Shown here: positions 1 to 64,000 of the stretch, piece after piece | How positions within the stretch are numbered: position 1 is the stretch's first letter | Layout: every line of letters starts with the position of its first letter | From: Candidatus Sericytochromatia bacterium | Lineage (GTDB): Bacteria; Cyanobacteriota; Sericytochromatia; S15B-MN24; JAQBPE01 | Assembly: GCA_035284745.1 (NCBI GenBank) | Contig: JAYKIL010000021.1 | Location: forward strand, 9,197 to 73,196 | Direction of reading: 5' to 3' | Length of the DNA: 64,000 bases | Made by a program: the position numbers and the translations under genes | Notes under the pieces: generated by a model | What the model was told of the DNA's origin: nothing | What the model saw: only the letters and a program-made list of their open reading frames with translations | Database searches by the model: none

Positions 1-2
1 GG

Positions 3-491
3 TTGATGCCTCGGAACGCGCCATTGACCCCCAGCATCAAAGAAAACGTCTCCCGTTTCTTGGATGAGATGGATGCCTACCAAAACAGTCAACGCGGCAA
101 GGTATTCGGGCCTGGCATCGAAGAGGTGGCAGGGAACCCGTCGGAGGTTCAACAGATCCGCGACAGTGTCCGCCAGATACAACAAGCACTCGACCTGTTG
201 ATCAAGGCCGGCAAACTGCGAGTGAATGATGCTCAAGGACGACCGATCCAAGGGCTCGCGCCGAGCGGTTCATTCTTCAAGCTCGATGCCCAAGGCCGCG
301 AACAAAAAGACCCGGGTGGTAACCCAGTGATGGATGAGGCCTTCATCCAAGCGATCGTCCGCTTTAAGCAAGACCAAGGTATTCATCAAACGTACAAAAT
401 GCCGGATGGCACCTGGGCGGTGAACGAATATGTGGGTCCCGGCACGGTCGAGGCGCTGAAGAAAGCCTTGTTAGAGATTCAAGCGCGCTAG
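3..491 (+). CDS. C-terminal fragment of a peptidoglycan-binding-domain (PG_binding_1-like) protein; 5' end lies outside the window
   Basis: ORF runs off the window start. C-terminal region (DGTWAVNEYVGPGTVEALKKAL) resembles the PG_binding_1 repeat also present in ORF 4355..4786. Confidence 0.4.
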   Translation: MMPRNAPLTPSIKENVSRFLDEMDAYQNSQRGKVFGPGIEEVAGNPSEVQQIRDSVRQIQQALDLLIKAGKLRVNDAQGRPIQGLAPSGSFFKLDAQGREQKDPGGNPVMDEAFIQAIVRFKQDQGIHQTYKMPDGTWAVNEYVGPGTVEALKKALLEIQAR

Positions 492-504
492 CCCGTCTCG
501 GCCA

Positions 505-1374
505 TCACCTCGCAAGATGACGCGAGCGAAAACTCTCCCAGGTATTCTCCAACAAAGAAGCAATGGTCATCGGCCCGATGCCACCCGGAACGGGAGAAAT
601 CATGCCAGCAACCCGGGCGACATCAGCCCGGACATCGCCCACAATGCGGCCATCCTCTAGCCGGTTGATCCCAACATCAACCACGGTGGCTCCGGGATGC
701 ACCATCGCAGGAGTTACAAATTCTGCCCGCCCCACGGCTGCCACCAGGACCTCGGCTTCTGCAGCGAGTTGGGCCAGTCCTTCCGTCCGAGAATGAGCAA
801 TGGTCACGGTCGCATCCGCGTTCAACAACATGGCCGCGAGCGGTTTCCCCACAATGGCACTGCGACCAAGAATGACGGCTCTCCGCCCCGCCAGTGGGAC
901 CTTATAGTGATGAAGCAAAGTCAAAATTCCACGAGGCGTGCACGCAGCCAACCCGGGTCGCCCCAGCACCAACCGACCCATATTAAGGGGGTGGAAACCA
1001 TCTACATCTTTAGCGGGATCGATCAACGCCAACAGTCTGTCGACATCCAAATGGCGTGGCAGCGGCAGTTGCAAAAGTATTCCGTCAACCCCAGAATCCT
1101 CATTCAAATGAAGAATCCGCTCCTCCAATTCAGCCTGGCTGGCCTCCGCCTCGAGAGAAATGCCAATCGACTGAAATCCTACCTCCTGACAGGCCTTACG
1201 TTTATTTCGGACATAGATGTTCGATGCAGCAACATCACCCACTTGAATCACCGCGAGACACGGCGGCCGCACCCCAACACCCCGAGCGGCCACTCGCGCG
1301 GCCATATCCTGGCGAATCTCTGCGGCCAACCCCCGTCCATCCATCAAAATTGGATGTCTTTGTTCCTGCATTCG
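505..1374 (-). CDS. folD: Bifunctional methylenetetrahydrofolate dehydrogenase/cyclohydrolase FolD
   Basis: Translation MQEQRHPILMDGRGLAAEIRQDMAARV...GILLQLPLP...VPGGIGPMTIASLLENT is the FolD family signature. Start chosen at the internal Met (codon 37 of the track ORF), which gives the typical ~289 aa length. Confidence 0.9.
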   Translation of the reverse strand, partial: RMQEQRHPILMDGRGLAAEIRQDMAARVAARGVGVRPPCLAVIQVGDVAASNIYVRNKRKACQEVGFQSIGISLEAEASQAELEERILHLNEDSGVDGILLQLPLPRHLDVDRLLALIDPAKDVDGFHPLNMGRLVLGRPGLAACTPRGILTLLHHYKVPLAGRRAVILGRSAIVGKPLAAMLLNADATVTIAHSRTEGLAQLAAEAEVLVAAVGRAEFVTPAMVHPGATVVDVGINRLEDGRIVGDVRADVARVAGMISPVPGGIGPMTIASLLENTWESFRSRHLAR

Positions 1375-1446
1375 CCGCCTCTCGCCTGCACAGTTGTCTC
1401 GAAACGTTATGCTAACCCGTGCGCCCAAGTATGACCAGACCAAAGT

Positions 1447-1488
1447 GAGGTCCGGCTCGTTCCTTTCCGAACCGGACCTCATTTTTAA
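1447..1488. terminator. Perfect 9-bp stem-loop (gaggtccgg ... ccggacctc) followed by ATTTTTA on the + strand; possible bidirectional terminator/attenuator between hup and folD
   Basis: Read directly: stem 1447-1455 pairs with 1472-1480, 16-nt loop, T-run 1481-1487. On the minus strand the U-tract is weaker (ACUUUGG). Confidence 0.35.
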
Positions 1489-1794
1489 CTACCGACGGGC
1501 ACCCGCAAGTTTTTTTCCTGCCAATGCCACCCGTTCCCGCAGCGCCTTCCCGGGAACAAAACACGGCGTCTTCTTCGCCGGAATCCTTATCACCGCACCG
1601 GTGCGCGGATTTCGCCCTTCGCGCGCCGCCCTTTCCCGCACTTGAAACGTTCCAAAGCCCACGAGGGTCACCTTATCCCCTTTTGCAAGGGCATTCCCAA
1701 TTAATTGGAGAACACCTCCAATGAGCGCATGCGATTCTCTCTGGGTCATCCGATGCTGATCGGCCACGAATTTAATCAAGTCTTCCTTGTTCAC
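1489..1794 (-). CDS. hup: HU family nucleoid-associated DNA-binding protein
   Basis: VNKEDLIKFVADQ...GFGTFQVRERAAREGRNPRTGAVIRIPAKKTPCFVPGKAL matches the HU/IHF fold signature. A likely GTG start at 1794 is preceded by AAAGGGGAAGG RBS-like sequence; the track ORF starts 18 nt earlier at an ATG. Confidence 0.85.
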   Translation of the reverse strand: MNKEDLIKFVADQHRMTQRESHALIGGVLQLIGNALAKGDKVTLVGFGTFQVRERAAREGRNPRTGAVIRIPAKKTPCFVPGKALRERVALAGKKLAGARR

Positions 1795-1984
1795 GATGCC
1801 TTCCCCTTTCATCTCGCTGGCACACTGCGGCCAGATGGCAAGGCTGTTATAGCAGGGAACAAAATGATTTGTAAAGATTTATTAACATCGCGGCGCACGC
1901 TCGTTTGCACAAGACACAGCACCCGCGAAAAAAATTGCCGCCCCAAAAAAAGGGGCAGCCATCCAGCGCTGAGACAAAAAAGGT

Positions 1985-3391
1985 TTAGAAGAACCCGGTG
2001 GGGTTGACCGCCCGCCCTTGGATGCGAAGTTCGAAATGAACGTGAGGGCCAGTGGACCGCCCAGTGCTTCCCATTTTCGCGACCTGATCGCCCGCGTTCA
2101 CAGACTGACCCTCTGTAACCAGAACCCGCGAACAGTGAGCATAGCGAGTCACAACGCCACCCCCGTGGTCAATGTCCACGGCATACCCATAAGCCCCCAT
2201 CCACCCCGCCGACAAGACGGTACCCGCCTTTGCGGCCCGAATGGGGGTTCCAATGACGTTACAAATATCAACACCCGGATGGAAAGAATAGCCGCGGACC
2301 CCAAATGGAGAAGACATCTGACCATTTGCCGGCCAGGAAAGTCCCCCGACCCGACTCCCAAAGGCCCCGACCAAACTACGGGAAACATTCAGACGACCCG
2401 ACCATCCGGCGCCTCTGCGATACCCCCGGTGCCCGACAATGGCGGACTCGCGGGTCCTTATTTTCGAAGCGCCCGGAATAAAAATCAATTGGTCCCTGTT
2501 CAAACTGTTCCGCGAGAGATGGGGATTATAGGCCTTCAAATCATCCATCGAAACCCGGTATCGATCTGCCAATTCGCGCCAGGTCTCTCCCGAAGCGGCG
2601 CGATGATAGGCACCATCAACAGGAGTAATGACGAGCCTCTGTCCCACCTGAGGCCTTGCCCCCACAGAAAGAAAATTGGTGAGGCGAATGGTGCGGCTTT
2701 TTAAACCGAAGCGCGCGGCGATCGAGCCAAAATCGTCACCCGAACGGACGATGTAAACCACATTCGTCGCGCGTCTTCCGGCTTCCAAAGCCCCGACGTG
2801 ACCCGCAGAAAAAGCTTCAATGACCGGTAGCTTATCCTGGAGATTCTGACCTGCGATCAAAAGCCCCGCCGCCGGTTGAGAGGTCCGCTGGGATACCGGC
2901 AACTGAAAATACAAAACCCCCATCGCCAGGCCAATCGACGCCGCCGCCAAAAGGGACGCCAGTGCGCCTATCACCCGCTGTTGCTGCCCCACAGGGGAGG
3001 CACCTGGAACCGGGTAGCGAACCGCTTTGGGGAGTACCTTAACCTCCCGGAGATCGGTTGCGCTGCCAAAGAGCACAGGGCCCTTGGCGCGGCCGAGAGG
3101 CCAAAACCTCCCACCAAAATCGGTGGACAGAAGGTGACGCTGGGACGCGTCGGTGAGATCACGTAAGGAAGTCCGCGAAAGGCGAGGCGCTTGATACGCG
3201 TGGGCGCGAGGCCTCGGCGCCTTGATCACGTAGGCAGGGATTTCGAAGGCTTCACGGGCACCCAGTTTATTCGGCTGCACTTCGACCAAAATCTGTCCTC
3301 CGAGAACACCGTTCGTCCGGCAAAACAAGGCCCCAGCAAAGAGCCTCCAAGGTGCAGCCAGCAGCGTTCCGGGGCGGTGCCGGACCTGCAA
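1985..3391 (-). CDS. M23 family metallopeptidase with two LysM domains and an N-terminal membrane anchor (cell-wall endopeptidase)
   Basis: C-terminus GVDICNVIGTPIRAAKAGTV...HGGGVVTRYAHCSRVLV...GSTGRSTGPHVHFELRIQGRAVNP is the M23/LytM motif set. Two LysM-like segments (YIVRSGDDFGSIAARFGL; YHRAASGETWRELADRYRVSMDDLKAYNP). TM helix VIGALASLLAAASIGLAMGVLYF. The true start is probably internal (GTG/TTG) and is uncertain. Confidence 0.8.
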   Translation of the reverse strand: MQVRHRPGTLLAAPWRLFAGALFCRTNGVLGGQILVEVQPNKLGAREAFEIPAYVIKAPRPRAHAYQAPRLSRTSLRDLTDASQRHLLSTDFGGRFWPLGRAKGPVLFGSATDLREVKVLPKAVRYPVPGASPVGQQQRVIGALASLLAAASIGLAMGVLYFQLPVSQRTSQPAAGLLIAGQNLQDKLPVIEAFSAGHVGALEAGRRATNVVYIVRSGDDFGSIAARFGLKSRTIRLTNFLSVGARPQVGQRLVITPVDGAYHRAASGETWRELADRYRVSMDDLKAYNPHLSRNSLNRDQLIFIPGASKIRTRESAIVGHRGYRRGAGWSGRLNVSRSLVGAFGSRVGGLSWPANGQMSSPFGVRGYSFHPGVDICNVIGTPIRAAKAGTVLSAGWMGAYGYAVDIDHGGGVVTRYAHCSRVLVTEGQSVNAGDQVAKMGSTGRSTGPHVHFELRIQGRAVNPTGFF

Positions 3392-3451
3392 CCAGCAAAC
3401 AAGCCTTTAATCAATTTAATCTTAATTTAGTATTCCTGTCAACCCAATTTA

Positions 3452-4096
3452 TCACGCCTTCACAGCCCGCCAATCGGCCAGAAACCGCTCAATACCACTG
3501 TCCGTCAAAGGGTGCTTGAACATTTGCTGCAACACCTTAAACGGCATCGTTGCCACATGGGCACCCAGACGGGCCGCCTGCGTCACGTGGATCGGGTGGC
3601 GAACACTCGCCACCAAAACCTGGGTCCCAAAGCCATAGTTTTGATAGATCTCGAGGATCTCCTCGATCAGTAGCATTCCGTCCTGCCCGACATCATCGAG
3701 TCGCCCCACGAATGGACTGACATACGTCGCGCCAGCCCTGGCCGCCAGTAAGGCCTGATTCGCCGAAAAAACCAAGGTCACATTCGTTTTGATACCCTCT
3801 GCCGAGCAGGTGGCGACGGCCTGCATCCCCGCCTCCGTCATCGGGACCTTCACCACGACATTCGGAGCCCATTGAGCATATTCACGGGCTTCCCGCATCA
3901 TTGATTCATAATCCAAACCAATCACTTCAGCGCTCACGGGGCCATCGGTAATCCCACAAATTTCAAGGACAACCTGCTTAAAGTCACGTCCCTCTTTTGC
4001 GACCAGAGAGGGATTCGTCGTGACGCCATCCACTTGCCCCCAGGCAACAGCCTTACGAATTTCGTCGACGTTGGCAGTGTCTAAAAAAAACTTCAT
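3452..4096 (-). CDS. tal: Transaldolase / fructose-6-phosphate aldolase family protein (short TalC/Fsa type)
   Basis: [16 protein letters not shown]...VTTNPSL...KVP.T.AG; 214 aa, typical of short transaldolases. Confidence 0.85.
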
Positions 4097-4354
4097 TGTT
4101 TTCCCTCATCTGGGTGTCAGCCCATCCACTCACGCTGCGTGATGACCTACGCCGCAAGGCGCCCCAACGAATTCTCTCTCATGTCTGCCCCTCCGCGCAA
4201 TCACCCGAACGATCGCTGATTGGAAGCGAGAAGCGTGTGGCCTTGGTCACGACACCGTAATGAGGATGTACCTAACATAAATGGGTCCTGGTTTCCCAGG
4301 CACAGCAACTTCGAATTGACGGATCGCCGAGCCATTTTCTCGGGAAATCCATGA

Positions 4355-4786
4355 ATGAAAGGTGAAACAATGACAGCCAAGAAAAAAACCACATCTCGCC
4401 CGACCGAGAACGCCAAGAAGAAAACGAACCGTGCCGCCAAGTCGGCTGTGGCAATTGCCGATAGCCCCGCGACGGTGACAGTCACAATGGCCCCAGAGGC
4501 CCCGGCCGAAGCGACCCGTGCGACAGCGCCGGTGGAAGCCTGTGCCCAAGAAACATCCAACCCTCAAGTGTCTGAGAAGGACAAAGGAGAGGCGGCACAA
4601 AAACCAGTCATCACGATTGGTATGTTCCAACGCTGCCTCTCGGAAAAAGGCTTCTACGATGGTGCCTGGGACGGACACTACGGGCCGTACACCAAGCTTT
4701 GGGTGGCACGCTTCCAAGCCGCCCACAATCTCCCGGTAGACGGAGAACCCACAGCGGAAACGCTGCAGGCGCTTGGCTTACAATAA
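4355..4786 (+). CDS. Peptidoglycan-binding domain (PG_binding_1) protein with Lys-rich N-terminus
   Basis: C-terminal KGFYDGAWDGHYGPYTKLWVARFQAAHNLPVDGEPTAETLQAL matches the PG_binding_1 consensus (DG.fG..T..AV..FQ...GL..DG..G..T..AL). Confidence 0.55.
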   Translation: MKGETMTAKKKTTSRPTENAKKKTNRAAKSAVAIADSPATVTVTMAPEAPAEATRATAPVEACAQETSNPQVSEKDKGEAAQKPVITIGMFQRCLSEKGFYDGAWDGHYGPYTKLWVARFQAAHNLPVDGEPTAETLQALGLQ

Positions 4787-4871
4787 AACGATACAGACAG
4801 GGGTCAAAACGAGGCGGAGGATTCGGCTGAATCCTCCGCCTTTTCACATCCTCGAAAAATCAACCGGCGAA

Positions 4872-5579
4872 TCACGGAAATAATAACTCGTAGGTTTGTT
4901 CAAGCAAAACGTCACCGCGACGGAAGGTTGTCCCCGGCGGTGCCTGCTCCACCTCGGCCCGCGATGCGAAAGGCTGCACGGTTGTCACCCGAACGGTTCC
5001 TAACTCTTTAGGAGCCACGTTCGATGGATGACGAAAGACACGAAAAACCGAACCGGGGCGCACACCGTCTGCTTCTCCGAGGTCCAGCACGATCTGGTCT
5101 TCATCGATATCTTTCACACGACACCGCAACGGGTCCACGTGACGCACAAAACCGACCAACTGATCGGCAAGCGCCTCCGCAGCATTGCTCTCACCCAACA
5201 GGCCAAGGTCTCGGCTAAAGTCACCCGTACGGAAGTCGAACACGCGAACGGTCAAGCGCACCTGGTTACCCGTCGTTTCGTACTTACCCTCGACCAACAT
5301 ATCCACATTCGCGGCCGTTCTGGCTTTTCGGGCATTTTCCAAGGTCATTTCAGCATTCAGGGGAACACCCTTGAGTTTCGCTCGCGCAGCGGGACCATCG
5401 ACGACGCGAAAACGTCTGGTGGCAGTCAACTTGGTTCCCAAAGCAGTGGCCAGGGGCGCAGGTGCATTTTCAATGGCAACAGCCAAGCGAGGTTTCTCTG
5501 TCACTGTCTCAGCCAGGCCTGGTGTAACCCCTGAAATCCAGACAGCGAGAGAAAAAATGGCCACTCGATATAGGTTCAT
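4872..5579 (-). CDS. Hypothetical secreted protein (signal peptide MNLYRVAIFSLAVWISGVTPGLA)
   Basis: ORF with a signal-peptide-like N-terminus at the internal Met. No recognisable catalytic motifs. Confidence 0.45.
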   Translation of the reverse strand: MNLYRVAIFSLAVWISGVTPGLAETVTEKPRLAVAIENAPAPLATALGTKLTATRRFRVVDGPAARAKLKGVPLNAEMTLENARKARTAANVDMLVEGKYETTGNQVRLTVRVFDFRTGDFSRDLGLLGESNAAEALADQLVGFVRHVDPLRCRVKDIDEDQIVLDLGEADGVRPGSVFRVFRHPSNVAPKELGTVRVTTVQPFASRAEVEQAPPGTTFRRGDVLLEQTYELLFP

Positions 5580-5842
5580 CACGCGAAGCAACAAAATGTC
5601 CCGCCTCAATTTCAGCCCCAAAAACCTCATTTAGCCCCATCCAGATCGAAAACCAGGGTCAGGGCTATGTTTGTATGGTCGGCCCAAGCCCCGTTGCTCT
5701 GAAGAGAAATTGGCGAGAAGGATTGAATTATTGTCCCTGGGTTAATTTTTGGAGGAATGAAGTTAATCTTCGCAAGCCCGGCACTCGCCAACAGGATACA
5801 TCAGATGAGTCATCCCTATGGTGGTCGGAGGTCGTGCCCGAA

Positions 5843-7672
5843 ATGCTCCAACAGCGCTCCTTGGCAATTCCCCTCGCCATCTTCGCCCTCTCAGGATGTG
5901 GGACAAACTTCAAAAACACCCACCTGATCACGTCTGCGGCCGTTCCTGCCCGCCCCGCCGCCAAGGTGACTGCCGAAACTCGAGCCGTCAGTTCCAAAAA
6001 CGCCACCGTGACTCGGGTGGAAAGCCCCGCCGCAAAAGAAACCAAACTGCCTCCCGTCACGGATGAGGTCATCGTCAAATTCAGAAGCGCATCCCGCGAC
6101 CTTCCGGGAGCCACCCGCGTGCGTGATCTCGGTCTGAAAGGTGCCGCCATTTACAAGATGAATGCAGGCGCTTATTCGCTGCAATCAACGGACGAATGGG
6201 AAGAGGCCGAAGACATTGACTACATTGAGCCAAACTATCGTTATGAGGCTGTAAACACGCCCAATGATGCAAACTATGCCGCAAGCTGGGGCGTTGCCGC
6301 CATCAACGCCCCAAGCCTTTGGGCCCTCACCACCGGAGTGGGTGTCAATGTGGCCGTTCTGGATACGGGAGTTGATGCCCGCCATCCAGACCTTTCAGGG
6401 CGGGTTTTGCCGGGTATCGACCTGGTCAATAATGATAGTGACGCGACGGATGACCACGGACATGGCACCCACGTGGCCGGAACCATCGCGGCCATCGCCA
6501 ACAACGGCATCGATGTAGCAGGTATCGCGCCCGGCGCTTCCATTATCCCGATTAAAGTTCTCAACTCGCGTGGTCAGGGCTCAAACGCCGATATCGCCAG
6601 CGGCATCCTGGAAGCCGCCAACCGTGGCGCAAAAATAATCAACCTCAGCCTCGGAGGGACTGACAATTCGGAAACGATAAGACGGGCGATCGCCAACGTT
6701 CAGGAACGTGGCGTCGTGGTGATCGCGGCCGCTGGCAACAGTGGGGTTTCAACACCTTTCTTCCCTGCTGCCAACGAAGGGGTTATCGGGGTTGCTGCCG
6801 TTGACAGCAGGCGTGAAAAACCTCGTTTCAGCAACTTTGGGGATTACATCGATATCGCAGCGCCAGGCGTTGATATCGGCTCCACAAAATTGGGGGGCGG
6901 CGTGACAAAAATGAGCGGTACCAGTATGGCGAGCCCGCATGTAGCGGGCGCCTGTGCCCTAATTCTTTCACAGTTTCCAACCCTTAAAACGGGGCACTTA
7001 ACCCGACTGATGCAAAAGTCGGGCCATCCGACCAGCGGCTTCCCCGGCCAAGCGCCACGTGCCCTGAATGTGGAAGAGGCGTTTGTCCAAGTCCCTACCC
7101 TGGATATGCAAGCTCCGAGCACTGTTTTGGGGCTGACAGCCACACCTGGCGCCCCCGGAGAAGTCAATCTTGGATGGACCGCGGCGACAGACAACCAAAG
7201 CCGCGTCAGTTATCGCATTTTGCGCAACGGGCAAACCGTTGGCAGCACCAGGAACGTCACCTTTACGGATCGCGGGGTCAGCGGCCGCAGCACCTACCAG
7301 ATCATCGCAATGGATGAAGATGGGAACGAGGCTGCCCCCAGTGCGCCCGTGGAAGGAACGCCAGGCGTCGCATCCGACAAGATTATCGACCTGCGGATCA
7401 CCAAACGCTCGACACAAGAGGTGACGATTTCCTGGAAAACCACCGAACCGATGCGCTGCCTCGTGCAATGGGGCCCCAACGCATCCTTGGGCGAGGGAAC
7501 CACGTGGGCCACCACCCCAACCAAAGCGCACTCCGTCACTCTGAAAAAACTGAGCCGTTTCAAGACCTATCATTATCGGGTGGTCGCCGCTACCAATTCC
7601 AGCACATTGCACTACAGCAATACCCAACGTGTGCGCACCAAACTTTGGTTCCTTTTCAGCTTACCTGAATAG
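5843..7672 (+). CDS. Subtilisin-like serine protease (peptidase S8) lipoprotein with C-terminal fibronectin-III-like domains
   Basis: Asp/His/Ser triad motifs VAVLDTGVDARHPDL, HGHGTHVAGTIAA, GTSMASPHVAGACAL. Lipobox LAIFALSGC after ATG at 5843. C-terminal Fn3-like repeats (LGWTAATDNQSRVSYRI; TISWKTTEP...YHYRVVA). Confidence 0.85.
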   Translation: MLQQRSLAIPLAIFALSGCGTNFKNTHLITSAAVPARPAAKVTAETRAVSSKNATVTRVESPAAKETKLPPVTDEVIVKFRSASRDLPGATRVRDLGLKGAAIYKMNAGAYSLQSTDEWEEAEDIDYIEPNYRYEAVNTPNDANYAASWGVAAINAPSLWALTTGVGVNVAVLDTGVDARHPDLSGRVLPGIDLVNNDSDATDDHGHGTHVAGTIAAIANNGIDVAGIAPGASIIPIKVLNSRGQGSNADIASGILEAANRGAKIINLSLGGTDNSETIRRAIANVQERGVVVIAAAGNSGVSTPFFPAANEGVIGVAAVDSRREKPRFSNFGDYIDIAAPGVDIGSTKLGGGVTKMSGTSMASPHVAGACALILSQFPTLKTGHLTRLMQKSGHPTSGFPGQAPRALNVEEAFVQVPTLDMQAPSTVLGLTATPGAPGEVNLGWTAATDNQSRVSYRILRNGQTVGSTRNVTFTDRGVSGRSTYQIIAMDEDGNEAAPSAPVEGTPGVASDKIIDLRITKRSTQEVTISWKTTEPMRCLVQWGPNASLGEGTTWATTPTKAHSVTLKKLSRFKTYHYRVVAATNSSTLHYSNTQRVRTKLWFLFSLPE

Positions 7673-7705
7673 CCAATGGGAGAGGTTTTCCCTGGCTGCT
7701 TTGTC

Positions 7706-10700
7706 TCACGGTGATGGCAGCAAAATCCTAAATGTACTGCCCTCACCTTCTTGAGATTCCAGAGTCAGGCTCCCTCCTAACCTTTCAATAATTCGGCGAC
7801 ACACAGACAGGCCCAGTCCTTTTCCCTCGCCCACGCCTTTGGTTGTATAGAACGGATCGAAGACACGACGTTGGAGAGAGACCGGAATGCCACTTCCCGT
7901 GTCTGAGACAGCAATGACAATGCCATTCCATTCCCGCAGCAGATTCACCCGAACGCAGCGCAGACCAATCTCTCGCTCCCGCACCGCATAAGCAGCGTTC
8001 ATCAGGAGTTGAACAATCACTTGGCGAAGATCGCTCTCTGAGCCCAATGCGCCCGGCACCGGTCCACCCACCACATTCAAGTCGATATCGCGAAATGACG
8101 CCTGGAGTGAGACCAGATCGATGGCCTCACGGACCACCCGAGCCACATCAATTTCTTCTGACGGAGATTGTTTGACTTTGGAAAAACTCAACAGCGCTTC
8201 CACAATTTCCTTGCATCGTTGCGCGCCGTCTTCAATCAGTGCGACGCTTTCGAGCAGGCTCGGGTCAGTAAGTTCAAGGCGCAACATTTGCGCATTGACA
8301 AGAACGGCGCCAAGCGGATTGTTAATCTCGTGCGCGACGCCCGCGGCCAGAGTCCCCACTGTGGCCAGTTTCTCAGACTCCAGCAGTTGGTCTTGAATCT
8401 GAACAAGTTCGTGGAGGGTACGCTCTAGCTCTTCGGTCCGCTGACGCACCTTTTCTTCAAGGCTTTGGTTCAATTCCCGGATCGTATCGAACGCTTGGAC
8501 GTTTTGAAGCATCAAAGCGACTTGGGCGGCTATCGCCGTCAAAACATCTAAATCCCGCTGCGCAAATGTTCTGTTGGCGCTCGAAGAACTCACATACAGG
8601 GCTCCGAGGAGCGTCTCATCCAACAACAAAGGAACGCACATCACCGAACGTACATTCCGCAGCATCAGGCTCGCCGTCTGAAGCAGTTCTTGGTCTTGCC
8701 CCACATCCAAGATGGTCAGCGCTTTACGAGCCTGCAAAACTCGCGACAAAATTGTTCGACTGATCAAGCTGGGGTCAGGCCTCCCGCCCGCACAGTCTAA
8801 ACTCGCCCGACACGCAAAATCATCGCCAAAAAACACGAATCCTTGTTCGCCCTCGGTCACCTTCAACACCTGTTCCAGCGCAAGTTGAAGGAGGCCCCCC
8901 ATATCCATGGCACCCGCCAGGGCCTGATTAAGGCTGTTGAGAAAAGCGACCCTCGCATCTTTGCGCCGCGCATCCTCCTCGTTATGAAGGCAGCGCAAAA
9001 CCAGACCCGCAGCCGCCGTGACGGCACGCACGGTGTCTTTCAGCTGCCCTGTGAGTTCCGACCACGCGTGCCCAGATTCCACATAAACAACGCCCCAGGC
9101 CATTTCGTGCGCTCGGGCGGGCGGTGCGCACAGAGGAACAAGCAGCAACCCTTCCAAGCCCGCCCCCAAAAAAACCTCCTGCGACATCCAACTCGGAAAC
9201 TCCAGCTCACGATGGACCCACAAACTGGCTTTCTCCGTCGCCACTCGTTCAAGCGCGTGGGGGAAGGGCAACGGCGAATCCAGGGCCACGGTTCCACCCG
9301 GTTCAGCCCAGCCATCCACCAGGCTCAGCTTGCCCTCATCCGAACGCAAATAAACCAGAATGCGAGAGACAGGGATTTGTGCGCGCAACGTCCCTTGTAA
9401 CCATTTCAAAACCTCTGAAAAGCTGGGGGGCACCTCAAGAAACTCGAGAAGAGAGGGGCGCGAGGCCCACGAATTTTCTGCGCCCGCCTCGTGAAAAGAG
9501 GCCTGCATCGCGCCCCAGGCTGCGGCCCGCTCCGGCCAACCCAAAAATATCTGACGTTCGGTCGGTCCGAGTGGGTCGACCCAGACCGCAAAATGAGCAC
9601 GGGCTTGCTCCAACAATGCCAAGCGCTCTTCGTCGCTTTCGGAAAAGCCTGCGAGCTCCACCAAAACAAGGGCGCGATGATGAGGAGCCGGCAAAGATTC
9701 GGCCAAATTCAGCGCATACTCAAAATGTTGCTGGGGCTCCGATCGAGCCCCGGATAAACCCGAAATTTTTCCGCGAATGAGGGCAATATCGATATCAAGC
9801 GCCTCAGTGCCCGCCAAGCGGCTCCATTCGGCCGCCGCCACCAAGGCCTCTCGCGCCACCTCAACCTGGCCACGAGCGAGGTGCAAACGCGCCCATAACC
9901 AATGCCATCGAGCAGCCAGGCCCGGCGCGCTTTCCCAAGCGGCCTCAGCCCACAACACTTCAAGCAAAGCTCGGGCATCAAACAACGCGCCATCGCGCAG
10001 GTATGCTTCTGCCCTTCTCAATCCGATTCCCCGTGGGACCGCCTCGGCATCAAGCGACCCAAATGGCGCAGACTCGAACAGTTCTGCCAAGCGCCCTTGA
10101 AAGAGCAGAACGTCAGCCCAACTCACAAGCAAGCGCTCACCCCAGACAGCATCATCAATCTCTGCCGACTCACGCCAGGCGGCACGAATCGTGGGTATTG
10201 GATCCGCCCCCCCACCCCCCGCATAGGCCACCAGTTGAGACAACGCACGGCTCAACAACGTTTGTTCTGGCGGCGTCCACTCAACAAGAAGCTGCTGGGC
10301 CCGTTCCAGACTGCCGGTCTGCAAAACGGCCCACAGTTCCTCGAATTCCACGCGTTCCCTTTCAATAGAGTGACGAGCCGTCAAGGCCCTGAGCTCAGAG
10401 TAAGCCTCTGCAGCCACGCCATACCGTTCCCTAGAAATGGCCGAGGCGGCGATCGCTCCGAGGAGATCCCCGAGCAATTGCCACAGGCCCCAACGAGCTG
10501 CCGCTTCTCTAAATTTTGACCCTTCGAGCCACGCCACTTCGGGCGCCAATGTGCCATCCTCGAGGCGCCGCCACACCCCCCAGCCTTCGACCACCAAAGA
10601 GATGGCAGGGGTCCAATACGTGGAAGGCCATTGCGAAGTTCGCGGCAGCGCACGGGTCTCATCGGGGCTGGCATCAGACCATCGCGTTTTCTCAAGCGGT

Positions 10701-12694
10701 GCCAATTCTAAGCACAAAAGGTCACGCAAGGCAGGCGCAGAATTCAAGGATTCAAGAAAACCCGCGCGCGCAGCACCAAAATCTCTCTTTGAAAGAGCCC
10801 GTCGGCCATCGAACCAATGACACCATCCTTGGCCCTCTGATGTTTCCCCCAAGACCCGCTGGGCCAGCAGGAAGTGTTCAGAATTGGGTGCGTCGAAATT
10901 CGCAAGCGCAAGCAACACCCAGAAGGTATTTGAAAAACTTTGCTCCAAGAGCAGACCAGGCGACACCGGGGCGACCAGGCGGGCAAAAGCCTTCAGCCGC
11001 CCCAGTGAGTGTGCCTCCAGAGCGGTAAGAGACAATGCGACGGAAAAATCCGCATCCGCACCGGCTGCCAATGCAGCGAAAACACGCCGCGAGGCTGGAA
11101 CACTCGGAAGCGCGGCAATTCGTCGTTGCCAACGCATGCGATCCCCAAAAGTGGCCTGGTTTTCGATGCGAAATCCATCGCCTGAGGCGAAAAAGGTGAT
11201 CCCCCGACCACGACAAACGAGCCAAGCCGAGTCAATGGCCCGGGCCAGTGCTTGAAAAAATTCAAGCACTGGCATATCCATCAAGTCCATCAACGTTTCA
11301 AATGACGCCCACCCCCCCGCGAGTTGCAGGGCGAGCATCAATTCTCGCACCACTTCATCCGGCCAGCGGGGTTGATGATGGACACTTTGCCACAGTGACT
11401 GAACCGCCCGCACACGCGAAACATCACAAGACGTCAGGGAAAAATCTGTTGTCGCGGGCCTGAGGGATTTAACCAGGGCCTTCGGGACTGCTTCCTGCGC
11501 CAGACTCCCTTCCTCTGGGCGAAGTTCCGGACCCGCCGCCGCAATGCCTTCATCCGCTTCCGGGGCTCCCAGCAAACAGATGACATGCCGAAACGTTGAA
11601 CGACTTAATATTTCATCCAGCAGAAGTCGGTCTGAGGCCGCCAAAGTGGAGACATCCGGGAAAAACAGCACATCCAAATGTTCGGCAACGCCCTGCGCCA
11701 ACTCTTCCATACAGGCCTCTACATAGGCCCTTTGACCCAAGTCACTCAAATACACAGAGACCGGGTCAAAGACAGTCTCAGAAGGAACCCGAGAGGCTCC
11801 GTGCGGCGCGGGCCAGCCAGGAATGAGGTCCCGCAGTCCCTCCTCTGGTTGCCCCAAGACCGTCCGAAAGCGGACAGGAAGCGCCTGAGCAATCGCATGC
11901 GCGCAGGTGTCGGCCAGTGCCCGGCGCATCGCGATATCGGACGTGAGAAGCCAAACCGCCTGAGGCCGCAAGGCCTTATCAACATGCAGGAGGCAATCGC
12001 CGGCCACCTCAACGGTGCGCTCCCGTTCGTTTCTCGTCAACAGAAGTTCTGACGACATTCGCGGGGCCGTTTCAAACCCCAGAAGGGCAAGTGCCTCGCC
12101 TGGTTCCTGATGCCGCAGGCATTTTAACGCGTTTTCAAGGTGCAACGGACGCCCGGCGAGACGAGAGACGTCTTCTAGCTCCTCACAGAGAAACAACCAA
12201 TCTTGCCTTCGAAAATGCTCGTGCGGACCATCCTCCCCAATCACCTGAGGCTCGAAATCGGGCGCCAACAGACGCCACTGCCCCCGCGAATCATAAAGCA
12301 GAGAATCCAAGGTCGGCCGCAAGCCCACCACACCCACCTCGTGGGCTCGGTCTATCAACGTGACCAGCTCCCCAAAAAGCTGCACCGCCGCCTCAGGGGA
12401 TGCCTCGCCACCCCAAGCGCTCCCGCTCACAGGAGTGAGCCACGCCCGAACTTCCCCGGCGCCATCAGTGTCGACGTTCAAATCCAGAAAAAGCGTGCTG
12501 CGGAGGCTCGCGAGTCGCCATAACTGCCAGACAAAATAACGCTTATCACCCTTCAGGGAAGCGCCATCAAATTGGACACAACGGCGCACGGCTGCGCCGT
12601 CTGATACCAAAAATGACACGGCCATTCGGCCTCGCCACGCCCCGGGGAGGGAGGCGACATCCCCCGTCTGCAGCGACACCAAACTTTCTTCCAT
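7706..12694 (-). CDS. Giant multidomain sensor histidine kinase: N-terminal degenerate Ser/Thr-kinase-like domain, NTPase/TPR-like central region, GAF-like regions, C-terminal HisKA + HATPase_c
   Basis: C-terminus has H-box AHEINNPLGAV and ATPase G-boxes (DTGSGIP, GKGLGLSVCRRIIERLGG). N-terminus has a kinase-like catalytic loop and DFG remnant (VVGLRPTLDSLLYD ... LLAPDFEP). 1662 aa single ORF. Confidence 0.85.
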   Translation of the reverse strand: MEESLVSLQTGDVASLPGAWRGRMAVSFLVSDGAAVRRCVQFDGASLKGDKRYFVWQLWRLASLRSTLFLDLNVDTDGAGEVRAWLTPVSGSAWGGEASPEAAVQLFGELVTLIDRAHEVGVVGLRPTLDSLLYDSRGQWRLLAPDFEPQVIGEDGPHEHFRRQDWLFLCEELEDVSRLAGRPLHLENALKCLRHQEPGEALALLGFETAPRMSSELLLTRNERERTVEVAGDCLLHVDKALRPQAVWLLTSDIAMRRALADTCAHAIAQALPVRFRTVLGQPEEGLRDLIPGWPAPHGASRVPSETVFDPVSVYLSDLGQRAYVEACMEELAQGVAEHLDVLFFPDVSTLAASDRLLLDEILSRSTFRHVICLLGAPEADEGIAAAGPELRPEEGSLAQEAVPKALVKSLRPATTDFSLTSCDVSRVRAVQSLWQSVHHQPRWPDEVVRELMLALQLAGGWASFETLMDLMDMPVLEFFQALARAIDSAWLVCRGRGITFFASGDGFRIENQATFGDRMRWQRRIAALPSVPASRRVFAALAAGADADFSVALSLTALEAHSLGRLKAFARLVAPVSPGLLLEQSFSNTFWVLLALANFDAPNSEHFLLAQRVLGETSEGQGWCHWFDGRRALSKRDFGAARAGFLESLNSAPALRDLLCLELAPLEKTRWSDASPDETRALPRTSQWPSTYWTPAISLVVEGWGVWRRLEDGTLAPEVAWLEGSKFREAAARWGLWQLLGDLLGAIAASAISRERYGVAAEAYSELRALTARHSIERERVEFEELWAVLQTGSLERAQQLLVEWTPPEQTLLSRALSQLVAYAGGGGADPIPTIRAAWRESAEIDDAVWGERLLVSWADVLLFQGRLAELFESAPFGSLDAEAVPRGIGLRRAEAYLRDGALFDARALLEVLWAEAAWESAPGLAARWHWLWARLHLARGQVEVAREALVAAAEWSRLAGTEALDIDIALIRGKISGLSGARSEPQQHFEYALNLAESLPAPHHRALVLVELAGFSESDEERLALLEQARAHFAVWVDPLGPTERQIFLGWPERAAAWGAMQASFHEAGAENSWASRPSLLEFLEVPPSFSEVLKWLQGTLRAQIPVSRILVYLRSDEGKLSLVDGWAEPGGTVALDSPLPFPHALERVATEKASLWVHRELEFPSWMSQEVFLGAGLEGLLLVPLCAPPARAHEMAWGVVYVESGHAWSELTGQLKDTVRAVTAAAGLVLRCLHNEEDARRKDARVAFLNSLNQALAGAMDMGGLLQLALEQVLKVTEGEQGFVFFGDDFACRASLDCAGGRPDPSLISRTILSRVLQARKALTILDVGQDQELLQTASLMLRNVRSVMCVPLLLDETLLGALYVSSSSANRTFAQRDLDVLTAIAAQVALMLQNVQAFDTIRELNQSLEEKVRQRTEELERTLHELVQIQDQLLESEKLATVGTLAAGVAHEINNPLGAVLVNAQMLRLELTDPSLLESVALIEDGAQRCKEIVEALLSFSKVKQSPSEEIDVARVVREAIDLVSLQASFRDIDLNVVGGPVPGALGSESDLRQVIVQLLMNAAYAVREREIGLRCVRVNLLREWNGIVIAVSDTGSGIPVSLQRRVFDPFYTTKGVGEGKGLGLSVCRRIIERLGGSLTLESQEGEGSTFRILLPSP

Positions 12695-12851
12695 ACTCGT
12701 CGTGAGCCCTTGTCAAAACTTCGGATGAGGCCGTTCGGCCCCTTCCTCCGTACCCGCGCCAACTCTTGTGAAACCTAAAAACTTCCAACACACGCGTGGA
12801 ACTGGGGTAGAATCAAGCAAATTCCACCCCAAAAATCGCTTGGAGCCTGCT

Positions 12852-14180
12852 ATGTCTCTACTCAATCTTCCCCTCTACGCTGAACGTCGGCGGCGTTTTA
12901 TGGCCGCAATGGAAGGTGGTGGCGCGATTTTCTTGGCACCACCGGCTCGTGTCCGCTCAAGGGATACCGACCACGCATATCGACCAGACAGCGACTTTTT
13001 TTATCTCACCGGATTCCGCGAGCAAGGGGCCGCCTTGTTGTTGGTTCCAGACCACCCGGAACACCAGGTGATCGCGTTCGTCCAGCCTAAAGATGCACAC
13101 ATGGAAACCTGGCACGGGCGCAGGCTTGGAGTCGACGCAGCGCCTGTTCACCTCGGGGTCGACGCGGCCTACCCCATCGATGAGATCGAACGGATCCTGC
13201 CCAAATATTTGGTGGGCGTGCCAAAGCTCTATTGCCAGCTCGGGGTCTGGAAAGAACACGACGAACTGCTGTTGAGGCTTTTGCCTCGTCTGGGAAATCG
13301 TCACACGTCACCGCCCGACGCACTGATCGCCACGGGCCGCCTCATCCACGAGATGCGCCTGCGAAAGGATGCCACTGAGATCTCGTTAATGCGCCAAGCC
13401 GCAGCCATCACGGCGACGGCCTATCAAGACGCCTTGCGATTTATCCGCCCGGGACACTTCGAATATGAAGTTCAGGCAGCCCTTGAGAACGCTTATCGTC
13501 GACTCGGCGGAGAAGGTCCTGCCTACCACCCCATCGTAGCGGGGGGAGAGAACGCAACGATCCTACACTACAACGAGAACGATGCACCGCTCCAAGCGGG
13601 CGACTTGTTGCTCATTGATTCGGGGGCAGAATACCAGTATTACGCCTGCGACGTCACAAGAACCTACCCAATCGGCGGAACGTTTTCCGAGGCCCAGCGT
13701 CGCGTTTACGACCTGGTTCTGCGGGCAGAAAAGGAAGCCATTGAAAAAGTCCGCGTCGGAGAGCACGTCAAGGGTTACCATGAACACGCCGTTCGCGTGC
13801 TCACCGCCGGTATGGTTGAACTCGGCTGGCTCCACGGCTCCGTGGATCAACTCATTGAAACGGAAGCATACAAACGCTTTTATATGCACGGGACCGGTCA
13901 TTACTTAGGCCTCGATACACACGATGTGGGACGCTACAAGATCAACGACCAATGGCGTGCCATAGAACCTGGAATGGTGGTAACCGTCGAGCCTGGCCTC
14001 TATGTTCCTCACGGCACACCCGGCGTCGATCCCATTTTTTGGGGCATTGGCATTCGGATTGAGGACGATATCCTGGTCGGAGACGATGGCGCGCCCGACA
14101 ACCTAACGTCGGCCATTCCCAAGGAGGCTGTCGCCATTGAGACCTTGCTGCGCCAGAGTGCTGGCTCGGCGGTTGTTTAA
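12852..14180 (+). CDS. pepP: Xaa-Pro aminopeptidase (M24B family)
   Basis: AMP_N-like N-terminus (YRPDSDFFYLTGF) and M24 metal-ligand motifs (DSGAEYQYYACDVTRT; HGTGHYLGLDTHD; GMVVTVEPGLY). Start at ATG 12852; the upstream track extension lacks RBS context. Confidence 0.85.
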   Translation: MSLLNLPLYAERRRRFMAAMEGGGAIFLAPPARVRSRDTDHAYRPDSDFFYLTGFREQGAALLLVPDHPEHQVIAFVQPKDAHMETWHGRRLGVDAAPVHLGVDAAYPIDEIERILPKYLVGVPKLYCQLGVWKEHDELLLRLLPRLGNRHTSPPDALIATGRLIHEMRLRKDATEISLMRQAAAITATAYQDALRFIRPGHFEYEVQAALENAYRRLGGEGPAYHPIVAGGENATILHYNENDAPLQAGDLLLIDSGAEYQYYACDVTRTYPIGGTFSEAQRRVYDLVLRAEKEAIEKVRVGEHVKGYHEHAVRVLTAGMVELGWLHGSVDQLIETEAYKRFYMHGTGHYLGLDTHDVGRYKINDQWRAIEPGMVVTVEPGLYVPHGTPGVDPIFWGIGIRIEDDILVGDDGAPDNLTSAIPKEAVAIETLLRQSAGSAVV

Positions 14181-14310
14181 TACAAAAATCTTTAGGTTTC
14201 AGGCAACGCACGCACGAAGAGCCCCAGCACCTTTCAATCACGGGTAAGTGCTGTCCATTTCAGGTCTTTCTCCGTGTTTCAGTCATTTTTTCGTGGTATT
14301 CCATACAGCG

Positions 14311-15360
14311 ATGACGAGGAACACCAGATTGGGCAGCATCCGGACTGAGCGTCCACCCTCCGAGGCCATCACACGGAGGCAGTTTGTAACTCGCACGGGG
14401 GCATACGCTGCGGGGTTCGCCGTTCCTGGATGGATCCCCGGCCACAGCAACGAAGCAAAGGAATACAACGGCCCCCGGCTTCTCCGCTTTGCGCACCTCA
14501 CCGACCTTCACTTTACGAGCCGCGTGCAAAGCAGATACCCAACAAGCCACCGCCATATTGTGCGGGCTGTGGAGGCCCTCAACTCTGAATGGCTCGATTT
14601 TGTGCTTTTCACCGGCGATATGTTTCATTTTCCCGAAGACTTTGAAACAGAATTACCGGCACTGCGCGATGCGCTGAAAGGACTTAACTGTCCCTACTAT
14701 TGTTTATTCGGTAACCACGATGCAGAAGGTACCGGCCTGCGCCAACGCAAACTGAGGATTGCGACCCTTCTCGGCGATCGCGGACTCGCGGAGGGAAACA
14801 GCTATTATTCTTTCACGCCGGTGCCAGGACTGCGAATCATTGCGCTCGACACAACCGATACGGGTGAAGACCATTACCACGGCTGGGGGGGCACGATCAG
14901 CCAACGGCAGTTCGTTTGGCTTCGGGAAATTTTGAGGGCCGCCCGGGATGAAACCGTATTTCTGGCACTGCACCATCCTCCGATTACCCCGTACCCATTT
15001 CTCGAAAAGTTACGCCTTGAGCCCAAAACAGCCCACCGCCTTGGCCAAATCATCGCTGAACATACACAGGTACAGTTGGCTTTTGCCGGCCACTATCATT
15101 TCGGCGCGTGTGATCAATTCGCGGGCGCTCACCTCATTATCGGACCCTCTTTGGTTGAGCATCCCCATCCTTATCGACTTTTCGAACTTTTCCAAACCCC
15201 CGAAGGCGCCCTACGGACACATTTCAGTTGGCACACCCTCCCCTTGCACGAGCACGAAGACGAGCGTTGCGTATGGAGCCTTGCAGGAATTCGCGGGCAC
15301 AGCCTGCAGCAAATTAGCTACGCCCGAACGGGAAACCTCTTGATTAGAGGCCCCGGTTAA
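14311..15360 (+). CDS. Tat-secreted calcineurin-like metallophosphoesterase
   Basis: Twin-arginine signal TRRQFVTRTGAYAAGFAV. Metallophos motifs HLTDLHF, GDMFHF, GNHD, LHHPP. Confidence 0.7.
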   Translation: MTRNTRLGSIRTERPPSEAITRRQFVTRTGAYAAGFAVPGWIPGHSNEAKEYNGPRLLRFAHLTDLHFTSRVQSRYPTSHRHIVRAVEALNSEWLDFVLFTGDMFHFPEDFETELPALRDALKGLNCPYYCLFGNHDAEGTGLRQRKLRIATLLGDRGLAEGNSYYSFTPVPGLRIIALDTTDTGEDHYHGWGGTISQRQFVWLREILRAARDETVFLALHHPPITPYPFLEKLRLEPKTAHRLGQIIAEHTQVQLAFAGHYHFGACDQFAGAHLIIGPSLVEHPHPYRLFELFQTPEGALRTHFSWHTLPLHEHEDERCVWSLAGIRGHSLQQISYARTGNLLIRGPG

Positions 15361-15462
15361 AATGGAACGCAGGCCGTGTAAGATACGTACATCAGAGATG
15401 GTATTCCTCCTCCGCACTTTTCGCGCCCAGAAGAAAGTGCACTGACACGACCGAGGCTTCGC

Positions 15463-16581
15463 GTGTCCCGCCTGACCCAATCGCTCATCATCCCACCGCC
15501 TCCCCCAGACCCATACCGTTCCCTTTTCCTAAAGGGAATTGCCGTCACGGCAGGGGCGTTAATTACGCTGGCATTGGCGTGGAGCCTGGTGGCCTTGATT
15601 GAGGTGTGGGTCATTCTGATTGGGGCCCTCCTTGTTGCAGCGGCCCTCGGCCCACCTGTTGAATCCTTGATGCGCGTCAAGTTGCCCCGTGTCGCCGCCG
15701 TTGGGGTGACCTTTCTCGCAGTCTCCGCGACAGCGGTCCTGTTGTTGATGGTCCTCATTCCCCAGGTCATGACCCAGGGGCAAGACCTTGCCGCCAGTCT
15801 TCCCAGCTATGTTGACCGTTTGCAAGAATTTCTGACGAAACTGCACGCGCGGCACAAGTTTGTTCCCGAGGGCAGTTACCTCATTGGTTACGTGGCCGAA
15901 ACCGGCTCCCAAGTTCTCGCCAACGCTTTCACCATGACCGGTAAGTTTGTTTGGCTGGTCATCGTTTTCCTTTCGATTCTTTTTTTGGCTTTTTTTATGC
16001 TGCTGGATGGCCGCAGGTTGCAAGAAACCCTTGTTCGCCTCATTCCCTCCCGACAAAAAACACAATTCCCGGAACTTCTGCAACAGGTTGAACTGCGCGT
16101 GGGGCAATACATGGCGGGGCTAGGAATCATCTGCGCACTGGCAGGGCTCTTGACCTGGGGTGTTCTGGCCTTGCTCGGGCTCCCCTATGCCCTTTTGGTG
16201 GGCGCCATCACCGCATTATTGCAAGCCATTCCCTTTGTTGGACCCTTAATTGGCGGCGCACTTGCCGCTCTGATCGGCCTTTCGCAATCGGGAACCCTGG
16301 CCCTGTGGTCCATCTTTTGGTACGCAGCGATTCAGCAACTCATCGGCCAGGTGCTGTTCCCGTGGATTATGGGACGCAGTATCGGGATGCACCCCGCCTG
16401 GGTCGCCGTGGTGCTGTTGGCAGGAGGCACCCTCTACGGTCTCACCGGAGCGTTCTTGGCAATTCCCGTTGCCATCGCCGTCTCAATCATTTTGGAGTGT
16501 TACTACCTCCCTTGGGCCGACGCGAAGTCTACGGAACGAACACCCCCCGCCCCGACGCCCTCTCCCGCGCCCGAGAGCTAA
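15463..16581 (+). CDS. AI-2E family transporter (PerM/YhhT-like permease)
   Basis: Polytopic membrane protein with AI-2E signature regions (AITALLQAIPFVGPLIGG...FLAIPVA). Confidence 0.8.
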   Translation: MSRLTQSLIIPPPPPDPYRSLFLKGIAVTAGALITLALAWSLVALIEVWVILIGALLVAAALGPPVESLMRVKLPRVAAVGVTFLAVSATAVLLLMVLIPQVMTQGQDLAASLPSYVDRLQEFLTKLHARHKFVPEGSYLIGYVAETGSQVLANAFTMTGKFVWLVIVFLSILFLAFFMLLDGRRLQETLVRLIPSRQKTQFPELLQQVELRVGQYMAGLGIICALAGLLTWGVLALLGLPYALLVGAITALLQAIPFVGPLIGGALAALIGLSQSGTLALWSIFWYAAIQQLIGQVLFPWIMGRSIGMHPAWVAVVLLAGGTLYGLTGAFLAIPVAIAVSIILECYYLPWADAKSTERTPPAPTPSPAPES

Positions 16582-16793
16582 AAAAACCCCAAGATTTTCC
16601 GCAACCAAGGAAAGCGTCGCACCGCGCAGCGCACATCCCGACAGAACCCCGTGACTGCCTGCATTTTGGTGCGTTGCGCACATGCGTGCCCCCCCCGAAA
16701 AGACATAATAAACAGGTACAAGGGCGAAAAAGCCCTCAATGGGAGGCAGGGACCTCAAGCCCTGGACTCAAGCAGCATTCAAGCAGGACATCT

Positions 16794-18722
16794 ATGACTC
16801 CTCAGTCGTTTCGGACCAGCACTCTCCGCTCGAGCCTCGCTCTGGCGTTGTTGCTCGTCCCGCAGTCTGTCCAAGCGGGGACGGTTCAATCAGATTCCCG
16901 CCAGGTATTGGGGGCTCCTCAATTCCACACGCAGGCCGACCAGCTACGAATCCCGGTAAGGGGTCGTGGGATGCCCAAATTTTTGCTGCAAAAGCTGGCT
17001 TCTCGGCAATATGTGGTCGACTTTTCAGACTGCGAAGTACCGGGGCCTCGCCACAGTGTGGCACAACCAACGGAGAGCCATCTGGCGGGTTGGTCGATGG
17101 CGAAGACGCCACACCAGCCCAATACCCGCCTCAGACTCACGATGCGGGACGACACGCCTCCTCAGGCTCATTTCGACCCTACGCGCCACGAAGTCATCTT
17201 GTCTTTCGCGTCGACACCGTCCCTGCATCAAACGGCCCCAGCGATCACGCTGATGGCAAAGAAGAACGAACAAGTACGCCCAGAGGCAGAGGTCACGCAA
17301 AGTGCCCGTGCGTCTCACCGCATCGTCAATAGGCCCGTGTCTGAGGTGCCCTTGGTTCTCATTCAAGCCAGCGATTCCCCGCCTCGTTTGAAACAGCCCA
17401 CCGCTCAAGAGAGAAACGTAATCCGTCAAAAAACCCCCGCGGTTTCGCGCGCTGCAAAGATAAAAACCTCTTATCACGACATTCTGTCAACTGCCCACGC
17501 GCGCGTGGGAACACCTCACTTTGATAGGACGAGTCAGCAGTTGGTCATTCCGGTCATTCAGGGCAAAGTCAGCCAAAACGCAATCAAGACATACCGTCTC
17601 AACAAGCGCTGGTCGTACCTGGACATTGAAGGGACATTGCCGGCTTTCAGTGGCGTTCGCTGGCAGGAACGCCCCGACTTCAAATTCCAGCGTTGGGTAT
17701 CCGCGAAGCGACCGCAGCGCGCAGCGACACGGGTTTCCTTCGCATCGGGTGTCGACGTGCGACTGGCCGTCCGCACGACGCCCAAAGCAGTGTTTGTCCG
17801 CGTCATTCCTACGGCGGTTCATCTGGGAACCTCTCCTAAAAAGTCGATTCAGGCCGCGGCCCCCAAGCCGTTAAAAATCCTGCAACCGAAAGCACCACGC
17901 CAACAAGTCACCGAGACGAAGGCGACTCATTTTGACACGGTCATCACACGTCCTTACTACGACACGGAGCGGTTTGGTTTGGTTTTCCCCTACGAAGGCC
18001 GTTTACCGCTCTTTCGCTATGCCACCAAGTCCGACCAGAAGGTCGTCCTCGAGCTGAAAGCCTCGCCGCGTCATCCAAGCCACCTGCAACCCACGGCCGT
18101 GGAGAACGCGGAATGGGGCAGTTGGAAGCTCATCAAAAACAGCCAAAGCCCGTTCTTGCGCTTGGAATTCAATTTCAAGCATCCCTCGGAACTCTCCATT
18201 GCCGCCGACCCCACGCGCCACCACCTGGTCCTGATTCCACATCCGCGCACGAAGCGCCACATTGCCTCCCATCGCGGAACCCAAGGGTGTTATCTCTCAC
18301 CCGTCGCACTCGACCAAAGGGAAGAAAACCTCTTCATCCCCTACACTGGCAGCGTCCCACAATACTCCATCGAGCGGGTGACCCCCACCTATGTGAACTT
18401 AATCTTTTCCGCCGCCAATCTCCGCGAGGCAGGCGTGCAACTCCACACCACCGCCCTCGGGTCGCCCCTAAAATACGCGCTACTCTCGCAACCCGCCCAC
18501 AGCACGGTGCGCTTGGCGGTTTCGCTGACCGTCCCCGCGGAAGTTAAAGTGTTCCAAGACGCCTCACACTCCCGGCTGGTGGTCGCCTTGAACCGTCACG
18601 CCGAACCGGCAGGCGAGGGAAACGAAGGCACCTTGAAACGGCCCGCTCCCTGGCCGCACACGGACAACACCCAACAGGCGAATCCCCTGATGGACACGAA
18701 CAGCCTCTCTCGCCGTCCCTAG
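16794..18722 (+). CDS. Secreted protein built from about four tandem AMIN-like repeat domains
   Basis: Signal peptide LALALLLVPQSVQA after ATG 16794. Four ~100-aa repeats each ending in ...V.L..(R/H) beta-rich segments, resembling AMIN domains. The track ORF start at 16305 overlaps the upstream transporter and is rejected. Confidence 0.45.
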   Translation: MTPQSFRTSTLRSSLALALLLVPQSVQAGTVQSDSRQVLGAPQFHTQADQLRIPVRGRGMPKFLLQKLASRQYVVDFSDCEVPGPRHSVAQPTESHLAGWSMAKTPHQPNTRLRLTMRDDTPPQAHFDPTRHEVILSFASTPSLHQTAPAITLMAKKNEQVRPEAEVTQSARASHRIVNRPVSEVPLVLIQASDSPPRLKQPTAQERNVIRQKTPAVSRAAKIKTSYHDILSTAHARVGTPHFDRTSQQLVIPVIQGKVSQNAIKTYRLNKRWSYLDIEGTLPAFSGVRWQERPDFKFQRWVSAKRPQRAATRVSFASGVDVRLAVRTTPKAVFVRVIPTAVHLGTSPKKSIQAAAPKPLKILQPKAPRQQVTETKATHFDTVITRPYYDTERFGLVFPYEGRLPLFRYATKSDQKVVLELKASPRHPSHLQPTAVENAEWGSWKLIKNSQSPFLRLEFNFKHPSELSIAADPTRHHLVLIPHPRTKRHIASHRGTQGCYLSPVALDQREENLFIPYTGSVPQYSIERVTPTYVNLIFSAANLREAGVQLHTTALGSPLKYALLSQPAHSTVRLAVSLTVPAEVKVFQDASHSRLVVALNRHAEPAGEGNEGTLKRPAPWPHTDNTQQANPLMDTNSLSRRP

Positions 18723-21016
18723 TTTTTCAGGTCCACATCCGCGCGCGGCAGGATGTTGGGCCACCAATTCCATTTCCCCATCAACGCCATAAAACTGGGG
18801 ACCAACATCACTCGGATGATGAGTGCGTCTAGAACGATCGCCACCGCCAAACCGAACCCCAACATTTTGGTCAACACGACTGAAGCGGCGGCAAACGCCC
18901 CGAATACCAAAAGCATGATCAGCGCGGCGTTGGTAATAATGCCGCCTGTGGCCGCCAAACCCGTCGCCACCGCGCGTTCATTATCGCCGTCGACGAGATA
19001 CTCTTCTTGAATTCGACTCAGCAAGAAAACCTCGTAGTCCATAGAAAGCCCAAACACCAGGCAAAAAACGATAATCGGAATGGGGACCAGGATATTCCCT
19101 GGCGCCTCGGAGTACCCCACAAGACCAATCAGATACCCGTGCTGGAAGACCAATACCAAAGCCCCAAAACTGGCTAGCGTTGACAGGGTATTCATCGCCA
19201 ATGCCTTCAACGGCAAAATCAGGGACCGGAACGACCACGCCAGCAGGATAAAGGTCACCCCAAAGACCAGCGCCACGACATAGGGGAAATTGGAGAGAAT
19301 CGCATACTCAAAGTCGTTGTTGACAGCCGACGGGCCGCCAATGGCCACCTCCAAATTAGCAAAACCAGGCACAGCCGACCAATCTCTCCGCTGCAATTCG
19401 CGCACGAAGGCCTTGATCTCCTTGTATGCCGCATCGTTTCGGGGCACAACTTGAATCACCGTGCCGGACGCATCCTCACTCAGCAGCAACGAGACCGCCT
19501 CTGGAAAGCGTGAACGCACCGCCTTGGTGTCTCCACTGTAAAAAACGTTGCTCAGTAGAAGCAAACGCCCGGCAAATTGCACGATAGAACGTACTTCTTT
19601 GACCACGGGTTCCGCGGCAAACTCGCGTGTCACGCCCTTCAGGGCCTTCAAAGAGGCAGGATCAGTGATGGGGCGACCATCCTTGCGGCGAACAAGCAAC
19701 TGAATAGGATAGACCTCACCCGCCTGCCCCATCGCTTCCATCGAGCGAAGCCCTTGGCCAGAATCCATATCTGCCGGCAAAAACTTTGAACCGAATTGCC
19801 CGAACTCGACCGTCATCGCCGGCAATGAAAGGAAAAGCATCAAGATGACCCCAGCGCCAAGAAAACGCATCGGGTTGCGCATCACGGTGCGCGCCCAGCG
19901 ATACCACATCGCCTGATGGTCCAACATGCCAGCGACCCAGCGGGAAAAACCCGCAGGCCAATCAATGCGGGGGCCCAAAATTCCCAGCAGGGCTGGCACG
20001 AGGGTAAGACACAACAGCACCGCCGCCAACACTGTCAAAGACCCCGCCATAGCCAGTGAGGTGGTGTCGATCAGATCCGGCAAAAACAGGGCTAAAAAAC
20101 TGATCATCACCGTCAGACCCGAGTAGAGAACGGCCACGCCAGACGTTGAAACCGTCTCTCCCACCGCTGCCTCAACACCGTTGACGTCTCCCGCGCGCCG
20201 ATGCAACGCCTCTCTAAAGCGGGTCACCATGATCAACGCATAATCAATCCCGATCCCCAATCCCACCATCGCTGTGATGTTTTGAGCCATCGAAGAGAGA
20301 TTCATGCCCTGACCCACCACAAAAAGTAGGCCCAAAGTAGTCACCGAAGCCAAGGCCCCCAAAAGAACGGGAATACCGGCGGCTGCCACGGCGCCAAATG
20401 CAAACAACAAGAAGGCCAAGGCCAGAGGTAGAATCCTGTGCTCCGCGGTGGTGGTATCCTTCGCAATCATGCGTGTCGCATCGTAACCAATGGGGATCTC
20501 CCCCGTGAGATGCACCTCCAGTCCCGGCAGGCGCTCTTGCCAGCGAGACGCGACGGCAGCCATCTCGCGACGGGTCTCAGGCACCCGCTGCTCTGCATCC
20601 AAAAAGGAGCTCGCATCGATGCCCAAAATCAAAAAAGTCCGATGACCATCCGAACTGCGAAAACGGGCATCCTGACGATCGAGATAGCTAAAGGTACGAA
20701 TCACGTACGGCTTCTTTGAGAGCACGCCTTGAAGCTCAGCCAACATGCCTTGGAAAGCTTCATCATCCAAATCTGCCTCGCTAGCCGCCGCCGTCACGAT
20801 AAACGGGAAACGGTACGGGCTTTTGAATTCCGTGCGCAGCCAATCCTGCGCGCGCGCTGACGAGCTGTTCGGAATCCCCGCCGCAGAGCCTCTGAGCACT
20901 TCAGGCGCCCGTGCTGCGCCAAAAAAAGCAATGAAGACGATAACAGCCCACGCGACCACCACAGCAAAACGCCTCCGGTATAACCAGGTACCGAACGCGT
21001 AAAACAGGGGGGCCAT
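18719..21016 (-). CDS. MMPL/RND-superfamily membrane transporter
   Basis: ~765 aa, two 6-TM bundles separated by large loops, MMPL-type motifs (GIDYALIMVTRFREAL; GLSMDYEVFLLSRIQEE). Confidence 0.8.
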   Translation of the reverse strand: MAPLFYAFGTWLYRRRFAVVVAWAVIVFIAFFGAARAPEVLRGSAAGIPNSSSARAQDWLRTEFKSPYRFPFIVTAAASEADLDDEAFQGMLAELQGVLSKKPYVIRTFSYLDRQDARFRSSDGHRTFLILGIDASSFLDAEQRVPETRREMAAVASRWQERLPGLEVHLTGEIPIGYDATRMIAKDTTTAEHRILPLALAFLLFAFGAVAAAGIPVLLGALASVTTLGLLFVVGQGMNLSSMAQNITAMVGLGIGIDYALIMVTRFREALHRRAGDVNGVEAAVGETVSTSGVAVLYSGLTVMISFLALFLPDLIDTTSLAMAGSLTVLAAVLLCLTLVPALLGILGPRIDWPAGFSRWVAGMLDHQAMWYRWARTVMRNPMRFLGAGVILMLFLSLPAMTVEFGQFGSKFLPADMDSGQGLRSMEAMGQAGEVYPIQLLVRRKDGRPITDPASLKALKGVTREFAAEPVVKEVRSIVQFAGRLLLLSNVFYSGDTKAVRSRFPEAVSLLLSEDASGTVIQVVPRNDAAYKEIKAFVRELQRRDWSAVPGFANLEVAIGGPSAVNNDFEYAILSNFPYVVALVFGVTFILLAWSFRSLILPLKALAMNTLSTLASFGALVLVFQHGYLIGLVGYSEAPGNILVPIPIIVFCLVFGLSMDYEVFLLSRIQEEYLVDGDNERAVATGLAATGGIITNAALIMLLVFGAFAAASVVLTKMLGFGLAVAIVLDALIIRVMLVPSFMALMGKWNWWPNILPRADVDLKN

Positions 21017-21108
21017 TCGATTAGAGCCCAAATGCACGAAACAGACCTCCAGGCCATCCACAGATGGCGGAAGCCCAAGTTTACCATAGCAACCGAGCGA
21101 AAGGCCCC

Positions 21109-21846
21109 TTATACCTTCGTATCAAGACCGTCTAAGACTTTATCAACATAGCGCCGGGTCTCTGCATACGGAGGGACCCCATTAAATTTCTGGACAGCGC
21201 CCGGACCAGCATTATAAGCGGCCACAGCCTTTTCAAGATTACCTTCGAAACGCCGCAACAGTTGCGCCAGATAGCGCACCCCACCCTCTACATTCTGAAC
21301 TGGGTCGTAGGGATCCTCAACTCCAAGCTCTCTCGCGGTCCCTGGCATCAATTGCATCAGCCCCATCGCCCCTGCAGAACTGGTCGCCCGTGCGTCTCCC
21401 CCGGACTCCGTGCGCAACACGTTCTCGACCAACCGCGCAGGAACGCCATGACGCTCCGCCGCTCCCTCAATGAGCGCACGCCAACGCGCGGTTCCCGTTT
21501 CTTTCCCTGAGTAGACAGGCTGCAGCAGGGCATGAACCCCAGACACATCAGCCGCACCCGAGATTTCGCCTCCGCCGACACGTGCGATTACCCCTCCGAC
21601 AGGGCCACTGGCTCTTGCTGAGAGGGCCCGCCCAAGACCGGTCCCATCCCAGGAACCGTGGGCGGACGCGGGCGCCGCTGGAAACTCTTTTAAGGCAGCC
21701 TGCACCGCGTCCTCGAAACTTTGCTCCAGGCCCAAGGAGAGCCTCTCGAACAATGCGTCGGGGTCGTTTCCTCGCAGCGCCGGTTCCACAAAGGCATTTG
21801 CGTGAACCTGCGGCACCCCAGGCAAGCCAAGCTTCCCAAGTGGCAT
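21109..21846 (-). CDS. Lytic transglycosylase (SLT domain) protein
   Basis: ENVLRTESGGDARATSSAGAMGLMQLMPGTARELGV...AYNAGPGAV is the SLT catalytic region (E-S, GLMQ, AYNAG). Confidence 0.75.
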   Translation of the reverse strand: MPLGKLGLPGVPQVHANAFVEPALRGNDPDALFERLSLGLEQSFEDAVQAALKEFPAAPASAHGSWDGTGLGRALSARASGPVGGVIARVGGGEISGAADVSGVHALLQPVYSGKETGTARWRALIEGAAERHGVPARLVENVLRTESGGDARATSSAGAMGLMQLMPGTARELGVEDPYDPVQNVEGGVRYLAQLLRRFEGNLEKAVAAYNAGPGAVQKFNGVPPYAETRRYVDKVLDGLDTKV

Positions 21847-21995
21847 TTCATCACCTCTAAGGCAGTTTATAGCAGTCTTTCAAAGGGTTTACGCTGACCG
21901 GAATCACATAATACTCCTCGGGGGGGCGTTTGACAAAGCGGTGTGGCCTCGGTCACTTTATGGGCGGGTCACAGTTTTTCTGAGGGGACATAGCG

Positions 21996-22778
21996 ATGGC
22001 AAAAACTGCACTCGTCACAGGCGCATCGAGTGGGATTGGAGAGGCATTCGCCAGGGCGCTCGCTGAGAGAGGTTTCAACCTCGTGTTGTTGGCGCGGCGG
22101 GGCGACCGGCTGGATACTTTGGCTGCAGAATTGCACGCTCGCTCCGGTGTAAATATCGATGTGCTCCCGTGTGACCTGACAGAAAACAACGCCTTTCAAC
22201 AAATAGAAACGCATCTCACCCAGCAAAGTCTCACGATAGACCTGCTGGTGAACAATGCGGGAATGGGACTGCACGGGGCCTTCGAGACCCAACGCGCAGA
22301 GGATGATGAGCGCATGATACAGCTCAACATCGTTGCGCTCACCCGAATGACCCGTTGCATCGTTCCCGGGATGGTGCAACGTCAACGTGGCACGGTCATC
22401 TTTGTGGCATCGACTGCCGCATTCCAATCAATCCCGTATTTCGCCATCTATGCTGCGACCAAGGCCTACGTGCTCTCCTTCGCGCAAGCATTGGCGCTCG
22501 AAGTGGGGCCCAAAGGCATCCTCGTCCAGTGCCTGTGTCCGGGCCCCACTCGCAGTGAATTCTCTAACCATGCCAAGTTTCAATCCGACACCATCACGCG
22601 AGCACCTCAACAAACGGCTGAACAGGTGGTTTCAGAATCACTGGCCGCCGTCGAACGCCGAGCGCACGTGGTCGTCACCGGCTCCATCAACCGTTGGGGA
22701 ACGCTCTTTAGCTCTCTTTTACCGAGAAGCATGGCTGCTCGAATCAGCGGCCTGCTTTTCACTCCCCGCCAAAATTAA
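21996..22778 (+). CDS. SDR family short-chain dehydrogenase/reductase
   Basis: TGASSGIGEAFAR Rossmann motif, NNAG, YAATKAY catalytic Y-x3-K. Confidence 0.85.
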   Translation: MAKTALVTGASSGIGEAFARALAERGFNLVLLARRGDRLDTLAAELHARSGVNIDVLPCDLTENNAFQQIETHLTQQSLTIDLLVNNAGMGLHGAFETQRAEDDERMIQLNIVALTRMTRCIVPGMVQRQRGTVIFVASTAAFQSIPYFAIYAATKAYVLSFAQALALEVGPKGILVQCLCPGPTRSEFSNHAKFQSDTITRAPQQTAEQVVSESLAAVERRAHVVVTGSINRWGTLFSSLLPRSMAARISGLLFTPRQN

Positions 22779-22782
22779 GCGT

Positions 22783-24699
22783 TCACGGGCCTAACTCGAC
22801 GGGCCCCGGACCTTTCAGTAGAAAATCATGGGCCGGGTCCACGCGCAGTCGAACCGGTCGATGCGGGCTCAGCAGCTTAAATTCCACCTCGCCCACGGAC
22901 AAATCCAAGTGATAGATGCGGGATTGTCCCTGCGTATTCAGAATTAACGGGAGGCGAATACTGAAGGGTTCCCCCTGCTGTATCAACCGACCCGTCACGG
23001 CAAATCCATCGCCGGCCTCCATGATCTGAACGTCCGCCAGGCTCACTTCCGGGCGACCCGTACGCCCTAACCATTGCGCGATAAACGCACTCAAATTCTT
23101 CTGGGACTCTGCCTCGCAGGCCGCCACGAAACTTACCCACGAGCGTTCGGGACGAGCAGCCCAATTTCGCAATGCGCGGGCAAAAACATCACCCCCTAAG
23201 CGATTACGAAGCATATGAAAAACCATCACCCCTTTGTCCTGAAGAAGAACCCGGCGCAGGTCAGAGGACATCTCTGCGTCCACTTTACTCAAGGGGATGT
23301 CCCCCGATGTTCCGACAATGGCATCGAAGCGGCGAATCGATTCCCACAGGCGATCGCGAAAAGCCATCGAGCCCTCGGTTTGCGCCAACAATTGGGCAGC
23401 CAAATAGCCCGACAACCCCTCACGCAACAACAACTGTTCTCCCTCGGTTCCAGAGAGGGTCAGTTGCTCTAGCAAGGTAGCAGCCATTGCAGAGGGCACA
23501 AATGTTCGGCGCATGATGTCGGAGGCCAACGTTTCGGACGAGAGAAGCAAAAGATTTCCCTGAACCTGCGAAACCAGTGCGCCGCATTCGCCAATCAGCC
23601 AATGACGGGGTGTTGGTAAACTCAATCGATCCGCTAAATATCCGGACGCGGACTGAACCTCCGCAGCGGCGGCTGCCAAGGCACCAGCATTCACACTCTG
23701 TGCATAACCTGTCACCGGGGTGACGCCCGTCCTCTGTTCCCGGTGAGGCCAGTCACTCATCCACAAAGAAAGATTCGAAAGCGGTGATTCACTGCGATGG
23801 CGGTAAAGCCAGCCATCAGGGAAACGCTCCACGTCCGGTGGGTCCCCCGGCATCAAGGAGACCCACCCCGCAGGCACCATCACGGCCGCTTTGGTTGCAA
23901 AAGAGCGGGCAGGAACAGGCTGGCGGGGCCACCACGCGGAGGTAGGAGGCAAAACAGTTACTAATCCAGGCTTTCGAACCGCTCCGGCAGTCGGAATCTC
24001 CCCTTCCCAGACCAGCCTGATGGCTGCATCCAATTCCCGAACCGGAGCCCCCACGTACACCAAGTCGCCAATTTGCCGAAACGGCAATGTTTCTCGCCCC
24101 CACGTCGCCCGTGTCACCTTGAGTTCCGGAGCCAACTCAAAAAAAATTCGTCGGTCGGGGCCACTGGCCTTTAAGCGCATCAACGATTCTGCCCGTAGGT
24201 ATCCCGGGCTCCGGAGGTCCACGTTCAATTCTTGAGAACTGACCACCGCATCGGGGCGCCCCAACGGAATGCTGTCACTGAAAACCCAAACCCCGGCGCG
24301 TCTCAAGGCCTGAATGGGAAATGAACGCGTCAAATGCCGACTGTCGGAGGTTTGAACAGCAATCTCTAGAATCCCGGCCATCCCATCACTTCTGGCGTAG
24401 AAGGTCTCGTATCTGACCTCCCACGAGCGCGGACTCCAGGCTCCCGAGCGCATTTCGTGCCAACGTTCATTCAGCCAGGTGAGCATCGGGCCACCCTGCG
24501 GAACAACCCAACGAACCCTCTTAAATTCGCCTGAGGCCAGCGCATCGCGCAACGCAATGGCCAGTTTCTCGGAGTCCGGCATGGGTGCGGCGAGCTGGGG
24601 CAATGAAATTTGAGCGAAACCCGGTGCGTCAAAACTCAAACCTAGACATAGCAAAAAGACAAGACCCGCGCCCGCCTGGCGCGACACCGCCCTCATCAT
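22783..24699 (-). CDS. Hypothetical secreted protein. C-terminal region faintly M1-aminopeptidase-like but no HEXXH seen
   Basis: Signal peptide GLVFLLCLGLSF. Segment VFHMLRNRLGGDVFARALRNWAA resembles the post-catalytic helix of M1 peptidases, but no zinc motif was found. Confidence 0.45.
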   Translation of the reverse strand: MMRAVSRQAGAGLVFLLCLGLSFDAPGFAQISLPQLAAPMPDSEKLAIALRDALASGEFKRVRWVVPQGGPMLTWLNERWHEMRSGAWSPRSWEVRYETFYARSDGMAGILEIAVQTSDSRHLTRSFPIQALRRAGVWVFSDSIPLGRPDAVVSSQELNVDLRSPGYLRAESLMRLKASGPDRRIFFELAPELKVTRATWGRETLPFRQIGDLVYVGAPVRELDAAIRLVWEGEIPTAGAVRKPGLVTVLPPTSAWWPRQPVPARSFATKAAVMVPAGWVSLMPGDPPDVERFPDGWLYRHRSESPLSNLSLWMSDWPHREQRTGVTPVTGYAQSVNAGALAAAAAEVQSASGYLADRLSLPTPRHWLIGECGALVSQVQGNLLLLSSETLASDIMRRTFVPSAMAATLLEQLTLSGTEGEQLLLREGLSGYLAAQLLAQTEGSMAFRDRLWESIRRFDAIVGTSGDIPLSKVDAEMSSDLRRVLLQDKGVMVFHMLRNRLGGDVFARALRNWAARPERSWVSFVAACEAESQKNLSAFIAQWLGRTGRPEVSLADVQIMEAGDGFAVTGRLIQQGEPFSIRLPLILNTQGQSRIYHLDLSVGEVEFKLLSPHRPVRLRVDPAHDFLLKGPGPVELGP

Positions 24700-25385
24700 C
24701 GCTGCGAATCTTCGAAGGCTTCGTATCCTAGAACCGAGCGCTGAAGCTCAAACAAAGCCTTGTCTTTGTGGCCTTGGGCCAAGTAAGCCCGAGCCAACAT
24801 CGCATGACCGTGTGGGGTATCCGTCAATTGTAGGTGTCGCAAGGCGTAGTCAACCGACCTGTCATACCATTTCATCGAATAGGCCGCCTGGGAGAGGTCG
24901 TAATACACTTTGGACAACGACCGCCCTGAATTGAGCCGAACCACCCCTTCCAAAACCCAAATACTTTCCGGATAACGCCCCATTCGCAAGAGCGCCCGAC
25001 CCCAGAGTGCCTGCACGTCCGCGTGGCGGTTATCTAGCTTGTAGGCGCGTTCCGCAGTCGCCGCCGCCTGAGGCCAACGTTTGAGCCTTTGAAAAAGTTG
25101 GGCGAGACGGAAGAGCGCTTCAACATTGCTGGGATCGGCCTGGATCGCAATCTGATATTCTTTGATCGCAAGGTCATACAGCCCCTCTTGGATAAAGCGT
25201 TGCGCCCGCTCAAAGAGGTCATTCGGGGAGCGCTGAGTGCGCTGCTTTTGCGTAGGTGGCGCAACCCATTCCTCTGCACCCGCAATACGCCCGCTCAGCA
25301 CGACGAGAGTGGCAGTCTGCAAAACCAAGACGGTCGCGCGGCACGTCCAAATTCTCACTGACCTTCTGCCTCTCGCCTCTCTCAT
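24696..25385 (-). CDS. Tetratricopeptide-repeat protein with N-terminal signal/anchor
   Basis: TPR-like repeats (AIKEYQIAIQADPSNVEALFRLAQLF..., WYDRSVDYALRHLQL). Start ATG overlaps the era stop (TGATG). Confidence 0.6.
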   Translation of the reverse strand: MREARGRRSVRIWTCRATVLVLQTATLVVLSGRIAGAEEWVAPPTQKQRTQRSPNDLFERAQRFIQEGLYDLAIKEYQIAIQADPSNVEALFRLAQLFQRLKRWPQAAATAERAYKLDNRHADVQALWGRALLRMGRYPESIWVLEGVVRLNSGRSLSKVYYDLSQAAYSMKWYDRSVDYALRHLQLTDTPHGHAMLARAYLAQGHKDKALFELQRSVLGYEAFEDSQR

Positions 25386-26295
25386 CAGTCCACCACGTAG
25401 CCCAGACGCTTCAACTGAAGTTTCTCGCGCCGCCAATTTTTTAGGACCTTTACCCACAATCCGAGGAAAACCTTCTCACCCAGCTGTTTTTCAATCTGGG
25501 CCCGCGCAAATTGTCCAATGGCCTTCAGGCGTTCGCCCCCGTTCCCGATGACAATCCCTTTCTGACTTTCGCGCTCGACAAAAATCGTCGCCTCAATGCG
25601 AATCGGACGTACCGTCTCGTCAAAGGTATCTATGCGAACGGCCACACTGTGAGGAATTTCGTCTGCCGTCGAGCGCAGAATTTGCTCACGGATTAACTCT
25701 GCGGACAATACCCGCAAGGTTTGATCAGTGGGCACATCCTCCTCGTAGTAGCGAGGCCCTTCGGGCAGATGCTCGACAATCGCCGTCAACAAAGAACGGG
25801 TATTGCGCCCCGTCTTCGCCGATAGAGGCACAACGGCCACGAACTGCCCCAAGGCCCGGTAACTCGCAAAGACACGCTCCGGCACCTGCCGAACACGATC
25901 AACCTTGTTCAAAACCAAAATAGTCGGTAATTCGCTTTGGGCCAGCAGTTCTGCAATGAAGGCATCCCCTTTTCCTGCCACTTCCTGCGCGTCCACCAAT
26001 AAAACCCGCAGGTCCACTTGGGATAGGGTGTCCGTTGCAGCCTTCACGATATTTTCCCCGAGAAGGTGATGGGGCTTGTGAATTCCGGGAGTATCAACGA
26101 ATACCATCTGGGCCTCGGGGGTGGAGACCACCCCTTGGATGGCGTGACGGGTGGTTTGCGGCTTGTCACTGGTGATAGCAATTTTTTGCCCGACCAAGCG
26201 ATTAATCAGGGTGCTCTTGCCCACGTTGGGGCGCCCGACAATGGCAACCAAGCCGCTTCGGAATTTCTCTTCAAGATGCTCGGAGATTTGAGACA

Positions 26296-26296
<1 letters not shown>
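25385..26296 (-). CDS. era: GTPase Era
   Basis: G1 GRPNVGKSTL, DKPQTTRH, DTPG, NKVD, C-terminal KH domain. Confidence 0.9.
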
Positions 26297-28409
<2,113 letters not shown>

Positions 28410-28469
28410 TTACGGCAAGACTCTAGTGTACAGGCTAATCGTGAGCTCCGCTCAATTGGCGCCCAGAAT

Positions 28470-29912
28470 TTAAATGGCCCGCCGGGCCACGTCCTCATTG
28501 AGTGGTTCCTGGATTTCCAAAGGCGCGGTGTGACGCCGCCAGATACGCACCCGAGAAACGCGGCGATTCTCCACTTGCTCTATCTGTAGCCGAACCCCCT
28601 CCCAAGTGACTTCCTCGCCACTCAGAGGTGCACGGCCGAGCAACCCGACCACGAACCCCCCGATCGTATCAAAATCGTCTGTAGGGAGCTGCGCACCCAA
28701 CTTCGCCGAAACATCATCGATATTGGCGCGCCCATCAACGACCAGCGTTCCATCAGACTGAAGGTCTATCTCAGCAGGCTCTTCCGCATCGTACTCGTCG
28801 CGAATCTCCCCTACAATCTCCTCCAGAATATCCTCAATGGTCACCAACCCAGCCGTACCCCCAAATTCATCCAACACGATAGCCAAATGAACCTTTTCGG
28901 TGCGCATCAACTTCAATAGCTCATCGACGCGTTTGCTTTCCGGGACGTGGAAAGGAGGTCTCACCAATTCCAAAGGAATGCTTGCCGGTCGATAATCCCC
29001 TTGCAAAACCCCTAAGAGGTCCTTGGCGTAAAGCAATCCGATGATGTTGTCGGGCGACTCCTCGTAGACCGGTATACGAGAATGACCCTCGGTAATGGCC
29101 ACACGCAAAGCTTCGTCAAAATGACAGTCGGCAGGAACGCAGACCATATCAATACGGGGAACCATAATTTCCCGCGCCGTGGTATCCCGCAGTTCAATCA
29201 CAGACTCAATCATCTCTGTCTCTTCTTGCTGCAAGCCCCCGTGTTCGCGAACGTCTGCGATCAATTGACGCAACTCGTCTTCTGCCACCAACGGCAAAGC
29301 CATTTCACCCTTAGAGCCCGAGAGCGTATTCACAAGTTGCACATAAGCTCGCGCTGCGGCCGTCAAACACCATACGGGAAACCAAAGGAGGTGGGCAGTC
29401 CAACGCAAGGGGCGCGAAACCAAAAGGGCATAGCGCTCGGCGTTGGCCGCCCCTGCCGACTTTGGGATGATCTCCGCGACCAGAACCACCAAAAAAATCA
29501 TCGCCAACGCAACGCCCGCGATCGCCAACCACGGCGCTATCGGCCACTGGGCCCAGGCCGTTCCGAAAAACCCGCGCGACATCGCCTGATAAACAGACAA
29601 CGACAGGACCGTTGAAGCAATGATGATTAGACCGTTCTCTGCCAGCAGTATCGTGCCAACCAGACGTTCCCGGGCTTGGATCAACCCCTGCAAACGCACC
29701 GCATCCTGACGCCCTTGTTCTGCAAGGTGACGAATGCGGTGCTTGCTCAACGTGATGATGGCCGCTTCAGAACTCGAGAAGAAAGCGGTACCGACGATGC
29801 AAAGCGCGACAACAAACGCAGCGGTGCCCGGTTCAATCGGAGGTACAGAAATATTGATGGCGTGCGCTAAACCGTTTGGACTGCCAGGGTCCATATCGCT
29901 CCTTCCGTTCAA
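28470..29912 (-). CDS. CNNM/CorC/TlyC-family hemolysin-like membrane protein (DUF21 + tandem CBS + CorC_HlyC)
   Basis: N-terminal 4-TM DUF21, central CBS pair (REIMVPRIDMV; NIIGLLYAKDLL), C-terminal transporter-associated domain. Confidence 0.8.
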   Translation of the reverse strand: MNGRSDMDPGSPNGLAHAINISVPPIEPGTAAFVVALCIVGTAFFSSSEAAIITLSKHRIRHLAEQGRQDAVRLQGLIQARERLVGTILLAENGLIIIASTVLSLSVYQAMSRGFFGTAWAQWPIAPWLAIAGVALAMIFLVVLVAEIIPKSAGAANAERYALLVSRPLRWTAHLLWFPVWCLTAAARAYVQLVNTLSGSKGEMALPLVAEDELRQLIADVREHGGLQQEETEMIESVIELRDTTAREIMVPRIDMVCVPADCHFDEALRVAITEGHSRIPVYEESPDNIIGLLYAKDLLGVLQGDYRPASIPLELVRPPFHVPESKRVDELLKLMRTEKVHLAIVLDEFGGTAGLVTIEDILEEIVGEIRDEYDAEEPAEIDLQSDGTLVVDGRANIDDVSAKLGAQLPTDDFDTIGGFVVGLLGRAPLSGEEVTWEGVRLQIEQVENRRVSRVRIWRRHTAPLEIQEPLNEDVARRAI

Positions 29913-29982
29913 ATTTCAGCGCCTCAACGGGACGAACTGAAACTTAAACCAACGGTGCCCTTATTATATCATAGGCCGCGCC

Positions 29983-29988
29983 GTTCGC
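29983..29988 (-). promoter_or_regulatory. Putative -10 hexamer (TATAAT on the minus strand) in the 95-bp gap upstream of the CNNM gene. The gap also contains a short inverted repeat (tttcag...ctgaaa) downstream of the YbjN-like gene
   Basis: Read directly from sequence; no convincing -35 element, so confidence is low. Confidence 0.25.
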
Positions 29989-30007
29989 TGTGAGCCGTGC
30001 GCGAGTC

Positions 30008-30502
30008 TTAAACCAGGCTGGGCGAGCACATGGCAAGAATTTCGTTATCGTGGGCATCGGCGTGGTTCACCAACGTCAAAATGGCCGCCCGGAACTCCGT
30101 GTAATCGAGATCATCGGTCGGCAAGTCAACCATCGCAAAGATTTCGCCTCCGTCCATCACGCAAAATTTTGTCAGCGGGATCAAAGCATTCAAGCGCAAA
30201 AGTCTTTCATAGACCTGCGGTTTCACGGCTGTCGGAATCTCCCGACACACCATGGTCCGGAAAGAAAGCCAACCCGGTTCGTCGATGGAAACAAACACCT
30301 CATGAACCTGCAAGTCGCCCGGGAATGCGGTTCGCCAAAGGGTTTCATCACAACGTTCAAAAGGCCAATCCAAGTCGATAAAGTACTGGTCCAGTTTTTG
30401 AGCAAGTGTCACAGAACGCTCTCCTCTATTTTTTTCGCGCTGCCTCGGGGCAGAACCACGCGGTTCAGTGTACCAAGGATTCGACGGGGCACACAACGCC
30501 AT
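30008..30502 (-). CDS. YbjN-domain protein (T3SS-chaperone-like fold, 'putative sensory transduction regulator' family)
   Basis: LDWPFERCDETLWRTAF...VSIDEPGWLSFRTMV...IFAMVDLPTDDLD is a YbjN-like pattern. ATG at 30502 lies 2 nt after the stop of the upstream Cys-rich gene. Confidence 0.55.
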   Translation of the reverse strand: MALCAPSNPWYTEPRGSAPRQREKNRGERSVTLAQKLDQYFIDLDWPFERCDETLWRTAFPGDLQVHEVFVSIDEPGWLSFRTMVCREIPTAVKPQVYERLLRLNALIPLTKFCVMDGGEIFAMVDLPTDDLDYTEFRAAILTLVNHADAHDNEILAMCSPSLV

Positions 30503-30504
30503 TC

Positions 30505-31746
30505 CTAACCGTTTCCCGATCCCAGGGCGGTGTGGCCCGCAATACGCCACTGTTCACGCCCCGTTGAATTGACGACCATCACACCGCAGCCTGTGCACAC
30601 ATTTTGTCCGCAACACGCGCAATTCACGCGGTGTTCGCGACACACGGGGTGTCCGTTCACACATTGCAACAAACACTCGCCACAGAAGGCCTGGCCGCAG
30701 ACAAAGCACGCGGCCAGTTCTCGCTCACACAACACATCGTGGCAAGCAACGCACTGTGCGCTGCAGTTGCCACAGATCAGGTGCAAATGTCGACAGGCGG
30801 TCCACTCTGACGCTTCCTTGTCACAACGCTGACAGCGGGCCCCTTCCACTTCGCCCGTTGCAAGGCTTTGCCAGGCCTGCAATTCCCGAGTCCGCGCGCG
30901 CACCGAGAGCCGCCAGCGCCACAGGCGGCCAGGCACCCGCAACGTCGCATAGCCCAATGGCCTTACGGTAATTCGCAAGTGGTGGCGTCGTGCCTCTTCG
31001 CCAAGACGTTTTGCAAGTTCGTCTTGCAAGCGCCTCTGCTCTTGCGAGGCAAGATTCAGGGCGTCCTCATAGGACTGCCCCCGGCGAACCCGAACGGGCA
31101 CCTCCTCGATCAATTCACGAAAGTAAGCTTCCAAGCGCGTCACCGTTTGCCCAAGGCGCCCGTGCGCCAGACGTTCAAAAGAGGGGACACAACGCTCGGC
31201 CTCAAGCCTGGCAAAATATTCCGCCTCAGCCAAGCGTTGCCCCGGAGGGATGGGCGGGGCGACCGTATCTTGAAACAGCAGGGTCTTTGTCTCCAAAGCG
31301 TCCCAGGCATCTGGTGCGTTTCGCCCTTCCTCATCCAGAGCCACCCGAAACAAACGCTCCACCCGTTCATCGGAGTCAAAAACCAAAGAGAAGTCATACA
31401 GCCAGAAAAACCGGTCTGACTCTTCAGGGGTCAATTCGACAAGCGCCCCATCCTTGGCTGACCAAGCGGGTGCCGGCCATTCACGCCCAGCAAGCGCAAA
31501 TTGAGCACAGCGCCCGCGCCCCGATAAATAGGCAACCATTCCCTCAAACACCCGACTGCCCGGAGCCACAAGATCCTCACCAGCGCTGGCATCTTGCCCA
31601 AAAACCAAAATCAACTCGGCACGACCAAAATGATCGGCGAGCGTGGAGGGTAACGTGACACACGCGCGTCCCGGTGCCGACGAATGCCAATCAGCACCGA
31701 AAAACGTGAAAAACTCGCGGGCAAATGCTTCGCAATCTGGGCTCAA
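30505..31746 (-). CDS. Hypothetical protein with a C-terminal dense Cys/His cluster (about 19 Cys in the last ~90 aa; multiple CxxC), likely a multi-zinc-ribbon module
   Basis: C-terminus CQRCDKEASEWTACRHLHLICGNCSAQCVACHDVLCERELAACFVCGQAFCGECLLQCVNGHPVCREHRVNCACCGQNVCTGCGV. Start ATG overlaps the SNF2 gene stop (ATGA). Confidence 0.5.
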   Translation of the reverse strand: MSPDCEAFAREFFTFFGADWHSSAPGRACVTLPSTLADHFGRAELILVFGQDASAGEDLVAPGSRVFEGMVAYLSGRGRCAQFALAGREWPAPAWSAKDGALVELTPEESDRFFWLYDFSLVFDSDERVERLFRVALDEEGRNAPDAWDALETKTLLFQDTVAPPIPPGQRLAEAEYFARLEAERCVPSFERLAHGRLGQTVTRLEAYFRELIEEVPVRVRRGQSYEDALNLASQEQRRLQDELAKRLGEEARRHHLRITVRPLGYATLRVPGRLWRWRLSVRARTRELQAWQSLATGEVEGARCQRCDKEASEWTACRHLHLICGNCSAQCVACHDVLCERELAACFVCGQAFCGECLLQCVNGHPVCREHRVNCACCGQNVCTGCGVMVVNSTGREQWRIAGHTALGSGNG

Positions 31747-33590
31747 AGAAGCCTACCCCACCCCCCCGGCGCGACCAAGCGATGCCCCGCTTCCCGCATG
31801 CCTTCATAACGCTGGCGTGCCAAAAGCCCCCGCTCGGCGGCCGACAACATCGTATCCGACCACTCTTCATCGCTGCTGGCCGATGCCCAAGAATCCAGCA
31901 CCCAATCTTCGAACGACTTGCGCTGCTCCCAATCACCCAGAATCACATCCAGTTCCCCAACAACCAATTCGAAAAGACGGATTTTTGTCCCAAGCAACTC
32001 CAAAAGGGCCATCTCAATGGTGTTCTCAAATGCCAGATTGATAATTGTCACCGGATGAATTTGCCCCAACCGATGGAGGCGTCCAATGCGTTGCTCCACA
32101 CGCATTGGATTCCACGGCAAGTCAAAATTCAGCAACGTGTGACAAAACTGCAAATTAAGGCCTTCTTGACCACTTTCCGTGCTGATCATAACCCGTGCCC
32201 CTCGCGAAAATTCAGCGACTGCCTGGGTTCGCTGCTCTGCGCTGAGGCTTCCGTGAAAGACGACGACATCATAACCTTGCGAGCGGAGAAAATCTGCCAA
32301 AACGACCTGGCTCCGTCGAAATTCTGTGAATACCAACATTTGACTGTCTGGCTCGCGTTGCAGACATTCCACCACAGCCTGCATCTTGCGACCCACGGGA
32401 ATCCCACGCGCCATGGCGGCATACCCGGCGAGTCGCCCACAAATCTCGGGCTCGAGGGCCTCATCATCGATCAGGGCCTCGAGGGTTCCCGCCACAGCCG
32501 CTGGGGTACTTGTCAGGCCTCGCTGCAGCACACTCAGGGTTAATCTCAGGTGCCCTTGATCGGGATGCGAACGCAATTCCTCGCGAATAAATGCCGTCAG
32601 CTCCGAATACAGCCTTGCCTCATCCGGCGGAAAAACCAAATGATAAATCCCGGCCCGTCGTGGGGGCAGTCGGAGCCCCACAGAGTCTCTGCGATTACGA
32701 ACCATGACCCCTGCAAGGCGCTTTCTTAAATCGTCTTCATTCAGCGGCGCACGAGGATCTCCCCCATCCATATAGGTCGCTTCAAACGTCCTGGGGGTTC
32801 CCAATTCGCCCTCTGCAAGAAGATTCACCAGGGCATACAGCTCACTGAGATCATTCATTACGGGCGTCGCCGTGAGCAACAAGAGATAACGCTTGTTCAA
32901 GCGACTCACCAGTTGGTGTGCCTGGGTCTGACGCGACTTTAACTTATGAGCCTCATCAACAATCACGACATCAAAGGCCTGCGCCAACGCTAATGCCGCG
33001 TGGCGGGGTTGCTTAGCCAAGTCCAGAGACGCAATCAAACGAGACCCACTCCAGTCACTTTGTTTCCGTACAACCCTAAAGCGTTCATCAAACTTCTGCT
33101 CTAATTCCTCAAGCCATTGCCAGGTCAAAGCGGCCGGCGCCAGAACCAAAACCCGGTGAGCAAGGCCCCGAACAATGAGTTCCTTCAGGATCAAACCCGC
33201 CTCAATCGTTTTACCGAGACCCACCTCATCCGCCAGAATGGCTCGCCCCCGCATTTGCCCCAAGACCCTTAAAGCAACGGCTTGTTGATGGGGATGATGC
33301 TCGATGTGACACGCATTCAGACACAACAAGTGCTCGAACCCCGTATGCACCCTCAACGAGTCAGCCACATGGCGTAAACGAAACAACTGACCGGATTCCT
33401 GGGGCCAACCCGTCGCCACCGGAACCGTATCAATGCGAGTTGGAAGCGCCAGCGCAGGTGAAACAGGGTGCGGTGGCTCATCCCGTATGGCTGCGGGAAT
33501 AGGCCGTGAAGCAATCTCCCCTGCGGGACTCTGTACCTTATTAGACCCCGCCTCTGGCCGAAGGTCTAACCATTCAAAACGCTCCAACAC
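31743..33590 (-). CDS. SNF2/RapA(HepA)-family DNA-dependent ATPase/helicase
   Basis: SF2 motifs I GLGKTIEAGL, II DEAHKLK, III LLLTATPVMN, helicase-C block MLVFTEF...GQEGLNLQ, VI QRIGRLHRLGQ. Confidence 0.85.
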   Translation of the reverse strand: MLERFEWLDLRPEAGSNKVQSPAGEIASRPIPAAIRDEPPHPVSPALALPTRIDTVPVATGWPQESGQLFRLRHVADSLRVHTGFEHLLCLNACHIEHHPHQQAVALRVLGQMRGRAILADEVGLGKTIEAGLILKELIVRGLAHRVLVLAPAALTWQWLEELEQKFDERFRVVRKQSDWSGSRLIASLDLAKQPRHAALALAQAFDVVIVDEAHKLKSRQTQAHQLVSRLNKRYLLLLTATPVMNDLSELYALVNLLAEGELGTPRTFEATYMDGGDPRAPLNEDDLRKRLAGVMVRNRRDSVGLRLPPRRAGIYHLVFPPDEARLYSELTAFIREELRSHPDQGHLRLTLSVLQRGLTSTPAAVAGTLEALIDDEALEPEICGRLAGYAAMARGIPVGRKMQAVVECLQREPDSQMLVFTEFRRSQVVLADFLRSQGYDVVVFHGSLSAEQRTQAVAEFSRGARVMISTESGQEGLNLQFCHTLLNFDLPWNPMRVEQRIGRLHRLGQIHPVTIINLAFENTIEMALLELLGTKIRLFELVVGELDVILGDWEQRKSFEDWVLDSWASASSDEEWSDTMLSAAERGLLARQRYEGMREAGHRLVAPGGWGRLL

Positions 33591-33595
33591 GCCGA

Positions 33596-35086
33596 CTAAA
33601 CCCCAGGGGGCCCCTCAACCGCCCACTCTCGCCGCTCAGTGGAAACCCCGGTGCTTCCATTCGCCCACCGCGCGTACCCCCGCGCCCAGGTCCGAGATGC
33701 TTCCAGTGCCTCGTTTCCGCGCGCCAAGGGAGTGAGGCGCGCGAAAGCACGTGCCACATCCCCGGGTTCCACGGCGCGCCCCTCATCAAAAGCATCATAC
33801 AACGCATCAATGATCCCCTGCTCCAACTCCGCACCCGAGAACCCCTGGGTCTCGGCCGCCAAGCTCACCACCGCCGCCTTTTCAAATTCCCGGTGGCGTT
33901 GTTGCAGGTGCAAAGCCAAAATTTCTGCCCGTTCCCGTTCGTCGGGAAGGTCTACGAAAAAAATTTCGTCAAAGCGCCCTTTGCGCAAGAGTTCAAGCGG
34001 CACACGAGAAAGATCGTTGGCGGTCGCCACCACAAAAACAGGGGAGCGCTTTTCTTGCAACCAAGTCAAAAACGTGGCTAGCACTCGTGCTGAGGTTCCG
34101 CCATCCCCTGCAGCGCTGGCCAGGGCTTTTTCGACCTCATCGACCCACAACACAACGGGACTGACGCTTTCAGCCACCTTTAATGCCCTGCGAGTGTTTT
34201 CCTCTGACGCGCCCACCAAACCCGCCATCAGACGCCCCACATCCAAACGCAGCAAAGGCAGGCCCCACTGGCGACTGACACTTTTTGCAACGAGGCTTTT
34301 GCCGCACCCCGGAGCCCCCAACAAAAGCAGACCGCGGGGTTCAGGAAGACCAAAAGAGCGCGCCTCTCGGCCAAAAGCACGCCCGCGTTTTCTCAACCAC
34401 TCCTTCAGTCCCGCCAGTCCCCCTATCTCATCGAGCGAACCCGCCAATTCGATGTGTTCCAATACCCCCGTCTTACTTACAACCCGGCGCTTCTCCTCTG
34501 TCATCACCTCTATCAAGCGATGGTCGAGTGCTCCGTGTAAGACCAAGGCCCGCGCCAAGCCATTGGCAATTTCAGCGGCGGTCAGCCCACGGGCCGCGGC
34601 CAAAAAACGCTCGTGATCCAGGGGATCTAACTTCAACGGTCGACCTGCCAACTGCCCAGCCTGGGCCAGCATCTCTATCACCGAGTCCGAGTCGGGCGTC
34701 GCAAAATCGACCAAGGTGACCTCAGCGCTCACCTCCGGAGGAAGATTAACAACCGGGCTCAACAAAATGACCGCCTTCGCGCTGTGCTTAACCGTATGCC
34801 CCAATTCCCGCAACTTTCTCACCACCAGCGCGTTCCCCAAAAAAGCGTGAAAATCGCAAAAAACGTAGATTCCCCGCCCAGTTGCCTCTTTCACATAATC
34901 CAAAGCCAGGATCGGATCGCGCAAAGACGGCTCACCCGTAAAACCACTCGTCGCAGACCACAAATGCACCTCTCGGCTGAGGCGCTGGGCCAACAGCCTC
35001 AGTTCGGCAACGGCCCGCTCCTCCTCCGGCGTATGAAGATAGAGGAGCGGGTACCGGGCGCGGAGAAGCGTTTCAAGCTCTGTCAA
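33596..35086 (-). CDS. Classic-clade AAA+ ATPase with ~230-aa N-terminal domain
   Basis: Walker A GAPGCGKS, Walker B VLWVDEVEKA, SRH ATANDLSRVPLELLRKGRFDEIFFVDLPDERERAEIL. Stop lies 5 nt from the SNF2 gene start. Confidence 0.8.
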   Translation of the reverse strand: MTELETLLRARYPLLYLHTPEEERAVAELRLLAQRLSREVHLWSATSGFTGEPSLRDPILALDYVKEATGRGIYVFCDFHAFLGNALVVRKLRELGHTVKHSAKAVILLSPVVNLPPEVSAEVTLVDFATPDSDSVIEMLAQAGQLAGRPLKLDPLDHERFLAAARGLTAAEIANGLARALVLHGALDHRLIEVMTEEKRRVVSKTGVLEHIELAGSLDEIGGLAGLKEWLRKRGRAFGREARSFGLPEPRGLLLLGAPGCGKSLVAKSVSRQWGLPLLRLDVGRLMAGLVGASEENTRRALKVAESVSPVVLWVDEVEKALASAAGDGGTSARVLATFLTWLQEKRSPVFVVATANDLSRVPLELLRKGRFDEIFFVDLPDERERAEILALHLQQRHREFEKAAVVSLAAETQGFSGAELEQGIIDALYDAFDEGRAVEPGDVARAFARLTPLARGNEALEASRTWARGYARWANGSTGVSTERREWAVEGPPGV

Positions 35087-35109
35087 AATTCCACCCGCCG
35101 TTGTCTTTC

Positions 35110-36060
35110 TTAACGAGAGCGAACCGCCGCGACACCCGCAGACCGTAATGCGATTTGTGCCGCCCCGATGACCCCCGCCTCCTCGCCCAAAGCAGCCTCT
35201 TGCAGCAATTCAGGGGCAAAACCGCGCTCTCCCGACACCTGGGGGTCTTTCAATGCCCGACGAACAAGATCCAGATAACCCGGCCGGGTCGCCACTCCCC
35301 CTCCGAGCAGGTACAGGTCAACATCTACCAGGCTGCTCAGGGAAACAAGCCCCTGGGCCAAACAGCGGGCGCTGAACGCCAAAACCTCCTGCATGGCGAC
35401 GTCACCCCTCTCGGCTGCAGCGAAGACAGCGCGCGCGTCTCCGGAAAAACCCGGACGGGTTTCACGTGCCAAGCGCGCGATCGCAGTCCCCGATACATAG
35501 GCCTCAAGGCAACCCGTCTGGCCACAATTACAACGCACGCCGTCGCCGAACAAAACCATGTGACCAATCTCAGCGCCCCGCCAGTGGCGCCCCCTCCAAA
35601 TCGAATGATTGAGAATCAGGCCCCCTCCAACCCCGGTTCCCACGGTGATCGCCACAATGCTTGGCGCACCGCGGCCCGCTCCACAGGCCCATTCGCCGAA
35701 AGCCGCCGCGTTGGCATCGTTCTCGACGAAAACCGGCACCCCCAACGCGGCCTGCAGGTGTGGTCCGACGGGCGTTCCCGTCCACCCCGAAATGTTCGGA
35801 GAAGCATAAGCCACGACCCCGTTATCAACGTCGATCTGGCCCGCAGCACTCACCCCAACGGCCACCAGGGCCCGGTGGTCCTCGACGGAGAGTCCCCCCA
35901 TCGCCTCACGCGCCCCGGCCACCAAGGCATCGAGGACAGCACCGGCACCTGCCCGCGCTGGAGTATCGAGGCGGCATCGGGCCACCACGCGCCCTTCGGC
36001 GTCACTCACACAAGCAAGAATTTTGGTTCCCCCGACGTCAAGCCCCAACGCCAAACTCAT
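35110..36060 (-). CDS. ROK family sugar kinase (glucokinase / N-acetylhexosamine kinase-like)
   Basis: LGLDVGGTKI N-terminus and ROK zinc motif CNCGQTGCLEAYVSG. Confidence 0.8.
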   Translation of the reverse strand: MSLALGLDVGGTKILACVSDAEGRVVARCRLDTPARAGAGAVLDALVAGAREAMGGLSVEDHRALVAVGVSAAGQIDVDNGVVAYASPNISGWTGTPVGPHLQAALGVPVFVENDANAAAFGEWACGAGRGAPSIVAITVGTGVGGGLILNHSIWRGRHWRGAEIGHMVLFGDGVRCNCGQTGCLEAYVSGTAIARLARETRPGFSGDARAVFAAAERGDVAMQEVLAFSARCLAQGLVSLSSLVDVDLYLLGGGVATRPGYLDLVRRALKDPQVSGERGFAPELLQEAALGEEAGVIGAAQIALRSAGVAAVRSR

Positions 36061-36750
36061 TTAGCCGTTCTCCTGTCTCGGACACGCTCTGGCAAAACCC
36101 GCTGTAATGAGCTGAGGCCGTGTGATGGCCGACCCGACCACCACAGCCCACGCCCCCATAGCAAAAGCCCTCGCCACGTGTGACGGCTCAGCCACGCGGC
36201 CCTCCATCAGCACCGGCACCCGGAGCGATGCCAGCATCTTCGCCAAAAGATCCCAATCCGGTTCCCGCGGCACAGGCCCTGTTCCCGTGTAACCCGAAAG
36301 CGTTGGAGCAACTGCCGCCGCCCCGGCGGCCTCGGCCGCCAAAGCCTCCTCGACGGTACTGACATCAGCCAAAACAGGACGCCCCAGTTCATGGTGCACC
36401 CCTTGAATCAGCTCACCCACCGGAACCGGCCGTTTGCGGTGAGTGGCATCTACCGCTACGACATCCGCGCCGGCGCGCACAACCGCACGCGCGTCATCCA
36501 ACGTGGGCGTGATATATACGCCCTGCTCCCCCCGCTTCCAAAGCCCGATCAACGGAACCGACACCGACTCCCGAATCGCCGCAATATCAGTCGGGCTCTC
36601 GCAGCGGACTCCCGCCGCACCACCCGCCACCACAGCCCTGGCCATCGCCGCCATGTAGGCCGCTCCGTGCAAAGGCTCATGCGATTGAGCTTGACAAGAC
36701 ACCACCAGACACCCGCGCAAAGACTGAAATACGTCAGATTTTTCCCCCAT
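36061..36750 (-). CDS. nanE: Putative N-acetylmannosamine-6-phosphate 2-epimerase
   Basis: LVVSCQAQSHEPLH... TIM-barrel NanE signature; 229 aa; immediately upstream of the ROK kinase. Confidence 0.8.
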   Translation of the reverse strand: MGEKSDVFQSLRGCLVVSCQAQSHEPLHGAAYMAAMARAVVAGGAAGVRCESPTDIAAIRESVSVPLIGLWKRGEQGVYITPTLDDARAVVRAGADVVAVDATHRKRPVPVGELIQGVHHELGRPVLADVSTVEEALAAEAAGAAAVAPTLSGYTGTGPVPREPDWDLLAKMLASLRVPVLMEGRVAEPSHVARAFAMGAWAVVVGSAITRPQLITAGFARACPRQENG

Positions 36751-36762
36751 CTGCCACCTCCG

Positions 36763-39633
36763 CTAACCGATCGCGACACCCGGTGGCAGCACCTTTTCCA
36801 GAAATCGCCCTGTGTGACTGCCGGCCACGCGACTTACATCCCGGGGTGTCCCACTCGCGACCAGTGTTCCGCCACGGTCCCCCCCTTCGGGGCCTAGATC
36901 CAACAACCAATCAGCTTGCCGGATGATGTCCAGGTTATGTTCAATGACCAGCACCGTGTTTCCGGCGTCTACCAGGCGATTTAAGACCTCCAACAACTTT
37001 TCCACATCGTAGAAACTCAAACCCGTAGAAGGCTCGTCCAGAATGTAAAGGGTTTTCCCCGTGGAACGTCGGGCCAACTGCTCTGCCAGCTTAATTCGCT
37101 GCGCCTCGCCGCCCGACAAGGTGGTGGCGGGCTGGCCCAGCTGGATGTACTCCAAGCCTACATCGAACAAAGTTTGCAATTTGTTGCGCGCCCTGGGCAC
37201 GGCCTCAAAAAACGACAGCGCTTCCTCAACCGTCATCGCCAGCACGTCGGCGATATTTTTTCCCTTAAACCTAACATCCAAGGTTTCTCGGTTGTAGCGA
37301 CGCCCCTTACACACATCGCAAGGGACGTATACATCGGGAAGAAAGTGCATTTCAATCACATTGACCCCTTCCCCCTTGCACGCCTCACAACGTCCGCCTT
37401 TGACATTGAAAGAAAACCGGCCCGGCGTGTATCCCCGCGCCTTGGCTTCGGTCGTCATGGAGAAAACCTCTCGCAGATGATCAAACAACCCGGTGTAAGT
37501 CGCCGGATTCGAGCGCGGAGTTCGTCCGATGGGTGCTTGGTCTATGACAATAAACTTATCGAGTTCCTCCACACCGGACACTGCCCGAACACCCTTTAAT
37601 TTACTGGCTCCAGAGCTATGTCCCGCCTCCAGATACTGGTACAAAACATCATGCACCAACGTGCTTTTCCCAGAACCCGACACGCCTGTGACACACACAA
37701 AACATCCCAGCGGAATGTCCACGCTCACATCCTGTAAATTGTTTTTGCGCGCCCCCTCGATACGCAAAGTACGGCCATTACCCGCCCGCGTTTGGGCGGG
37801 AACAGGGATAGAACGGGCCCCTGACAGGTATTGCCCCGTCAGCGATTCTTTTTCCGCGCACACATCCGCCAATGTCCCTTGAGCAACCACCCTGCCGCCG
37901 TGAACCCCCGCTCGTGGACCAATATCCACGATATGGTCCGCCAGCCGAATGGTGTCCTCATCATGCTCAACCACAATCAAGGTATTGCCCAGATCCCGCA
38001 AACGAAACAGGGTGGCAAGCAAGCGTTCGTTATCGCGCTGATGCAGACCAATCGAAGGTTCATCCAAGATGTAAAGAACGCCTTGCAGGCCCGACCCTAT
38101 TTGGGTGGCAAGACGAATTCGCTGAGCCTCGCCCCCTGACAACGTATTGGCAGCACGGTCCAAAGACAGGTAATCCAGACCGACATCGTTCAGAAAACCC
38201 AGGCGAGCGGTCACCTCTCTTAAGATTTGGGCGGCAATCAGCTGCTGCCGAGGTGTCAACGCCAGGTTCAAAAAAAACGGAAGCGCATCTCGAACACTCA
38301 AAGACGTAAGTTCCGCTATAGACGCTCCGGCAACCCTCACCGCCAACGCTTCCGGGCGCAGCCGGTTCCCCCCACAGGCCTCGCAAGGTGTTGAAGCCAT
38401 ATAGGACTCTACCTCCTGCTTAAAGCGTTCGCTCGTCGCTTCTTGGTAGCGGCGCTGCAAACTCGGGATGACACCCTCATACCGGGTGTAATAGGCATCC
38501 TGCCCCTCCTGAAACCAGCTGGGTTGCCGGATTAAAAACCGCTCATCTCCTGCTCCAAAAAGAACAATGTGTTGCACACCTTTGTCCAATTCCTCCCAAG
38601 GTGTATCCACACAGAAGCCCAACCCAGACGACACAGCCGACAAAAGCTCAAGGTAATAAGGATTAGAGGTCTTGGCCCAAGGATGAATGGCCCCTCCTCT
38701 TAAACTTTTACGCTGATCAGGGACAATTAAATGGGGATCGATCTCTTGTTTGGCCCCCAGACCGTGACAAACGGAGCACGCGCCAAACGGGCTATTAAAG
38801 GAGAATAAGCGCGGCGCGATTTCTTCCACACTGGTTCCGCAATCTGCACAGGCCAAATGTTCCGAAAAAATTCGATCCGCCTCCTCTGAGGGGGCCTCGC
38901 GGGTGCCCAGAATCTGAACAGCTACAATACCGTCTGCCTGTTGTAAGGCAGTGGCTAAAGAATCCGCGAGCCGGGTCGCCTGATCAGGGCGAATGACAAT
39001 TCGATCCACGACGACCGCAATCTCGTGTTTTTTGTTCTTGTCCAAGGTCGGCACCTCGGACAAGTCATATACCGCCCCATTCACTCGAACCCGAACAAAA
39101 CCAGCCTTGCGAGCCGCATCGAAAACTTTTTCGTGGGTCCCCTTCTTTCCGCGAACCAAAGGAGCCAAAACCTGAAGACGTGTTCCCTCCCCCAAAGCCA
39201 ATAACTGGTCGACAATCTGCTCCACCGCCTGAGGGTTGATAACCTTTCCGCAGCGAAAGCAGTGTGGCGTGCCTACACGTGCAAACAGCAGCCTCAGGTA
39301 ATCGTAAATTTCGGTCACCGTACCCACTGTTGAACGTGGGTTGTGACTGGTTGACTTTTGATCAATCGAAATAGCTGGCGACAGCCCTTCGATATAGTCG
39401 ACGTCCGGCTTATCGAGTTGCCCGAGGAACTGTCGCGCGTAGGCGGAGAGGCTCTCAACGTAGCGTCTTTGCCCCTCCGCAAAAATGGTGTCAAACGCCA
39501 ATGACGACTTGCCCGAGCCGGAAACGCCCGTAAAAACGACCAACTGATCCCGTGGAATCAGAAGTTCGAGATCCTTGAGATTATGTTCTCGGGCTCCCTT
39601 GACGTGTAGATAGGAGCGATCCAAAGGATTCAC
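36763..39633 (-). CDS. uvrA: Excinuclease ABC subunit A
   Basis: Two ABC ATPase modules ([15 protein letters not shown]; [15 protein letters not shown]), zinc-finger Cys pairs, 956 aa. Confidence 0.95.
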
Positions 39634-40061
39634 CGAAACCTTCCTGAAGCCAACGTGCTCACGGGCCCCATCACACGGGCATTTTGCTTGACCTGTATCA
39701 CCTCGAACAACGGCGGGCCCAATAATAGCAAACCAACCAACAGGGCATTGGCCGCGCTCACCAACACGGCGGCCGCCGCGACATCCTTGGCGATTTTGGC
39801 AAGCGGATGCTTGCGATGTGTGAATAAATCCACCGCATTCTCAATGGCCGTGTTGAGCATCTCCATCGTCACCACCAACGAACTCACCACCGCAATCAAG
39901 GCCAAATGAAAAAAGGGTATCCGCAACCAAGCACCCAAAGCCATCGCCAGCACCCCCGCCGCCACGTGAATTCGCATGTTTCGCTCGGTGCGAAGGCAAA
40001 AATAGATGCCCGCGAACGCAAAACGAAAACTGGCAAGAAGATTCTCGGCCTTGAACCTCAC
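39630..40061 (-). CDS. dgkA: Diacylglycerol kinase / undecaprenol kinase family membrane protein
   Basis: 3-TM DgkA-like pattern ([16 protein letters not shown]). 4-nt overlap with uvrA. Confidence 0.8.
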
Positions 40062-40621
40062 CGCGAACCTCGCCTGCGCCGACCTGCAGAAGGGCGTTCC
40101 CGCCCCGGAAGTTCCAACCCCTCAGGCGCGATCAACGTCGGACCTTCGAAGCCCAAAACGCGTAGTAACTCAATTTGACGGGCCCACATTTTCGACTGCC
40201 GTTGCGGGGTGTCGTGGTCCTCACCAAGCAAGTGCAGCAACCCATGCACGGACAACAAGGCCAACTCAGCATCCAGGTCATGCCCTCGGGCGCGGGCCTG
40301 CTCATTCGCCACATCGACCGCCACAACAACATCGCCCAGAAGGCGTGGCGCCTCCTCACCCGCCTCACCCGGCACATCCTCCAAGGCAAATGCCAAAACG
40401 TCGGTGGGCTTGTCGACACCCCGATATTCACGGTTAAGATCGTGAATCGCCGCCTCATCCACCCACGTGACGCCCCATTCGTCCAATGGCCCCAGGTTGC
40501 ACGCAGCGTGCAAATCTTCAAGACGTTTCAACCAGACCTTTTCATCCAGCGACTGGGATTGTTCGTTATTTAGATAGACCGGCAACCTTGCGTCCCTTCG
40601 CATCCAATTCTGGGCCACCAC
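40058..40621 (-). CDS. ybeY: rRNA maturation endoribonuclease YbeY
   Basis: Zinc motif SVHGLLHLLGEDHD and upstream DVLAFA...GDVVV. The ORF is somewhat long for YbeY; the real start may be internal. Confidence 0.8.
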   Translation of the reverse strand: MVAQNWMRRDARLPVYLNNEQSQSLDEKVWLKRLEDLHAACNLGPLDEWGVTWVDEAAIHDLNREYRGVDKPTDVLAFALEDVPGEAGEEAPRLLGDVVVAVDVANEQARARGHDLDAELALLSVHGLLHLLGEDHDTPQRQSKMWARQIELLRVLGFEGPTLIAPEGLELPGRERPSAGRRRRGSR

Positions 40622-42098
40622 CGCCCCTCAACTCCCGAAACACCTGATCAGGATATTCAATCCGCTGATGGAACAGGCCGGACAAGATACGGATAAATGC
40701 CCCGGCAATTTTCTCTATTTCTTTCAAAGTGAGCGGCGCCTCCGAAAGCTCTCCATCGGATAAACGCGTATCCACAATTTTCCTGACCATTCCCTCAATT
40801 TGTTCCGGCGTCGGGTTTTTCAAAGAGCGACACGCAGCTTCCACCCCGTCAGCCAGCATCACAATTCCAGTCTCGCGTGTTCGCGGGCGAGGACCGGGGT
40901 AACGGAAATGGTCCTCTTGTACCTGCCGATGCCCCTCCGCCTGGACCGCCTGATGGTAGAAAAAGGAGACCAAGCTGGTTCCGTGGTGAGTAGAAATAAA
41001 ATCCTGAATAATGGCGGGCAGTTTGTGTTCACGCGCCATTTCGAGACCTTCCTTCACGTGCGCTGTAATCACAAGGGCCGAGAGTCGTGGGGAGATTCTG
41101 TCGTGCTGATTCGCCATCCCGAGTTGGTTTTCCACAAAAAAGTAGGGGCGCTTGGTCTTTCCAATGTCGTGATAGTACGCGCCCACCCTCACAAGCAATG
41201 CGTCCGCTCCAATCGCTTCGGCGGCAGCCTCGGCCAGGTTTCCAACCAAAATCGAATGATGGTAAGTCCCCGGCGCTTTCATCTGAAGTTCGCGCAGCAG
41301 CGGTTGACTCGGATTGGCAAGCTCCAACAACTTAAAGGTTGTGGTAATGCCGAACAGGTCTTCAACCAAAGGCAAGAAACCAACGACCAGAATGGCGGAC
41401 GCCAACCCGGATCCCGCAGCCGCAACCGCATGAAGGCCCCACACCGTCCATGAAAGGCCCTCCAGGCTGAACAGCGCTGTCACCGTCCACGCCGACACCA
41501 AGGCAGCGATTAACCCCGCGCGAAAAACGTCGTATCGTTGCTGCACGCGGCTCACGGCGTACACTGCCACAATGACACTCAGCAGTGTCGCCAGCGTCGA
41601 ATTGGCATCGTGACCCGGCAGCTGCGCCGAAAAAAGTCCCAACGGCAAAGATGCGATCAATGCGACCCGCCCATTGGCAAAAACGGTGAGAAGCATCCCA
41701 CACGCCACCAAGGGAGACGCATAAGGATTCAGCTTCAATGCGCTCAGTGCCCAAGCAAAAGCCAGGGTCCCGACCACTACAAGGCTAATCAGGTACAAAT
41801 GGCGGATCGAGTTCACAGTGGTTGGTTCAAACTGGCGCAAGTAGGCGACCACCAGCGCCAAGGCGGTGCCCAACACCATGAGCAAGCCGCCAATGGGCAA
41901 CCACGTGCCTTGAGTCGCCGCCTCAAAAAATCGCGGTTGCGCCATCAACAGCACCAAGAACGTGAGTCCACCCGCAAACAAGACATTCAGGGCCTGGTGA
42001 GTCACGGGCTGCAACGCCATGGACTGAAGCCACGGCGGAACCAGGCGACGCGCCAGGCGCAAAATATTATCGGTCATGAGGGATGTCGCGCCTCCCAA
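40566..42098 (-). CDS. 7TM-receptor with intracellular HD hydrolase (PgpH/YqfF-like HDIG phosphodiesterase)
   Basis: Seven N-terminal TM helices, then HD domain HHSILVGNLAEAAAEAIG...YYHDIGK. Confidence 0.8.
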   Translation of the reverse strand: MGGATSLMTDNILRLARRLVPPWLQSMALQPVTHQALNVLFAGGLTFLVLLMAQPRFFEAATQGTWLPIGGLLMVLGTALALVVAYLRQFEPTTVNSIRHLYLISLVVVGTLAFAWALSALKLNPYASPLVACGMLLTVFANGRVALIASLPLGLFSAQLPGHDANSTLATLLSVIVAVYAVSRVQQRYDVFRAGLIAALVSAWTVTALFSLEGLSWTVWGLHAVAAAGSGLASAILVVGFLPLVEDLFGITTTFKLLELANPSQPLLRELQMKAPGTYHHSILVGNLAEAAAEAIGADALLVRVGAYYHDIGKTKRPYFFVENQLGMANQHDRISPRLSALVITAHVKEGLEMAREHKLPAIIQDFISTHHGTSLVSFFYHQAVQAEGHRQVQEDHFRYPGPRPRTRETGIVMLADGVEAACRSLKNPTPEQIEGMVRKIVDTRLSDGELSEAPLTLKEIEKIAGAFIRILSGLFHQRIEYPDQVFRELRGGGGPELDAKGRKVAGLSK

Positions 42099-43099
42099 GC
42101 AGCATAGGCCTGCACAATTCTTCTCACAAGATCGTGGCGCACCACGTCTTGATCGTCAAATCGAACAAATGCAACGTCATGGACCCCGGCCAACAGACTC
42201 TGAATGTCGTGTAAAGCCGAACGCTTCCCACGAGGCAAATCAATCTGGGTTTGATCCCCCGTCACCACCACACGTGAACCGGCCCCCATACGAGTCAAAA
42301 ACATCTTCATTTGCTCACCGGTGGTATTCTGCGCCTCGTCTAAAATTATGAAGGCATCTGTGAGCGTGCGTCCCCGCATGTAGGCCAAAGGGGCCACTTC
42401 GATCATACCCCTCTCCAAATGCCGAGAAACCCGTTCAGCATCCATCAGTTCATACAATGCGTCGTAAAGGGGACGGAAGTAAGGGTCAACCTTGGCCTGG
42501 AAATCACCGGGCAAGAACCCCAAACTCTCACCCGCCTCAACCGCAGGCCGCGTCAGGATAATCCTGGATACGCGTTTTTCACTCAACGCGCGCACCGCCA
42601 AGGCCACCGCAAGAAAAGTCTTGCCCGTGCCGGCAGGTCCCAACCCAAAGGTCAGCGTGTGCTGTTCAATGGCACGCACATACACCAATTGATTCGCTGA
42701 ACGGGTCTTTACCGGCTTCCCCCGATAAGTGCGAGCGACAACATCGTCCAATACGTCCGTGAGTGTGCCCGCCGGTTGCCCTTGCGCCAAATAGAAATAT
42801 CCCCGCAATTCATCGGAGGTCAAAACCTCCCTGTCGCGCGCGCGCGGCAAAAGCGTCGTCATCACCTGCTCGACCATTCGCACCGCTTCCGGTTCGCCCT
42901 TGACCGTCAAATGCTCGCTCCCAAGGAAGGTCGTGACCGGAAGAATCGACTCGAGAAAGGCGAGGTTCTCCTCTCTCAGGCCGCACAACCACTGTGCGAT
43001 GTGCGGAGTTGGCAAAGCGATGACAATCTCAGCTTCTTGATTTGAAGACAAACAACCCTCTGGGCACAACACCCCATAAAAAAAGAACGACAGAGCCAA
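42074..43099 (-). CDS. phoH: PhoH-family ATPase (YbeZ-like)
   Basis: P-loop GPAGTGKTFLAVALAV and PhoH block ILTRPAVEAGESLGFLPGD...DPYFRPLYDAL. Confidence 0.85.
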   Translation of the reverse strand: MALSFFFYGVLCPEGCLSSNQEAEIVIALPTPHIAQWLCGLREENLAFLESILPVTTFLGSEHLTVKGEPEAVRMVEQVMTTLLPRARDREVLTSDELRGYFYLAQGQPAGTLTDVLDDVVARTYRGKPVKTRSANQLVYVRAIEQHTLTFGLGPAGTGKTFLAVALAVRALSEKRVSRIILTRPAVEAGESLGFLPGDFQAKVDPYFRPLYDALYELMDAERVSRHLERGMIEVAPLAYMRGRTLTDAFIILDEAQNTTGEQMKMFLTRMGAGSRVVVTGDQTQIDLPRGKRSALHDIQSLLAGVHDVAFVRFDDQDVVRHDLVRRIVQAYAAWEARHPS

Positions 43100-43153
43100 T
43101 GGCCCCGCCGTTCGAATGATTGGAACTTCTGGTTCCGACTCTGAGCCTTTTGC

Positions 43154-43327
43154 TTAGCTATGACGCTTGCGCGCTGCTTCAGACTTTTTCTTGCGGCGAA
43201 CGCTGGGCTTCTCGTAACGTTCACGGCGCTTGATCTCAGACAAGATTCCAGCTTTCTGGATCTTCTTCTTGAATCGCTTCAACGCACTTTCGATGGGCTC
43301 GTTTTCGCCTACGCGGACTTCTGCCAA
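43154..43327 (-). CDS. rpsU: 30S ribosomal protein S21
   Basis: Absent from the ORF track (<60 aa). Reverse-complement translation from TTG at 43327: [57 protein letters not shown], a canonical S21 sequence. Confidence 0.8.
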
Positions 43328-43585
43328 ATGAATTCACCCCCCCTGCAGCGTATTTTGCCGTCTCTGTTTCACGCTCAAATGGGACACGCTGCGGGACCTG
43401 ACTGTAAAAAACTAAAGACGGATCAAGTTTTAGTATAGCCCCGAATAAACCAGAGGGCAAACCCCCCGCGCCCTTACATCTAAATTAACCAAGAATTAAC
43501 TATATATTCACCTTAAGGACGCAGACTGCCCGCCGAGTTCACCGATAACGTCAATAAGCCTTCAGCCAAGTGAGGATTACACCCC

Positions 43586-44332
43586 ATGACCAGTATCGGC
43601 CCCACACGAAACATTCCATTAAGAGCCGTCTTGCCCCAGCCGGCAGCACCCTCTGTAGCGACCACCAGCGCGGCCCCCCCCGCGACGGCGCAGATGGGGG
43701 CGGTATCCTACAACTGGAATTTGGCCAACCCAAGGGACCATATTTTCGACCATCCCTATGATGGATGGGCCCTGAACCGGGGCCTGATGAAACTCGGGGG
43801 TGTAGGCTTCTGGAGCCGTTACACGTTGACTCGCAACCTCGCTTCGATGATCACAAAAATTCCGACCCAACGCTTGCGCACCTATGCGGTCCGCGAAAAA
43901 TTTATGACGGTCCCGGGGATGAAACCTGACTACGCCCGTGTCCTGCAACTGGCGTACTTCGATCAAACCAACGGTCAAATGCCCCTGCACCGACAAGGAC
44001 CGCTCACCTGGCTTGCCCAATACGGCGCCCCAGGAGACCTCAATGACTGGATCCTCAGGGGACCATTTCTCGTCACCCTGCACACAGCCTCCGTTCAATA
44101 CGCGATGAACACCTACCACGCCCCCCTGGTTCCAAACGCGCGCGAAATAATGATGTTTGGGCAGCACGCAATGATGATCGCTCCACCCCCGTTCAACCCC
44201 GCTCCGGGCCAGCCTATTGGGCCCGGACAGCCGGGTACCTATCCAGGCTACGGTGGATACCCCGCACCCGGTGGCGACCCCATCTCACAGATTGGCAACC
44301 TGATTGACCAAATCGGACGCATGTTCCGCTAA
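43586..44332 (+). CDS. Hypothetical protein with Gly/Pro-rich C-terminus
   Basis: ORF downstream of an AT-rich divergent promoter region. Low-complexity tail PGQPIGPGQPGTYPGYGGYPAPGG. Confidence 0.4.
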   Translation: MTSIGPTRNIPLRAVLPQPAAPSVATTSAAPPATAQMGAVSYNWNLANPRDHIFDHPYDGWALNRGLMKLGGVGFWSRYTLTRNLASMITKIPTQRLRTYAVREKFMTVPGMKPDYARVLQLAYFDQTNGQMPLHRQGPLTWLAQYGAPGDLNDWILRGPFLVTLHTASVQYAMNTYHAPLVPNAREIMMFGQHAMMIAPPPFNPAPGQPIGPGQPGTYPGYGGYPAPGGDPISQIGNLIDQIGRMFR

Positions 44333-44377
44333 TGGTCTCCGCGTGATAATCTGGGGCGAGTCACCGGTTCGCCCGCT

Positions 44378-47359
44378 ATGCCTCTCGTAATTCCTCGACT
44401 TTTTCTCTCGATGCTCGCCGTGATGGCTGTGCAGGAGGTTCCGCGAAACCTGCCCGCCATCGCCTCCGAGATGACATCGCCAGACCCAGAGACGGAAGTT
44501 CACATCGTCTACACAGGCGGTACGAGGGGAGCCTCATTCGCCCGTGTGGACTTTTCGGAACTCGCACCCGCCTTTCGCGACATTGAAAATCCGGACATCA
44601 AACCCGGTGATATCACGAGTGACAACGTTTTTCGCTCAGGCTCTTGGTTCATCTATACGGACCAAGGCCCGCTGACGCTGGAAGACTTTTCCGATTTTTT
44701 CCAACAGGGTCCACTCCAGACGACTGGGCCAGAGCCCATTTCCATCTTGAGCACTGACTATGCGCACGTCATCGAAATGAAAACGCCTACAAACCAATCA
44801 AACTGGGCACTTGACTGGCTGGGCGAGAGTTTAGCCAAGCTTGGTGGGTACGAAGATGCCCGCAGGTTAAACGGATGGCACTACCGGTTGAGCAATGGGG
44901 CCGGCACCCAGTTATATATGATCGATCTGCGGTCCTCGGAAGGTCCGGAATTCCCGCGTGGAACACCACACCCCGATTTGAAACGTCCCGACCAATGGGA
45001 AATGATCCCCAGCGCCGCACTCAAAGTGCAGAGTCTGACCGCCCCAGCGGAGACGCGCCAATTGCTAGTTGTTGGGCGTCCTCTCGGAGACGGCCTGCGT
45101 CGCTTGGCCCTGCAAAAACAATTGCGCGAGCAACACCCCAAACAAACACTAAACCTCGACTTGGGTAATGCACTTGAAATGGGTGTCTCAGAATCAGTGC
45201 GAGAAAGAAGGGCATTCAGCTTAAAACAAATCGCCGATCTGCACCTTGACGCCCTGATTCCGGGAGAGGCCGAGCTCTCTTTGCCCAGAGCCGACTTCGA
45301 GCGGCTCGCCGAATCGACCCCCATCCTCGCGATGAATCTAGTCCCCCTCAATCGCTGGCGAAATCGCCCCGCGGGGTTACTCTTAAAGCGAATCAACGGC
45401 ATCCAGGTGGCTGTTATTGGGATCGTAGACGACCGCCACTTCGCTCTATCGGGCCTCGGAGGATCTCAAGACCTGTGGCACATTGAAGACCCCACTGAAA
45501 CGACCCGGAAGGCAATTCGCGACCTTGCGGCACTGCCCGATGAACAGAAACCTGCGTATGTCGTTCTGGCGACGAACGTCAGCGACGAGCGACTCCAAAC
45601 GCTGAGGCACTTGAACGGAATCACCGTCGTCCTGGCCGATTTATTCGGCACTCCGGGGGAAATCCTCGCAGAGACAGCCAGTGTCAGCGGAACATCAAGA
45701 GCACGCTCCCGCGCAAGTTTGATGCTGGCTCGTTCGAGTCCTGCCCGCGTCGGCCGTCTGAGTGCTCGCTACACGATCCTCCCAGAGGCTTCTCCCCGCC
45801 TGAACCGTTTAGAAAACGAGGCGCGCCTCGTCACCGACGAACTGTTCTGTGATCCATCGGCCCGCGATACGTTAAATCGGATCAAGGCCCGCCATCAAAA
45901 AATTGGCCGGGAACTCCTTCTGCCCGACATCCGTGAACTCCATCTGAGCCGCCCCGGCCCCCAAGCCGATTCGCCACCCCGAGACGTTCATTTCATTGAT
46001 GGCGCGTTGTGGCAACAATTCCTGACCCACGTACTGTGGAAAACAACCCACTCCGAAGCAGTCTTCCTTCGCCCCATTTCTCCTGCAACACGCGCGATTG
46101 GAGCCATAAAACGCTCCACAATAGAGGGTTGGTTGGAAGTCGGCGACCGCCTCGTCGACCTCACCGTCAGTGGAAAAACCCTCAAACAGCTCGCGGCCCT
46201 AGAGCAACCCCAACTTTCTTGGGCTGGATTCGACCCAAAGACTGGTGCTGTTCTTGGCACGGGCGTCAACGATGATGAAATCTACCGGGTCACCACCACA
46301 GATACGACGACCCACCTACCCTCGGTTCAGGCAGTGTTATCCGGCGCCATGATGCGGGATCGTTGGCAGGGAGAAGCCGCCACCGCCATGCGTCCGTCCG
46401 CAAGTGGCAAAACCGTTCCCCTGCGGGAACACCTGGTGAATTGTCTCTTGGCACTCAAGGGAAACCATCACGGCACCTTTTCCAAGGCATATGTTGAAAG
46501 CCTCCGTCCTTGGTTCCAACCCAGCGTGTGGGATACGCCTGCCCGGTGGTCTCTGCGATTAGAAGATGGAGAGTTATCCTCTCAATCGCTGCAAAGTGGA
46601 ACCGATCCAGCCTTTTCGCAGGTTAGAAACACTCGTGTCACCGCCCCTTCCAGCCAAACGCTGGGAGGCCGTGGTCGGCTGGCTATCCTTTTTGAGTCTC
46701 CTTACTGGGCGCTGGAAAATCAACTTCGGAGCGTTTACCGCCGACAAACCCTCGTCCGAGACGGTCAAAACGTAAGCCAAGAAACCGATGATGAGGTGAG
46801 CGTGCGCAGCGAAATTCGTCTCAAGCGCCTCGGAATTCCGTTTCCTGGTGCCCCTCTGATCCCTTTCGGGAGCTATGCCTACACGACAGAGTTCGTACCA
46901 GACACCTTCGACAGCTTGACGAAACCCCGCCGCTCAGAACTCTCTGCGATCACCGGCTTAATGACGGCTCCCGGAGGAATATTTCGCGAATGGCGTTTTG
47001 GAACAGCGTTGCGAAACGATCTCGCGAACCCGGGATTGCTTGAACCCGGTCTTTATCTCTCTGGGGGTTTTGAGCGCAATCTGGCACCCGTCTCACAAGC
47101 AAAAATCCGCACGGGGCTAGAAATCTACCAGTACCTCCCGACAGAGTTCGACACCCCGGACAGGCTGGGGCTGCTTGGTACCCTGACCAGCGGTCTCTCG
47201 ATTCCTCTGTGGGAACGTTTCACGTTGAATGTAAGCGCAGATTGGTTCGTATTCAGCGGGAAAGTTCCGGCCACTCAGCAATTCAGGTCCAGCCTCGAAT
47301 TTCGCGCAGGCTTAGGGTATTCTCTGGCGTGGAAACCCCTCCACGGCGTATGGTTCTAG
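44378..47359 (+). CDS. Large (993 aa) secreted hypothetical protein. N-region resembles a degenerate 5'-nucleotidase/metallophosphoesterase, and the C-terminus ends in an OMP-like aromatic residue
   Basis: Signal peptide MPLVIPRLFLSMLAVMAVQE. 'GNALEMG' sits where 5'-nucleotidases have GNHEFD, and '...ILAMNLV' where they have P.L.ANV. Terminal ...LHGVWF. Confidence 0.5.
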   Translation: MPLVIPRLFLSMLAVMAVQEVPRNLPAIASEMTSPDPETEVHIVYTGGTRGASFARVDFSELAPAFRDIENPDIKPGDITSDNVFRSGSWFIYTDQGPLTLEDFSDFFQQGPLQTTGPEPISILSTDYAHVIEMKTPTNQSNWALDWLGESLAKLGGYEDARRLNGWHYRLSNGAGTQLYMIDLRSSEGPEFPRGTPHPDLKRPDQWEMIPSAALKVQSLTAPAETRQLLVVGRPLGDGLRRLALQKQLREQHPKQTLNLDLGNALEMGVSESVRERRAFSLKQIADLHLDALIPGEAELSLPRADFERLAESTPILAMNLVPLNRWRNRPAGLLLKRINGIQVAVIGIVDDRHFALSGLGGSQDLWHIEDPTETTRKAIRDLAALPDEQKPAYVVLATNVSDERLQTLRHLNGITVVLADLFGTPGEILAETASVSGTSRARSRASLMLARSSPARVGRLSARYTILPEASPRLNRLENEARLVTDELFCDPSARDTLNRIKARHQKIGRELLLPDIRELHLSRPGPQADSPPRDVHFIDGALWQQFLTHVLWKTTHSEAVFLRPISPATRAIGAIKRSTIEGWLEVGDRLVDLTVSGKTLKQLAALEQPQLSWAGFDPKTGAVLGTGVNDDEIYRVTTTDTTTHLPSVQAVLSGAMMRDRWQGEAATAMRPSASGKTVPLREHLVNCLLALKGNHHGTFSKAYVESLRPWFQPSVWDTPARWSLRLEDGELSSQSLQSGTDPAFSQVRNTRVTAPSSQTLGGRGRLAILFESPYWALENQLRSVYRRQTLVRDGQNVSQETDDEVSVRSEIRLKRLGIPFPGAPLIPFGSYAYTTEFVPDTFDSLTKPRRSELSAITGLMTAPGGIFREWRFGTALRNDLANPGLLEPGLYLSGGFERNLAPVSQAKIRTGLEIYQYLPTEFDTPDRLGLLGTLTSGLSIPLWERFTLNVSADWFVFSGKVPATQQFRSSLEFRAGLGYSLAWKPLHGVWF

Positions 47360-47399
47360 TGTATGGTGCGCTCCGGCCACCCTTGATGAGGAAGATCCG

Positions 47400-47879
47400 A
47401 TGAAATTCCTTTCCCGCCTTTTGTTTTGTGTTCTTTTTTTGACGCCCCCTGCTCTGTCGGGGTGCGCGATGTATCAAGCCTACGCGCAGCGAAGCGCCAT
47501 TCGCGACGCAAAATTCTCTATCCGCAACGTGCAGTTTTTAGGTTTGGACCTCGTGGGGGCAAACCTACTTCTCACGCTTCAAGTGGAGAATCCAACTTCC
47601 TCGGCCATTGAAATGGATCGGCTACAGTATGGTTTGTGGGTGAATGGCACGCGCGCTTTTCAGGGCGAAGTCAGTCAGAAGCTTATGGTACCCAGCCATC
47701 AAGCGCGCCCCTTGCCCATCCACATCAGCCTCGTCTACGCAGACCTGGGAACACAGCTCCGACAATTGTTGATTGAACAGCGTGTGAAGTCCTGGAGAGT
47801 CGACGGAACCGCTTTTTTCGACACGCCGTTCGGTAGTTTGGAATATCCCGTTCGCATCGAACGCAGCGAGGCACCCTGA
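47400..47879 (+). CDS. LEA_2 (NDR1/HIN1-like, water-stress/hypersensitive-response domain) lipoprotein
   Basis: Lipobox LSGC; LEA_2 pattern FSIRNVQFLGLDLVGANLLLTLQVENPTSSAIEM... Confidence 0.6.
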   Translation: MKFLSRLLFCVLFLTPPALSGCAMYQAYAQRSAIRDAKFSIRNVQFLGLDLVGANLLLTLQVENPTSSAIEMDRLQYGLWVNGTRAFQGEVSQKLMVPSHQARPLPIHISLVYADLGTQLRQLLIEQRVKSWRVDGTAFFDTPFGSLEYPVRIERSEAP

Positions 47880-48223
47880 TGGGCGGTTTCGCAGCCAGTC
47901 GTTTCAAGATCGTCGCCTTGCTCGCGTGCGCCTTCTTGTTCTCGCTGGGATGCCGGGAGCCCCTGCAGTTTGACCGCGTTAATCTCGCCGATGCGGAACG
48001 GGGCGCCCGATTATTTCGCGGAAATTGCGCCAAATCGTGCCATCCTGCGCATGCGTGTGAACAGCCACAGCTTACTTCATACGAAGAATTGGCGTATACC
48101 GTCCGGGATTATTACGAAGGCGCGATGGGAGGAGAAGACAACTACTCCCAACAAGATATCTTCGACATTACGCGCTACCTTAACGACAAATATTATAAGT
48201 TTCAGCACCGAACCGAGCCGTAG
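47879..48223 (+). CDS. Small lipoprotein with a single CXXCH haem-binding motif (c-type-cytochrome-like)
   Basis: Lipobox FSLGC; motif GNCAKSCHPAHAC. Start overlaps the upstream stop (TGATG). Confidence 0.45.
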   Translation: MGGFAASRFKIVALLACAFLFSLGCREPLQFDRVNLADAERGARLFRGNCAKSCHPAHACEQPQLTSYEELAYTVRDYYEGAMGGEDNYSQQDIFDITRYLNDKYYKFQHRTEP

Positions 48224-48329
48224 AGGCGTTGAGTCATTGTTGCGTTTGTACGCTAAAGTTTTGTGAAGGCAGGCAACCGTCTCTCTGAAAGGGTATAAGG
48301 GGTGAGCGTCCTTTCTGGAGATCCGCCCC

Positions 48330-49043
48330 TTGAACATCACTCTCGCCCACGAACACAGATGGGACCTATCACCTTACGAAGCGCAACAGGTTCAAAAAAG
48401 CCTCCAGGCGCGCGTGTTGGAGGAATCAAGCGACGAGCCAATTGCCACAGTCGCCGGTATAGAAATCGCGCATTCGCGCTTTCAAGACACCCTGGTCGCC
48501 GCCGTCAGCCTGCTGCGTTTCCCAGACATGAATGTCATCGAAGAGGCCACGGTCGAGTATCGCTCTACTTTCCCGTATATCCCTGGCTTGCTCTCTTTCA
48601 GAGAGGTGCCTGCGGTGGTTGCGGCCCTCGAACGTCTCTCAGAACTTCCCGACCTGCTGCTCGTTGATGGCCCTGGCATTGCTCATCCGCACAAACTTGG
48701 GGTGGCTTCCCACCTCGGCGTACTTTTGGATCGCCCGACCATCGGCTGCTCTCGAAGTGTGTTGGTGGGCTCCTACGTGGAACCCGAGGTTACGGCGGGA
48801 TCACAATCGGCACTGGTGTGGCAGGGAGAAATTATTGGCACGGTGTACCGTTCGAAAAACCGTGTCGCCCCCCTCTTCATCTCCGTCGGCCACCGGACGA
48901 CCCGCATTCGTGCGCAGGAACTGGTGGCTGCCTGTTGTCAGGGATACCGCTTGCCAGAACCTACTCGACACGCCCACGTGGCGTTGAATCACGCCCGCAG
49001 CGACCTGAAAACAGCGGGCGCTGCGGCTGAGGGGATCGTTTAG
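48330..49043 (+). CDS. nfi: Endonuclease V
   Basis: LLLVDGPGIAHPHKLGVASHLGVLLDRPTIGCSRS matches the Nfi core (DG.GIAHPR..G.ASHLGV...PTIG.AK). Confidence 0.85.
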   Translation: MNITLAHEHRWDLSPYEAQQVQKSLQARVLEESSDEPIATVAGIEIAHSRFQDTLVAAVSLLRFPDMNVIEEATVEYRSTFPYIPGLLSFREVPAVVAALERLSELPDLLLVDGPGIAHPHKLGVASHLGVLLDRPTIGCSRSVLVGSYVEPEVTAGSQSALVWQGEIIGTVYRSKNRVAPLFISVGHRTTRIRAQELVAACCQGYRLPEPTRHAHVALNHARSDLKTAGAAAEGIV

Positions 49044-49124
49044 CCTTTACCCCGGAAACTCTGCCAGCAGAGGGTTTCATGGTACGATCTGACGGATCAA
49101 ATTTAGTCTTGCGCGGAGTGTTCC

Positions 49125-51158
49125 ATGGCCGGCCAGCCTCATTTCCTCTTTCCCACCCCGATCCGCCTTGGCGTCGGAATCGCCCTAGGCAGTGCGCTGT
49201 TTTTCGGGTGCGGTGGCTCTCCTACGGGCGTGCCCGGCCAGGGCGCCGCCAACCTGCCCCCGCAAACAAACCCTGGCGTGGCCGATAAAAACAAAGATCA
49301 AACGGGTGTCAACGGTGAAGTTCCGCGCCGCGACCTCAAAGGGACCGTGGTTGACGCGTTAACAGGGGAACCTGTCGACAATGCCATCGTAGTCATTGAA
49401 GGCGTTCAGACCACTACGCTCTCCACACCGATACCCCCAGCTCCATCACCCGGAGAGGGCGAAATGGAGGCCTCCCCCCCTGCCGGAGGGGGAGGAGGTC
49501 CTGGAAGAAAGCAGTTTCGCCTCGCCCAGGTCGATAATCCTATCGTTGAGGATGGTGGGGCCAGCGCGCCCACCGGCCTCTCGCCCGCCCCAGGCTCCGT
49601 CGAACCCTCCACCCCAGCCACTTCAACTCAAGGCGTGGTAAGTGACGCGACCCAGCCTGCCTCGGGCGCCGCGTTGCCTGCAACCGCGACAGAAACGGTC
49701 AAAATGACTCCAGCGGCTGCCCCATCGGCGTCGGCGGCTCCCGTGACAGCCGCTGCGCAAACCCCGGGCGCCTCTGCGCCGATTCCAACGGGCACGCCTT
49801 ACCCGGTGACGACATACCAGGTGGACTCCCAGGGAAAATTTGAACTCAAGGAAATTCCCGAAGGGAGCTACAACCTCACCTTTTGGGCGCCCGGTTATCA
49901 AGCGGTTTCGTTCATCGGTTCGTTGCCCAAAGACATTGACGTGCCGTTGCGCCCGCTGGAGCCTGATGTAAAGAAACTTCACGAGGTGAAAGGGGTGGTT
50001 CGGCTTGCCAACAACCAACCCGCCGGCGACGTGGATGTAGAAATTTCGTCCCTTACGGGACGTCTGGCTGGGCAACGGGAGAGTACGGACCAGAGCGGCA
50101 ATTTCAAGATGAAAGGAATTCCATCTGGGAACTACAGTCTTGCAGCGTGGACCAACGATTCCGATGGCGAACTGGCGAGTTTTGCGATGGTTAAAGAGGT
50201 GCCGGTGGCAGTGGGGCGGGAACGCCGCAGCGTGTCACCCACCCTGGTGCTGCGTGCCGTCACGAACCCTGTGCTGTTTGCAGGAACCGTCGAGGGGTCA
50301 GCGAGAGAGAGTGAAGTAAAGGCGGCCCTGGCGGCCAAAAAACCAGTGCCTGGTGTCCGCCCGCAGCGGGTTCTTGCCGCCCTACAAGTGGGCGACGGCG
50401 AAATACCTATTATGAGCGTACCGATTGGAAAAGACGGCTACTTCAGGTTGCGCTTACCGCCTGTTCCAGATGGGGTGACCTATCACCTCACGGCCACCGG
50501 CCAAAGCGAGACCGGCCAACTCGCGTACAAGCACCTTTACGATCTCGAAGCAGCTGACCCCAAACTTACAATCAAACTGCCGGATGCCCCTTCGGGGGTG
50601 ACGGTGGCTGAGCGCGGCAAGCACCCCCGCTTTTCTTGGGAGGCCCTTAACTCACAAGTGACCGCCTATCGCCTGTCCGTCGACAAAGTGGGCCCCGACG
50701 GCGATACGCTGTGGGAGGCGTGGACGGGAAATACCGGCGCCAACTTACCGAATGTGAAAGAACTGTCTTTCTTACGGGAAGGCGAGAGCTATCGCTATTC
50801 GCTGTCGGCGGTCAAACTCTTGGATGATAAAAAATTCGAGCTCTCGCAGGTCGTCGACCGACCGTGGGAGGCATCCGGCGTCACGAAACCAGCCACTTTT
50901 GAAGTCCTCAAGGCACAGGAAAGCGAGCGGCAATTGAAGACCACCCGCACGCCCGCACCCCCCAAAAAACCGATTCCTACCCCGCTCAGACCCCTCAAGT
51001 CGAAACGGCCCACGCCCGCCTCCGCTGCACCAGGGGTCACCAAGCCTCGGGTGGAGGGAAGTGCCACACCCACCCCGATGGCAACCCCTCAACCCCGGTC
51101 GCCCAAACCTTCACCCAAAAATCCGCGGATAAAGACGATGGAAGACATCGAGCTATAA
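49125..51158 (+). CDS. Secreted lipoprotein with Pro/Ala-rich linkers, several carboxypeptidase-regulatory-like (CarboxypepD_reg) beta-sandwich repeats and a Fn3-like domain
   Basis: Lipobox FFGCGGS. Repeats DLKGTVVDALTGEPVDNAIVVIEG; GKFELKEIPEGSYNLTFWAPGY; VKGVVRL...SGNFKMKGIPSGNYSLAAW. Confidence 0.5.
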   Translation: MAGQPHFLFPTPIRLGVGIALGSALFFGCGGSPTGVPGQGAANLPPQTNPGVADKNKDQTGVNGEVPRRDLKGTVVDALTGEPVDNAIVVIEGVQTTTLSTPIPPAPSPGEGEMEASPPAGGGGGPGRKQFRLAQVDNPIVEDGGASAPTGLSPAPGSVEPSTPATSTQGVVSDATQPASGAALPATATETVKMTPAAAPSASAAPVTAAAQTPGASAPIPTGTPYPVTTYQVDSQGKFELKEIPEGSYNLTFWAPGYQAVSFIGSLPKDIDVPLRPLEPDVKKLHEVKGVVRLANNQPAGDVDVEISSLTGRLAGQRESTDQSGNFKMKGIPSGNYSLAAWTNDSDGELASFAMVKEVPVAVGRERRSVSPTLVLRAVTNPVLFAGTVEGSARESEVKAALAAKKPVPGVRPQRVLAALQVGDGEIPIMSVPIGKDGYFRLRLPPVPDGVTYHLTATGQSETGQLAYKHLYDLEAADPKLTIKLPDAPSGVTVAERGKHPRFSWEALNSQVTAYRLSVDKVGPDGDTLWEAWTGNTGANLPNVKELSFLREGESYRYSLSAVKLLDDKKFELSQVVDRPWEASGVTKPATFEVLKAQESERQLKTTRTPAPPKKPIPTPLRPLKSKRPTPASAAPGVTKPRVEGSATPTPMATPQPRSPKPSPKNPRIKTMEDIEL

Positions 51159-51160
51159 CT

Positions 51161-51733
51161 TTGTTGTTACCGCAGCCTGCACCCACGCGGCCTCGCGTCC
51201 GCGGCCTTGCTCGCTATGTTCTGGCTGCCGGCGCCTTGGCACTATTCGCCTGCGAGGTTCCGTTTAACACGCTTGAACAAATCGTGGTGGCCCCCTACGT
51301 CTCATTCGAGCAGACCACCGCGCCTGCGACTCAGGGGTCAACACCGTCGGATTCAGACTGCCTCCGAACACCAGCCACTTTGTTTCCCGTCCCTGCCGAA
51401 ACCCATAAACTCAAAATTTCTGATGTCAAATTCCGGTGGTCTGTGCGTAACAAGGGCCCCCTGACGGTCTCTGTGATTCTGTTCGTAGCCGCGGGTGGCC
51501 AAGACCCCTACACAGCAGGTGCCAAAGGGATTCATACCCCTATCTTGTCCCTCGGACGCCGCGGCGGTCAGGCCACGTACGCCACGCCTGTCACCCAAGA
51601 AATGTTGGCAGCGCAGGAGTGGGCCATGGGGGTTCAGATGAGTACGACCCCACTGAATCAGACAACTAATTGGCGTGTCGACGATTATATCGAAGTTCGG
51701 TATCAGGTCTTAGGCCAGGCAAAGATACCCTGA
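51161..51733 (+). CDS. Hypothetical secreted protein
   Basis: ORF with an Ala-rich signal-like N-terminus (ARYVLAAGALALFAC), possibly a lipobox. Adjacent to, and co-oriented with, the previous lipoprotein. Confidence 0.4.
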   Translation: MLLPQPAPTRPRVRGLARYVLAAGALALFACEVPFNTLEQIVVAPYVSFEQTTAPATQGSTPSDSDCLRTPATLFPVPAETHKLKISDVKFRWSVRNKGPLTVSVILFVAAGGQDPYTAGAKGIHTPILSLGRRGGQATYATPVTQEMLAAQEWAMGVQMSTTPLNQTTNWRVDDYIEVRYQVLGQAKIP

Positions 51734-51774
51734 TATATCGATACTTTCGAGCAGATACCGATAACCGACACCGC

Positions 51775-51820
51775 CCAAAAAACACAAAAAAAGCCCGGAA
51801 GGTGCGTCTTCCTTCCGGGC
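51775..51820 (-). terminator. Rho-independent terminator downstream of metK (minus strand); possibly bidirectional for the + gene ending at 51733
   Basis: Perfect 10-bp stem gcccggaagg (51793-51802) / ccttccgggc (51811-51820) with an 8-nt loop. On the minus strand it is followed by TTTTTTTGTGTTTTTT. Confidence 0.6.
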
Positions 51821-51868
51821 AGAATCCGTGCCAAAAACAACACGTAACCCACCGCGTGGGGTCGTGGT

Positions 51869-53098
51869 TTAAACAGTCATCACCAGGCGAGCAGCGGCCT
51901 CTTTCAGCGTCACTGCACGATCCGTTTTCTCCCAAGGCACGTCCACATCAGTGCGGCCAAAGTGCCCATAGGCCGCCACCTGTTTGTAAATAGGACGCCT
52001 GAGATCGAGCATCCGAATGATGCCCGCCGGGCGCAAATCGAAATGCTCCGAAACCAGCCGTTCAATGGCCTCGTCAGGGATCGCGCCCGTTCCATAGGTA
52101 TCTACAAAGATCGAAGTAGGCCGCGCCACGCCGATCGCGTAGGAAAGTTGTATCTCAACCTGTCGAGCCAAGCCAGCCGCGACGATATTTTTTGCGACGT
52201 AGCGCGCTGCATAGGCCGCCGAGCGATCGACCTTGGTGGGGTCCTTGCCGCTGAAGGCACCGCCGCCGTGACGGGCGTAACCTCCGTAGGTATCCACGAT
52301 GATCTTGCGGCCCGTCAGGCCTGCATCCCCCTGCGGGCCCCCAACGACGAACCGACCGGAAGGGTTAATCAAGACCCGCGTATCGGACTTGAGCAGTTCT
52401 TTGGGCAGCACAGGGTCTATAACGTGTGTCGTCAAGTCCTGCTCTATCTTTGCGGCTTCCACCTCAGGCGCATGCTGGGTCGAAATAACCACCGTATCGA
52501 TCCTAACAGGCTTCCCGCCCTCATACTCAACCGTCACTTGGCTCTTTCCATCCGGGCGCAGGTAATTCAAGCCCAACTCTTTCCGAGCCAACGAAAGTCG
52601 TTTGGTCAATTGGTGCGCCAACACGATAGGCAGGGGCATCAACTCCGGGGTTTCATCACAAGCAAAACCAAACATCAAGCCTTGATCCCCAGCGCCGATT
52701 TCATCGATCCGTTTCTCGATCTCGGCTTCAGACAAACCTGAGGTGCGCAGTTCAAAACTGCGATCGACCGCCGCCGCGATGTCCGGGGACTGTTCATCAA
52801 TGGCCGTCAAGACCGCACAGGTCTCCGCGTCAAACCCAAATTTGGCGCGTGTGTAACCGATGCCTCGCACGGTCTCGCGAACCAGTTTCGGAATATCCAC
52901 GTAGCATTGAGTGGTGATTTCACCCGCCACCAATACCAAGCCCGTGGTCACGCTCGTCTCGCAGGCCACGCGAGCCATCGGGTCTGCCGCAAGAATGGCA
53001 TCAAGAATGGCATCTGAAATTTGGTCGCAAATTTTATCGGGGTGGCCCTCAGTCACCGATTCAGACGTAAACAGATGACGGCGGTTCAACATAGACAC
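51869..53098 (-). CDS. metK: S-adenosylmethionine synthetase
   Basis: [25 protein letters not shown]..., [35 protein letters not shown]. Confidence 0.95.
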
Positions 53099-53189
53099 CT
53101 AATCAATCCTCCCAAGGCGTACCAACGGACGCAGAAGGCTCAAGTTAACATAAAAGATTGCTGCGCGTCAAAAAACAACACGCAGCGTA

Positions 53190-54554
53190 CTAATTTTGAC
53201 CCGCAAAATTACGCGAAGTGATGCTTTGAAACTTGGTGAGATTCTTCTCGAAATAAAGCTCCACGTGTCCCACGGGGCCATTACGGTGTTTCGCAATGAT
53301 GACCTCGGCAGTCGACTTTTTGTCGGTGTCGGGGTTGTAATACTCGTCCCGATAAATAAACATCACAATGTCCGCATCCTGTTCGATGCTGCCACTTTCT
53401 CGCAGGTCAGAGAGCATCGGGCGCTTGTTCGGGCGACTCTCGACCGCACGACTCAGTTGTGACAAAGCAATCACCGGCACACGAAGCTCCCGTGCCAGTT
53501 GTTTCAGACCCCGCGATATCGCCCCCATCGCTGCGGCACGATTGTCATCCTTGGTGGATTTGATGCCCGATGACATCAGTTGAAGGTAGTCCACCATAAT
53601 GAGGCCCAATTCTCCAGTTTCGGCCATCACACGACGCGCCTTAGAGCGCAGTTCCGCCACCGTCAAGGCAGCCGTGTCGTCGATGTAAATGGGCGTTTCA
53701 GACAACAATCCGATCGCCTGGACCAACTTTCCCCAGTCCTGTTCAGCCAGGTACCCTGTGCGCAACCGATGCGAATCGATGCCCGCTTCAGCACACAAAA
53801 GCCGTTGCACCAATTGCTCCTTCGACATTTCGAGAGAATAAACCAAGACGGCCTTGCGGGTCTCCACAGCCACGTTTCGACAGAAGTTGAGCGCCAAGCT
53901 GGTCTTTCCCATCGCGGGGCGTGCGGCCAAAATCAGCAAATCACTGCTTTGAAAGCCATTGAGCATATTGTCGAGGTCGTAAAAACCGGTGGTATTTCCC
54001 AACAGGCGATCCTTGTCGGCATACCGTGCTTCGATGGTTTCGAAGGTCTCATTGATCACGTCCTTAATGGGAGTCATCGCGCCCGATTGCCTGCGCTGTC
54101 CCACCTCCAAAACCGTTCTTTCCGCCGTATCGAGAATCGCTTCGACGTCTTCTTCCTCAGCAAATGCAGCGGCCACAATCTCCGTGCCAACGCGTATCAA
54201 ATTACGCAAAACCGCTTTATCAGCAACAATCTTGGCGTAATATTCCGCGTGCGCGGTGGTTGGGATCGAGGCCAATAAATCGGCGAGATACCCGATTCCT
54301 CCCACCTCTTCGAGCCGAGGACCCAACTCTCCCTGCAAGGTAATCAGGTCGACAGGCTCGCCGCGTTCATACAGGGTTCTCATCGCGTCGAAAATCACCC
54401 CGTGCGATGCCCGATAAAATCCGGGACCCTCGAGCGTCTGACTCACGCGTGCGATCGCCTCGCGATCCATCATCATCGCGGCAAGTACGGCCTGCTCTGC
54501 CTCCATATTTTGAGGAGGGATGCGTTCAATAACTTCTTTCATGCCACCCGCCAA
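53190..54554 (-). CDS. dnaB: Replicative DNA helicase DnaB
   Basis: N-terminal PPQNMEAEQAVLAAMM, Walker A ILAARPAMGKTSLALNF, RecA-like C-domain; 454 aa. Confidence 0.95.
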   Translation of the reverse strand: MAGGMKEVIERIPPQNMEAEQAVLAAMMMDREAIARVSQTLEGPGFYRASHGVIFDAMRTLYERGEPVDLITLQGELGPRLEEVGGIGYLADLLASIPTTAHAEYYAKIVADKAVLRNLIRVGTEIVAAAFAEEEDVEAILDTAERTVLEVGQRRQSGAMTPIKDVINETFETIEARYADKDRLLGNTTGFYDLDNMLNGFQSSDLLILAARPAMGKTSLALNFCRNVAVETRKAVLVYSLEMSKEQLVQRLLCAEAGIDSHRLRTGYLAEQDWGKLVQAIGLLSETPIYIDDTAALTVAELRSKARRVMAETGELGLIMVDYLQLMSSGIKSTKDDNRAAAMGAISRGLKQLARELRVPVIALSQLSRAVESRPNKRPMLSDLRESGSIEQDADIVMFIYRDEYYNPDTDKKSTAEVIIAKHRNGPVGHVELYFEKNLTKFQSITSRNFAGQN

Positions 54555-54590
54555 CCCAGAACTTTCTGGGGTGCTTCCCGTCAGGCTCCG

Positions 54591-55037
54591 TTAGTGAGCC
54601 TCACGCACATCGATTTTGACTTTGGCACTGACTGCAGGATGCAACTTCACGACGAATTCGTGCAAGCCAATGGTCTTAATCGGGTCTGCGTCAATCTTCC
54701 GCTTATCGACCTCTTGACCTAACTGGCCGGCGATGGCCTGTGCAATTTCCTTGTGCGTAATGGTGCCGAAAAGCTTGCCGTTTTCTCCCACTTTGTGAGA
54801 AACGACCAGTTTGGCTGATTCTAAGACCTTTGCAAGTTCCTGCGCTTGCGCCTTTAGGCGTTCCTCACGACGGGCATCTGCCTTTTTCTTTTCATCGAGT
54901 TGCTTCAATGCCGCCGGCGTTGCCTCAGTTGCCAGCTGACGAGGGAAAAGAAAATTGCGAGCATATCCCTCAGAGACATCCACCAGCGCACCCGTTTTTC
55001 CGAGATCTTTGACGTCTTTGCTTAAAATAACTTTCAT
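54591..55037 (-). CDS. rplI: 50S ribosomal protein L9
   Basis: [36 protein letters not shown]... Start at the internal Met of the track ORF. Confidence 0.9.
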
Positions 55038-55232
55038 GGCGATGCCCTCCGTGTGCGGATGCACAAATTTAGAACCGGATTATAACACGCGGCAACGTCT
55101 CCACCCCGCGGGCTGTCGACGCAATCCATCCGTAGCGGGTTACAGGCATTGAGCCCGAAGAGGGCGGCTTCGCACTGTGGCAGAAATCGGGTACCCTGGG
55201 ACCACCGTGTTTCAAATTCAAAAGAGGGATTC

Positions 55233-55421
55233 ATGCTCGGTTTGATGACTTTTCTGATGTTTTTCACGACGCTGTTTCAGGCGTGGCAAGCCCACAAACA
55301 ATGGCAAGCCTACCAGAGGGGCGAAGTGACGCGCGGCAGGGCTGTCAATCAAATCACAAACGTGGTCCTGATGGCAGCTGGCACAGTCGGTCTATTTCTG
55401 GTGGGACGACTGATCGGCTAA
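55233..55421 (+). CDS. Small (62 aa) two-TM membrane protein, hypothetical
   Basis: ATG 55233 preceded by AAAGAGGGA RBS. Hydrophobic segments MLGLMTFLMFFTTLF and VVLMAAGTVGLFLVG. Confidence 0.35.
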   Translation: MLGLMTFLMFFTTLFQAWQAHKQWQAYQRGEVTRGRAVNQITNVVLMAAGTVGLFLVGRLIG

Positions 55422-55427
55422 GGCCCT

Positions 55428-56057
55428 TTAAAACGAGAAACTCAAGCCGCCATCTGGCTGGACCATGCGAATTTCCAGCCGTTTATCGGTAAAGAAGAAC
55501 ATCTCGGCCGTCCAGAAATTGCTGGTGCTGGCCTGACCGCGAATTCGATACACCTCGGCGGCCCGTTTTTCCCCTTGTTCCCCCTGAAATCTTCCGTCGT
55601 TGTTCACATCGTCCCACGCCAACATCACGTAGGTCCCTTCCGCGGTATCGGGTCCGGGCGTAATTTGCAAAGAGAATCGGTTGTCACGGGGCGTCACGGT
55701 CTGATCGAATTCCACAGTCTTGGGCTCCGTGAGATTAAAGTCCAATTGACCGCGCGGTGCCCCCTCATTGGGTAGCTCGGTCCAAGCCAGATATCCAACC
55801 TTAATCGCGGCAGGAGGATTCGACACAGTGCCCGCGGTCGCCAAGGGGCGTAAAAACCGCTGTGCCATCACTCCCATGGCGATGGCCCCTGCATTACACG
55901 CAGTAAGAGGCAGCAACAAAGCGAAGGCAATGGTCGGCTTTACGAATTTCAAAGCGAGGACCCTCTCCAGGTCATAAAAAAACGCGCCCCGCTTCACCCT
56001 ACCATAACTGCCGCGCAGTGTGTGTGACGGTTGCCAGCAAAAGCCCGTCGGATTCAT
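55428..56057 (-). CDS. Hypothetical lipoprotein
   Basis: Signal + lipobox LLLPLTACNAG. No catalytic motifs. Confidence 0.4.
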   Translation of the reverse strand: MNPTGFCWQPSHTLRGSYGRVKRGAFFYDLERVLALKFVKPTIAFALLLPLTACNAGAIAMGVMAQRFLRPLATAGTVSNPPAAIKVGYLAWTELPNEGAPRGQLDFNLTEPKTVEFDQTVTPRDNRFSLQITPGPDTAEGTYVMLAWDDVNNDGRFQGEQGEKRAAEVYRIRGQASTSNFWTAEMFFFTDKRLEIRMVQPDGGLSFSF

Positions 56058-56089
56058 TCCGACGGGTGGTGCACTTCGTTGGATTGCAG

Positions 56090-57661
56090 TTAGAAATTAC
56101 TGATGGGTTGTCCACCCGGGATCACCGTTCCCCCGGGGCCGTAGGTCACGGTGTTCTGGCTCATCCCTGTCCCTCCAAACCCCCCTCCTGTGCTGTTGTT
56201 TACACCCCGCCAGTCAAACGTACGGTGCATGATGATCCCATTCTCGCCCACCACAAAACCTTCCCCCTGTGGCAAGAGGTCAATCGCGTAAAAGGCGCCG
56301 TTCACATTCCCGGAGAAGAAACTCGTATCGGGCTTCAGAATCCCATTGAAATTCGCCAGCAAATTACCGAACACGGACTGAGGATTTCTCTCTAGGGTCC
56401 AATCACGCTGACGAACCTGCCCCAGCGCCCAGCCCTCTGTTCCTGAAATCATCTCGATGTCGTAGAGCGGAACTTGGTCCAGTCCGTCGACGGACGCATC
56501 ATACTGGCCCGGCACCCAGCCGTCGCGTTGGGGATCAAATTGCAAGAAAATGCCACGTGGACGAATCAGCAGGTTGTCACGAACTCCGACCGCATAGCCC
56601 TGGGTTTCACTGATCATTTTGATGGCAGTGAGTTCTTGGGAGTCAGTCAAGGAAATGGTGCCCCGATTGTCCCACACATTCTTTTTCTCCCAACTCCCAT
56701 TTTGGAACTTGAGAATCAAAGGCGTCCGGGCCAAGCCAGCGGACTTGCCGACAGCCCAACCACTGCGGGCAGAGGTCATGTGGATGTCATTTAACCTGCC
56801 CTTGGCGGGAGACTGAGCCTGCTTCCACGAAGCCCCATCCCAGTGAAGGATCAGCGCATTCCCGTCGGTTTCTTCGCCCACGGCCCACGCATCGCGTTCG
56901 TTGACGACGTGAATCGCGTGCAACGCACCCGACTTCGCAGGCAGATTGACGGGGGTCCACATGCTCCCATTCCAGCGAGAAACGAACGGAACGCTGCCAC
57001 CGGCCCGTGATCCTACCGCCCAGCCGATCGTATTGTTCGCAAACGCCAAACCACGAACCGAGGCATCCCCCTGGCGAAAAGTCGGTTCTGGCCTCCACGC
57101 GCCGTTGAGGTAATGTAAGAGGGTCCCGCTGTCACCGCCCGCCCACGCTTCAAAGCGGCTCACCATTTTGACCGTCCGCAGGTTCACACCCGTGGGCGAA
57201 AGCACCTGCTGCCAAGCGTAACGGGCCGGTTCCACCTGCACCGTGGCCTCCGCAGTAAGGTCCCCCAAGCGCGCGACGACCTTCATCGTCCCAGGAGCGA
57301 TGGGCATCAAAACACCCTGGCGATCAATTTGCGCCAATTCCACGTTTGAGACGTTCCAAGTGACCAGACGCGGGTCGTTGTAGACCTTCGAATCGGACCC
57401 TTGAATCGCGACAGCAAAGCGCAGGCTTTGGCCGACACGGGCTCCTGTCTGGCCGGGATTCAATTGTAGGCCCCGGGCCGTGACGCCAGCGGGCAAGGCA
57501 GGGACGACTTCTTGTCGTACCAGGCGGGGTGTACTGACGTACTCGCTGGTGTAGGGCTGCATCGCCAGCGGCTGATAAAACGGTGAGACTCCGCATCCAG
57601 TCAGCATCCAGACGGTAGAAACAGTCACTGAGGCGGAGAAAAAACGCTTTGACGTCATCAT
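56090..57661 (-). CDS. Lipoprotein with Big_2-like Ig domain followed by a YCF48/BNR-like beta-propeller
   Basis: Lipobox MLTGCGVS; Ig-like segment ending TAEATVQVEPA; six or more propeller-blade repeats with GWAVG/AWAVGE/GYAVGV/GWALGQ motifs. Confidence 0.5.
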   Translation of the reverse strand: MMTSKRFFSASVTVSTVWMLTGCGVSPFYQPLAMQPYTSEYVSTPRLVRQEVVPALPAGVTARGLQLNPGQTGARVGQSLRFAVAIQGSDSKVYNDPRLVTWNVSNVELAQIDRQGVLMPIAPGTMKVVARLGDLTAEATVQVEPARYAWQQVLSPTGVNLRTVKMVSRFEAWAGGDSGTLLHYLNGAWRPEPTFRQGDASVRGLAFANNTIGWAVGSRAGGSVPFVSRWNGSMWTPVNLPAKSGALHAIHVVNERDAWAVGEETDGNALILHWDGASWKQAQSPAKGRLNDIHMTSARSGWAVGKSAGLARTPLILKFQNGSWEKKNVWDNRGTISLTDSQELTAIKMISETQGYAVGVRDNLLIRPRGIFLQFDPQRDGWVPGQYDASVDGLDQVPLYDIEMISGTEGWALGQVRQRDWTLERNPQSVFGNLLANFNGILKPDTSFFSGNVNGAFYAIDLLPQGEGFVVGENGIIMHRTFDWRGVNNSTGGGFGGTGMSQNTVTYGPGGTVIPGGQPISNF

Positions 57662-58015
57662 TCATTCCTCGGGAAACCCGTTAAAAAGCTGTGCATAGCA
57701 CCCCGCTATTATCCGCCATTCCACCTTCAAACTGACGTTAAGCTTACAGAAAAATATCTTTATGCCGCCGCCCCAAGGGGAGTGATGCACATCACAACAG
57801 CGAGGTCATTATGGCACGGCGAAGTTCCATAAAATGTTTGTATCAGATGCATACCCGGAGACATGGTAGGGTATACTGTTAATATTCTCGAACACGTGCA
57901 AACGTGCTCTCAAAAATGACGGGCCGAGCAACGCTGAACTATAGACAGCGCCTGTGTCGGGTGCCTAGAGGATGGAACCTCAAAGGGTCGTCAGTGCATT
58001 CTGGTCAGCCAGGCC

Positions 58016-59590
58016 GTGAATGCGAAGGAAATGCCGAAAGGAAGGATTCCTATGGATCTGGCCAGCTCTACTTCGGTCAATCGGATCAATCTTGAAAAAC
58101 TTGAGAGCCGCGGCAACAGTTCTTTGCTGCGGGAGGCGGCGATGTCGCAGCCGCCTCAGAACGTTGCAGCAACGGCGCCGCCTGCGAACTCGAGTGTCCA
58201 AAAGACACCGCTCATTGCGCCTGCCAACGAGTCGTCCAACTCGGGATTTGCGCGCGATTTGGCGCAGACGCTGAGCGATTTGCGTGAGCGATTGGGAGAG
58301 TCAAGTCTGGCATCTGGCCTTCAATTCAGCGCTGCGAGTGCCTCCCAATTGAGTAGCACGGCTCTCAGACAAGTGGAGCTGTCCGACCAAGGTGCGCCCA
58401 ATGAGAGCGACGCGACTTTCTCGCCCTCCGCGCCGGCATCAGTGAACGACCTAGCATCGCAAAGCTTCGACTTCGCAGATGCATTGGACTTCACCGATGA
58501 CAGTTCCTTCGTTCCGCGGGAACCCGTGACGGTCCAAAACAATGCGGCTCCCAGCGCCTCAAATTCGCAACCCGAGGAAAACGAGCAGCAAGAGCCAAAC
58601 CTCGGCGATGCAACGCTCAGCACTCTGTCGACTTCTTTGAACTTACAAAGCGCGGCGGGTCGATTCCAAATTGACGTGAACGGCCAGACGCTCAACTTCC
58701 GCGCTGATCAGACCCTCAATGATGTGTTAACTGGGCTGTCAGCCCCTGGAACCGGTGTCAGGGCATCGTTGGACCCAAGGGAACGGCGCATTGACATCGA
58801 AAGCACGAACGGTCGGCCGCTTTCAATCAACGATCGCGAAGGCAATCTTTCAAGCGGCCTAGGGATCGAAGTCACACCCTCTGAGAATACAAATGCCTCT
58901 TTGAGCCGCGACCTGCAAGACTTTGCACAAGGGCTTAACCGCGCGATCACGACCCTGGAACGGGCCGATTCAACGCCCCAATCGAGAGAGGCGGAGCAGG
59001 TTTTGAATGAACTAAAATCCGCGCTGAACGGTTTGTTTGCCCCCTCGCGAAACGGCCAGGTCAATGGCCTGGGGGACCTTGGTTTTTCCCGCGAAAACGG
59101 CGAAGTGCAGTTTGACGAAAGCCGTCTCAATTCGCTGGTACAGAGCAATCCAGACGAAGTCAATCGTGTGGCAGGTTCTTTGGCGGAAAATGCTGCTCCC
59201 ATCCTGCGCTCGGGCGAACGGGTCGCCCGCGAGATAGAAACGTCCGTGGCCGAGGCAAAGGCCAGCACGCAAGAGGTAAAGATATTTGGCGAAATTCAGC
59301 GCCTGCAAGTGCGTCAGCAGACCTTAGAATTGGACCGGGTCAGTATTGACAGGCTTCGTAACCGGGTGTCTGAGCAGGGTGAATTTCTTGCTCGCGTGGC
59401 GGAGAATTTAGAAGACCGCCTCTCCGGTACCGTGCCGAAAGTCGTCCAAGAGACCAAAGATTTCGCCCGAGACGTGGCGGCATCTCGGCCTCGACGTCAA
59501 TCGGCCATCGCTTTTCGTCCCCCTGATCCGCCACTGGGTAACGTGGGGGCTCCGAATTCCTCCTTCGTGCTCGCGCGGGATCGGGCCTAG
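58016..59590 (+). CDS. Ser/Ala/Asn-rich protein with FliD (flagellar cap / Flagellin_IN)-like central and C-terminal regions. No flagellar genes nearby
   Basis: RFQIDVNGQTLNFRADQTLNDVLTGLSAPGTGVRASLDPRERRIDIESTNG resembles the Flagellin_IN/FliD repeat (INGvtI.v...tL.dlv.aIN...gvtAs). C-terminus FDESRLNSLVQSNPDEVNRVAGSL resembles FliD_C (LD..KL..AL..NPD.V..LF). Confidence 0.35.
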   Translation: MNAKEMPKGRIPMDLASSTSVNRINLEKLESRGNSSLLREAAMSQPPQNVAATAPPANSSVQKTPLIAPANESSNSGFARDLAQTLSDLRERLGESSLASGLQFSAASASQLSSTALRQVELSDQGAPNESDATFSPSAPASVNDLASQSFDFADALDFTDDSSFVPREPVTVQNNAAPSASNSQPEENEQQEPNLGDATLSTLSTSLNLQSAAGRFQIDVNGQTLNFRADQTLNDVLTGLSAPGTGVRASLDPRERRIDIESTNGRPLSINDREGNLSSGLGIEVTPSENTNASLSRDLQDFAQGLNRAITTLERADSTPQSREAEQVLNELKSALNGLFAPSRNGQVNGLGDLGFSRENGEVQFDESRLNSLVQSNPDEVNRVAGSLAENAAPILRSGERVAREIETSVAEAKASTQEVKIFGEIQRLQVRQQTLELDRVSIDRLRNRVSEQGEFLARVAENLEDRLSGTVPKVVQETKDFARDVAASRPRRQSAIAFRPPDPPLGNVGAPNSSFVLARDRA

Positions 59591-59606
59591 CAAGATTGCG
59601 TGATCC

Positions 59607-59762
59607 ATGGAACCACGCGCGGTAGAATCCCACCCTCCGTCAAAAAAGCCCTATCAGAAACCGAAAATTGAGTCTCACAGGGTCTTTGAAGTGTCGCTCG
59701 CGTGCATCAAAGTGCCCGGCTCGCCGGCTTGCGCATTTAACGTGGCGCGAGCGCGCAGTTGA
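59607..59762 (+). CDS. Candidate 51-aa precursor-like small ORF (MEPRAVESHPPSKKPYQKPKIESHRVFEVSLACIKVPGSPACAFNVARARS)
   Basis: ATG at 59607. Its stop TGA (59760-59762) overlaps the TTG start (59759) of the HprK-like gene. Y-x-x-P-x-I leader-like motif, C-terminal Ser, no acidic residue in the last 23 aa. Confidence 0.3.
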   Translation: MEPRAVESHPPSKKPYQKPKIESHRVFEVSLACIKVPGSPACAFNVARARS

Positions 59763-60604
59763 GTGCCGTGCCCTGGCAGCCAGTGCTCGGCTTGGCCGGC
59801 TTCAACGTCGCCTTAGATCTGCCCTCCCATTGCTGGTGGGAGTCCCTCGTTGACAGACTGGGGCATTTTGCCGTCAACGAAACTCCAGATGCCTTCCTGT
59901 GTGTTCAGATCACGGCGCCAATGCCGGAAACAGACGATCGCGAGCCCCGTGTTTTTCAAGACGCCCGCGGATTGCACCTCAAACACGACCAATACTTTGG
60001 CACCGTTTGCCATCCGGACGAAGCCGTTCTTCAGGTGGCTACAGCCCCCAATACGCTGCCTGATGCGACCTTCCCGATGGCGGTGGATGGCCTCCTGCGC
60101 CTCTTGCTCGCCCAATTGCTGCAACGAACAGGAAGTCTGATGCTGCACGCGGCGGGATTGATCGGGCCACAGCGAAAGGGCTACATTTTTTTTGGGCCAT
60201 CGGGGAGCGGAAAAACAACGATGTGCAAACTTTCAGATCCACAGTTTCCGGTCTTGTGCGACGAGCTCATTGCGATTCGTTTGGATCGAGAAGTACCCAC
60301 TCTGTACAGCACGCCATTCGCTGGCGCGTGGGGAAAAAGTTTTCCGGGGCATTGCGCCCTTGCGGGCTTGTATCGACTGCGCCATGCGCCCCAAACCCAG
60401 GTTGAGGACCTTTCCCCCAGTCGCGCCATCCGTGAAATTTTAGAATCTATGGTTTATTACGATCAGAGCCCAACAGGTTTGTCGCAATCCCTCGAGATTG
60501 CAGCACACTTGGCACAGGCAGTTCCTGTTCGAGAGCTCGCATTCCTTCCGGAGGCCGCCGTATGGCAGACCATCGCTCATCAGAACCAACCCGCCATTGG
60601 GTGA
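59759..60604 (+). CDS. HPr kinase C-terminal-domain-like P-loop serine kinase (RiPP/lasso-associated kinase family)
   Basis: GYIFFGPSGSGKTTMCKL P-loop followed by VLCDELIAI (compare HprK LVADD). ~281 aa, no HprK N-domain. Confidence 0.7.
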   Translation: MSAVPWQPVLGLAGFNVALDLPSHCWWESLVDRLGHFAVNETPDAFLCVQITAPMPETDDREPRVFQDARGLHLKHDQYFGTVCHPDEAVLQVATAPNTLPDATFPMAVDGLLRLLLAQLLQRTGSLMLHAAGLIGPQRKGYIFFGPSGSGKTTMCKLSDPQFPVLCDELIAIRLDREVPTLYSTPFAGAWGKSFPGHCALAGLYRLRHAPQTQVEDLSPSRAIREILESMVYYDQSPTGLSQSLEIAAHLAQAVPVRELAFLPEAAVWQTIAHQNQPAIG

Positions 60605-60885
60605 GACTTAACCCGCGAATTGCTGCTCGGACCATCCACGGTGAAACGCTCATCTTGACGCCCCATGACAGCATTCTCCATACGCTCAACGAGGTCGGAA
60701 CAAGAGTTTGGAGCTTATTGGCTCAGGCAGAATCGCCTGAAGCCATCGCGTTCACCCTGAGTCAAGAGTATGAAGTGGAGGTGGAGGAAGCCCGTGAAGA
60801 CGTCTTCTGTTTACTTCGCACCCTCAAAGAAAAGGGCATCATTGAAACTTCGACATCAGAATTGGGAACGCAACAACCCGATTAA
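60601..60885 (+). CDS. PqqD-family protein (RiPP recognition element, RRE)
   Basis: VRLNPRIAARTIHGETLILTPHDSILHTLNEVGTRVWSLL...EAIAFTLSQEYEVEVEEAREDVFCLLRTLKEKGII fits PqqD. GTG 60601 overlaps the kinase stop (GTGA); the track start 60562 is also possible. Confidence 0.7.
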   Translation: MRLNPRIAARTIHGETLILTPHDSILHTLNEVGTRVWSLLAQAESPEAIAFTLSQEYEVEVEEAREDVFCLLRTLKEKGIIETSTSELGTQQPD

Positions 60886-61509
60886 TTTGCCTTGAATCGT
60901 CAACCGATCAACCAGCAAAGGGGCCATGGAGCGGTTGGCAGGCTGAAGGCGAAACCGCCCCCCGCGTTCACGATAAAAGCGCTTTAACGTCGCCTCGCCG
61001 CTGTCGAGCAATGCCACCACGATATCTCCGTTGCGCGCCGTCTCGGAGCGCTTAATGATGACATAGTCGCCGTCTTGAATATGGTCTTCGATCATCGAAT
61101 CGCCCTTGACCTGCAAGACGTACACATCGGTGCCAGCAAACTGGGTTTCGAGATCAAGAAACTCGTCCGACTGAGCAATCGCCTCGATCGGACGGCCCGC
61201 CGCAATTCGGCCAACAATCGGTAAGCCCCGAGACGACGTCTGAAAGGTGGCCTTGGGCGCCGCAGAACCGAGCAACCGGATGGCCCGATTCTTGCCATCC
61301 GCCCACTCGATCAAGCCCCGTTTGGCGAGTACCGTCAAGTGATAATGAACCGTAGACGTTGAACGCAAACCGAGGGCTTCGCATATTTCGCGGATAGACG
61401 GCGCATAGCCATTCGCGTGGACGTGGTCGACAATGAACCGATACACGTCATTTTGACGCGTCGCCCGCGTCGTGGCGGCGGAAACAGTGCTTTGCTCGTC
61501 AGGCTGCAT
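60856..61509 (-). CDS. lexA: LexA repressor (SOS regulon)
   Basis: wHTH N-domain (IREICEALGLRSTSTVHYHLTVLAKRGLIEW) and S24 peptidase (VKGDSMIED...LKRF). Start at the internal Met. The 3' end overlaps the convergent PqqD-like gene by ~30 nt. Confidence 0.85.
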   Translation of the reverse strand: MQPDEQSTVSAATTRATRQNDVYRFIVDHVHANGYAPSIREICEALGLRSTSTVHYHLTVLAKRGLIEWADGKNRAIRLLGSAAPKATFQTSSRGLPIVGRIAAGRPIEAIAQSDEFLDLETQFAGTDVYVLQVKGDSMIEDHIQDGDYVIIKRSETARNGDIVVALLDSGEATLKRFYRERGGRFRLQPANRSMAPLLVDRLTIQGKLIGLLRSQF

Positions 61510-61553
61510 CAGGCATCTCCCCAGGCAATTTCGAAAAACCCATGGGCAATTGT

Positions 61554-61567
61554 AGAACAGTTGTTCC
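61554..61567. promoter_or_regulatory. Cheo-type SOS box AGAACAGTTGTTCC (GAAC-N4-GTTC) upstream of lexA, in the divergent region shared with the lipoprotein gene at 61665
   Basis: Palindrome read directly in the sequence, ~45 nt upstream of the lexA start. Confidence 0.55.
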
Positions 61568-61664
61568 AAAAAAGACAAGTATGGAACCCCATGCGCAGCC
61601 CGCGTGCGACCACACAAACTGGGTAAATAAAAAGTAATTCCGATGAGAAAGGATTCACCCCTTA

Positions 61665-62237
61665 ATGCGCAAGGTTCTTGGCGTGGTGTTGATGGGATTG
61701 ATGCAGGCGGGTTGCGGCTGGTACACGAACATTCCGGCCTCTATTCTTGTGGTCTCGGTCAAACCAGGAAAAATCACCTACGAACCCCCCAATACGGCAG
61801 GGGTTCGCGAGATAAAGACGGAAAACCCCGTCGTCCGGCTTCAGGGCGAGCCAGGCAGCATTGGCGCGAATTTTTCAATTGCCACCGTGCAGTATACACG
61901 GAGCAACGGAACGGACATCGCTGCGGATAAACTTCCGCCCATGAGGATCGGTCTCAGTTTTAGGGTTGAATCATCGACCTATCCTGCACAACCCGGAACG
62001 GGCCCCATCGACCAGTCACAAGTGGGGCGCATTATTGACGCAGGCCGCACCGAGATAGAATTGCCCGTTCTCACTCGACTGGTTGAACAATACGGCCAAG
62101 ACAACAATCCGCCAGAGGGCAATGCACCCCTGATCACTGCCAATGTTATTTTTCAGGGGGCTGACGACGCCAACTTCCCGATCAGCCTGTCTGCCTTTGT
62201 TCCTATCTACTTTAGCGGCAATCCGGGATCACGATGA
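61665..62237 (+). CDS. Hypothetical lipoprotein
   Basis: Signal/lipobox LMGLMQAGCGW. Confidence 0.4.
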   Translation: MRKVLGVVLMGLMQAGCGWYTNIPASILVVSVKPGKITYEPPNTAGVREIKTENPVVRLQGEPGSIGANFSIATVQYTRSNGTDIAADKLPPMRIGLSFRVESSTYPAQPGTGPIDQSQVGRIIDAGRTEIELPVLTRLVEQYGQDNNPPEGNAPLITANVIFQGADDANFPISLSAFVPIYFSGNPGSR

Positions 62238-62243
62238 GAATCG

Positions 62244-62423
62244 CACTGCGGCGGATGATTCAGGAAGAGTCAGGCTCTGCCGCGGTAGAGTACGCCTTGC
62301 TGACCGGTGCTTTTGTCCTCTGTCTTTTTGGAGCCGCGGCCGCCCTAAAAAATGCGCAAGCAGCCGCTTTTCGCGCTCAACACGAAGGTCTCAAGCGCTG
62401 GCGAGCCCCTTGAATCGCGCTCC
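62244..62423 (+). CDS. Divergent Flp/Fap-family pilin (59 aa), absent from the ORF track
   Basis: MRIALRRMIQEESGSAAVEYALLTGAFVLCLFGAAAAL... carries the Flp motif G-x-x-x-VEYAL plus a hydrophobic helix. Confidence 0.55.
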
Positions 62424-62565
62424 CTTATCCTAAAATTAACTCAAAATTTACATCAGGACAAACTCAGCACCGCAAGGTTGCCCAAGGTCGACGCGATAAG
62501 GTTTTTAGGGAAGTTCTCAACGCGCTGAATCTCTCAGCCTGCGCCATTTAAAAAAGGAGCCGCCG

Positions 62566-62757
62566 ATGCTGATGCTTAAGAAACTGTGGAATGATGAAGA
62601 CGGTCAATCTCTGGTGGAATATGGCCTGATCTTGGGTTTGGTCTCCGTGGCCTTGATTGCCGTCCTTGGAACGATGCGCACCGAACTCGGAAAGATTTTT
62701 GATGCCGTCGCCAAGTCGCTGAAAACGGCTGCATCCTCCGTCAAGTCCGCCAAGTAA
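62566..62757 (+). CDS. flp: Flp family type IVb pilin
   Basis: MLMLKKLWNDEDGQSLVEYGLILGLVSVALIAVLGTM... canonical Flp prepilin. Strong RBS AAAAGGAG. Confidence 0.75.
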   Translation: MLMLKKLWNDEDGQSLVEYGLILGLVSVALIAVLGTMRTELGKIFDAVAKSLKTAASSVKSAK

Positions 62758-62781
62758 CAAGACGACACAGGAGGCTCTCCG

Positions 62782-62964
62782 ATGTGGCACCGATTGTGGC
62801 ACGATGAAGACGGTCAAAGTCTGGTCGAATACGGCCTCATTTTGGGCTTGGTCTCAGTTGCGCTCATTGCGGTGCTGGGAACGATGAGAGCAAACCTGGT
62901 GAACATTTTCATGGAGGTATCTTCCCAGTTGCGCAAGGGTTCAGCCGCGGTCAAAACAAATTAG
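62782..62964 (+). CDS. flp: Flp family type IVb pilin (paralog)
   Basis: MWHRLWHDEDGQSLVEYGLILGLVSVALIAVLGTM... The first 40 aa are nearly identical to the previous pilin. Confidence 0.75.
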   Translation: MWHRLWHDEDGQSLVEYGLILGLVSVALIAVLGTMRANLVNIFMEVSSQLRKGSAAVKTN

Positions 62965-63102
62965 CGAATCACTTGTGGAAAAGGACCAGCCGGCGGCTGG
63001 TCCTTTCTTGTCTGTATGTCCCACGGTTTGGGTGTACGCACGGGCGGGAAGATAATGGTCAGCGCCTTTTCATTTCTCTCCCCTCATCCCCCGAAAGAGA
63101 CA

Positions 63103-63645
63103 ATGGCACCTGCCTGGCAGTTCGGACTGGTCGGAATCCTTATCGTTGCTTTGGTGACCGACCTTCAGAGCCGTAAAATCTACAACTGGCTTACCTTTCC
63201 AGCCATCCTTCTCGGGCTGGCTTTGGGGGCATTGACAGGAGGAGTGGCGGGCCTCCAGGCAGCCGGCATTGGCCTTTTGGTTGGCAGCGCGGTCTTTCTC
63301 CTCGGATTCATGCTCGGAGCCATGGGCGCGGGCGATGTAAAACTGATGGCGGCGGTCGGTGCGTGGCTGGGATGGCCCCACGCCTTGGCCGCTGTCCTCT
63401 ATGTCACGGTCATTGGGGGTTTCGTTTCCCTGGGGGCCGCCGCTGTGAATGGCTCCTTGATACAGCTATTTCGTAACATTTACTGGTTCCTCGTCGGACT
63501 CATCCTGCCGGGCGGCAAAGCCCAGGCGGCCATAGCCCGCAGTGCGGCGCCCCCGATTCCATACGGCATCTCGATTGCACTCGGCGGCATCCTGGCGTTG
63601 TTTTTTCCAGAACCCCAAACCCTGCTCGCCTTGATGAGGAGGTGA
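63103..63645 (+). CDS. cpaA: Prepilin peptidase, A24 family (CpaA/TadV)
   Basis: Polytopic; catalytic Asp regions VTDLQSRKIYNW and GAGDVKLMAAVGAWLG. Confidence 0.75.
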   Translation: MAPAWQFGLVGILIVALVTDLQSRKIYNWLTFPAILLGLALGALTGGVAGLQAAGIGLLVGSAVFLLGFMLGAMGAGDVKLMAAVGAWLGWPHALAAVLYVTVIGGFVSLGAAAVNGSLIQLFRNIYWFLVGLILPGGKAQAAIARSAAPPIPYGISIALGGILALFFPEPQTLLALMRR

Positions 63646-63648
63646 GCC

Positions 63649-64000
63649 GTGCTCCACAGGAATTCCATCATCAAAACCGATGAAGGACAGGCGCTGGCCG
63701 AGTTCGCCTTGGTGCTTCCCATTTTGGCGTTACTCACCTTTGGCACCCTCGAAGTGGCCATTTGGTTGCAGCAGCAAAGCAGTATTAACGCCGCCGCTTT
63801 TATGGCATCGCGCTCTTCCATTGTGCTTGCGGGCGACCTCAATCAAACCCGTGCGGCCTTGCGCGATTACGTGGAGGCGTGCCCCCCCTGGCTGGCCCGA
63901 GCCGTTGCGGGGATGAAAAAATCAGGCAACAATCCGCGCATCCAACTCGAAGCCCGCGCCGATCGCTTCACCGGCCTGATCAGTGCCCTGACCGGAGGCA
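63649..64000 (+). CDS. TadE/TadG-like pilus assembly protein, 5' partial (runs off the window end)
   Basis: GTG start 3 nt after the cpaA stop. DEGQALAEFALVLPILALLTFGTLEVAIW is the TadE N-terminal motif. Confidence 0.55.
   Translation, partial: MLHRNSIIKTDEGQALAEFALVLPILALLTFGTLEVAIWLQQQSSINAAAFMASRSSIVLAGDLNQTRAALRDYVEACPPWLARAVAGMKKSGNNPRIQLEARADRFTGLISALTGG

Follow-up and report, generated by a model that had tools for sequence, protein, structure and literature searches.

A sensor histidine kinase of Sericytochromatia with a probable pseudokinase domain and a degenerate STAND-like NTPase module

The 64,000-nucleotide stretch of DNA analysed here (the window), from a metagenome-assembled genome (MAG) of a Candidatus Sericytochromatia bacterium, carries on its minus strand, at positions 7706..12694, a gene for a 1662-aa cytoplasmic sensor histidine kinase. 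In the reading that we prefer, to which we give a probability of about 60%, the front half of the protein descends from a Ser/Thr kinase and a STAND ATPase, each now without its catalytic motifs, and the rear half is the sensor histidine kinase. The protein is an unusual, lineage-restricted variant of the known cyanobacterial "dual kinase" design and no new kind of system. A preliminary description of the same DNA had proposed a sensor made of a pseudokinase, an NTPase, TPR and GAF regions and a histidine kinase; taken as a whole, that interpretation was partly supported.

The ORF list and its translation give 1662 codons from an ATG start without interruption, as described before, although the strand had not been named. 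The product is a 100% match to P0001, a protein of a Candidatus Sericytochromatia bacterium MAG, and all the strings quoted in the preliminary description were found in it: HEINNPLG at aa 1455-1462, VVGLRPTLDSLL at aa 122-133 and APDFEP at aa 144-149. Syntenic orthologues (L001-L004) are present in four further Sericytochromatia or basal-cyanobacterial assemblies, and the block around these four other members is conserved (MMPL, AI-2E, metallophosphoesterase, M24 peptidase, the histidine kinase and S8 peptidase). In three of these independent assemblies the same locus holds a colinear full-length ORF of 1432-1770 aa; the L003 copy is partial, as the contig end cuts it. Because the source is a MAG, the long ORF could be suspected of being an assembly or frameshift artefact that joins separate genes. 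This explanation, like that of a chance ORF, is practically ruled out, since the same full-length architecture and neighbourhood recur in independently assembled genomes and since pN is far below pS in the N-terminal part as well. The 1662-aa ORF is a genuine gene, and the frameshift that would split it, raised earlier as a possible refutation, did not appear in the orthologues. A promoter and terminator scan of positions 7500-13000 gave nothing above shuffle expectation.

All features described below lie on the minus strand. The C-terminal part carries the HisKA and HATPase_c domains that had been assigned to it. Pfam places HisKA (PF00512; E 2.5e-12, 47.1 bits, GA 26.9) at aa 1447-1508 (8171..8356), forming the DHp domain, with the phospho-acceptor His1455 inside HEINNPLG (codon 8330-8332). 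HATPase_c (PF02518; E 1.6e-22, 80.5 bits, GA 26.4) occupies aa 1552-1661 (7712..8041), and its boxes are intact: N at aa 1563-1571, G1 as DTGSGI at 1598-1603, F as FDPFYTTK at 1612-1619 and G2 as GLGLSV at 1626-1631. The protein thus combines a HisKA domain containing the H-box histidine with the boxes of a GHKL ATPase, as expected of a two-component sensor kinase. For the HisKA part, the best partial NCBIfam matches were to EspC, AtoS and ZraS-type kinases, none of them at the curated cut-off.

Upstream of this core lies a canonical GAF domain, GAF-B, at aa 1263-1397 (8504..8908), which is matched by Pfam GAF (E 4e-13), GAF_2 and GAF_3; inspection by eye revealed in it no Cys-His motif of bilin-binding or photosensory GAF domains. 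It is preceded by a divergent GAF-like domain, GAF-A, at aa 1086-1250 (8945..9439), where a 300-aa piece gave a weak Pfam GAF match at about aa 1100-1215 (E 0.0019). Two GAF stretches were found in the full protein and in the orthologues alike. The segment between the Pfam GAF and HisKA matches, aa 1398-1446 (8357..8503), may be helical and would then form a signalling-helix linker from GAF-B to the DHp domain. The NCBI name "HAMP domain-containing" was rejected, as PF00672 gave no match in the Pfam scan. A transmembrane sensor was also rejected: the highest 19-residue Kyte-Doolittle windows (<=1.61) sit within the GAF cores, so that the earlier view of a large GAF-HisKA-HATPase_c sensor lacking transmembrane helices held. 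Judged by its motifs, the protein is a soluble sensor histidine kinase and probably active. No partner had been seen beside the gene. A receiver HMM built from five sequences likewise detected no receiver domain in the six-frame ORFs, whether from the 64-kb window or from the four orthologous loci, and Pfam scans of 30 ORFs from the window showed none either.

The first ~1085 aa are almost an orphan. An exhaustive phmmer search of 1.84 billion representative proteins found two relatives of this part, P0003 and a 155-aa fragment, while word-indexed homologue searches with the single sequence and with a profile returned only P0002 and the protein itself. Scans of metagenome contigs for relatives gave no match, and Pfam scans of aa 1-1100, cut in 300-aa pieces, gave no useful match at E<=10. 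PDB searches by phmmer and with profiles (queries: aa 1-1100 and the profiles of the N-domain and the NTPase) yielded TPR matches and noise only. The known family has five members, every one from an uncultured genome, and seems to be restricted to Sericytochromatia and basal cyanobacteria.

The first 215 residues (12050..12694), which we call the N-domain, probably form a degenerate protein-kinase-like fold. Three motifs are invariant in the family: QLWRL (aa 57-61), AH..V.GLR (aa 117-126) and R..APD..P (aa 141-149). The pseudokinase proposed earlier for this part found no echo in HMM scans, the outcome that had been set beforehand as its refutation: Pfam Pkinase (PF00069) matched neither the window protein nor any of three orthologous N-domains, even at E<=10, a kinase HMM built for the purpose and run with --max did not match the N-domain, and no kinase appeared in the PDB search with the N-domain profile. 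Profile-profile alignment with hhalign, on the other hand, placed four N-domains co-linearly on four kinase domains across the entire kinase domain. The global score was 20.9, whereas 32 comparisons with natural decoys gave -0.1 to 8.4 and a column-shuffle null (n=100) gave 1.5 +/- 1.1 (maximum 5.0); the local score was 25.0 against maxima of 18.0 and 18.4. The HH-suite probabilities for this alignment are low, 4.5% local and 12.5% global, and its kinase side consisted of just four sequences, of which PknB alone was checked, by tblastn against plasmids (among the matches listed, mostly actinobacterial kinases).

Two further lines point the same way. AF2 models of aa 1-600 and aa 1-220 each reached a mean pLDDT of 41, because the alignment contained only two or three sequences; a fold search with the low-confidence N-domain model gave lists dominated by kinases, with weak matches to 3uqc, 6z0f, 4ano and 4ann. 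The domain also occupies the place in the chain that the kinase holds in HstK-type proteins. The N-domain could instead be specific to the lineage and have no relation to protein kinases, the degenerate STAND, TPR, GAF and histidine kinase parts being read as before. The kinase alignment and the fold lists would then be artefacts, produced by a generic alpha/beta pattern together with the tendency of AF2 to fall back on very common folds. We consider this rather unlikely. The lines of support are independent, though each is weak, and together they suggest that the N-domain is probably a kinase-derived fold.

In the hhalign register, AH..V.GLR falls on.H..IIHRD of the kinases, just as had been proposed from the sequence, and each catalytic residue is replaced. 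The position of the Gly-rich loop GxGxxG reads W20-R21-G22-R23-M24-A25, the beta3 lysine is R37 (R or Q within the family), the alphaC glutamate is Q57, HRD has become G124-L125-R126 and the catalytic-loop asparagine is S131. The APDF string had been taken for the DFG motif; hhalign sets 'APD' on the APE motif instead and leaves a gap in place of DFG and the activation loop. The alternative register, with P145-D146-F147 as DFG, is indistinguishable from it here. If kinase-like, the domain is catalytically dead by the residues it carries, so that this part of the preliminary description stands on that condition.

The following module, aa 216-442 (11369..12049), resembles a degenerate AAA_16/STAND-like NTPase. 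The NTPase assigned here earlier was not recovered in the window protein itself, where neither an AAA_16 (PF13191) or STAND profile match nor a Walker A motif was found; what speaks for it are full-length though sub-threshold AAA_16 matches in two of the five orthologues (E 5.6e-5 and 1.7e-3). The match of L003 runs from aa 239 to aa 396, spans positions 2-167 of the 167-position profile and scores 19.3 bits against a gathering score of 32.6. An hhalign comparison of the family's NTPase and winged-helix region with E. coli MalT, whose sequence was validated against 8bob, gave no signal (13.7; null 13.3 +/- 2.1). Walker A motifs have the form GxxxxGK[ST] and Walker B motifs the form hhhhD[DE]. 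In alignment A6 the GK[ST] of Walker A is replaced in 5/5 members and the lysine is absent; the residues at this position differ between members (TSDIAMRR, GTEGAFQE, GDPGSLQW twice and PTDVLHQL). The strand of Walker B has no acidic pair after it. By these losses the NTPase-like module, too, would be dead like the kinase part, a point that had been missed before.

Non-canonical residues do not always mean loss of activity. WNK and CASK-type kinases catalyse with such residues, and some proteins initially labelled pseudokinases turned out to be active. Accordingly, enzyme activity might persist in the N-domain, in the NTPase-like module or in both, and the protein would then be a true dual kinase like HstK; in favour of this, the family keeps D146, R126, H118 and D165 without exception. 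We regard this as very improbable, however, as the Gly-rich loop, beta3 Lys, alphaC Glu, HRD Asp and catalytic Asn are missing as a set, position 37 varies within the family, and the missing P-loop Lys/Ser of the NTPase-like module has substitutes that vary by member.

Downstream of the NTPase-like module, aa 443-560 (11015..11368) comprise a winged helix and further helices, as suggested by AF2, Foldseek and invariant columns. This is the best conserved stretch of the N-terminal region, with the motifs VRE...LMDMP...F..L..A...WL and RWQRRLAA, and the sole confident part of the AF2 model (pLDDT 70-87). In Foldseek, wHTH regulators matched the winged-helix part weakly, as did Avs3 and PH0952, which are STAND proteins, and HTH_IclR matched weakly in one orthologue. 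The helical repeat region at aa 561-1085 (9440..11014) is TPR-like at least in its C-terminal half (about aa 800-1010), in agreement with the helical, TPR-like middle part described before. Against the PDB, the family profile matched a designed TPR (2e-5) and Pins/LGN (1.8e-4); the match to the STAND TPR of PH0952 (E 1.2) was not significant. The orthologue L002 matched TPR_12 (E 3e-6) and TPR_MalT (0.0018), and the window sequence gave TPR_19 at E 3.7 and nothing else. The order of these parts, a winged helix after an NTPase-like module and then TPR repeats, is that of STAND proteins.

It might also be supposed that only GAF-B and the histidine kinase core are functional, and that the first ~1085 aa are a remnant without a role, drifting towards loss. 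Among orthologues, the N-terminal regions share just 21-35% identity, whereas GAF-B and HisKA reach 59-65% and the neighbouring genes 50-93%; the catalytic motifs are all gone, and in P0003 the whole N-domain is already missing, so that at least some of the function does not need this domain. Yet more than 1000 N-terminal codons stay open in each complete orthologue, and about 40-55 columns, including LMDMP and RW.RR.AA, are invariant over three to five members. In the closest pair (L004/L003), pN is 0.18-0.26 in the N-terminal regions and pS 0.62-0.72, and dN/dS is 0.21 for the N-domain, 0.12 for the NTPase-like module and 0.16 for the winged helix, values that are rough since dS is saturated. 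As judged from these substitutions, the N-terminal region is under purifying selection, and we consider a drifting remnant improbable.

Our preferred reading, a sensor histidine kinase with kinase- and STAND-derived parts in front, brings several known systems to mind. HstK (cbSTKIII) proteins have an STK domain at the N-terminus and a His kinase at the C-terminus, with one or more GAF domains in between (PMC2176072). Anabaena Alr2258 (HstK) and Alr0709/Alr0710 (Pkn40/41) are examples. Many proteins of this type also have AAA_16 between kinase and GAF. The window protein is likewise large and soluble, has a domain in the kinase position, GAF and C-terminal HisKA/HATPase_c domains, and comes from a broadly cyanobacterial lineage; unlike them, it lacks catalytic residues and a Pfam Pkinase match in the kinase position and a P-loop in the NTPase. 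While cbSTKIII proteins have been described mainly from filamentous N2-fixing cyanobacteria, the present family comes from non-photosynthetic Sericytochromatia-like MAGs, and the two are likened by architecture, not by direct sequence comparison. Neither PF00069 nor PF13191 was present in the 120 listed relatives of aa 831-1662 from a word-indexed search, so that descent from HstK-type proteins is not demonstrated.

With the STAND NTPases E. coli MalT, M. tuberculosis PknK and Pyrococcus PH0952 the protein shares an NTPase-like alpha/beta module, a winged helix and TPR/MalT-like repeats, a likeness that rests on the sub-threshold AAA_16 and TPR_MalT matches in orthologues and the weak Foldseek matches to Avs3 and PH0952. 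MalT itself has no detectable profile similarity to the family, and the output here is a histidine kinase and not a DNA-binding or death-type effector. As Walker A and B are missing in all members, the STAND ADP/ATP switch would be inoperable. The kinase-homology domain of M. tuberculosis MviN (Rv3910) and the type VII secretion proteins EssB/YukC, among the weak fold-search matches of the low-confidence N-domain model, are compact kinase folds without catalytic residues that are thought to act via protein binding; they show no sequence similarity to the N-domain and are joined to membrane proteins rather than being part of a STAND-GAF-HK chain. Among fungi, the histidine kinases of group X are hybrids that include a receiver domain. 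For one of them, Candida albicans CHK1, PMC9069115 describes a histidine kinase that carries an S_TKc and a GAF domain, and the likeness to the window protein is one of description only; CHK1 is eukaryotic, and the window protein has no receiver.

The input side of the sensor would then be a module of ~1085 aa, made up of a kinase-like domain, an AAA_16/STAND NTPase, a winged helix and TPR repeats, in a layout resembling the N-terminal half of HstK-type dual kinases or of M. tuberculosis PknK. With the kinase and STAND parts dead and the TPR region beside them, it would neither phosphorylate substrates nor cycle nucleotides, and most likely it would serve as a nucleotide-independent scaffold for protein interaction or oligomerisation that senses a partner or ligand. 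The conformation of this scaffold, with any small ligand of the GAF domains, may reach the DHp domain by way of the GAF-B signalling helix and would there set autophosphorylation at His1455; the phosphoryl group would go to an orphan response regulator whose gene lies in another part of the genome.

A wider possibility, which we put forward with little confidence, is that the family represents "double pseudoenzyme" sensors, in which a kinase fold and a STAND module have both become nucleotide-independent scaffolds gating a histidine kinase, perhaps as a sister or precursor of the HstK dual kinases of oxygenic cyanobacteria. In that case a STAND/TPR platform would signal without an ADP/ATP switch. 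The practical importance is modest, with only five members from uncultured genomes. Bacterial pseudokinases and P-loop-less STAND proteins are seldom described; if our preferred reading holds, both kinds of dead domain would stand on one active-looking histidine kinase, kept by purifying selection. The protein would then offer a natural test case for the regulation of two-component signalling by dead enzyme domains, and an HstK-like layout of kinase position, GAF and histidine kinase in a non-photosynthetic sister lineage of cyanobacteria would bear on the age of this architecture.

The reading frame at 7706–12694 was found to be unbroken over 1662 codons, as the preliminary description had stated; it lies on the minus strand and has an ATG start. 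The motifs quoted in that description were all located in the product: VVGLRPTLDSLL at aa 122–133, APDFEP at aa 144–149 and HEINNPLG at aa 1455–1462. The C-terminal GAF and HisKA/HATPase_c domains claimed for it were also recovered, with Pfam matches to GAF (GAF-B, aa 1263–1397, E = 4e-13), HisKA (aa 1447–1508, 2.5e-12) and HATPase_c (aa 1552–1661, 1.6e-22), the N, G1, F and G2 boxes of the last being all intact. An additional, weaker GAF domain (GAF-A, approximately aa 1100–1215, E = 0.0019) was matched when a sub-fragment served as query. It is clear that the GAF–GAF–histidine kinase (HK) core is intact. No transmembrane helix was apparent in the protein, in agreement with the proposed cytoplasmic sensor. 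Against NCBIfam the core gave only partial matches to EspC-, AtoS- and ZraS-type kinases, all under the cut-off. The identical NCBI protein, from a Candidatus Sericytochromatia MAG, is named 'HAMP domain-containing sensor histidine kinase'; the HAMP in this name is unsupported, as PF00672 gave no match at E≤1.

Homologues were searched for with aa 1–1100. Apart from the protein itself, a word-indexed search of 5.8e9 proteins matched a single entry, the 1770-aa JGI metagenome protein P0002, and an exhaustive phmmer search of 1.84e9 representatives contributed no more than P0003 (1432 aa) and one 155-aa fragment. Scanning one genome for each GTDB species gave three loci, in two Sericytochromatia MAGs and 'Cyanobacteria bacterium RYN_339'; two scans of metagenome contigs found no relatives. 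The family, apparently confined to Sericytochromatia-like genomes, comprises five proteins: that of the window, P0002 (locus L004), P0003 (locus L001) and those of loci L002 (1724 aa) and L003 (partial, the contig end cutting the ORF). All five share a gene block of MMPL, AI-2E transporter, metallophosphoesterase and M24 Xaa-Pro peptidase, then the HK, and are therefore orthologues. At four loci an S8 subtilase gene lies on the opposite side of the HK; in L003 this position is past the contig end. For an unbroken frame that recurs in the same block, even with one copy truncated, an assembly artefact is extremely improbable.

Identity between the window protein and its orthologues was 63–65% in the signalling helix and HisKA, 59–65% in GAF-B and 38–46% in HATPase_c. 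Upstream, it was 27–28% in the N-domain (aa 1–215), 21–23% in the NTPase-like module (aa 216–442), 31–35% in the winged helix (aa 443–560), 21–31% in the TPR region (aa 561–1085) and 22–25% in GAF-A (aa 1086–1250). The proteins of neighbouring genes were 50–93% identical between loci, compared with 21–35% for the HK N-terminus. Between L004 and L003, which form the closest pair, dN/dS was 0.21 in the N-domain, 0.12 in the NTPase-like module and 0.16 in the winged helix; these values are rough because dS was saturated, pN nonetheless being clearly lower than pS. The fast-evolving N-terminal region is nevertheless under purifying selection, and a decaying remnant without function, which such divergence might suggest, is improbable. 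P0003 (L001:7296–11594, MAG JAYKHR010000048) begins directly with the NTPase-like module: the whole N-domain of approximately 215 aa is missing, and just three in-frame codons lie between its start and an upstream stop. The N-domain can thus be regarded as a module separable from the rest of the protein, and one lineage has lost this kinase-position domain.

The preliminary description had called the N-domain a pseudokinase and had named negative HMM scans as evidence against it. Such results were obtained: Pfam Pkinase matched none of four N-domains at E≤10, a PDB profile search returned no kinase, and a small kinase HMM gave no match under --max. The claim thus failed in sequence HMMs, but was favoured by profile–profile comparison, structure search and position, three more sensitive and independent tests that point to a kinase-derived fold. 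A profile of the four N-domains was aligned by hhalign with four kinase domains (PknB, PrkC, CDK2 and PKA; of these sequences PknB alone was checked, by tblastn, with 80% identity to Nocardia PknB). The local and global scores were 25.0 and 20.9. Column shuffles gave 12.0 ± 2.1 (maximum 18.4, n = 200) and 1.5 ± 1.1 (maximum 5.0, n = 100), and 32 natural decoy comparisons, with syntenic neighbours and other parts of the HK family, gave 9.4 to 18.0 and -0.1 to 8.4. The probability reported by HH-suite itself was 4.5% (local) and 12.5% (global, E = 5.5e-4), and the global alignment was co-linear from the Gly-loop through the alphaH–alphaI region. The AF2 model of aa 1–220, built on an alignment of two sequences, was of low confidence (mean pLDDT 41). 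Foldseek found nothing for it at E≤1e-3; of the 50 top-ranked entries, about three in four were kinases or pseudokinases, among them Rv3910 and YukC/EssB, which are bacterial pseudokinases. Finally, the N-domain occupies the exact position of the Ser/Thr kinase in the HstK/cbSTKIII dual kinases. Taking the three tests together, we put the probability of a kinase-derived fold at roughly 70–75%. A novel non-kinase domain seems considerably less likely.

If it has a kinase fold, the N-domain is predicted to be catalytically dead. The Gly-rich loop reads W20-R21-G22-R23-M24-A25, the beta3 Lys is R37 (Q in one orthologue), the alphaC Glu is Q57, HRD is G124-L125-R126, invariant across the family, and the catalytic-loop Lys and Asn are T128 and S131. 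The alphaE His118, an APE-like A144-P145-D146 and the alphaF Asp165 are retained as structural landmarks. The DFG earlier placed at P-D-F within APDF would also have a compatible distance from HRD (20 residues versus 18 in PknB); in the hhalign register beta7–beta8, DFG and the activation-loop segment are deleted and APD is paired with APE instead.

Pfam gave no match to aa 216–1085 of the window protein. AAA_16 matched two of the five orthologues (best E 5.6e-5); in L003 the match runs over aa 239–396 and the whole profile (positions 2–167 of 167), its 19.3 bits falling short of the 32.6 required by the gathering score. In the family alignment the module opens with the AAA_16-typical 'L.G.E.EL..LG..L'. 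By the generally known motif definitions, every member has other residues in place of the Walker A GK[ST] (TSDIAMRR, GTEGAFQE, GDPGSLQW, PTDVLHQL) and the Walker B strand lacks the acidic pair. The winged helix was the sole confident stretch of the AF2 model of aa 1–600 (pLDDT 70–87), with weak matches to winged-helix regulators and still weaker ones to the STAND proteins Avs3 and PH0952. In the PDB, the family profile matched TPR proteins (designed TPR, 2e-5; Pins/LGN, 1.8e-4), and L002 matched TPR_12 at 3e-6 and TPR_MalT at 0.0018; no signal emerged when E. coli MalT was compared directly at profile level. We read aa 216–1085 as a degenerate STAND module (NTPase, winged helix, TPR) that has lost its nucleotide switch; its NTPase part is suggested by sub-threshold AAA_16 similarity. 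The kinase-position domain, STAND-like module, winged helix and TPR are all without catalytic motifs, and cryptically active enzymes, for all the retained kinase landmarks, are very improbable.

The HK gene points away from the divergently oriented M24, metallophosphoesterase and AI-2E genes and meets the S8 protease gene tail-to-tail. A receiver-domain HMM found no response regulator in the window, as previously noted, or in the four orthologous loci, and no Ser/Thr kinase lies near the HK. The conserved block (window 1985–21846 and L001–L004) runs, in plus-strand order, from M23/LysM peptidase, transaldolase, a 252-aa ORF and S8 subtilase with fn3 to the HK, then M24 Xaa-Pro aminopeptidase, metallophosphoesterase, AI-2E transporter, MMPL and SLT transglycosylase, its outer genes being visible only where the fetched loci extend far enough. 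Conserved synteny may reflect simple relatedness, and therefore we draw no functional link from it. The 252-aa ORF (4872–5630, minus strand) has no Pfam match (E≤1e-3) and is 73% conserved in L001. L002 (MAG JAKFEW010000160) carries, at 11832–14318 on the minus strand, an extra segment of approximately 2.6 kb between HK and S8 protease, missing from the window, L001 and L004, with a long ORF that encodes 828 aa or, if an overlapping frame is taken, 658 aa. An 805-aa ORF without Pfam match (16305–18722, plus strand) overlaps the end of the AI-2E transporter gene; related loci match its first ~75 aa only, and it may be spurious or its start called too far upstream.

The remaining window genes are housekeeping (FolD, transaldolase, Era, CTP synthase, UvrA, PhoH, 7TMR-HD, MetK, DnaB), and neither tRNA nor Rfam family was found in the window. 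Products without Pfam match at E≤1e-4 are encoded at 44378–47359 (993 aa) and 43586–44332 (248 aa) on the plus strand, and at 22783–24699 (638 aa) and 30505–31746 (413 aa) on the minus strand. The last ORF, an SNF2-family helicase (615 aa) and a classic AAA ATPase (496 aa) lie on one strand at 30505–35086 (minus), the helicase in the middle, and may form a functional cluster. On the plus strand of window 1–64000, GC skew is persistently negative (cumulative -3.44 over 64 kb), weaker beyond ~46 kb, and AT skew is mostly positive.

We suggest that the N-terminal ~1085 aa would act as a nucleotide-independent platform for interaction or oligomerisation, which together with the GAF domains would set HK autophosphorylation via the helix joining GAF-B to the DHp domain; output would go to an orphan regulator encoded elsewhere in the genome. 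The protein resembles in layout the HstK/cbSTKIII dual kinases, whose kinase–GAF–HK arrangement is documented (PMC2176072), although that family is defined by a recognisable, competent STK domain, which it lacks. Its layout also resembles PknK plus GAF–HK; among 120 listed relatives of the C-terminal half, there was no affinity to Pkinase- or AAA_16-bearing proteins. We regard it as a sensor HK of HstK-like design that carries a probable pseudokinase together with a STAND module lacking the P-loop. Support for the two dead folds is weak to moderate; a double pseudoenzyme on an active HK, as predicted from sequence, would be an unusual and testable combination.

Follow-up and report, generated by a model that had tools for sequence, protein, structure and literature searches.

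The four-gene module studied here, in a window of 64,000 nucleotides (the whole stretch of DNA analysed, from a Candidatus Sericytochromatia MAG), appears on balance to encode a split-RapA pair with a recruited AAA ATPase and a recruited YbjN-like protein, serving a chromosomal housekeeping or stress function rather than mobile defence; we hold this combined reading with slightly better than even confidence. The core pair is of the Bacillus yqhH-yqhG type, which is widespread. As originally predicted, four consecutive genes on the minus strand were identified from their open reading frames, namely an AAA gene (33596-35086, 496 aa, TTG start), an SNF2 gene (31743-33590, 615 aa, GTG start), a Cys-rich gene (30505-31746, 413 aa, TTG start), and a YbjN-like gene (30008..30412, about 134 aa from GTG 30412).

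The SNF2 protein and its Cys-rich partner

The anticipated SNF2 motifs I-VI are present in the second protein (DEVGLGKT, DEAHKLK, LLLTATP, STESGQEGLNLQ, and EQRIGRLHRLGQ), and the Pfam search matched SNF2-rel_dom (E 5e-30) and Helicase_C (E 3e-24). This protein, which is 100% identical to a Candidatus Sericytochromatia MAG protein, is, as judged from its sequence, a compact ATPase of the YqhH or RapA-HepA type. By profile, the best-scoring PDB entry for it is RapA (E 4e-63), and that alignment runs from about RapA residue 117. BLASTP against E. coli RapA aligned residues 156-331 and 527-667 of RapA with 34-37% identity in conserved blocks; the match spans RapA 156-667, and the C-terminus of the SNF2 protein corresponds to a point near RapA ~700. 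The Tudor-like N-terminal domain (RapA residues 1-107), which is autoinhibitory in RapA, was not found by BLASTP or profile alignment, and the score against the NCBIfam RapA equivalog NF003426 (199.1 bits) is below the cut-off of 576. The N-terminal 95 residues comprise a short ERFEWL motif and a variable Pro-rich linker, the ERFEWLDL peptide (33561..33584, minus strand) aligning with the family motif ERFEWL[ED][ILV]. Among the 93 SNF2 loci scored, this motif is confined to 10 loci of the AAA-linked Sericytochromatia/Caldilineaceae clade and is absent from the 80 loci without AAA as well as from 3 AAA-linked loci.

In the tail of the Cys-rich protein, a span of about 85 residues contains exactly 19 Cys and 5 His, in agreement with the predicted figure of about 19 Cys in ~90 aa, and 15 Cys/His positions are invariant across 19 homologues. 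Residues 1-295 (30862..31746, minus strand) form the YqhG-superfamily region, modelled with a pLDDT of 87.7 as an alpha/beta domain, a long helical hairpin, and a beta sheet. Residues 305-401 (30544..30834, minus strand) form a putative zinc-ribbon or B-box-like knuckle array containing the 19 Cys and 5 His, with short beta hairpins modelled at pLDDT 89-95 and weak matches to B-box/RING. Family members carry anything from 0 to 102 Cys in this array; the family is large (1072 cluster representatives at E<=1e-3), unannotated, and takes in Pfam YqhG. Alignment of the family with Bacillus YqhG by hhalign gave a probability of 96.9% and an E of 1.5e-10, Pfam PF11079 (YqhG) was matched directly by 8 of 49 family members (best E 4.1e-9), and the Bacillaceae partners are Pfam YqhG at E 1e-118 to 1e-127. 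The window protein itself gave no match to PF11079 (threshold 25 bits) even at E<=10; because it is linked via profiles and intermediates only, it is regarded as a member of the superfamily and not of the Pfam family.

RapA was the only significant Foldseek match of the Cys-rich model (E 3e-6), and the low global TM (0.21) indicates a domain arrangement different from that of RapA. An hhalign comparison with a RapA C-terminal profile, made from five gammaproteobacterial RapA sequences only, aligned Cys-rich residues 2-252 with RapA ~709-954 (probability 92.7%, E 4.4e-7). The protein had been likened to DrmB with its DUF1998 domain; no DUF1998 was found in it by Pfam search, and it belongs instead to the YqhG superfamily, with homology to the C-terminal part of RapA. 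Since the SNF2 protein corresponds to RapA 156-667 and the partner to RapA ~709-954, the pair looks like a RapA split into two proteins and lacking the Tudor N-domain, the partner carrying a variable zinc-ribbon array. The ATPase core would lie on one polypeptide, and the Spacer/CTD-like part on the other with the added array. In RapA, the Spacer/CTD part helps the enzyme dock on RNA polymerase. The caveat attached to the original prediction, that RapA-like proteins also serve RNA polymerase recycling, proves the better lead.

A family partner lies directly downstream on the same strand in 75 of 89 SNF2 loci, with a median gap of -3 nt and an overlap that is typically 4 nt. These loci come from many bacterial phyla and some archaea, with a patchy distribution at the phylum level; the Bacillaceae yqhH-yqhG pair sits in a recurring chromosomal neighbourhood.

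Junctions, inheritance, and the question of defence

The stop of the AAA gene (TAG, 33598-33596) lies 5 nt from the SNF2 start (GTG at 33590), as had been noted. The overlap of the SNF2 and Cys-rich genes had been described as ATGA and reads TTGA, a TTG start over the SNF2 TGA. For the last junction, the ATG said to follow the Cys-rich stop by 2 nt does exist in frame at 30502, but it is probably not used; the probable start is GTG 30412, 92 nt after the Cys-rich stop. A Shine-Dalgarno-like AGAGGAGAG (30419-30427, minus strand) can be read as a strong ribosome-binding site 6 nt upstream of this GTG, and four YbjN-like homologues start at the same alignment position with the conserved start M..A.K.D.YFI.L.WPFE. 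The alignment of the shorter L006 homologue begins a few residues past GTG 30412, at the conserved D.YFI motif. The called gaps between the Cys-rich and YbjN-like genes of relatives are 54-102 nt. On account of the homologue starts, the ribosome-binding site, and these gaps, the junction is probably a 92-nt spacer rather than a 2-nt coupling. The gap of ~95 bp reported after the module holds as 95 nt to the TTG of a corC-like ORF, but extends to 113 nt if the better ATG of that ORF is taken.

Close packing, once taken as a mark of these four genes, is not special to them: the neighbouring uvrA, nanE, and ROK genes are equally packed, the end of ROK is 23 nt from the AAA start, and tight spacing runs along the entire minus-strand stretch from phoH to era. 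The module's neighbours in the window are ROK, NanE, UvrA, CorC, and PyrG, and the slot uvrA-nanE-ROK-quartet-corC-pyrG is common to four other Sericytochromatia-type contigs (L001, L003, L005, and L006, comprising two NCBI MAGs, one of them Candidatus Sericytochromatia, one ENA Sericytochromatia contig, and one JGI metagenome contig). The predicted unity of the genes is borne out by conservation, the Sericytochromatia quartet staying intact even where a divergent SulP/carbonic-anhydrase pair parts it from ROK. In the Sericytochromatia relatives, identity to the window is 64-67% for AAA, 61-66% for SNF2, and 62-70% for YbjN, beside 62-67% for the flanking ROK and 68-72% for CorC; the Cys-rich protein, at 39-45%, evolves much faster than the other module proteins. 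The GC of the module is equal to that of its flanks. The quartet is a vertically inherited operon in Sericytochromatia.

The quartet is not a mobile island directed against phages. Given the flank-like GC, syntenic position, and flank-like divergence, the proposal that a new defence module had been inserted where a run of housekeeping genes ends is not supported. A novel anti-phage or anti-plasmid system modelled on DISARM, BREX, Dpd, or Iet, in which the SNF2 protein would act on foreign DNA with a zinc-ribbon sensor and an AAA effector or regulator, is in our estimate very unlikely. It could draw on the best PADLOC matches of the SNF2 protein (BrxHI 2.8e-80, DrmD 1.8e-73) and the IetA match of the AAA protein (1e-20), yet these cover generic helicase or AAA cores only, and the Cys-rich and YbjN-like proteins match no PADLOC model; the quartet is indeed, as originally suggested, not a named system. 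The fast evolution of the partner with its variable Cys content, and the patchy spread of the pair over many bacterial phyla and archaea, are features that conflict systems also show, and phage genomes are rich in the AAA family. However, the NCBIfam defence equivalogs all score far under their cut-offs (DrmD 244 against 950, IteA 70 against 510), no methylase, nuclease, PLD, DUF1998, PglZ, protease, or mobile-element gene was found near the module, nor was a tRNA or integrase context. The recurring chromosomal neighbourhood of the Bacillaceae copies also argues against this proposal, and viral contigs contain no member of the family, plasmids essentially none.

The AAA and YbjN-like proteins and the proposed function

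Walker A (GAPGCGKS), Walker B (VLWVDEVEK), and SRH (ATAN...RKGRFD) motifs are all present in the AAA protein, as had been read. Pfam AAA matched residues 253-379 (E 5.9e-27, 95 bits), with a weak match to AAA_lid_3, and among PDB sequences Cdc48/p97 D2 matches best (E 1e-51). Residues 1-235 (34382..35086, minus strand) are assigned an AAA+ fold without a P-loop, as a pseudo-D1 with a helical lid, and residues 243-480 (33647..34360, minus strand) an active AAA domain with Walker A, Walker B, SRH, and lid. The features of the classic AAA+ clade (Walker A, Walker B, SRH with Arg fingers, and lid) were found, and the protein is predicted to be a tandem AAA with a degenerate D1 and an active classic-clade D2. 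Full-length homologues occur in Sericytochromatia and Caldilineaceae with 48-76% identity, and PHROG 8638 matches over the full length (E 4.6e-126). The family is common in phage genomes, where DUF1257-like, DUF2997-like, and radical SAM genes are its typical neighbours; DUF1257 has been called ycf35 (PMC4284462). The fourth protein is, by profile match, a member of the YbjN or T3SS-chaperone-like family, as predicted, with 32.4 bits against Pfam YbjN PF10722 (threshold 22) and 26.0 bits (E 7.8e-6) against TY-Chap1, just under the cut-off of 27.

Linkage of the AAA and SNF2 genes was observed in Sericytochromatia, Chloroflexota (L007, L008, L010, L174, and L175), L012, and Planctomycetota (L017), thus in at least three phyla and also where the flanks differ entirely. 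The lists of the top-120 AAA homologues and the top-120 SNF2 homologues have at least 13 contigs in common, and in L003, L005, and L006 the two genes overlap or are separated by 2-3 nt. Together with the 5-nt gap in the window and the cohesion of the quartet where it is parted from ROK, these observations speak against the SNF2 and YqhG-like pair alone being the functional unit, with the AAA and YbjN-like genes as chance neighbours in a dense operon-like run, a possibility that we consider unlikely though worth keeping in mind. In its favour, 80 of the 93 scored SNF2 loci (up to ~10 kb on each side) lack an AAA of the window family as well as the ERFEWL motif, the YbjN-like gene stands beside the module in Sericytochromatia-type loci only, and the phoH-to-era run is tightly spaced throughout. 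The AAA family also has recurrent partners of its own, small proteins of the DUF2997/DUF1257 kind lying beside it in 14-22 of 70 viral loci and both genes accompanying the AAA-SNF2-Cys trio in L012. Since those 80 loci do without the AAA, it is not required for the core function; in the majority of Caldilineaceae loci, the AAA-linked SNF2 gene has no YqhG-like partner nearby.

The split-RapA pair most likely removes or recycles RNA polymerase or other proteins bound to DNA, as far as homology can indicate. The SNF2 and Cys-rich proteins may assemble into a single complex, which would translocate along DNA and dislodge or recycle RNA polymerase or other tight DNA-protein complexes after stress or damage. 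Sericytochromatia would have recruited two further genes. The tandem AAA, with an inactive D1-like ring and an active Cdc48/Vps4-like D2, may serve as an unfoldase or segregase whose target is either the stalled substrate or the remodeller, perhaps by way of the conserved ERFEWL peptide at the N-terminus of the SNF2 protein. The YbjN/T3SS-chaperone-like protein may bind an extended stretch of peptide in one partner. In support of this reading, the zinc-binding domain of RNA polymerase beta' is a contact site of the RapA Spacer (PMC8501970), and YqhH of B. subtilis is catalogued as 'HepA', a Swi2/Snf2 translocase placed among RNA polymerase-interacting enzymes (PMC7385302). Loss of yqhH makes B. 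thuringiensis sensitive to UV, and the YqhH protein hydrolyses ATP (PMC10054049). A point against is that in B. subtilis the lethality of PcrA depletion is suppressed by mfd inactivation but not by yqhH (hepA) deletion (PMC7385302).

The substrate could be other than RNA polymerase, the module being a DNA-repair or fork remodeller, or a DNA-protein crosslink extractor with an AAA segregase, so that the RapA likeness would reflect ancestry only; this seems to us distinctly unlikely. It could draw on the UV sensitivity that follows loss of yqhH in B. thuringiensis; in addition, a Deinococcus YbjN-like protein partners DdrB, an SSB-like repair protein (PMC3575483), and the RapA N-domain is absent from the SNF2 protein. 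In the window, uvrA is found three genes upstream, and the related loci that show it have it within four to seven genes, a linkage that may be incidental because nanE and ROK intervene. Against a role in repair, UV sensitivity is not seen in rapA mutants of E. coli (PMC8501970), and nuclease, protease, or lesion-recognition domains were not found in the four proteins by Pfam and NCBIfam.

We tentatively raise a broader idea, which we think rather improbable as a whole, that the YqhG superfamily is the missing second subunit of the short YqhH-type SNF2 proteins, forming an ancient two-subunit remodeller that became AAA-coupled in Sericytochromatia, Chloroflexota, and Planctomycetota. If so, the module would be a prokaryotic counterpart of the eukaryotic p97-plus-SNF2 (CSB-type) machinery that extracts stalled RNA polymerase or trapped proteins, with the zinc-ribbon array and the YbjN-like chaperone as substrate adaptors.

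Comparison with known systems

DISARM (DrmD SNF2 with DrmB DUF1998) and BREX with BrxHI resemble the module in that an SNF2-type helicase adjoins a metal-binding protein. In contrast, the matches to the DrmD and BrxHI models are partial, a second DrmD equivalog scores 225 against 610 in addition to the one given above, DrmA, DrmC, and methylase genes were not found near the module, and PglZ, BrxC, and PglX are absent among the ten flanking ORFs (26296-29912 and 35110-43099). For Iet (IetA AAA with IetS protease), the IteA score is 69.6 against 510, and no adjacent IetS-type serine protease was found. The type II classic-clade unfoldases Cdc48, p97, and VAT differ from the window AAA, which is only 496 aa long, has a first tier without a P-loop, and lacks their double-psi-barrel N-domain. 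A likeness to cyanobacterial or plastid Ycf46 is suggested only by record names, some close JGI homologues being named 'SpoVK/Ycf46/Vps4 family', and by the DUF1257 and DUF2997 neighbours in L012; Ycf46 has links to the circadian clock and carbon concentration and not to SNF2 proteins (bioRxiv 10.1101/2025.07.21.665879).

E. coli RapA shares the SNF2 core and is the best solved-structure match, and the first ~250 residues of the partner are colinear with its Spacer-to-CTD part. RapA is one polypeptide, whereas the window module has two, the Spacer/CTD homologue being encoded by the next gene; the module further differs in having no Tudor-like N-terminal domain, in the added 19-Cys zinc-ribbon array, and in the accompanying tandem AAA ATPase and YbjN-like genes. 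Bacillus yqhH-yqhG has the same layout, a compact SNF2 gene followed by its partner on the same strand, and the partner families are homologous. The Bacillaceae loci are without an AAA or YbjN-like gene, and their YqhG is about 265 aa long and has no zinc array, in contrast to the window partner of 413 aa, which carries one.

Gene organization and inheritance of the locus

The locus comprises four consecutive minus-strand genes (30008-35086), in agreement with the original prediction. The AAA gene (33596-35086) encodes 496 aa from a TTG start, the SNF2 gene (31743-33590) 615 aa from a GTG start, and the Cys-rich gene (30505-31746) 413 aa from a TTG start; the YbjN-like gene ends at 30008 and probably starts at GTG 30412. 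The motifs attributed to these proteins were recovered, namely canonical Walker A, Walker B and SRH motifs in the AAA protein and motifs I-VI in the SNF2 protein. The tail of the Cys-rich protein, described as an array of about 19 Cys plus several His, contains 19 Cys and 5 His by count, and 15 of its Cys/His positions do not vary among 19 homologues. The score of the fourth protein exceeds the Pfam YbjN threshold.

The earlier observation largely holds apart from two junction details. The AAA stop codon (TAG) indeed lies 5 nt from the SNF2 start (GTG), as read in the sequence. The SNF2 and Cys-rich genes had been described as overlapping by ATGA; instead, the TGA of SNF2 shares TTGA with the Cys-rich start. 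Between the Cys-rich and YbjN-like genes, an in-frame ATG (30502) does sit 2 nt from the Cys-rich stop as described, but the YbjN-like gene probably does not begin there. GTG 30412 is the N-terminal position of four of five YbjN-like homologues, the shorter one, from contig L006, aligning from a conserved D.YFI motif. A strong ribosome-binding site, AGAGGAGAG, lies 6 nt upstream of this GTG, and the called gap in relatives is 54-102 nt. Since homologue starts, ribosome-binding site and gaps all favour GTG 30412, the junction is most likely a 92-nt spacer. Tight spacing is also found outside the quartet: the flanking ROK gene ends 23 nt short of AAA, and the spacing among uvrA, nanE and ROK is equally close. 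Promoter and terminator scans gave results below shuffle expectation.

Sericytochromatia are a non-photosynthetic sister group of Cyanobacteria, and a Candidatus Sericytochromatia MAG encodes a protein 100% identical to the SNF2 protein. With Pfam searches on the flanks, the gene order reads phoH, a pgpH-like 7TM-HD gene, ybeY, dgkA, uvrA, nanE, ROK, the quartet (AAA, SNF2, Cys-rich, YbjN), corC, pyrG, cdd and era. In Bacillus, phoH, pgpH, ybeY and dgkA through to cdd and era form a conserved housekeeping cluster. In the window (25385-43099, minus strand), that cluster is split between dgkA and cdd by the genes from uvrA to pyrG, including the quartet, and the same order of cluster and inserted genes occurs in the quartet-bearing contigs L001 and L006. 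Elsewhere in the window lies a very long ORF of 1662 aa (7706-12694, minus strand).

The quartet occupies the same slot in four other contigs (two NCBI MAGs, one ENA and one JGI metagenome), among which one NCBI MAG is named Candidatus Sericytochromatia and the ENA contig is labelled Sericytochromatia. Three of the four carry a divergently oriented SulP transporter and a beta-carbonic anhydrase, absent from the window, between ROK and AAA (L003 3927-6489; L005 1038-6519; L006 5351-7398). The quartet stays undivided despite this insertion and is therefore a unit of its own. A 114-aa ORF comes after the SulP and carbonic anhydrase genes in two of the three insertions. Between the window proteins and their counterparts in the four contigs, amino-acid identities are 64-67% for AAA, 61-66% for SNF2 and 62-70% for the YbjN-like protein, close to those of the flanking ROK (62-67%), NanE (68-72%) and CorC (68-72%); the Cys-rich protein (39-45%) evolves faster than all of these. 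GC content is flat through the region, and neither tRNAs nor Rfam families were found in the window. This flank-like divergence, flat GC and lack of tRNA or Rfam elements are the signature of vertical inheritance of the quartet with its neighbourhood. The proposal of an insertion into a housekeeping gene run, in the sense of a recent event, is not supported by the same divergence and GC profile or by the conserved slot.

The Cys-rich protein and the YqhG superfamily

A word-indexed search recovered only seven relatives of the Cys-rich protein. An exhaustive profile search yielded 1072 cluster representatives at E<=1e-3, of which 543 reach E<=1e-10, and most of the matches span the full length; members bearing a source name are labelled hypothetical. 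The family shares an N-terminal region of ~300 residues, followed by a CxxC knuckle array with 0 to 102 Cys. Many members also possess a small C-terminal beta domain, which the Sericytochromatia proteins do not have. In many long members (P0254-P0307), the last ~80 residues form a beta-rich domain (RYxWR...N..Y.VY.G....VV.D..G) unrelated to the YbjN-like protein, and the idea that the latter is its counterpart was rejected on comparison.

GTDB genomes were scanned with the SNF2 alignment, giving at least 80 loci, a sample and not a census, whose ORFs were searched with our own profiles. The gene directly 3' of SNF2 matches the Cys-rich N-terminal profile in nearly all loci listed. According to clustering, a same-strand partner is present in 75 of 89 SNF2 loci among the matches listed, with a median gap of -3 nt, so that the conserved pairing involves overlapping reading frames. 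The bacterial loci listed belong to Bacillota, Chloroflexota, Planctomycetota, Actinomycetota, filamentous Cyanobacteria, Gemmatimonadota and deltaproteobacterial lineages, and the archaeal ones to Nitrosopumilus, Woesearchaeota, Pacearchaeota and Promethearchaeota. Archaeal SNF2 and YqhG-like pairs were seen at L059 (Nitrosopumilus), L073, L085 (Promethearchaeota) and L087, one of these being an Asgard MAG.

The partners in Bacillaceae belong to Pfam YqhG (PF11079, "unknown function"; E 1e-118 to 1e-127). Profile-profile comparison aligned the Cys-rich family with Bacillaceae YqhG at 96.9% probability (E 1.5e-10, residues 1-256). PF11079 was matched directly by 8 of 49 Cys-rich family members and not by the window protein itself. 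Because of the profile-profile match and the PF11079 matches of family members, the window SNF2 gene and its partner correspond, judged by sequence, to the yqhH-yqhG pair of Bacillus.

Linkage of the AAA gene and its phage relatives

The AAA protein commonly has full-length homologues (48-50% identity) in Caldilineaceae and other lineages. Linkage of this AAA to the SNF2 clade recurs in Sericytochromatia, at locus L012, in Planctomycetota (L017) and in Chloroflexota (L007, L008, L010, L174, L175), and at least 13 contigs appear among both the top AAA homologues and the top SNF2 homologues. The order is a 237-aa protein, AAA, SNF2 and a 771-aa Cys-rich protein at L012, and AAA, SNF2 and Cys-rich at L017; no YqhG-like gene was seen at the Chloroflexota loci. 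In Caldilineaceae-type loci, a 380-480-aa protein (L008 431-1573; L010 574-2010; L174 8695-9855; L175 8491-9753) precedes AAA in every case and may replace the YqhG-like protein as partner. Neither these proteins nor the 237-aa protein of L012 matched Pfam or the Cys-family profiles.

The SNF2 proteins of the AAA-linked clade share a conserved N-terminal peptide, ERFEWL[ED][ILV], which is absent from 80 loci having neither AAA nor the motif. Its apparent association with AAA is only a lead, because phylogeny confounds the motif with the linkage. In Caldilineaceae and Armatimonadota, the SNF2 proteins (P0150-P0247, SNF2 alignment A4) have their own zinc ribbon (GKRCPQCGW...CFRCGYRY) after ERFEWLEIP, and those of Sericytochromatia are without it; the zinc-binding element therefore appears to shift between the two members of the SNF2-partner pair.

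The AAA family, N-domain included, is abundant in viruses (PHROG 8638, E 4.6e-126), with relatives on 134 viral contigs and in cultured phages of Rhizobium, Mycobacterium and Vibrio. Among the neighbours at viral AAA loci (L176-L255, AAA at about 8001-9500), a ~137-aa protein occurs in 22 of 70, a ~62-aa protein in 14 and a ~210-aa radical-SAM protein in 17. SNF2 genes are rare in these 70 loci (4/70), and YqhG-like genes were not found in them. At L012, Pfam assigned DUF2997, DUF1257 and radical-SAM genes (13022-14202) after the AAA-SNF2-Cys trio; they resemble the viral set, and this combination of small proteins and radical SAM looks like an uncharacterised conserved cassette.

Such phage affinity of the AAA family, a zinc-array protein that evolves quickly and varies in length, and the patchy spread between phyla would all suit a novel defence module, a possibility raised in the original prediction. 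We nevertheless regard that reading as quite improbable. The helicase and AAA cores gave no more than partial, far sub-threshold PADLOC and NCBIfam matches to BrxHI, DrmD, DpdE, ZorD and IetA, while PADLOC, NCBIfam and PHROGs returned no match for the Cys-rich or YbjN-like protein. No DUF1998, nuclease, methylase, PLD, PglZ or protease gene is present at the locus, which is syntenic and core-like. Furthermore, the Cys-rich family is absent from the viral contigs searched and gave one weak match among 72,556 plasmids. A false lead is removed in this way, and on present evidence the locus should not count as a new defence system.

A proposed split RapA-like system

In the confident AlphaFold model of the Cys-rich protein (pLDDT 87.7), an alpha/beta domain is followed by a long helical hairpin and a beta sheet, and the zinc knuckles come last. 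Foldseek gave three significant PDB matches, all to E. coli RapA (8so8, 6bog, 8spg; E 3-5e-6, ~305 columns), with a low global TM of 0.21. The match must fall on RapA-specific C-terminal parts, because no other SNF2 or RecA-like structure was among the PDB matches and 8so8 is a RapA structure without the N-domain. E. coli RapA also matched the 232-sequence family profile (E 1.7e-5, RapA 711-793); on the family side this profile alone gave signal, and hhalign of alignments A1, A3 (the diverse Cys-rich family) or A5 against the single RapA sequence was not significant. Against a shallow five-species profile of the RapA C-terminus, hhalign reached 92.7% probability (E 4.4e-7, 218 columns), with Cys-rich residues 2-252 colinear with RapA ~709-954. 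The five species were taken from chromosomes mislabelled as plasmids; a metagenome scan with the RapA C-terminus found only E. coli-like sequences (91-100% identity). The PLSDB "plasmid" records NZ_OL790811.1, NZ_AP026896.1, NZ_CP077849.1 and others are 3.6-5.4 Mb long, evidently whole chromosomes, with rapA present. The SNF2 protein aligns with RapA 156-667, RapA being its best solved relative. From alignments and models, the SNF2 and YqhG-like pair looks like RapA in two pieces.

RapA is, to our knowledge, the sole bacterial Swi2/Snf2 enzyme with an understood mechanism. Published data on YqhH relatives are thin. B. subtilis YqhH has been treated as "HepA", a Swi2/Snf2 translocase that is little characterised and is classed with enzymes interacting with RNAP; the lethality of PcrA depletion is suppressed by mfd inactivation and not by yqhH deletion (PMC7385302). 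In B. thuringiensis, the yqhH knockout is UV-sensitive and the YqhH protein hydrolyses ATP (PMC10054049). A literature search for a YqhG-RapA link or for the four-gene module found no paper on either.

Collectively, we infer from bioinformatic evidence that the locus encodes a RapA-like SNF2 system of yqhH-yqhG type, split over two genes, in which the partner is extended by zinc ribbons and AAA and YbjN-like proteins serve as accessories specific to the lineage. New in this bioinformatic analysis are the proposed relationship of YqhG to the RapA C-terminus, the finding of how large and widespread the YqhG superfamily is, and the repeated coupling to AAA. The SNF2 and YqhG-like proteins would form a two-subunit, RapA-like translocase targeting RNA polymerase or other DNA-bound roadblocks, and the zinc-ribbon array may supply extra nucleic-acid or protein contacts. 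The tandem AAA protein could act as a Cdc48-like unfoldase whose target is either the stalled substrate or the remodeller; its recurrent linkage points to a possible bacterial segregase aiding removal of protein roadblocks from DNA. The YbjN-like protein, with its predicted T3SS-chaperone-like fold, may chaperone an extended segment of one partner; YbjN relatives bind partner proteins, e.g. DdrB in Deinococcus (PMC3575483).

These results suggest that, in the YqhH-like group as sampled (Bacillota, Cyanobacteriota, Actinomycetota, Planctomycetota and some archaea), the short SNF2 proteins pair with a separate RapA C-terminal-like partner, which current annotation calls either hypothetical or Pfam YqhG (function unknown). 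The Spacer domain (D744) touches the beta' zinc-binding domain in the RapA-RNAP structure (PMC8501970), and among RapA's C-terminal domains the Spacer is the one touching RNAP. A concrete, testable role is thereby offered for a family of more than 1000 cluster representatives and for B. subtilis yqhG. Compared with RapA, the SNF2 and Cys-rich genes jointly span the ATPase core to the C-terminus, whereas the Tudor-like N-domain of RapA is missing here. Compared with the Bacillaceae pair, whose partner is Pfam YqhG, the partner in the window adds a predicted zinc-ribbon extension.

Follow-up and report, generated by a model that had tools for sequence, protein, structure and literature searches.

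We lean towards the view that the ORF at 58016..59590 encodes a diverged FliD-superfamily protein, lying outside flagellar and Tad loci, and that it is the first gene of a plus-strand four-gene unit paired with two lipoprotein genes. By sequence comparison, these six genes keep together within a small lineage of Sericytochromatia type. Within the window, meaning the whole stretch of 64,000 nucleotides that was analysed, the unit is laid out as follows.

55428..56057, minus strand: small lipoprotein (LTAC lipobox, 209-aa ORF), downstream of the propeller gene; has orthologues
56090..57661, minus strand: 523-aa lipoprotein with an LTGC lipobox, a Big_2 Ig-like domain and a Ycf48/BNR-like beta-propeller; orthologues are adjacent
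57680-57694, divergent intergenic region: second GTTAA-containing box
57732..57766, divergent intergenic region: conserved non-coding element CTKRCGTTAAGSTTnnrGAAAnnnnnCTTAW
58016..59590, plus strand: longest ORF of the FliD-like gene, GTG start, 524 aa
58052..59590, plus strand: FliD-like coding sequence from its likely start, ATG 58052, 512 aa (ribosome-binding site and homologue starts)
59607..59762, plus strand: conserved peptide of 51 aa, found in every family locus reaching this point
59759..60604, plus strand: ScmC-like P-loop protein, HPr-kinase/PEPCK-like (FFGPSGSGKTT and LCDE motifs)
60562..60885, plus strand: PqqD-family peptide-binding chaperone (RRE; Pfam PqqD 55.3 bits, E 8e-15)

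The initial annotation had described a Ser/Ala/Asn-rich ORF of 524 aa at 58016-59590. The ORF is real and its composition agrees (S 12.4%, A 11.1%, N 7.3%; Cys, Trp, His and Tyr are absent), with its start moved downstream. ATG 58052 is likely the true start, replacing GTG 58016, because a GGAAGGA Shine-Dalgarno sequence is in place 7 nt 5′ of it and the N-termini of homologues begin at this position, including P0001, which has 512 aa and is 99% identical. The reading frame is unbroken in every related locus, and both of the segments singled out earlier, FQIDVNGQTLNFRADQTLNDVLTGLSAPGTGVRASL and FDESRLNSLVQSNPDEVNRVAG, fall within it. No Sec signal was found in the FliD-like protein, which is divided into the following regions.

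58052..58591, plus strand: N-terminal ~180 residues, low-complexity, Ser/Ala/Pro-rich, predicted disordered (AlphaFold, alignments)
58235-58300, plus strand: lone confident N-terminal helix, residues 62-83 (pLDDT 75-91)
58646..58846, plus strand: Flagellin_IN-type beta/alpha domain, residues ~199-265 (hhalign, Pfam matches of relatives, pLDDT 84-93)
58883..59431, plus strand: FliD_C-type helical region, residues ~278-460
59432..59587, plus strand: Pro-rich disordered tail (family sequences and consensus, pLDDT <50)

The AlphaFold model used here was built from a 19-sequence alignment and replaced a 9-sequence model (pLDDT 57). It gives the core a pLDDT of 80-93, and values fall below 50 for residues 1-61 and 98-179. 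A short motif at the N-terminus, MQIGxxxxPLRLxFDP or a variant of it, is conserved in the family. The Flagellin_IN-type domain is the sole head domain of the window protein, and the FliD_C-type region comprises two helices, a beta-hairpin at residues 345-354, a 'DxxRLxxLxxxxPDxV' motif and a C-terminal helix of ~90 residues. The tail ends in NSSFVLARDRA, a degenerate version of the family's C-terminal motif 'PPGLLSFGL(S)'.

We are highly confident that the protein truly belongs to the FliD (HAP2) superfamily, within which it has diverged strongly. Searched directly, the window protein matches Pfam FliD_C (PF07195) at 20.7 bits (E 3e-4, profile positions 96-203 of 236), which falls short of the gathering cut-off of 25.4 bits. 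The NCBIfam FliD model PRK12765 also matches below its cut-off (E 1.4e-4), and Pfam finds neither Flagellin_IN (PF07196) nor FliD_N (PF02465). Among relatives, P0011, P0012, P0014 and P0017 clear the FliD_C cut-off (26-29 bits) over profile positions 85-235 only, P0012 and P0015 clear that of Flagellin_IN, and FliD_N is absent from all 11 divergent relatives scanned as it is from the window protein. Alignment of the family with true FliD by hhalign gave a probability of 98.8% (E 1.4e-16, 188 columns), pairing residues 199-385 with FliD 269-536. The aligned stretch takes in both quoted segments and includes the beta domain and beta-hairpin besides the helices, and the same program found no likeness between the N-terminal 110 residues and the FliD_N portion of FliD (probability 0.5%). 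An HMM made from three true FliDs picks out the FliD-like ORF as its sole match in the window (46.5 bits), through the Flagellin_IN-type and FliD_C-type regions alike, and among the related loci it matches only orthologous FliD-like ORFs, in some loci. Conversely, a family profile search of 1.84e9 sequences reaches true FliD and FlgK proteins via the Flagellin_IN-type segment. We used fold comparison because the family alignment, run as a profile against PDB sequences, returned no match even at E <= 10. With the AlphaFold core as the Foldseek query, the best five PDB matches were all FliD, so that the predicted core has a FliD-like fold. Finally, cysteine is missing from 19/19 family members, and likewise from the three true FliDs examined.

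These results support the earlier idea of a divergent filament-cap homologue, and they bear on two likenesses claimed from the sequence alone, for which a Pfam or profile search had been suggested as the check. That check left FliD_C sub-threshold and gave nothing for FliD_N or Flagellin_IN, and it was hhalign that bore out the remote homology. The FliD_C-like segment stands on hhalign, Foldseek and the HMM and fails to reach the Pfam cut-off directly; the Flagellin_IN-like segment stands on hhalign and on the Pfam matches of P0012 and P0015, with no direct match in the window protein. The sub-threshold scores and the empty PDB profile search would suit a compositional artefact of a coiled-coil protein rich in Ser, Ala, Asn and Gln. 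We rejected this explanation because of the hhalign, Foldseek and three-FliD HMM results, and we give it almost no chance: the alignment extends over a beta domain and a hairpin, relatives score above cut-off for FliD_C, the Foldseek matches are exclusively FliD, and the HMM selects one ORF in the window through both regions.

The family is small, with ~20 cluster representatives among 1.84 billion proteins in the profile search, and all organism-labelled members come from Sericytochromatia-type MAGs. A profile search of genome contigs with a narrow family alignment recovered two MAGs, both already known, and says little on distribution. Members range widely in length, from 305 to 783 aa; the short ones (305-335 aa) are without a head domain, and the L012 protein apparently lacks the beta-hairpin segment. 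Within the unit the FliD-like protein evolves fastest, at 20-44% identity versus 49-73% for the propeller lipoprotein, which is the best-conserved large protein. Many core residues are nonetheless invariant, and the N- and C-terminal motifs are kept at 20-30% identity. The NCBI pipeline labels one orthologue, P0004, as 'flagellar filament capping protein FliD'.

The suggestion that the gene might be an orphan was misleading, as the gene is one of six that form a conserved unit. The small lipoprotein and the Big_2/β-propeller lipoprotein genes, on the minus strand, stand head-to-head with the plus-strand genes, whose order is FliD-like, a 48–52-aa peptide, ScmC/HPr-kinase-like and PqqD. All six genes are found in the window and in L001, L002, L004, L006, L007, L012 and L065, a partial cassette is found in L005, L009 and L063, and every locus reaching far enough carries the whole unit. 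The synteny comparison of homologues that had been called for shows this unit constant and its outer neighbours replaced, with HisKA, GT1 or L9 upstream and Bax-inhibitor/PLD or LexA/Tad downstream. The 16-nt gap and common strand with the following small ORF, reported earlier, are correct, the next ORF beginning at ATG 59607; elsewhere, 13-108 nt separate the called FliD-like and peptide genes. No terminator was predicted in the plus-strand unit, and the four genes from FliD-like to PqqD are probably an operon. A possible link to the small-ORF/kinase/PqqD module had been raised, and it is strengthened by strict co-occurrence in all loci reaching there while the outer flanks change. We consider it probable that membership of the six genes is fixed and that the FliD-like gene is functionally linked to the peptide/ScmC/PqqD trio. 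Shared ancestry may explain part of the synteny because the cassette loci all seem to come from one lineage. This one-lineage origin, the rapid evolution of the FliD-like protein, the headless short forms and the L012 protein's apparent lack of the hairpin count against the explanation that we favor.

Orthologues of the propeller lipoprotein, encoded divergently from the FliD-like gene, adjoin that gene in all loci reaching that far. The small lipoprotein belongs to no Pfam family, and its orthologues have 172-191 aa, therefore its true start is probably internal to the 209-aa ORF. Between the divergent genes, the non-coding element is present in 10/10 loci that include this region and may act as an operator or promoter. 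By-eye inspection gave no convincing fit to a sigma-70, sigma-54 or sigma-28 promoter, and the 5′ intergenic region matched no RNA family in Rfam. PADLOC assigned none of the six cassette proteins to a defence system.

The peptide is conserved along nearly its whole length (48-52 aa across loci). Its KKPYxKPx(I/L/V) motif is leader-like, its SHRVFEVSL-x-C core and its C-terminal Ser are both invariant, and it contains two Cys. Its TGA overlaps the TTG start of the ScmC-like gene. For the ScmC-like window protein, matches to PEPCK_ATP, ScmC and HprK_rel_A are all sub-threshold in Pfam and NCBIfam, and its orthologues carry a precomputed PF27840 ScmC assignment. The best NCBIfam matches of the PqqD protein are lasso-type PqqD chaperones. 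No lasso cyclase, protease, radical-SAM enzyme or transporter was found near the peptide gene. A tblastn metagenome scan with the peptide alignment gave no matches, and the metagenome scan was then made with the ScmC alignment. Its scores were bimodal, with 11 loci including the window at 396-447 bits and 50 loci at <=139 bits. All 11 high-scoring loci carry the FliD-like gene and the peptide, and none of the 50 low-scoring loci carries either; the few low-scoring loci that were sampled have radical-SAM/SPASM and NTP_transf_5 genes. One distant ScmC/PqqD cassette, L046, adjoins a peptide with a similar leader. A literature search on ScmC and SynChlorMet yielded nothing usable.

The earlier claim that the 64 kb hold no flagellar genes agrees with a Pfam scan of 47 ORFs (all larger non-overlapping ORFs and a few small ones), which found no flagellar family in the window besides the FliD-like protein's own weak FliD_C match. 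Flagellar families (fliS, fliT, fliC etc.) are likewise absent from the annotated flanks of related loci, inspected up to ~10 kb per side and including those of L001, L002, L004, L005, L006, L007 and L065. Literature searches turned up nothing on whether Sericytochromatia have flagella or are motile. Tad/Flp genes had been placed 2.5 kb downstream, and we find them from 62234, at ~2.6 kb.

Starts at 62234, 62566 and 62782: Flp pilin genes, ~2.6 kb downstream
Start at 63016: A24 prepilin peptidase, after the Flp pilin genes

Downstream of the cassette come Tad/Flp genes both in the window and in four related loci (L001, L002, L004, L005), an arrangement that would allow the FliD-like protein to be a tip, cap or adhesin accessory of the pilus. 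Synteny does not support such a tie. A LexA gene on the opposite strand lies between the cassette and the Tad/Flp genes, L006 has Bax-inhibitor and PLD genes where LexA and Tad would be, and in L065 the pilus genes are rearranged and dispersed among peptidase genes. We rejected the accessory role because the linkage is missing in L006 and disrupted in L065, and it strikes us as very improbable. Tad pili grow from the base and have no known distal cap, which also speaks against a cap role.

Two further explanations keep the FliD homology and differ from ours on function. The protein could be functional as a flagellar cap or as an alternative paralogue of the cap, exported by a flagellar T3SS encoded elsewhere in the genome and simply placed apart from the other flagellar genes. 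The hhalign and Foldseek results and the NCBI name of P0004 fit this, as do the disordered N-terminus and Cys-free composition, which are typical of flagellar axial proteins. Some Melainabacteria, relatives in the wider cyanobacterial group, are flagellated (PMC6340189), and this also counts in its favor. However, FliD_N occurs in no member and the N-terminus does not align to it, the 305-335-aa forms would be caps without any head domain, the partners are invariant and non-flagellar with no flagellar family in the window or related flanks, and the family is limited to ~20 cluster representatives. We therefore judge a flagellar cap improbable. A decaying relic or acquired fragment of a flagellar system, kept in place by lineage synteny and functionally unconnected to its neighbors, is also unlikely in our view, if a little less so. 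It would account for a gene that evolves faster than the rest of its unit, has lost FliD_N and varies from 305 to 783 aa, in loci that are all probably from one lineage. Against it, the frame is intact everywhere, and core residues and terminal motifs persist at identities of 20-30%. The unit also stays joined though both outer flanks are replaced, its genes are tightly spaced on a common strand, and the distinct ScmC subfamily co-occurs every time. The sub-threshold Pfam and NCBIfam scores of the window protein and the empty PDB profile search are points against our preferred explanation.

Returning to that explanation, a diverged FliD-superfamily protein at the head of the four-gene unit, we propose that PqqD would bind the KKPYxKPx(I/L/V) leader of the peptide and that the ScmC-like kinase may modify the peptide, with phosphorylation of the invariant C-terminal Ser as the most plausible reaction. 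In lasso clusters, HPr-kinase homologues act on the precursor in this way, phosphorylating its C-terminal Ser (PMC8498205), and in the present peptide this Ser is invariant. The FliD-like protein would oligomerize via its retained helical bundle and might serve as a structural or docking partner of the peptide, by analogy with the docking of unfolded partners by FliD; the two lipoproteins would be envelope-side components. A specific docking or scaffold role of this kind is a tentative suggestion, to which we assign a low probability. More speculative still, and quite improbable, are two further readings. In one, the cassette could be a flagellum-independent heir of the 'cap plus subunit' principle, in which a protein derived from FliD would capture, chaperone or cap the peptide, once modified by the kinase, at the envelope together with the lipoproteins. 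In the other, PqqD and ScmC would act on the FliD-like protein itself, as a client of protein size. The client possibility arises because its N-terminal motif and Ser-containing C-terminal motif mirror the peptide's leader and C-terminal Ser. Either way, a flagellar axial protein would serve in a role not previously described, and the cassette would represent a new kind of RRE-dependent system.

FliD is seen as a component devoted to the flagellum. A conserved derivative that has lost FliD_N, lies outside any flagellar locus and is tied to a RiPP-style peptide, kinase and RRE as well as two lipoproteins would, if borne out, mean that a flagellar axial protein has been re-used, and the Sericytochromatia lineage bears on ideas about the ancestral cyanobacterial cell and on whether it had flagella. 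The unit also defines a ScmC/PqqD cassette type without radical-SAM enzymes, with an identifiable and highly conserved candidate precursor, and therefore ScmC chemistry becomes directly testable. In addition, 'FliD' database names such as that of P0004 could mislead motility predictions for Sericytochromatia-type MAGs.

Compared with the FliD/HAP2 reference (PF02465, PF07196, PF07195; structures 6SIH, 5H5V, 9GNZ), the family shares a Flagellin_IN-type head, FliD_C-type helices with a beta-hairpin, a long C-terminal helix, the motif 'D..kL..al..dPd.v', central domains that vary in number between conserved termini, and a Cys-free sequence with a disordered N-terminus. Unlike FliD, it is without FliD_N, carries a distinct N-terminal motif and, at the other end, a Pro-rich tail finishing in 'GLLSFGL', includes headless members, always occurs in the six-gene unit with no flagellar neighbors, and is confined to a small Sericytochromatia-type lineage. 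Phosphorylated lasso-peptide systems of the paeninodin type have a precursor, an HPr-kinase homologue and a PqqD-like B1, to which the short precursor-like peptide, the P-loop protein with its sub-threshold HPr-kinase/PEPCK-like matches and the PqqD protein of the cassette may correspond. The peptide has a K-K-x-aromatic-x-x-P-x-(I/L) leader and a C-terminal Ser, and the PqqD RRE matches lasso chaperones best in NCBIfam. In contrast to lasso systems, the window has no cyclase (C), leader protease (B2) or ABC exporter, the peptide is conserved almost throughout, and its constant partners are instead the FliD-like gene and the two lipoprotein genes; asparagine-synthase-like and transglutaminase-like families were found neither in the window ORFs nor in related loci. 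The SynChlorMet (Scm) cassette consists of ScmC, the PqqD-like ScmD and two radical-SAM/SPASM proteins. No locus of our cassette has a radical-SAM/SPASM or NTP_transf_5 gene, whereas the ScmC-family gene followed directly by a PqqD-family gene is common to both, as is, in L046, a peptide with a similar leader. Within this wider group, the ScmC of the six-gene cassette forms a well-separated subfamily, at 396-447 bits versus <=139 for other ScmC loci.

The initial annotation described a Ser/Ala/Asn-rich FliD-like ORF of 524 residues with a 16-nt gap to the next ORF. The ORF is present, both segments it quoted lie inside, and the next ORF does begin 16 nt past the stop. Only the start was corrected: ATG 58052 is more likely than the upstream GTG, since GGAAGGA precedes it at the correct distance and the homologues begin there. 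The gene, the cassette to which it belongs and an intergenic element are laid out as follows:

58016..59590 (+): FliD-like ORF, longest form, 524 aa from GTG
from 58052 (+): FliD-like ORF, more likely form, 512 aa from ATG
59607-59762 (+): 48-52-aa peptide; also at ~5746, ~4871 and ~6390 in the related loci L003, L006 and L012
cassette, minus strand: small lipoprotein, ~175 aa
cassette, minus strand: lipoprotein, ~520 aa, Big_2 plus Ycf48/BNR-like propeller
cassette, plus strand: FliD-like protein, 48-52-aa peptide, ScmC-family P-loop protein, PqqD
57732-57766, also 57680-57694: non-coding element of ~35 nt, CTKRCGTTAAGSTTnnrGAAAnnnnnCTTAW, in the gap separating the propeller gene from the divergent FliD-like gene

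Direct library support for a FliD identity of the window protein is weak. Under the Pfam check that had been suggested, the protein itself falls short, with FliD_C at E 3e-4 and 20.7 bits (cut-off 25.4; profile positions 96-203 of 236) and no match to FliD_N or Flagellin_IN. Divergent family members do pass, four for the FliD_C gathering score and two for Flagellin_IN, with above-cut-off matches always in profile region 85-235; FliD_N was found in none of those scanned with Pfam. NCBIfam FliD PRK12765 matched the window protein far under its cut-off (E 1.4e-4), and a sequence-profile search of the PDB gave no match. When the 19-sequence family alignment was compared with three true FliDs by profile-profile search, the probability was 98.8% (E 1.4e-16) over 188 columns, which take in the 'FDESRLNSLVQSNPDEVNRV' motif and extend across the Flagellin_IN-type domain and FliD_C region; the N-terminal 110 residues do not align to FliD_N. 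An AlphaFold model built on the same alignment has a confident core at residues 181-460 (pLDDT 80-93), comprising a beta/alpha head domain, two helices, a beta-hairpin and a ~90-residue helix, and a confident N-terminal helix at residues 62-83. The best five Foldseek matches in the PDB are FliD only (Campylobacter 6SIH; two chains of the Salmonella 9GNZ cap-filament complex; E. coli 5H5V and 9U4R), after which the E-value steps by >30-fold. Together the profile-profile match, the four relatives above the FliD_C cut-off and the Foldseek result bear out the FliD-like call: the window protein is truly, if remotely, homologous to the FliD head and C-terminal parts, and has no recognisable FliD_N, a domain that the family has lost.

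A HMMER search of 1.84 billion cluster representatives, with a profile built from the nine closest sequences, found only 28 proteins, about 20 of them family members (305-783 aa). The rest match only via a small beta domain and include one FlgK and true FliDs, which carry FliD_N and FliD_C and mostly Flagellin_IN. Family members have an N-terminal motif, MQIGxxxxPLRLxFDP or a variant, plus one helix, then zero to about four Flagellin_IN-type domains (none in the 305-335-aa short forms), a common helical C-terminal region and a Pro-rich tail that closes with 'PPGLLSFGL(S)', of which the window protein has a degenerate version. Cys is absent from 19/19 members analysed and from three true FliDs, and several of the orthologues P0004-P0008 (L001, L002, L004; 300-564 aa) are without any Lys or Cys. 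The named hosts are exclusively 'Candidatus Sericytochromatia bacterium' or 'Cyanobacteria bacterium RYN_339'. The 368-aa orthologue P0004 is N-terminally truncated, its ORF (L001 8963-11107) running upstream to MQVSSTPSTNRINFEPLEPR; an opposite-strand 289-aa gene over that stretch, L001 9022-9891 (-), is probably spurious.

The same six genes recur in every locus long enough to show them, complete in the window, L001, L002, L004, L006, L007, L012 and L065 and partial, as far as the contig goes, in L005, L009 and L063; the unit is strictly conserved. Identity to the window orthologues is 60-81% for the peptide, the most conserved product, 49-73% for the propeller and 20-44% for the FliD-like protein, the fastest-evolving member relative to the window. 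The ~35-nt element is kept in all ten loci that include the intergenic region (L001, L002, L004, L006, L007, L009, L012, L063, L065 and the window), even where the proteins share only 20-50% identity; a GC-rich hairpin of varying sequence usually follows it, and Rfam gave no match. The peptide TGA overlaps the ScmC-like start, and no plus-strand terminator was predicted over the four genes. The overlap, the lack of a terminator and the shared element suggest that the six genes are one unit and the plus-strand genes one probable transcript.

Upstream flanks vary among L9/DnaB, a histidine kinase, a carboxypeptidase-regulatory-domain protein and a glycosyltransferase. The RYN_339 DnaB helicase (L065 1-1989, minus strand, 880 aa) contains an intein with a LAGLIDADG endonuclease; the window DnaB (53190-54554, minus strand, 454 aa) has none. 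Downstream in the window lie:

60856-61617 (-): LexA ORF, 253 aa from the first possible start
61665-62237 (+): lipoprotein, 190 aa, without Pfam family, flanked by LexA and the pilin genes; kept in most related loci
62234-62413, 62566-62757, 62782-62964: two Flp/Fap-type pilin ORFs, one Pfam-confirmed, and one further small ORF
63016-63645: A24 prepilin peptidase, after the small ORFs

The true LexA start is probably internal, because orthologues are shorter (202-221 aa). The further small ORF corresponds in position to an orthologue with a weak Flp_Fap match.

The peptide has an invariant Y, K-P and SHRVFEVSL (core SHRVFEVSL-x-C), two Cys and a C-terminal Ser; in L003 and L006 gene callers overlooked it or called it wrongly. 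The peptide's leader is KKPYxKPx(I/L/V), and that of a peptide in L046 (3658-3960; KVYQKPRISWEE), beside a distant ScmC/PqqD cassette, is much like it (KVYQKPRI). PqqD scores 55 bits in Pfam, with lasso-type chaperones as best NCBIfam matches, and the kinase-like protein, a member of the ScmC family, has FFGPSGSGKTT and LCDE motifs. Scanning metagenomes with the ScmC alignment yielded 51 loci. Among them the FliD-like gene, the peptide and both lipoproteins occur only in L012 (ScmC score 396 bits); the remaining 50, at <=139 bits, have none of these, and sampled ones hold radical-SAM/SPASM and NTP_transf_5 genes. L046 is one of the 50. A distinct ScmC subfamily is tied to the six-gene unit. 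Our search of the literature turned up nothing on ScmC or SynChlorMet cassettes.

Could the protein serve a flagellum after all? A Pfam scan of 47 window ORFs (all larger non-overlapping ORFs and a few small) found no flagellar family besides the protein's own weak FliD_C match, and an HMM of three true FliDs matched only the FliD-like ORF, in agreement with the claim that the 64 kb lack flagellar genes; the neighbourhood is non-flagellar. A YbjN-family protein at 30008-30550 (-), with a sub-cut-off match to PF22551 'T3SS (YopN, CesT) and YbjN peptide-binding chaperone', is the sole item with even nominal type III association and is probably unrelated. The scan also left without Pfam family (E <= 1e-3) the ORFs 16305-18722 (+, 805 aa), 22783-24699 (-, 638 aa), 44378-47359 (+, 993 aa) and 30505-31746 (-, 413 aa), as well as the first ~1250 residues of a 1662-aa histidine kinase (7706-12694, -), whose GAF, HisKA and HATPase domains fall within the last ~400. 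The literature searched made no statement on a flagellum in these organisms, and we consider a working cap for one encoded elsewhere improbable. The window protein is 12.4% Ser, 11.1% Ala and 7.3% Asn, with seven Lys and no Cys, Trp, His or Tyr; that composition alone produced the FliD resemblance is barely credible beside the structural matches.

The Tad/Flp genes noted ~2.5 kb downstream are there, about 2.6 kb off and separated from the cassette by LexA in most loci, but they are not in the conserved unit, since the outer flanks differ among loci. A Tad accessory role is very unlikely, as the downstream flank of L006 holds Bax-inhibitor and PLD protein genes in place of LexA and Tad. The proposed link to the small-ORF/kinase/PqqD module is backed by a unit that stays constant while the flanks change; a relic unconnected to its neighbours is an unlikely reading. 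We favour a linked module, in which the FliD-like, peptide, ScmC and PqqD genes would form an operon, PqqD would bind the peptide leader and ScmC would modify the C-terminal Ser. At a guess, and a doubtful one, the FliD-like protein oligomerises via its retained helical bundle and uses it to dock a cassette partner, be it the peptide or another, while the lipoproteins act on the envelope side. A long shot, of high interest if true, is that the cassette is a 'cap plus small subunit' system independent of any flagellum, or that the FliD-like protein is itself a client of the RRE and kinase, one of protein size.

The superfamily is known, and the NCBI pipeline already labels P0004 'flagellar filament capping protein FliD'. 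What appears undescribed is the architecture without FliD_N, the restriction to a small lineage and the constant pairing with a RiPP-style trio and two lipoproteins. Compared with FliD, the family lacks FliD_N and has the C-terminal parts, zero Cys and, outside the short forms, the head in common. The radical-SAM/SPASM and NTP_transf_5 genes of distant ScmC loci are the classical SynChlorMet-type arrangement, whereas no radical-SAM enzyme, cyclase, protease or exporter was found at the cassette. The closest functional analogy for the peptide/kinase pair, in our view, comes from lasso clusters, whose HPr-kinase homologues phosphorylate the precursor at its C-terminal Ser (PMC8498205): the cassette differs from those clusters in having no cyclase, protease or exporter, but may resemble them in its C-terminal Ser peptide, kinase-like protein and PqqD.

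Follow-up and report, generated by a model that had tools for sequence, protein, structure and literature searches.

A purifying-selected small peptide gene beside ScmC-family kinase-like and PqqD genes suggests a reduced RiPP-like module in Sericytochromatia

Genes and gene products of the module

The window, that is the whole 64,000-nucleotide stretch of Candidatus Sericytochromatia DNA that was analysed, carries a compact set of genes on its plus strand, in which the starts and stops of consecutive ORFs overlap or nearly abut. A small precursor-like peptide gene is followed by genes for a kinase-like protein and for a PqqD-family RiPP recognition element (RRE), with a FliD-like gene upstream and a convergent lexA gene downstream. 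The features are as follows.

58016..59590, plus strand: FliD-like protein gene, a 524-aa ORF whose true start is uncertain, 16 nt upstream of the peptide gene
59607..59762, plus strand: precursor-like peptide gene, 51 aa, from ATG 59607 to TGA 59760-59762
59652..59669, plus strand: leader motif Y16-Q-K-P-K-I21 (YxxPx[LIV]), putative RRE-binding element
59703..59732, plus strand: Cys33-x8-Cys42 core segment (CIKVPGSPAC), with both Cys invariant in every Sericytochromatia-type peptide
59757..59759, plus strand: codon of C-terminal Ser51, the proposed phospho-acceptor and an invariant terminal Ser
59759..60604, plus strand: kinase-like protein of the ScmC family (PF27840), PEPCK/HPr-kinase fold, 281 aa with TTG 59759 as start
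60146..60262, plus strand: catalytic segment of the kinase-like protein, with His130 (60146-60148), P-loop G146-PSGSGKT-T154 (60194-60220) and Asp168 (60260-60262)
60562..60885, plus strand: PqqD-family RiPP recognition element of 107 aa (start ATG 60562) or 94 aa (start GTG 60601)

The ORF at 59607..59762 translates to MEPRAVESHPPSKKPYQKPKIESHRVFEVSLACIKVPGSPACAFNVARARS. Its stop is overlapped by 4 nt by TTG 59759, the first codon of the 281-aa P-loop protein; an alternative start at GTG 59768, the choice of the gene callers, gives a protein of 278 aa. The kinase stop (TGA 60602-60604) is in turn overlapped by GTG 60601 in a GTGA junction, and the 3′ ends of the PqqD gene and lexA overlap by 30 nt. 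The three coupled ORFs were all present in the sequence as the original prediction had described them.

The same arrangement was found in nine independent Sericytochromatia loci, namely that of the window's own genome (L021-L023), L001, L002 (identical to L008), L003, L009, L010, L024, L025 and L026. In all loci of the lineage that could be read the gene order is FliD-like gene, small ORF, ScmC, PqqD, convergent lexA and Flp/Tad pilus locus, at a fixed chromosomal position (metK-dnaB-rplI...lexA-tad), and the 10 kb past the window end in the same genome are occupied by the Tad pilus locus. The convergent gene encodes a true LexA with both LexA_DNA_bind and Peptidase_S24 domains. The layout of a compact module lying between a FliD-like gene and lexA holds as originally proposed, but the FliD-like gene is not a mere boundary, as it lies immediately upstream and on the same strand in 9/9 loci, with a gap of 16-106 nt; it is a conserved partner, probably co-transcribed as the first gene of the operon. 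The Pfam FliD_C match of its product is sub-threshold in the window (E 3e-4) and was obtained for three of six orthologues (best E 4e-6), the conserved part being confined to the C-terminal ~330 aa. Searching the PDB with the FliD-like profile returned nothing, no similarity was detected to the large surface proteins that adjoin the related cassettes of other phyla described below, and a promoter and terminator scan was not informative.

The kinase-like protein, whose sequence includes FFGPSGSGKTT...VLCDELIAI, had been expected to carry an HPr-kinase C-terminal domain. It did not match Pfam Hpr_kinase_C (PF07475) even at E ≤ 1; PF27840 (ScmC) is instead the precomputed Pfam assignment of the window protein and of all its close homologues, with matches that are weak or faint for some of them, including the window's own. 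Other HMM matches were weak ones to PEPCK_ATP, ScmC (TIGR04249) and HprK_rel_A. The family profile reached PF07475-annotated proteins with E-values of 1e-7 to 1e-4, and certain proteins carry matches to PF07475 as well as to PF27840. The AlphaFold model, which is confident (pLDDT 94.6, pTM 0.91), gave structural matches to PEPCK and HPrK/P only, the best being PEPCK and not HPrK. His130, G146-T154 and Asp168 are invariant or nearly so across 40 family members with identities down to 16%, and this His...GxSGxGK[ST]...D arrangement is the one common to HPrK/P and PEPCK for phosphoryl transfer. By fold similarity, conserved P-loop and catalytic Asp the protein belongs to the PEPCK/HPrK P-loop fold superfamily, and by family to ScmC, so that the description "HPr-kinase-like" suits its fold and superfamily but not its family. 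In contrast to what would be expected of HPrK/P or ATP-dependent PEP carboxykinase proper, identity to these enzymes is only 10-16%, PEPCK is a far larger protein, the N-terminal domain of the window protein differs from that of HPrK/P, and the genomic context of ScmC is peptide modification rather than carbon metabolism. Homologues are rare: a single-sequence query against 5.8 billion clusters returned 16, the named ones being Candidatus Sericytochromatia MAGs. Among the nine loci the kinases are mutually 42-75% identical.

The identification of the downstream protein as a PqqD-type RRE was borne out by a Pfam PqqD match with E = 8e-15. NCBIfam lasso_PqqD models matched as well (lasso_PqqD_Bac with E 3e-10, another with E 3e-9), both below their cutoffs.

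Conservation of the peptide gene and its relatives in other phyla

The small ORF is kept in the nine loci and adjoins every kinase/PqqD pair examined in the lineage. By the NG86 method, over 39 conserved codons, pS was 0.40-0.90, near saturation, and pN 0.02-0.22; dN/dS was 0.03-0.18 wherever dS was computable. Mean pairwise identity was 80.5% for the peptide (over its 39-aa conserved part), 76.6% for LexA, ~60% for PqqD, 52.9% for ScmC and 46.9% for the FliD-like protein, so that the peptide gene is the best conserved of the module, with a conservation on par with that of LexA. On the grounds of this nine-locus conservation, the low dN/dS and the saturated synonymous sites, the 51-codon ORF is a real gene under strong purifying selection, and the possibility that it is unconserved beside its kinase/PqqD pair falls away. 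Gene callers overlooked it on the organism's own contig (L021), in L003 and in L024, and current annotation therefore misses what is likely a physiological function on the three contigs.

An exhaustive HMMER search of 1.84 billion representatives identified nine further short proteins of 49-68 aa, all of which follow the pattern ...Y-x-x-P-x-[VL]-x-S-x-x-V-F-E-x-S-[LM]-A-C-x8-C-...-[RK]-S; the one that could be placed, P0180, is located in the same operon. The architecture of the 51-aa peptide is that of a variable N-terminus followed by a conserved leader and core. Tyr16, Lys18 and Pro19 are invariant in the peptides of Sericytochromatia, Elusimicrobiales and Planctomycetia. The YxxPx[LIV] leader motif and the terminal Ser on which the original prediction had relied are both there, and the terminus is [RK]-S in 18/18 Sericytochromatia-type peptides.

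In the Bsf system the lasso-leader motif YxxPxL occupies positions -17 to -12 (PMC10368454). In the window peptide the distance from Tyr16 to Cys33 is likewise 17 residues. If the lasso-leader spacing is applied from Tyr16, the leader/core boundary is predicted between Ala32 and Cys33, which would leave a 19-aa core, CIKVPGSPACAFNVARARS.

Relatives outside Sericytochromatia were found via distant ScmC proteins and by pattern scans for peptides in genome and metagenome contigs. The nearest of them are cassettes combining ScmC, PqqD and radical SAM (rSAM)/SPASM genes, from Actinobacteria, Chloroflexi, Elusimicrobiales and metagenomes, and not lasso clusters; the paeninodin-type lasso kinship originally suggested for the module is not upheld, since these cassettes are its evolutionary neighbours. 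An rSAM/SPASM gene is adjacent in 7/7 distinct outside ScmC loci readable far enough, none being shown in L015, where the contig is cut. Some cassettes have an additional gene, for a Transglut_core3 (lasso B2-like) peptidase (L004, L014), a short S24-like peptidase (L012, L017/L018) or an NTP_transf_5 protein (L013). The leader encoded by their small ORFs reads KPYxKPx[IL], with an [FY]E pair (usually V-F-E) after it, and the peptides have two or three Cys at positions equivalent to those of the window Cys; a C-terminal Ser was observed in seven of the eight distinct relatives from other phyla (FS, TS, RS, YS, LS), L006 ending in Ala.

The closest parallel is the cassette L019, whose PqqD is 47% identical to the window PqqD and whose precursor has a leader, KKPYQKPKI, identical to the window's, with an unrelated core. 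Across phyla, conservation of the leader goes with that of PqqD, and the cores differ; the shared leader and PqqD with an unrelated core in L019 follow the usual RiPP pattern, in which a leader co-evolves with its RRE. We infer that the Sericytochromatia module descends from this wider uncharacterised ScmC-PqqD-radical SAM/SPASM family, having lost, at least locally, the rSAM and the peptidase. Given these evolutionary neighbours, the module is most readily understood as a RiPP system of the radical-SAM kind minus its rSAM, and parsimony suggests that the change was a loss, because every readable outgroup cassette has an rSAM.

Enzymes sought around the module

When 20 large ORFs of the window were scanned with Pfam, they proved to be housekeeping genes only, with no Asn_synthase (lasso cyclase C) domain among them. 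No lasso cyclase call was obtained within 10 kb in the relatives or, in the same genome, over the 10 kb that follow the window, and no Pfam call for B2 (Transglut_core3) in any Sericytochromatia locus. The absence of a lasso cyclase and protease from the window, noted in the original prediction, was thus confirmed and extends to these flanks. On the downstream side, and in all of the relatives, there is no ordinary lasso cluster just outside the window. The peptide itself agrees with this, as Asp and Glu are absent after E28 in all 18 Sericytochromatia-type peptides and residue -2 is Leu; a lasso macrolactam is impossible because no family member has an acidic residue after E28, in line with the original remark on the C-terminal half. 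Of the features of lasso precursors (YxxPxL, Thr at -2, Asp/Glu at core positions 7-9), YxxPx[LIV] is present and the other two are absent.

A radical SAM gene was likewise found neither in the window, nor within 10 kb in relatives, nor in the 10 kb downstream in the same genome. Five rSAM/SPASM proteins, two Transglut_core3 proteins, an NTP_transf_5 protein and an S24 peptidase, all taken from the cassettes, gave no credible tblastn match to the 64-kb window, nor to five related loci of 13-21 kb. A profile built from the five cassette rSAM/SPASM proteins had at least 1125 matches, the family being too broad for the profile to be selective, and no Sericytochromatia name occurred among the 120 matches listed. 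The module itself encodes no peptidase and no exporter.

Two candidates for a missing peptidase were considered and rejected. The 190-aa ORF at 61665-62237 gave only a weak tblastn match to Transglut_core3 (E 0.007, 27% over 78 aa); it is lipoprotein-like by sequence, with its sole Cys in a lipobox-like AGCGW, and has no Pfam match. LexA, as a stand-in for the S24-like peptidase of L012 and L017, showed no similarity to it and has a full LexA DNA-binding domain.

Proposed mechanism, alternatives and role

The nine loci hold, in a conserved operon, an encoded precursor adjoining an RRE and a candidate modifying enzyme, the arrangement by which a RiPP system is recognised. The reading that we prefer, with a probability of about 0.5, is that the module is a reduced RiPP-like one, inherited vertically, whose RRE would present the peptide to the ScmC kinase, phosphorylation falling most probably on the invariant C-terminal Ser. 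The peptide of 49-68 aa would bring a lasso-type leader (KPYxKPx[LIV]ESHxVFE) and a core of the pattern C-x8-C...[RK]S; the stand-alone PqqD/RRE would bind the leader and hand the bound peptide to the ScmC-family P-loop enzyme of PEPCK/HPr-kinase fold, which, using ATP, would phosphorylate it, by analogy most probably on the Ser51 hydroxyl. The peptide may remain uncleaved.

The precedents come from lasso peptides. In lasso clusters, homologues of HPrK place a phosphate on the C-terminal Ser of the linear precursor, and lasso precursors across phyla have little in common beyond that C-terminal Ser (PMC8498205). In the Bsf system the RRE BsfB1 speeds up phosphorylation by BsfK (PMC10368454). 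It is on the strength of both precedents that PqqD-leader binding and Ser51 phosphorylation by ScmC are proposed. The acceptor of BsfK is Ser3 and not the C-terminal Ser, and precedent therefore does not fix the acceptor residue; moreover, other phosphoryl-transfer chemistry is possible, because the best structural match of the kinase-like protein is PEPCK rather than HPrK. The two invariant Cys suggest that the peptide undergoes some additional modification, for which the local genes offer no explanation; they could form a disulfide or be the substrate of an rSAM encoded elsewhere.

The last point bears on the alternative of a split pathway, in which the trio would be the local half of a system whose rSAM, installing a thioether or other cross-link on Cys33 and Cys42, and whose leader peptidase are encoded elsewhere and act in trans. 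The rSAM/SPASM neighbours of the outside ScmC loci and the invariance of both Cys in the Sericytochromatia peptides favour it; however, no rSAM gene was found in the 64-kb window, in the 10-kb flanks of the relatives' loci or in the downstream 10 kb of the same genome, and a local order that is stable over nine diverged loci argues for a self-sufficient unit. We regard a split pathway as rather unlikely. It is more doubtful still that ScmC is not a Ser kinase and carries out another ATP-dependent step (formation of a C-terminal acyl phosphate, or PEPCK-like chemistry) or serves mainly as an ATP-dependent adaptor for the complex of RRE and peptide. The arrangement of its catalytic residues is that of phosphoryl transfer in HPrK/P and PEPCK, the sole characterised RiPP-associated members of the superfamily are Ser kinases, and the conserved terminal residue of the peptide is specifically Ser.

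A non-functional origin, with the small ORF arising by chance or decaying and the kinase/PqqD pair being the relic of a lost cluster, could draw on the absence of class-defining enzymes and on the failure of gene callers to report the ORF on three contigs. The relic reading is effectively refuted by the selection analysis (dN/dS 0.03-0.18 with saturated synonymous sites), and a peptide as conserved as LexA, invariant catalytic residues and synteny in nine loci speak against it as well; we consider it extremely improbable.

With respect to the role of the product, the module looks more like a lineage-specific physiological system than a horizontally mobile antibiotic cluster, since its core is almost invariant, its chromosomal position fixed, its FliD-like neighbour constant, and neither peptidase nor exporter is encoded. 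A conserved cellular function is more likely than a secreted antibiotic, because the genes share an operon with the FliD-like gene among housekeeping genes and the near-invariant core comes without peptidase or exporter. A more specific reading, which we put forward tentatively and hold to be improbable as it stands, is that RiPP machinery has been domesticated into a kinase-only system, whose product would be a phosphopeptide, conserved and perhaps never cleaved, that serves a housekeeping purpose in connection with the co-transcribed FliD-like protein or the adjacent Tad pilus. If so, it would be the first RRE-dependent peptide system modified solely by phosphorylation and serving cell physiology, not chemical warfare. 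LexA-level conservation of the peptide and a stable operon with the FliD-like gene, in a non-photosynthetic sister group of Cyanobacteria, point to a physiological function.

Compared with the phosphorylated lasso clusters (paeninodin PadeK, Bradymonas BsfK), the module shares a stand-alone PqqD-type RRE and a P-loop kinase-like protein of the HPrK/PEPCK superfamily, a YxxPx[LIV] leader motif ~17 residues before the core and a precursor ending in Ser; the substrate of the kinase there is the linear precursor, and in the Bsf system the RRE stimulates the kinase. Unlike them, the Sericytochromatia module is without lasso cyclase, B2 peptidase and ABC exporter, its core has no Asp/Glu acceptor and has Leu instead of Thr at residue -2, its kinase is of PF27840 (ScmC) and not PF07475, its core hardly varies, and its locus, situated among housekeeping genes, is passed on vertically. 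The known RiPP logic of an RRE with an HPrK-superfamily kinase is here in a variant without the class-defining enzyme.

A second comparison is with the SynChlorMet (SCM; Haft) and related cassettes (TIGR04248-04251), in which a PF27840 ScmC is likewise paired with a PqqD homologue; the precursors of the related ScmC-PqqD-rSAM cassettes also share the leader, two or three Cys and the C-terminal Ser. Two radical SAM proteins belong to the SCM cassette, whose precursor is not known to have been identified. Unlike it, the Sericytochromatia locus has no radical SAM/SPASM gene (ScmE/ScmF). The SCM equivalog models gave 17 bits for ScmC, against a cutoff of 125, and E 0.07 for ScmD, which places the module outside SynChlorMet. 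We found no biochemically characterised member of the ScmC family in the searchable literature and no published description of ScmC-type kinases in non-lasso RiPP systems; a literature search returned no papers on SynChlorMet, the ScmC matches listed being unrelated, and queries combining kinase or HPr kinase with radical SAM, RiPP, RRE or PqqD returned only papers on lasso peptides or on unrelated RiPPs.

If the preferred reading of a reduced RRE and kinase module holds, it would represent a minimal peptide system without a class-defining cyclase or radical enzyme, and would widen the definition of a RiPP pathway. It would also supply a first candidate precursor family (KPYxKPx[IL], Cys, C-terminal Ser) for the uncharacterised ScmC proteins of many rSAM/SPASM cassettes, and a testable chemical role for ScmC, namely phosphorylation of the terminal Ser. 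Among those cassettes, L014 carries a natural fusion of a PqqD protein to a precursor-like tail (...CAFFPAQNPLCSQVPFS).

The FliD-like gene and the annotation of the peptide gene

The FliD-like gene (window 58016-59590) is more than the boundary of the peptide module: in all nine Sericytochromatia loci (9/9) it lies 16-106 nt 5′ of the peptide gene and shares its orientation. The conserved part of its product is the C-terminal ~330 aa, and the N-terminal half is of low complexity and strongly variable. The FliD_C match was sub-threshold in three of six orthologues and that to Flagellin_IN in one, and no further flagellar genes were found among the called genes around the FliD-like gene in the related loci.

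The peptide gene itself was called by gene callers on four related Sericytochromatia contigs (L001, L002, L025 and L026) and left uncalled on two others (L003 and L024) and on the organism's own contig, L021 (7319-7477, corresponding to window 59607-59762). Because calling is this uneven among contigs, the peptide family is under-annotated in public data. Another small ORF of the window (55149-55421), located between rplI and a gene for a 209-aa protein, corresponds to a gene that was called in related loci with a 62-aa product; judged by sequence, the window ORF resembles a small membrane protein, and no family match was recorded for the related-locus counterparts.

Downstream neighbours and the Tad/Flp pilus locus

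The 3′ coding ends of PqqD and the convergent lexA share 30 nt (window 60856-60885), and no terminator-like hairpin was detected between the two genes there. The genes beyond lexA include the start of a Tad/Flp pilus locus (62234-63645), which, as read in L021, goes on past the window end with TadE, RcpC, secretin and CpaF-like genes.

Features between lexA and the window end (window coordinates)
61665-62237, 190-aa protein without Pfam match, flanked by lexA and the Flp pilin genes
62234-62413, small Flp-like pilin ORF 1
62566-62757, small Flp-like pilin ORF 2
62782-62964, small Flp-like pilin ORF 3
63016-63645, prepilin peptidase-like membrane protein

The 190-aa protein is conserved at this position in every Sericytochromatia locus that extends far enough (seven loci) and, from a lipobox-like AGCGW motif, looks like a lipoprotein. 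Its weak tblastn match to a Transglut_core3 protein (E 0.007) is probably spurious.

ScmC cassettes of other phyla and a Planctomycetia peptide

Outside Sericytochromatia, the cassette L014 carries a natural fusion (5579-6004), a 141-aa PqqD protein with a precursor-like C-terminal tail (KPPRILWQETVEQVAATCAFFPAQNPLCSQVPFS), encoded directly 5′ of ScmC, the rSAM/SPASM enzyme and a Transglut_core3 peptidase. In two cassettes a short (~123 aa) S24-like peptidase gene lies directly 3′ of the precursor gene (L012 10126-10497; L017 1500-1871); its product, a candidate leader peptidase, differs from the B2-like Transglut_core3 peptidase of other same-family cassettes. ScmC cassettes of several phyla are also directly adjoined by very large surface-type or secreted proteins, including Big_13 and Ig-like proteins and a 1364-aa S8 peptidase, and none of those listed here showed similarity to the FliD-like protein.

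Very large surface-type/secreted proteins beside ScmC cassettes
L006, 1785-9800
L012, 10532-15829
L013, 8565-11687
L015, 6911-11005

A peptide of the same precursor family (…KKPYQKPRITSREIYEVNALGCAKC…KKFS) is encoded in Planctomycetia (L011 9983-10144 and L016 202-324), directly 3′ of a type II/IV secretin gene. With no ScmC, PqqD or rSAM gene in the 10 kb upstream or in the remaining 2 kb of contig downstream, it is apparently an orphan precursor beside pilus or secretion genes.
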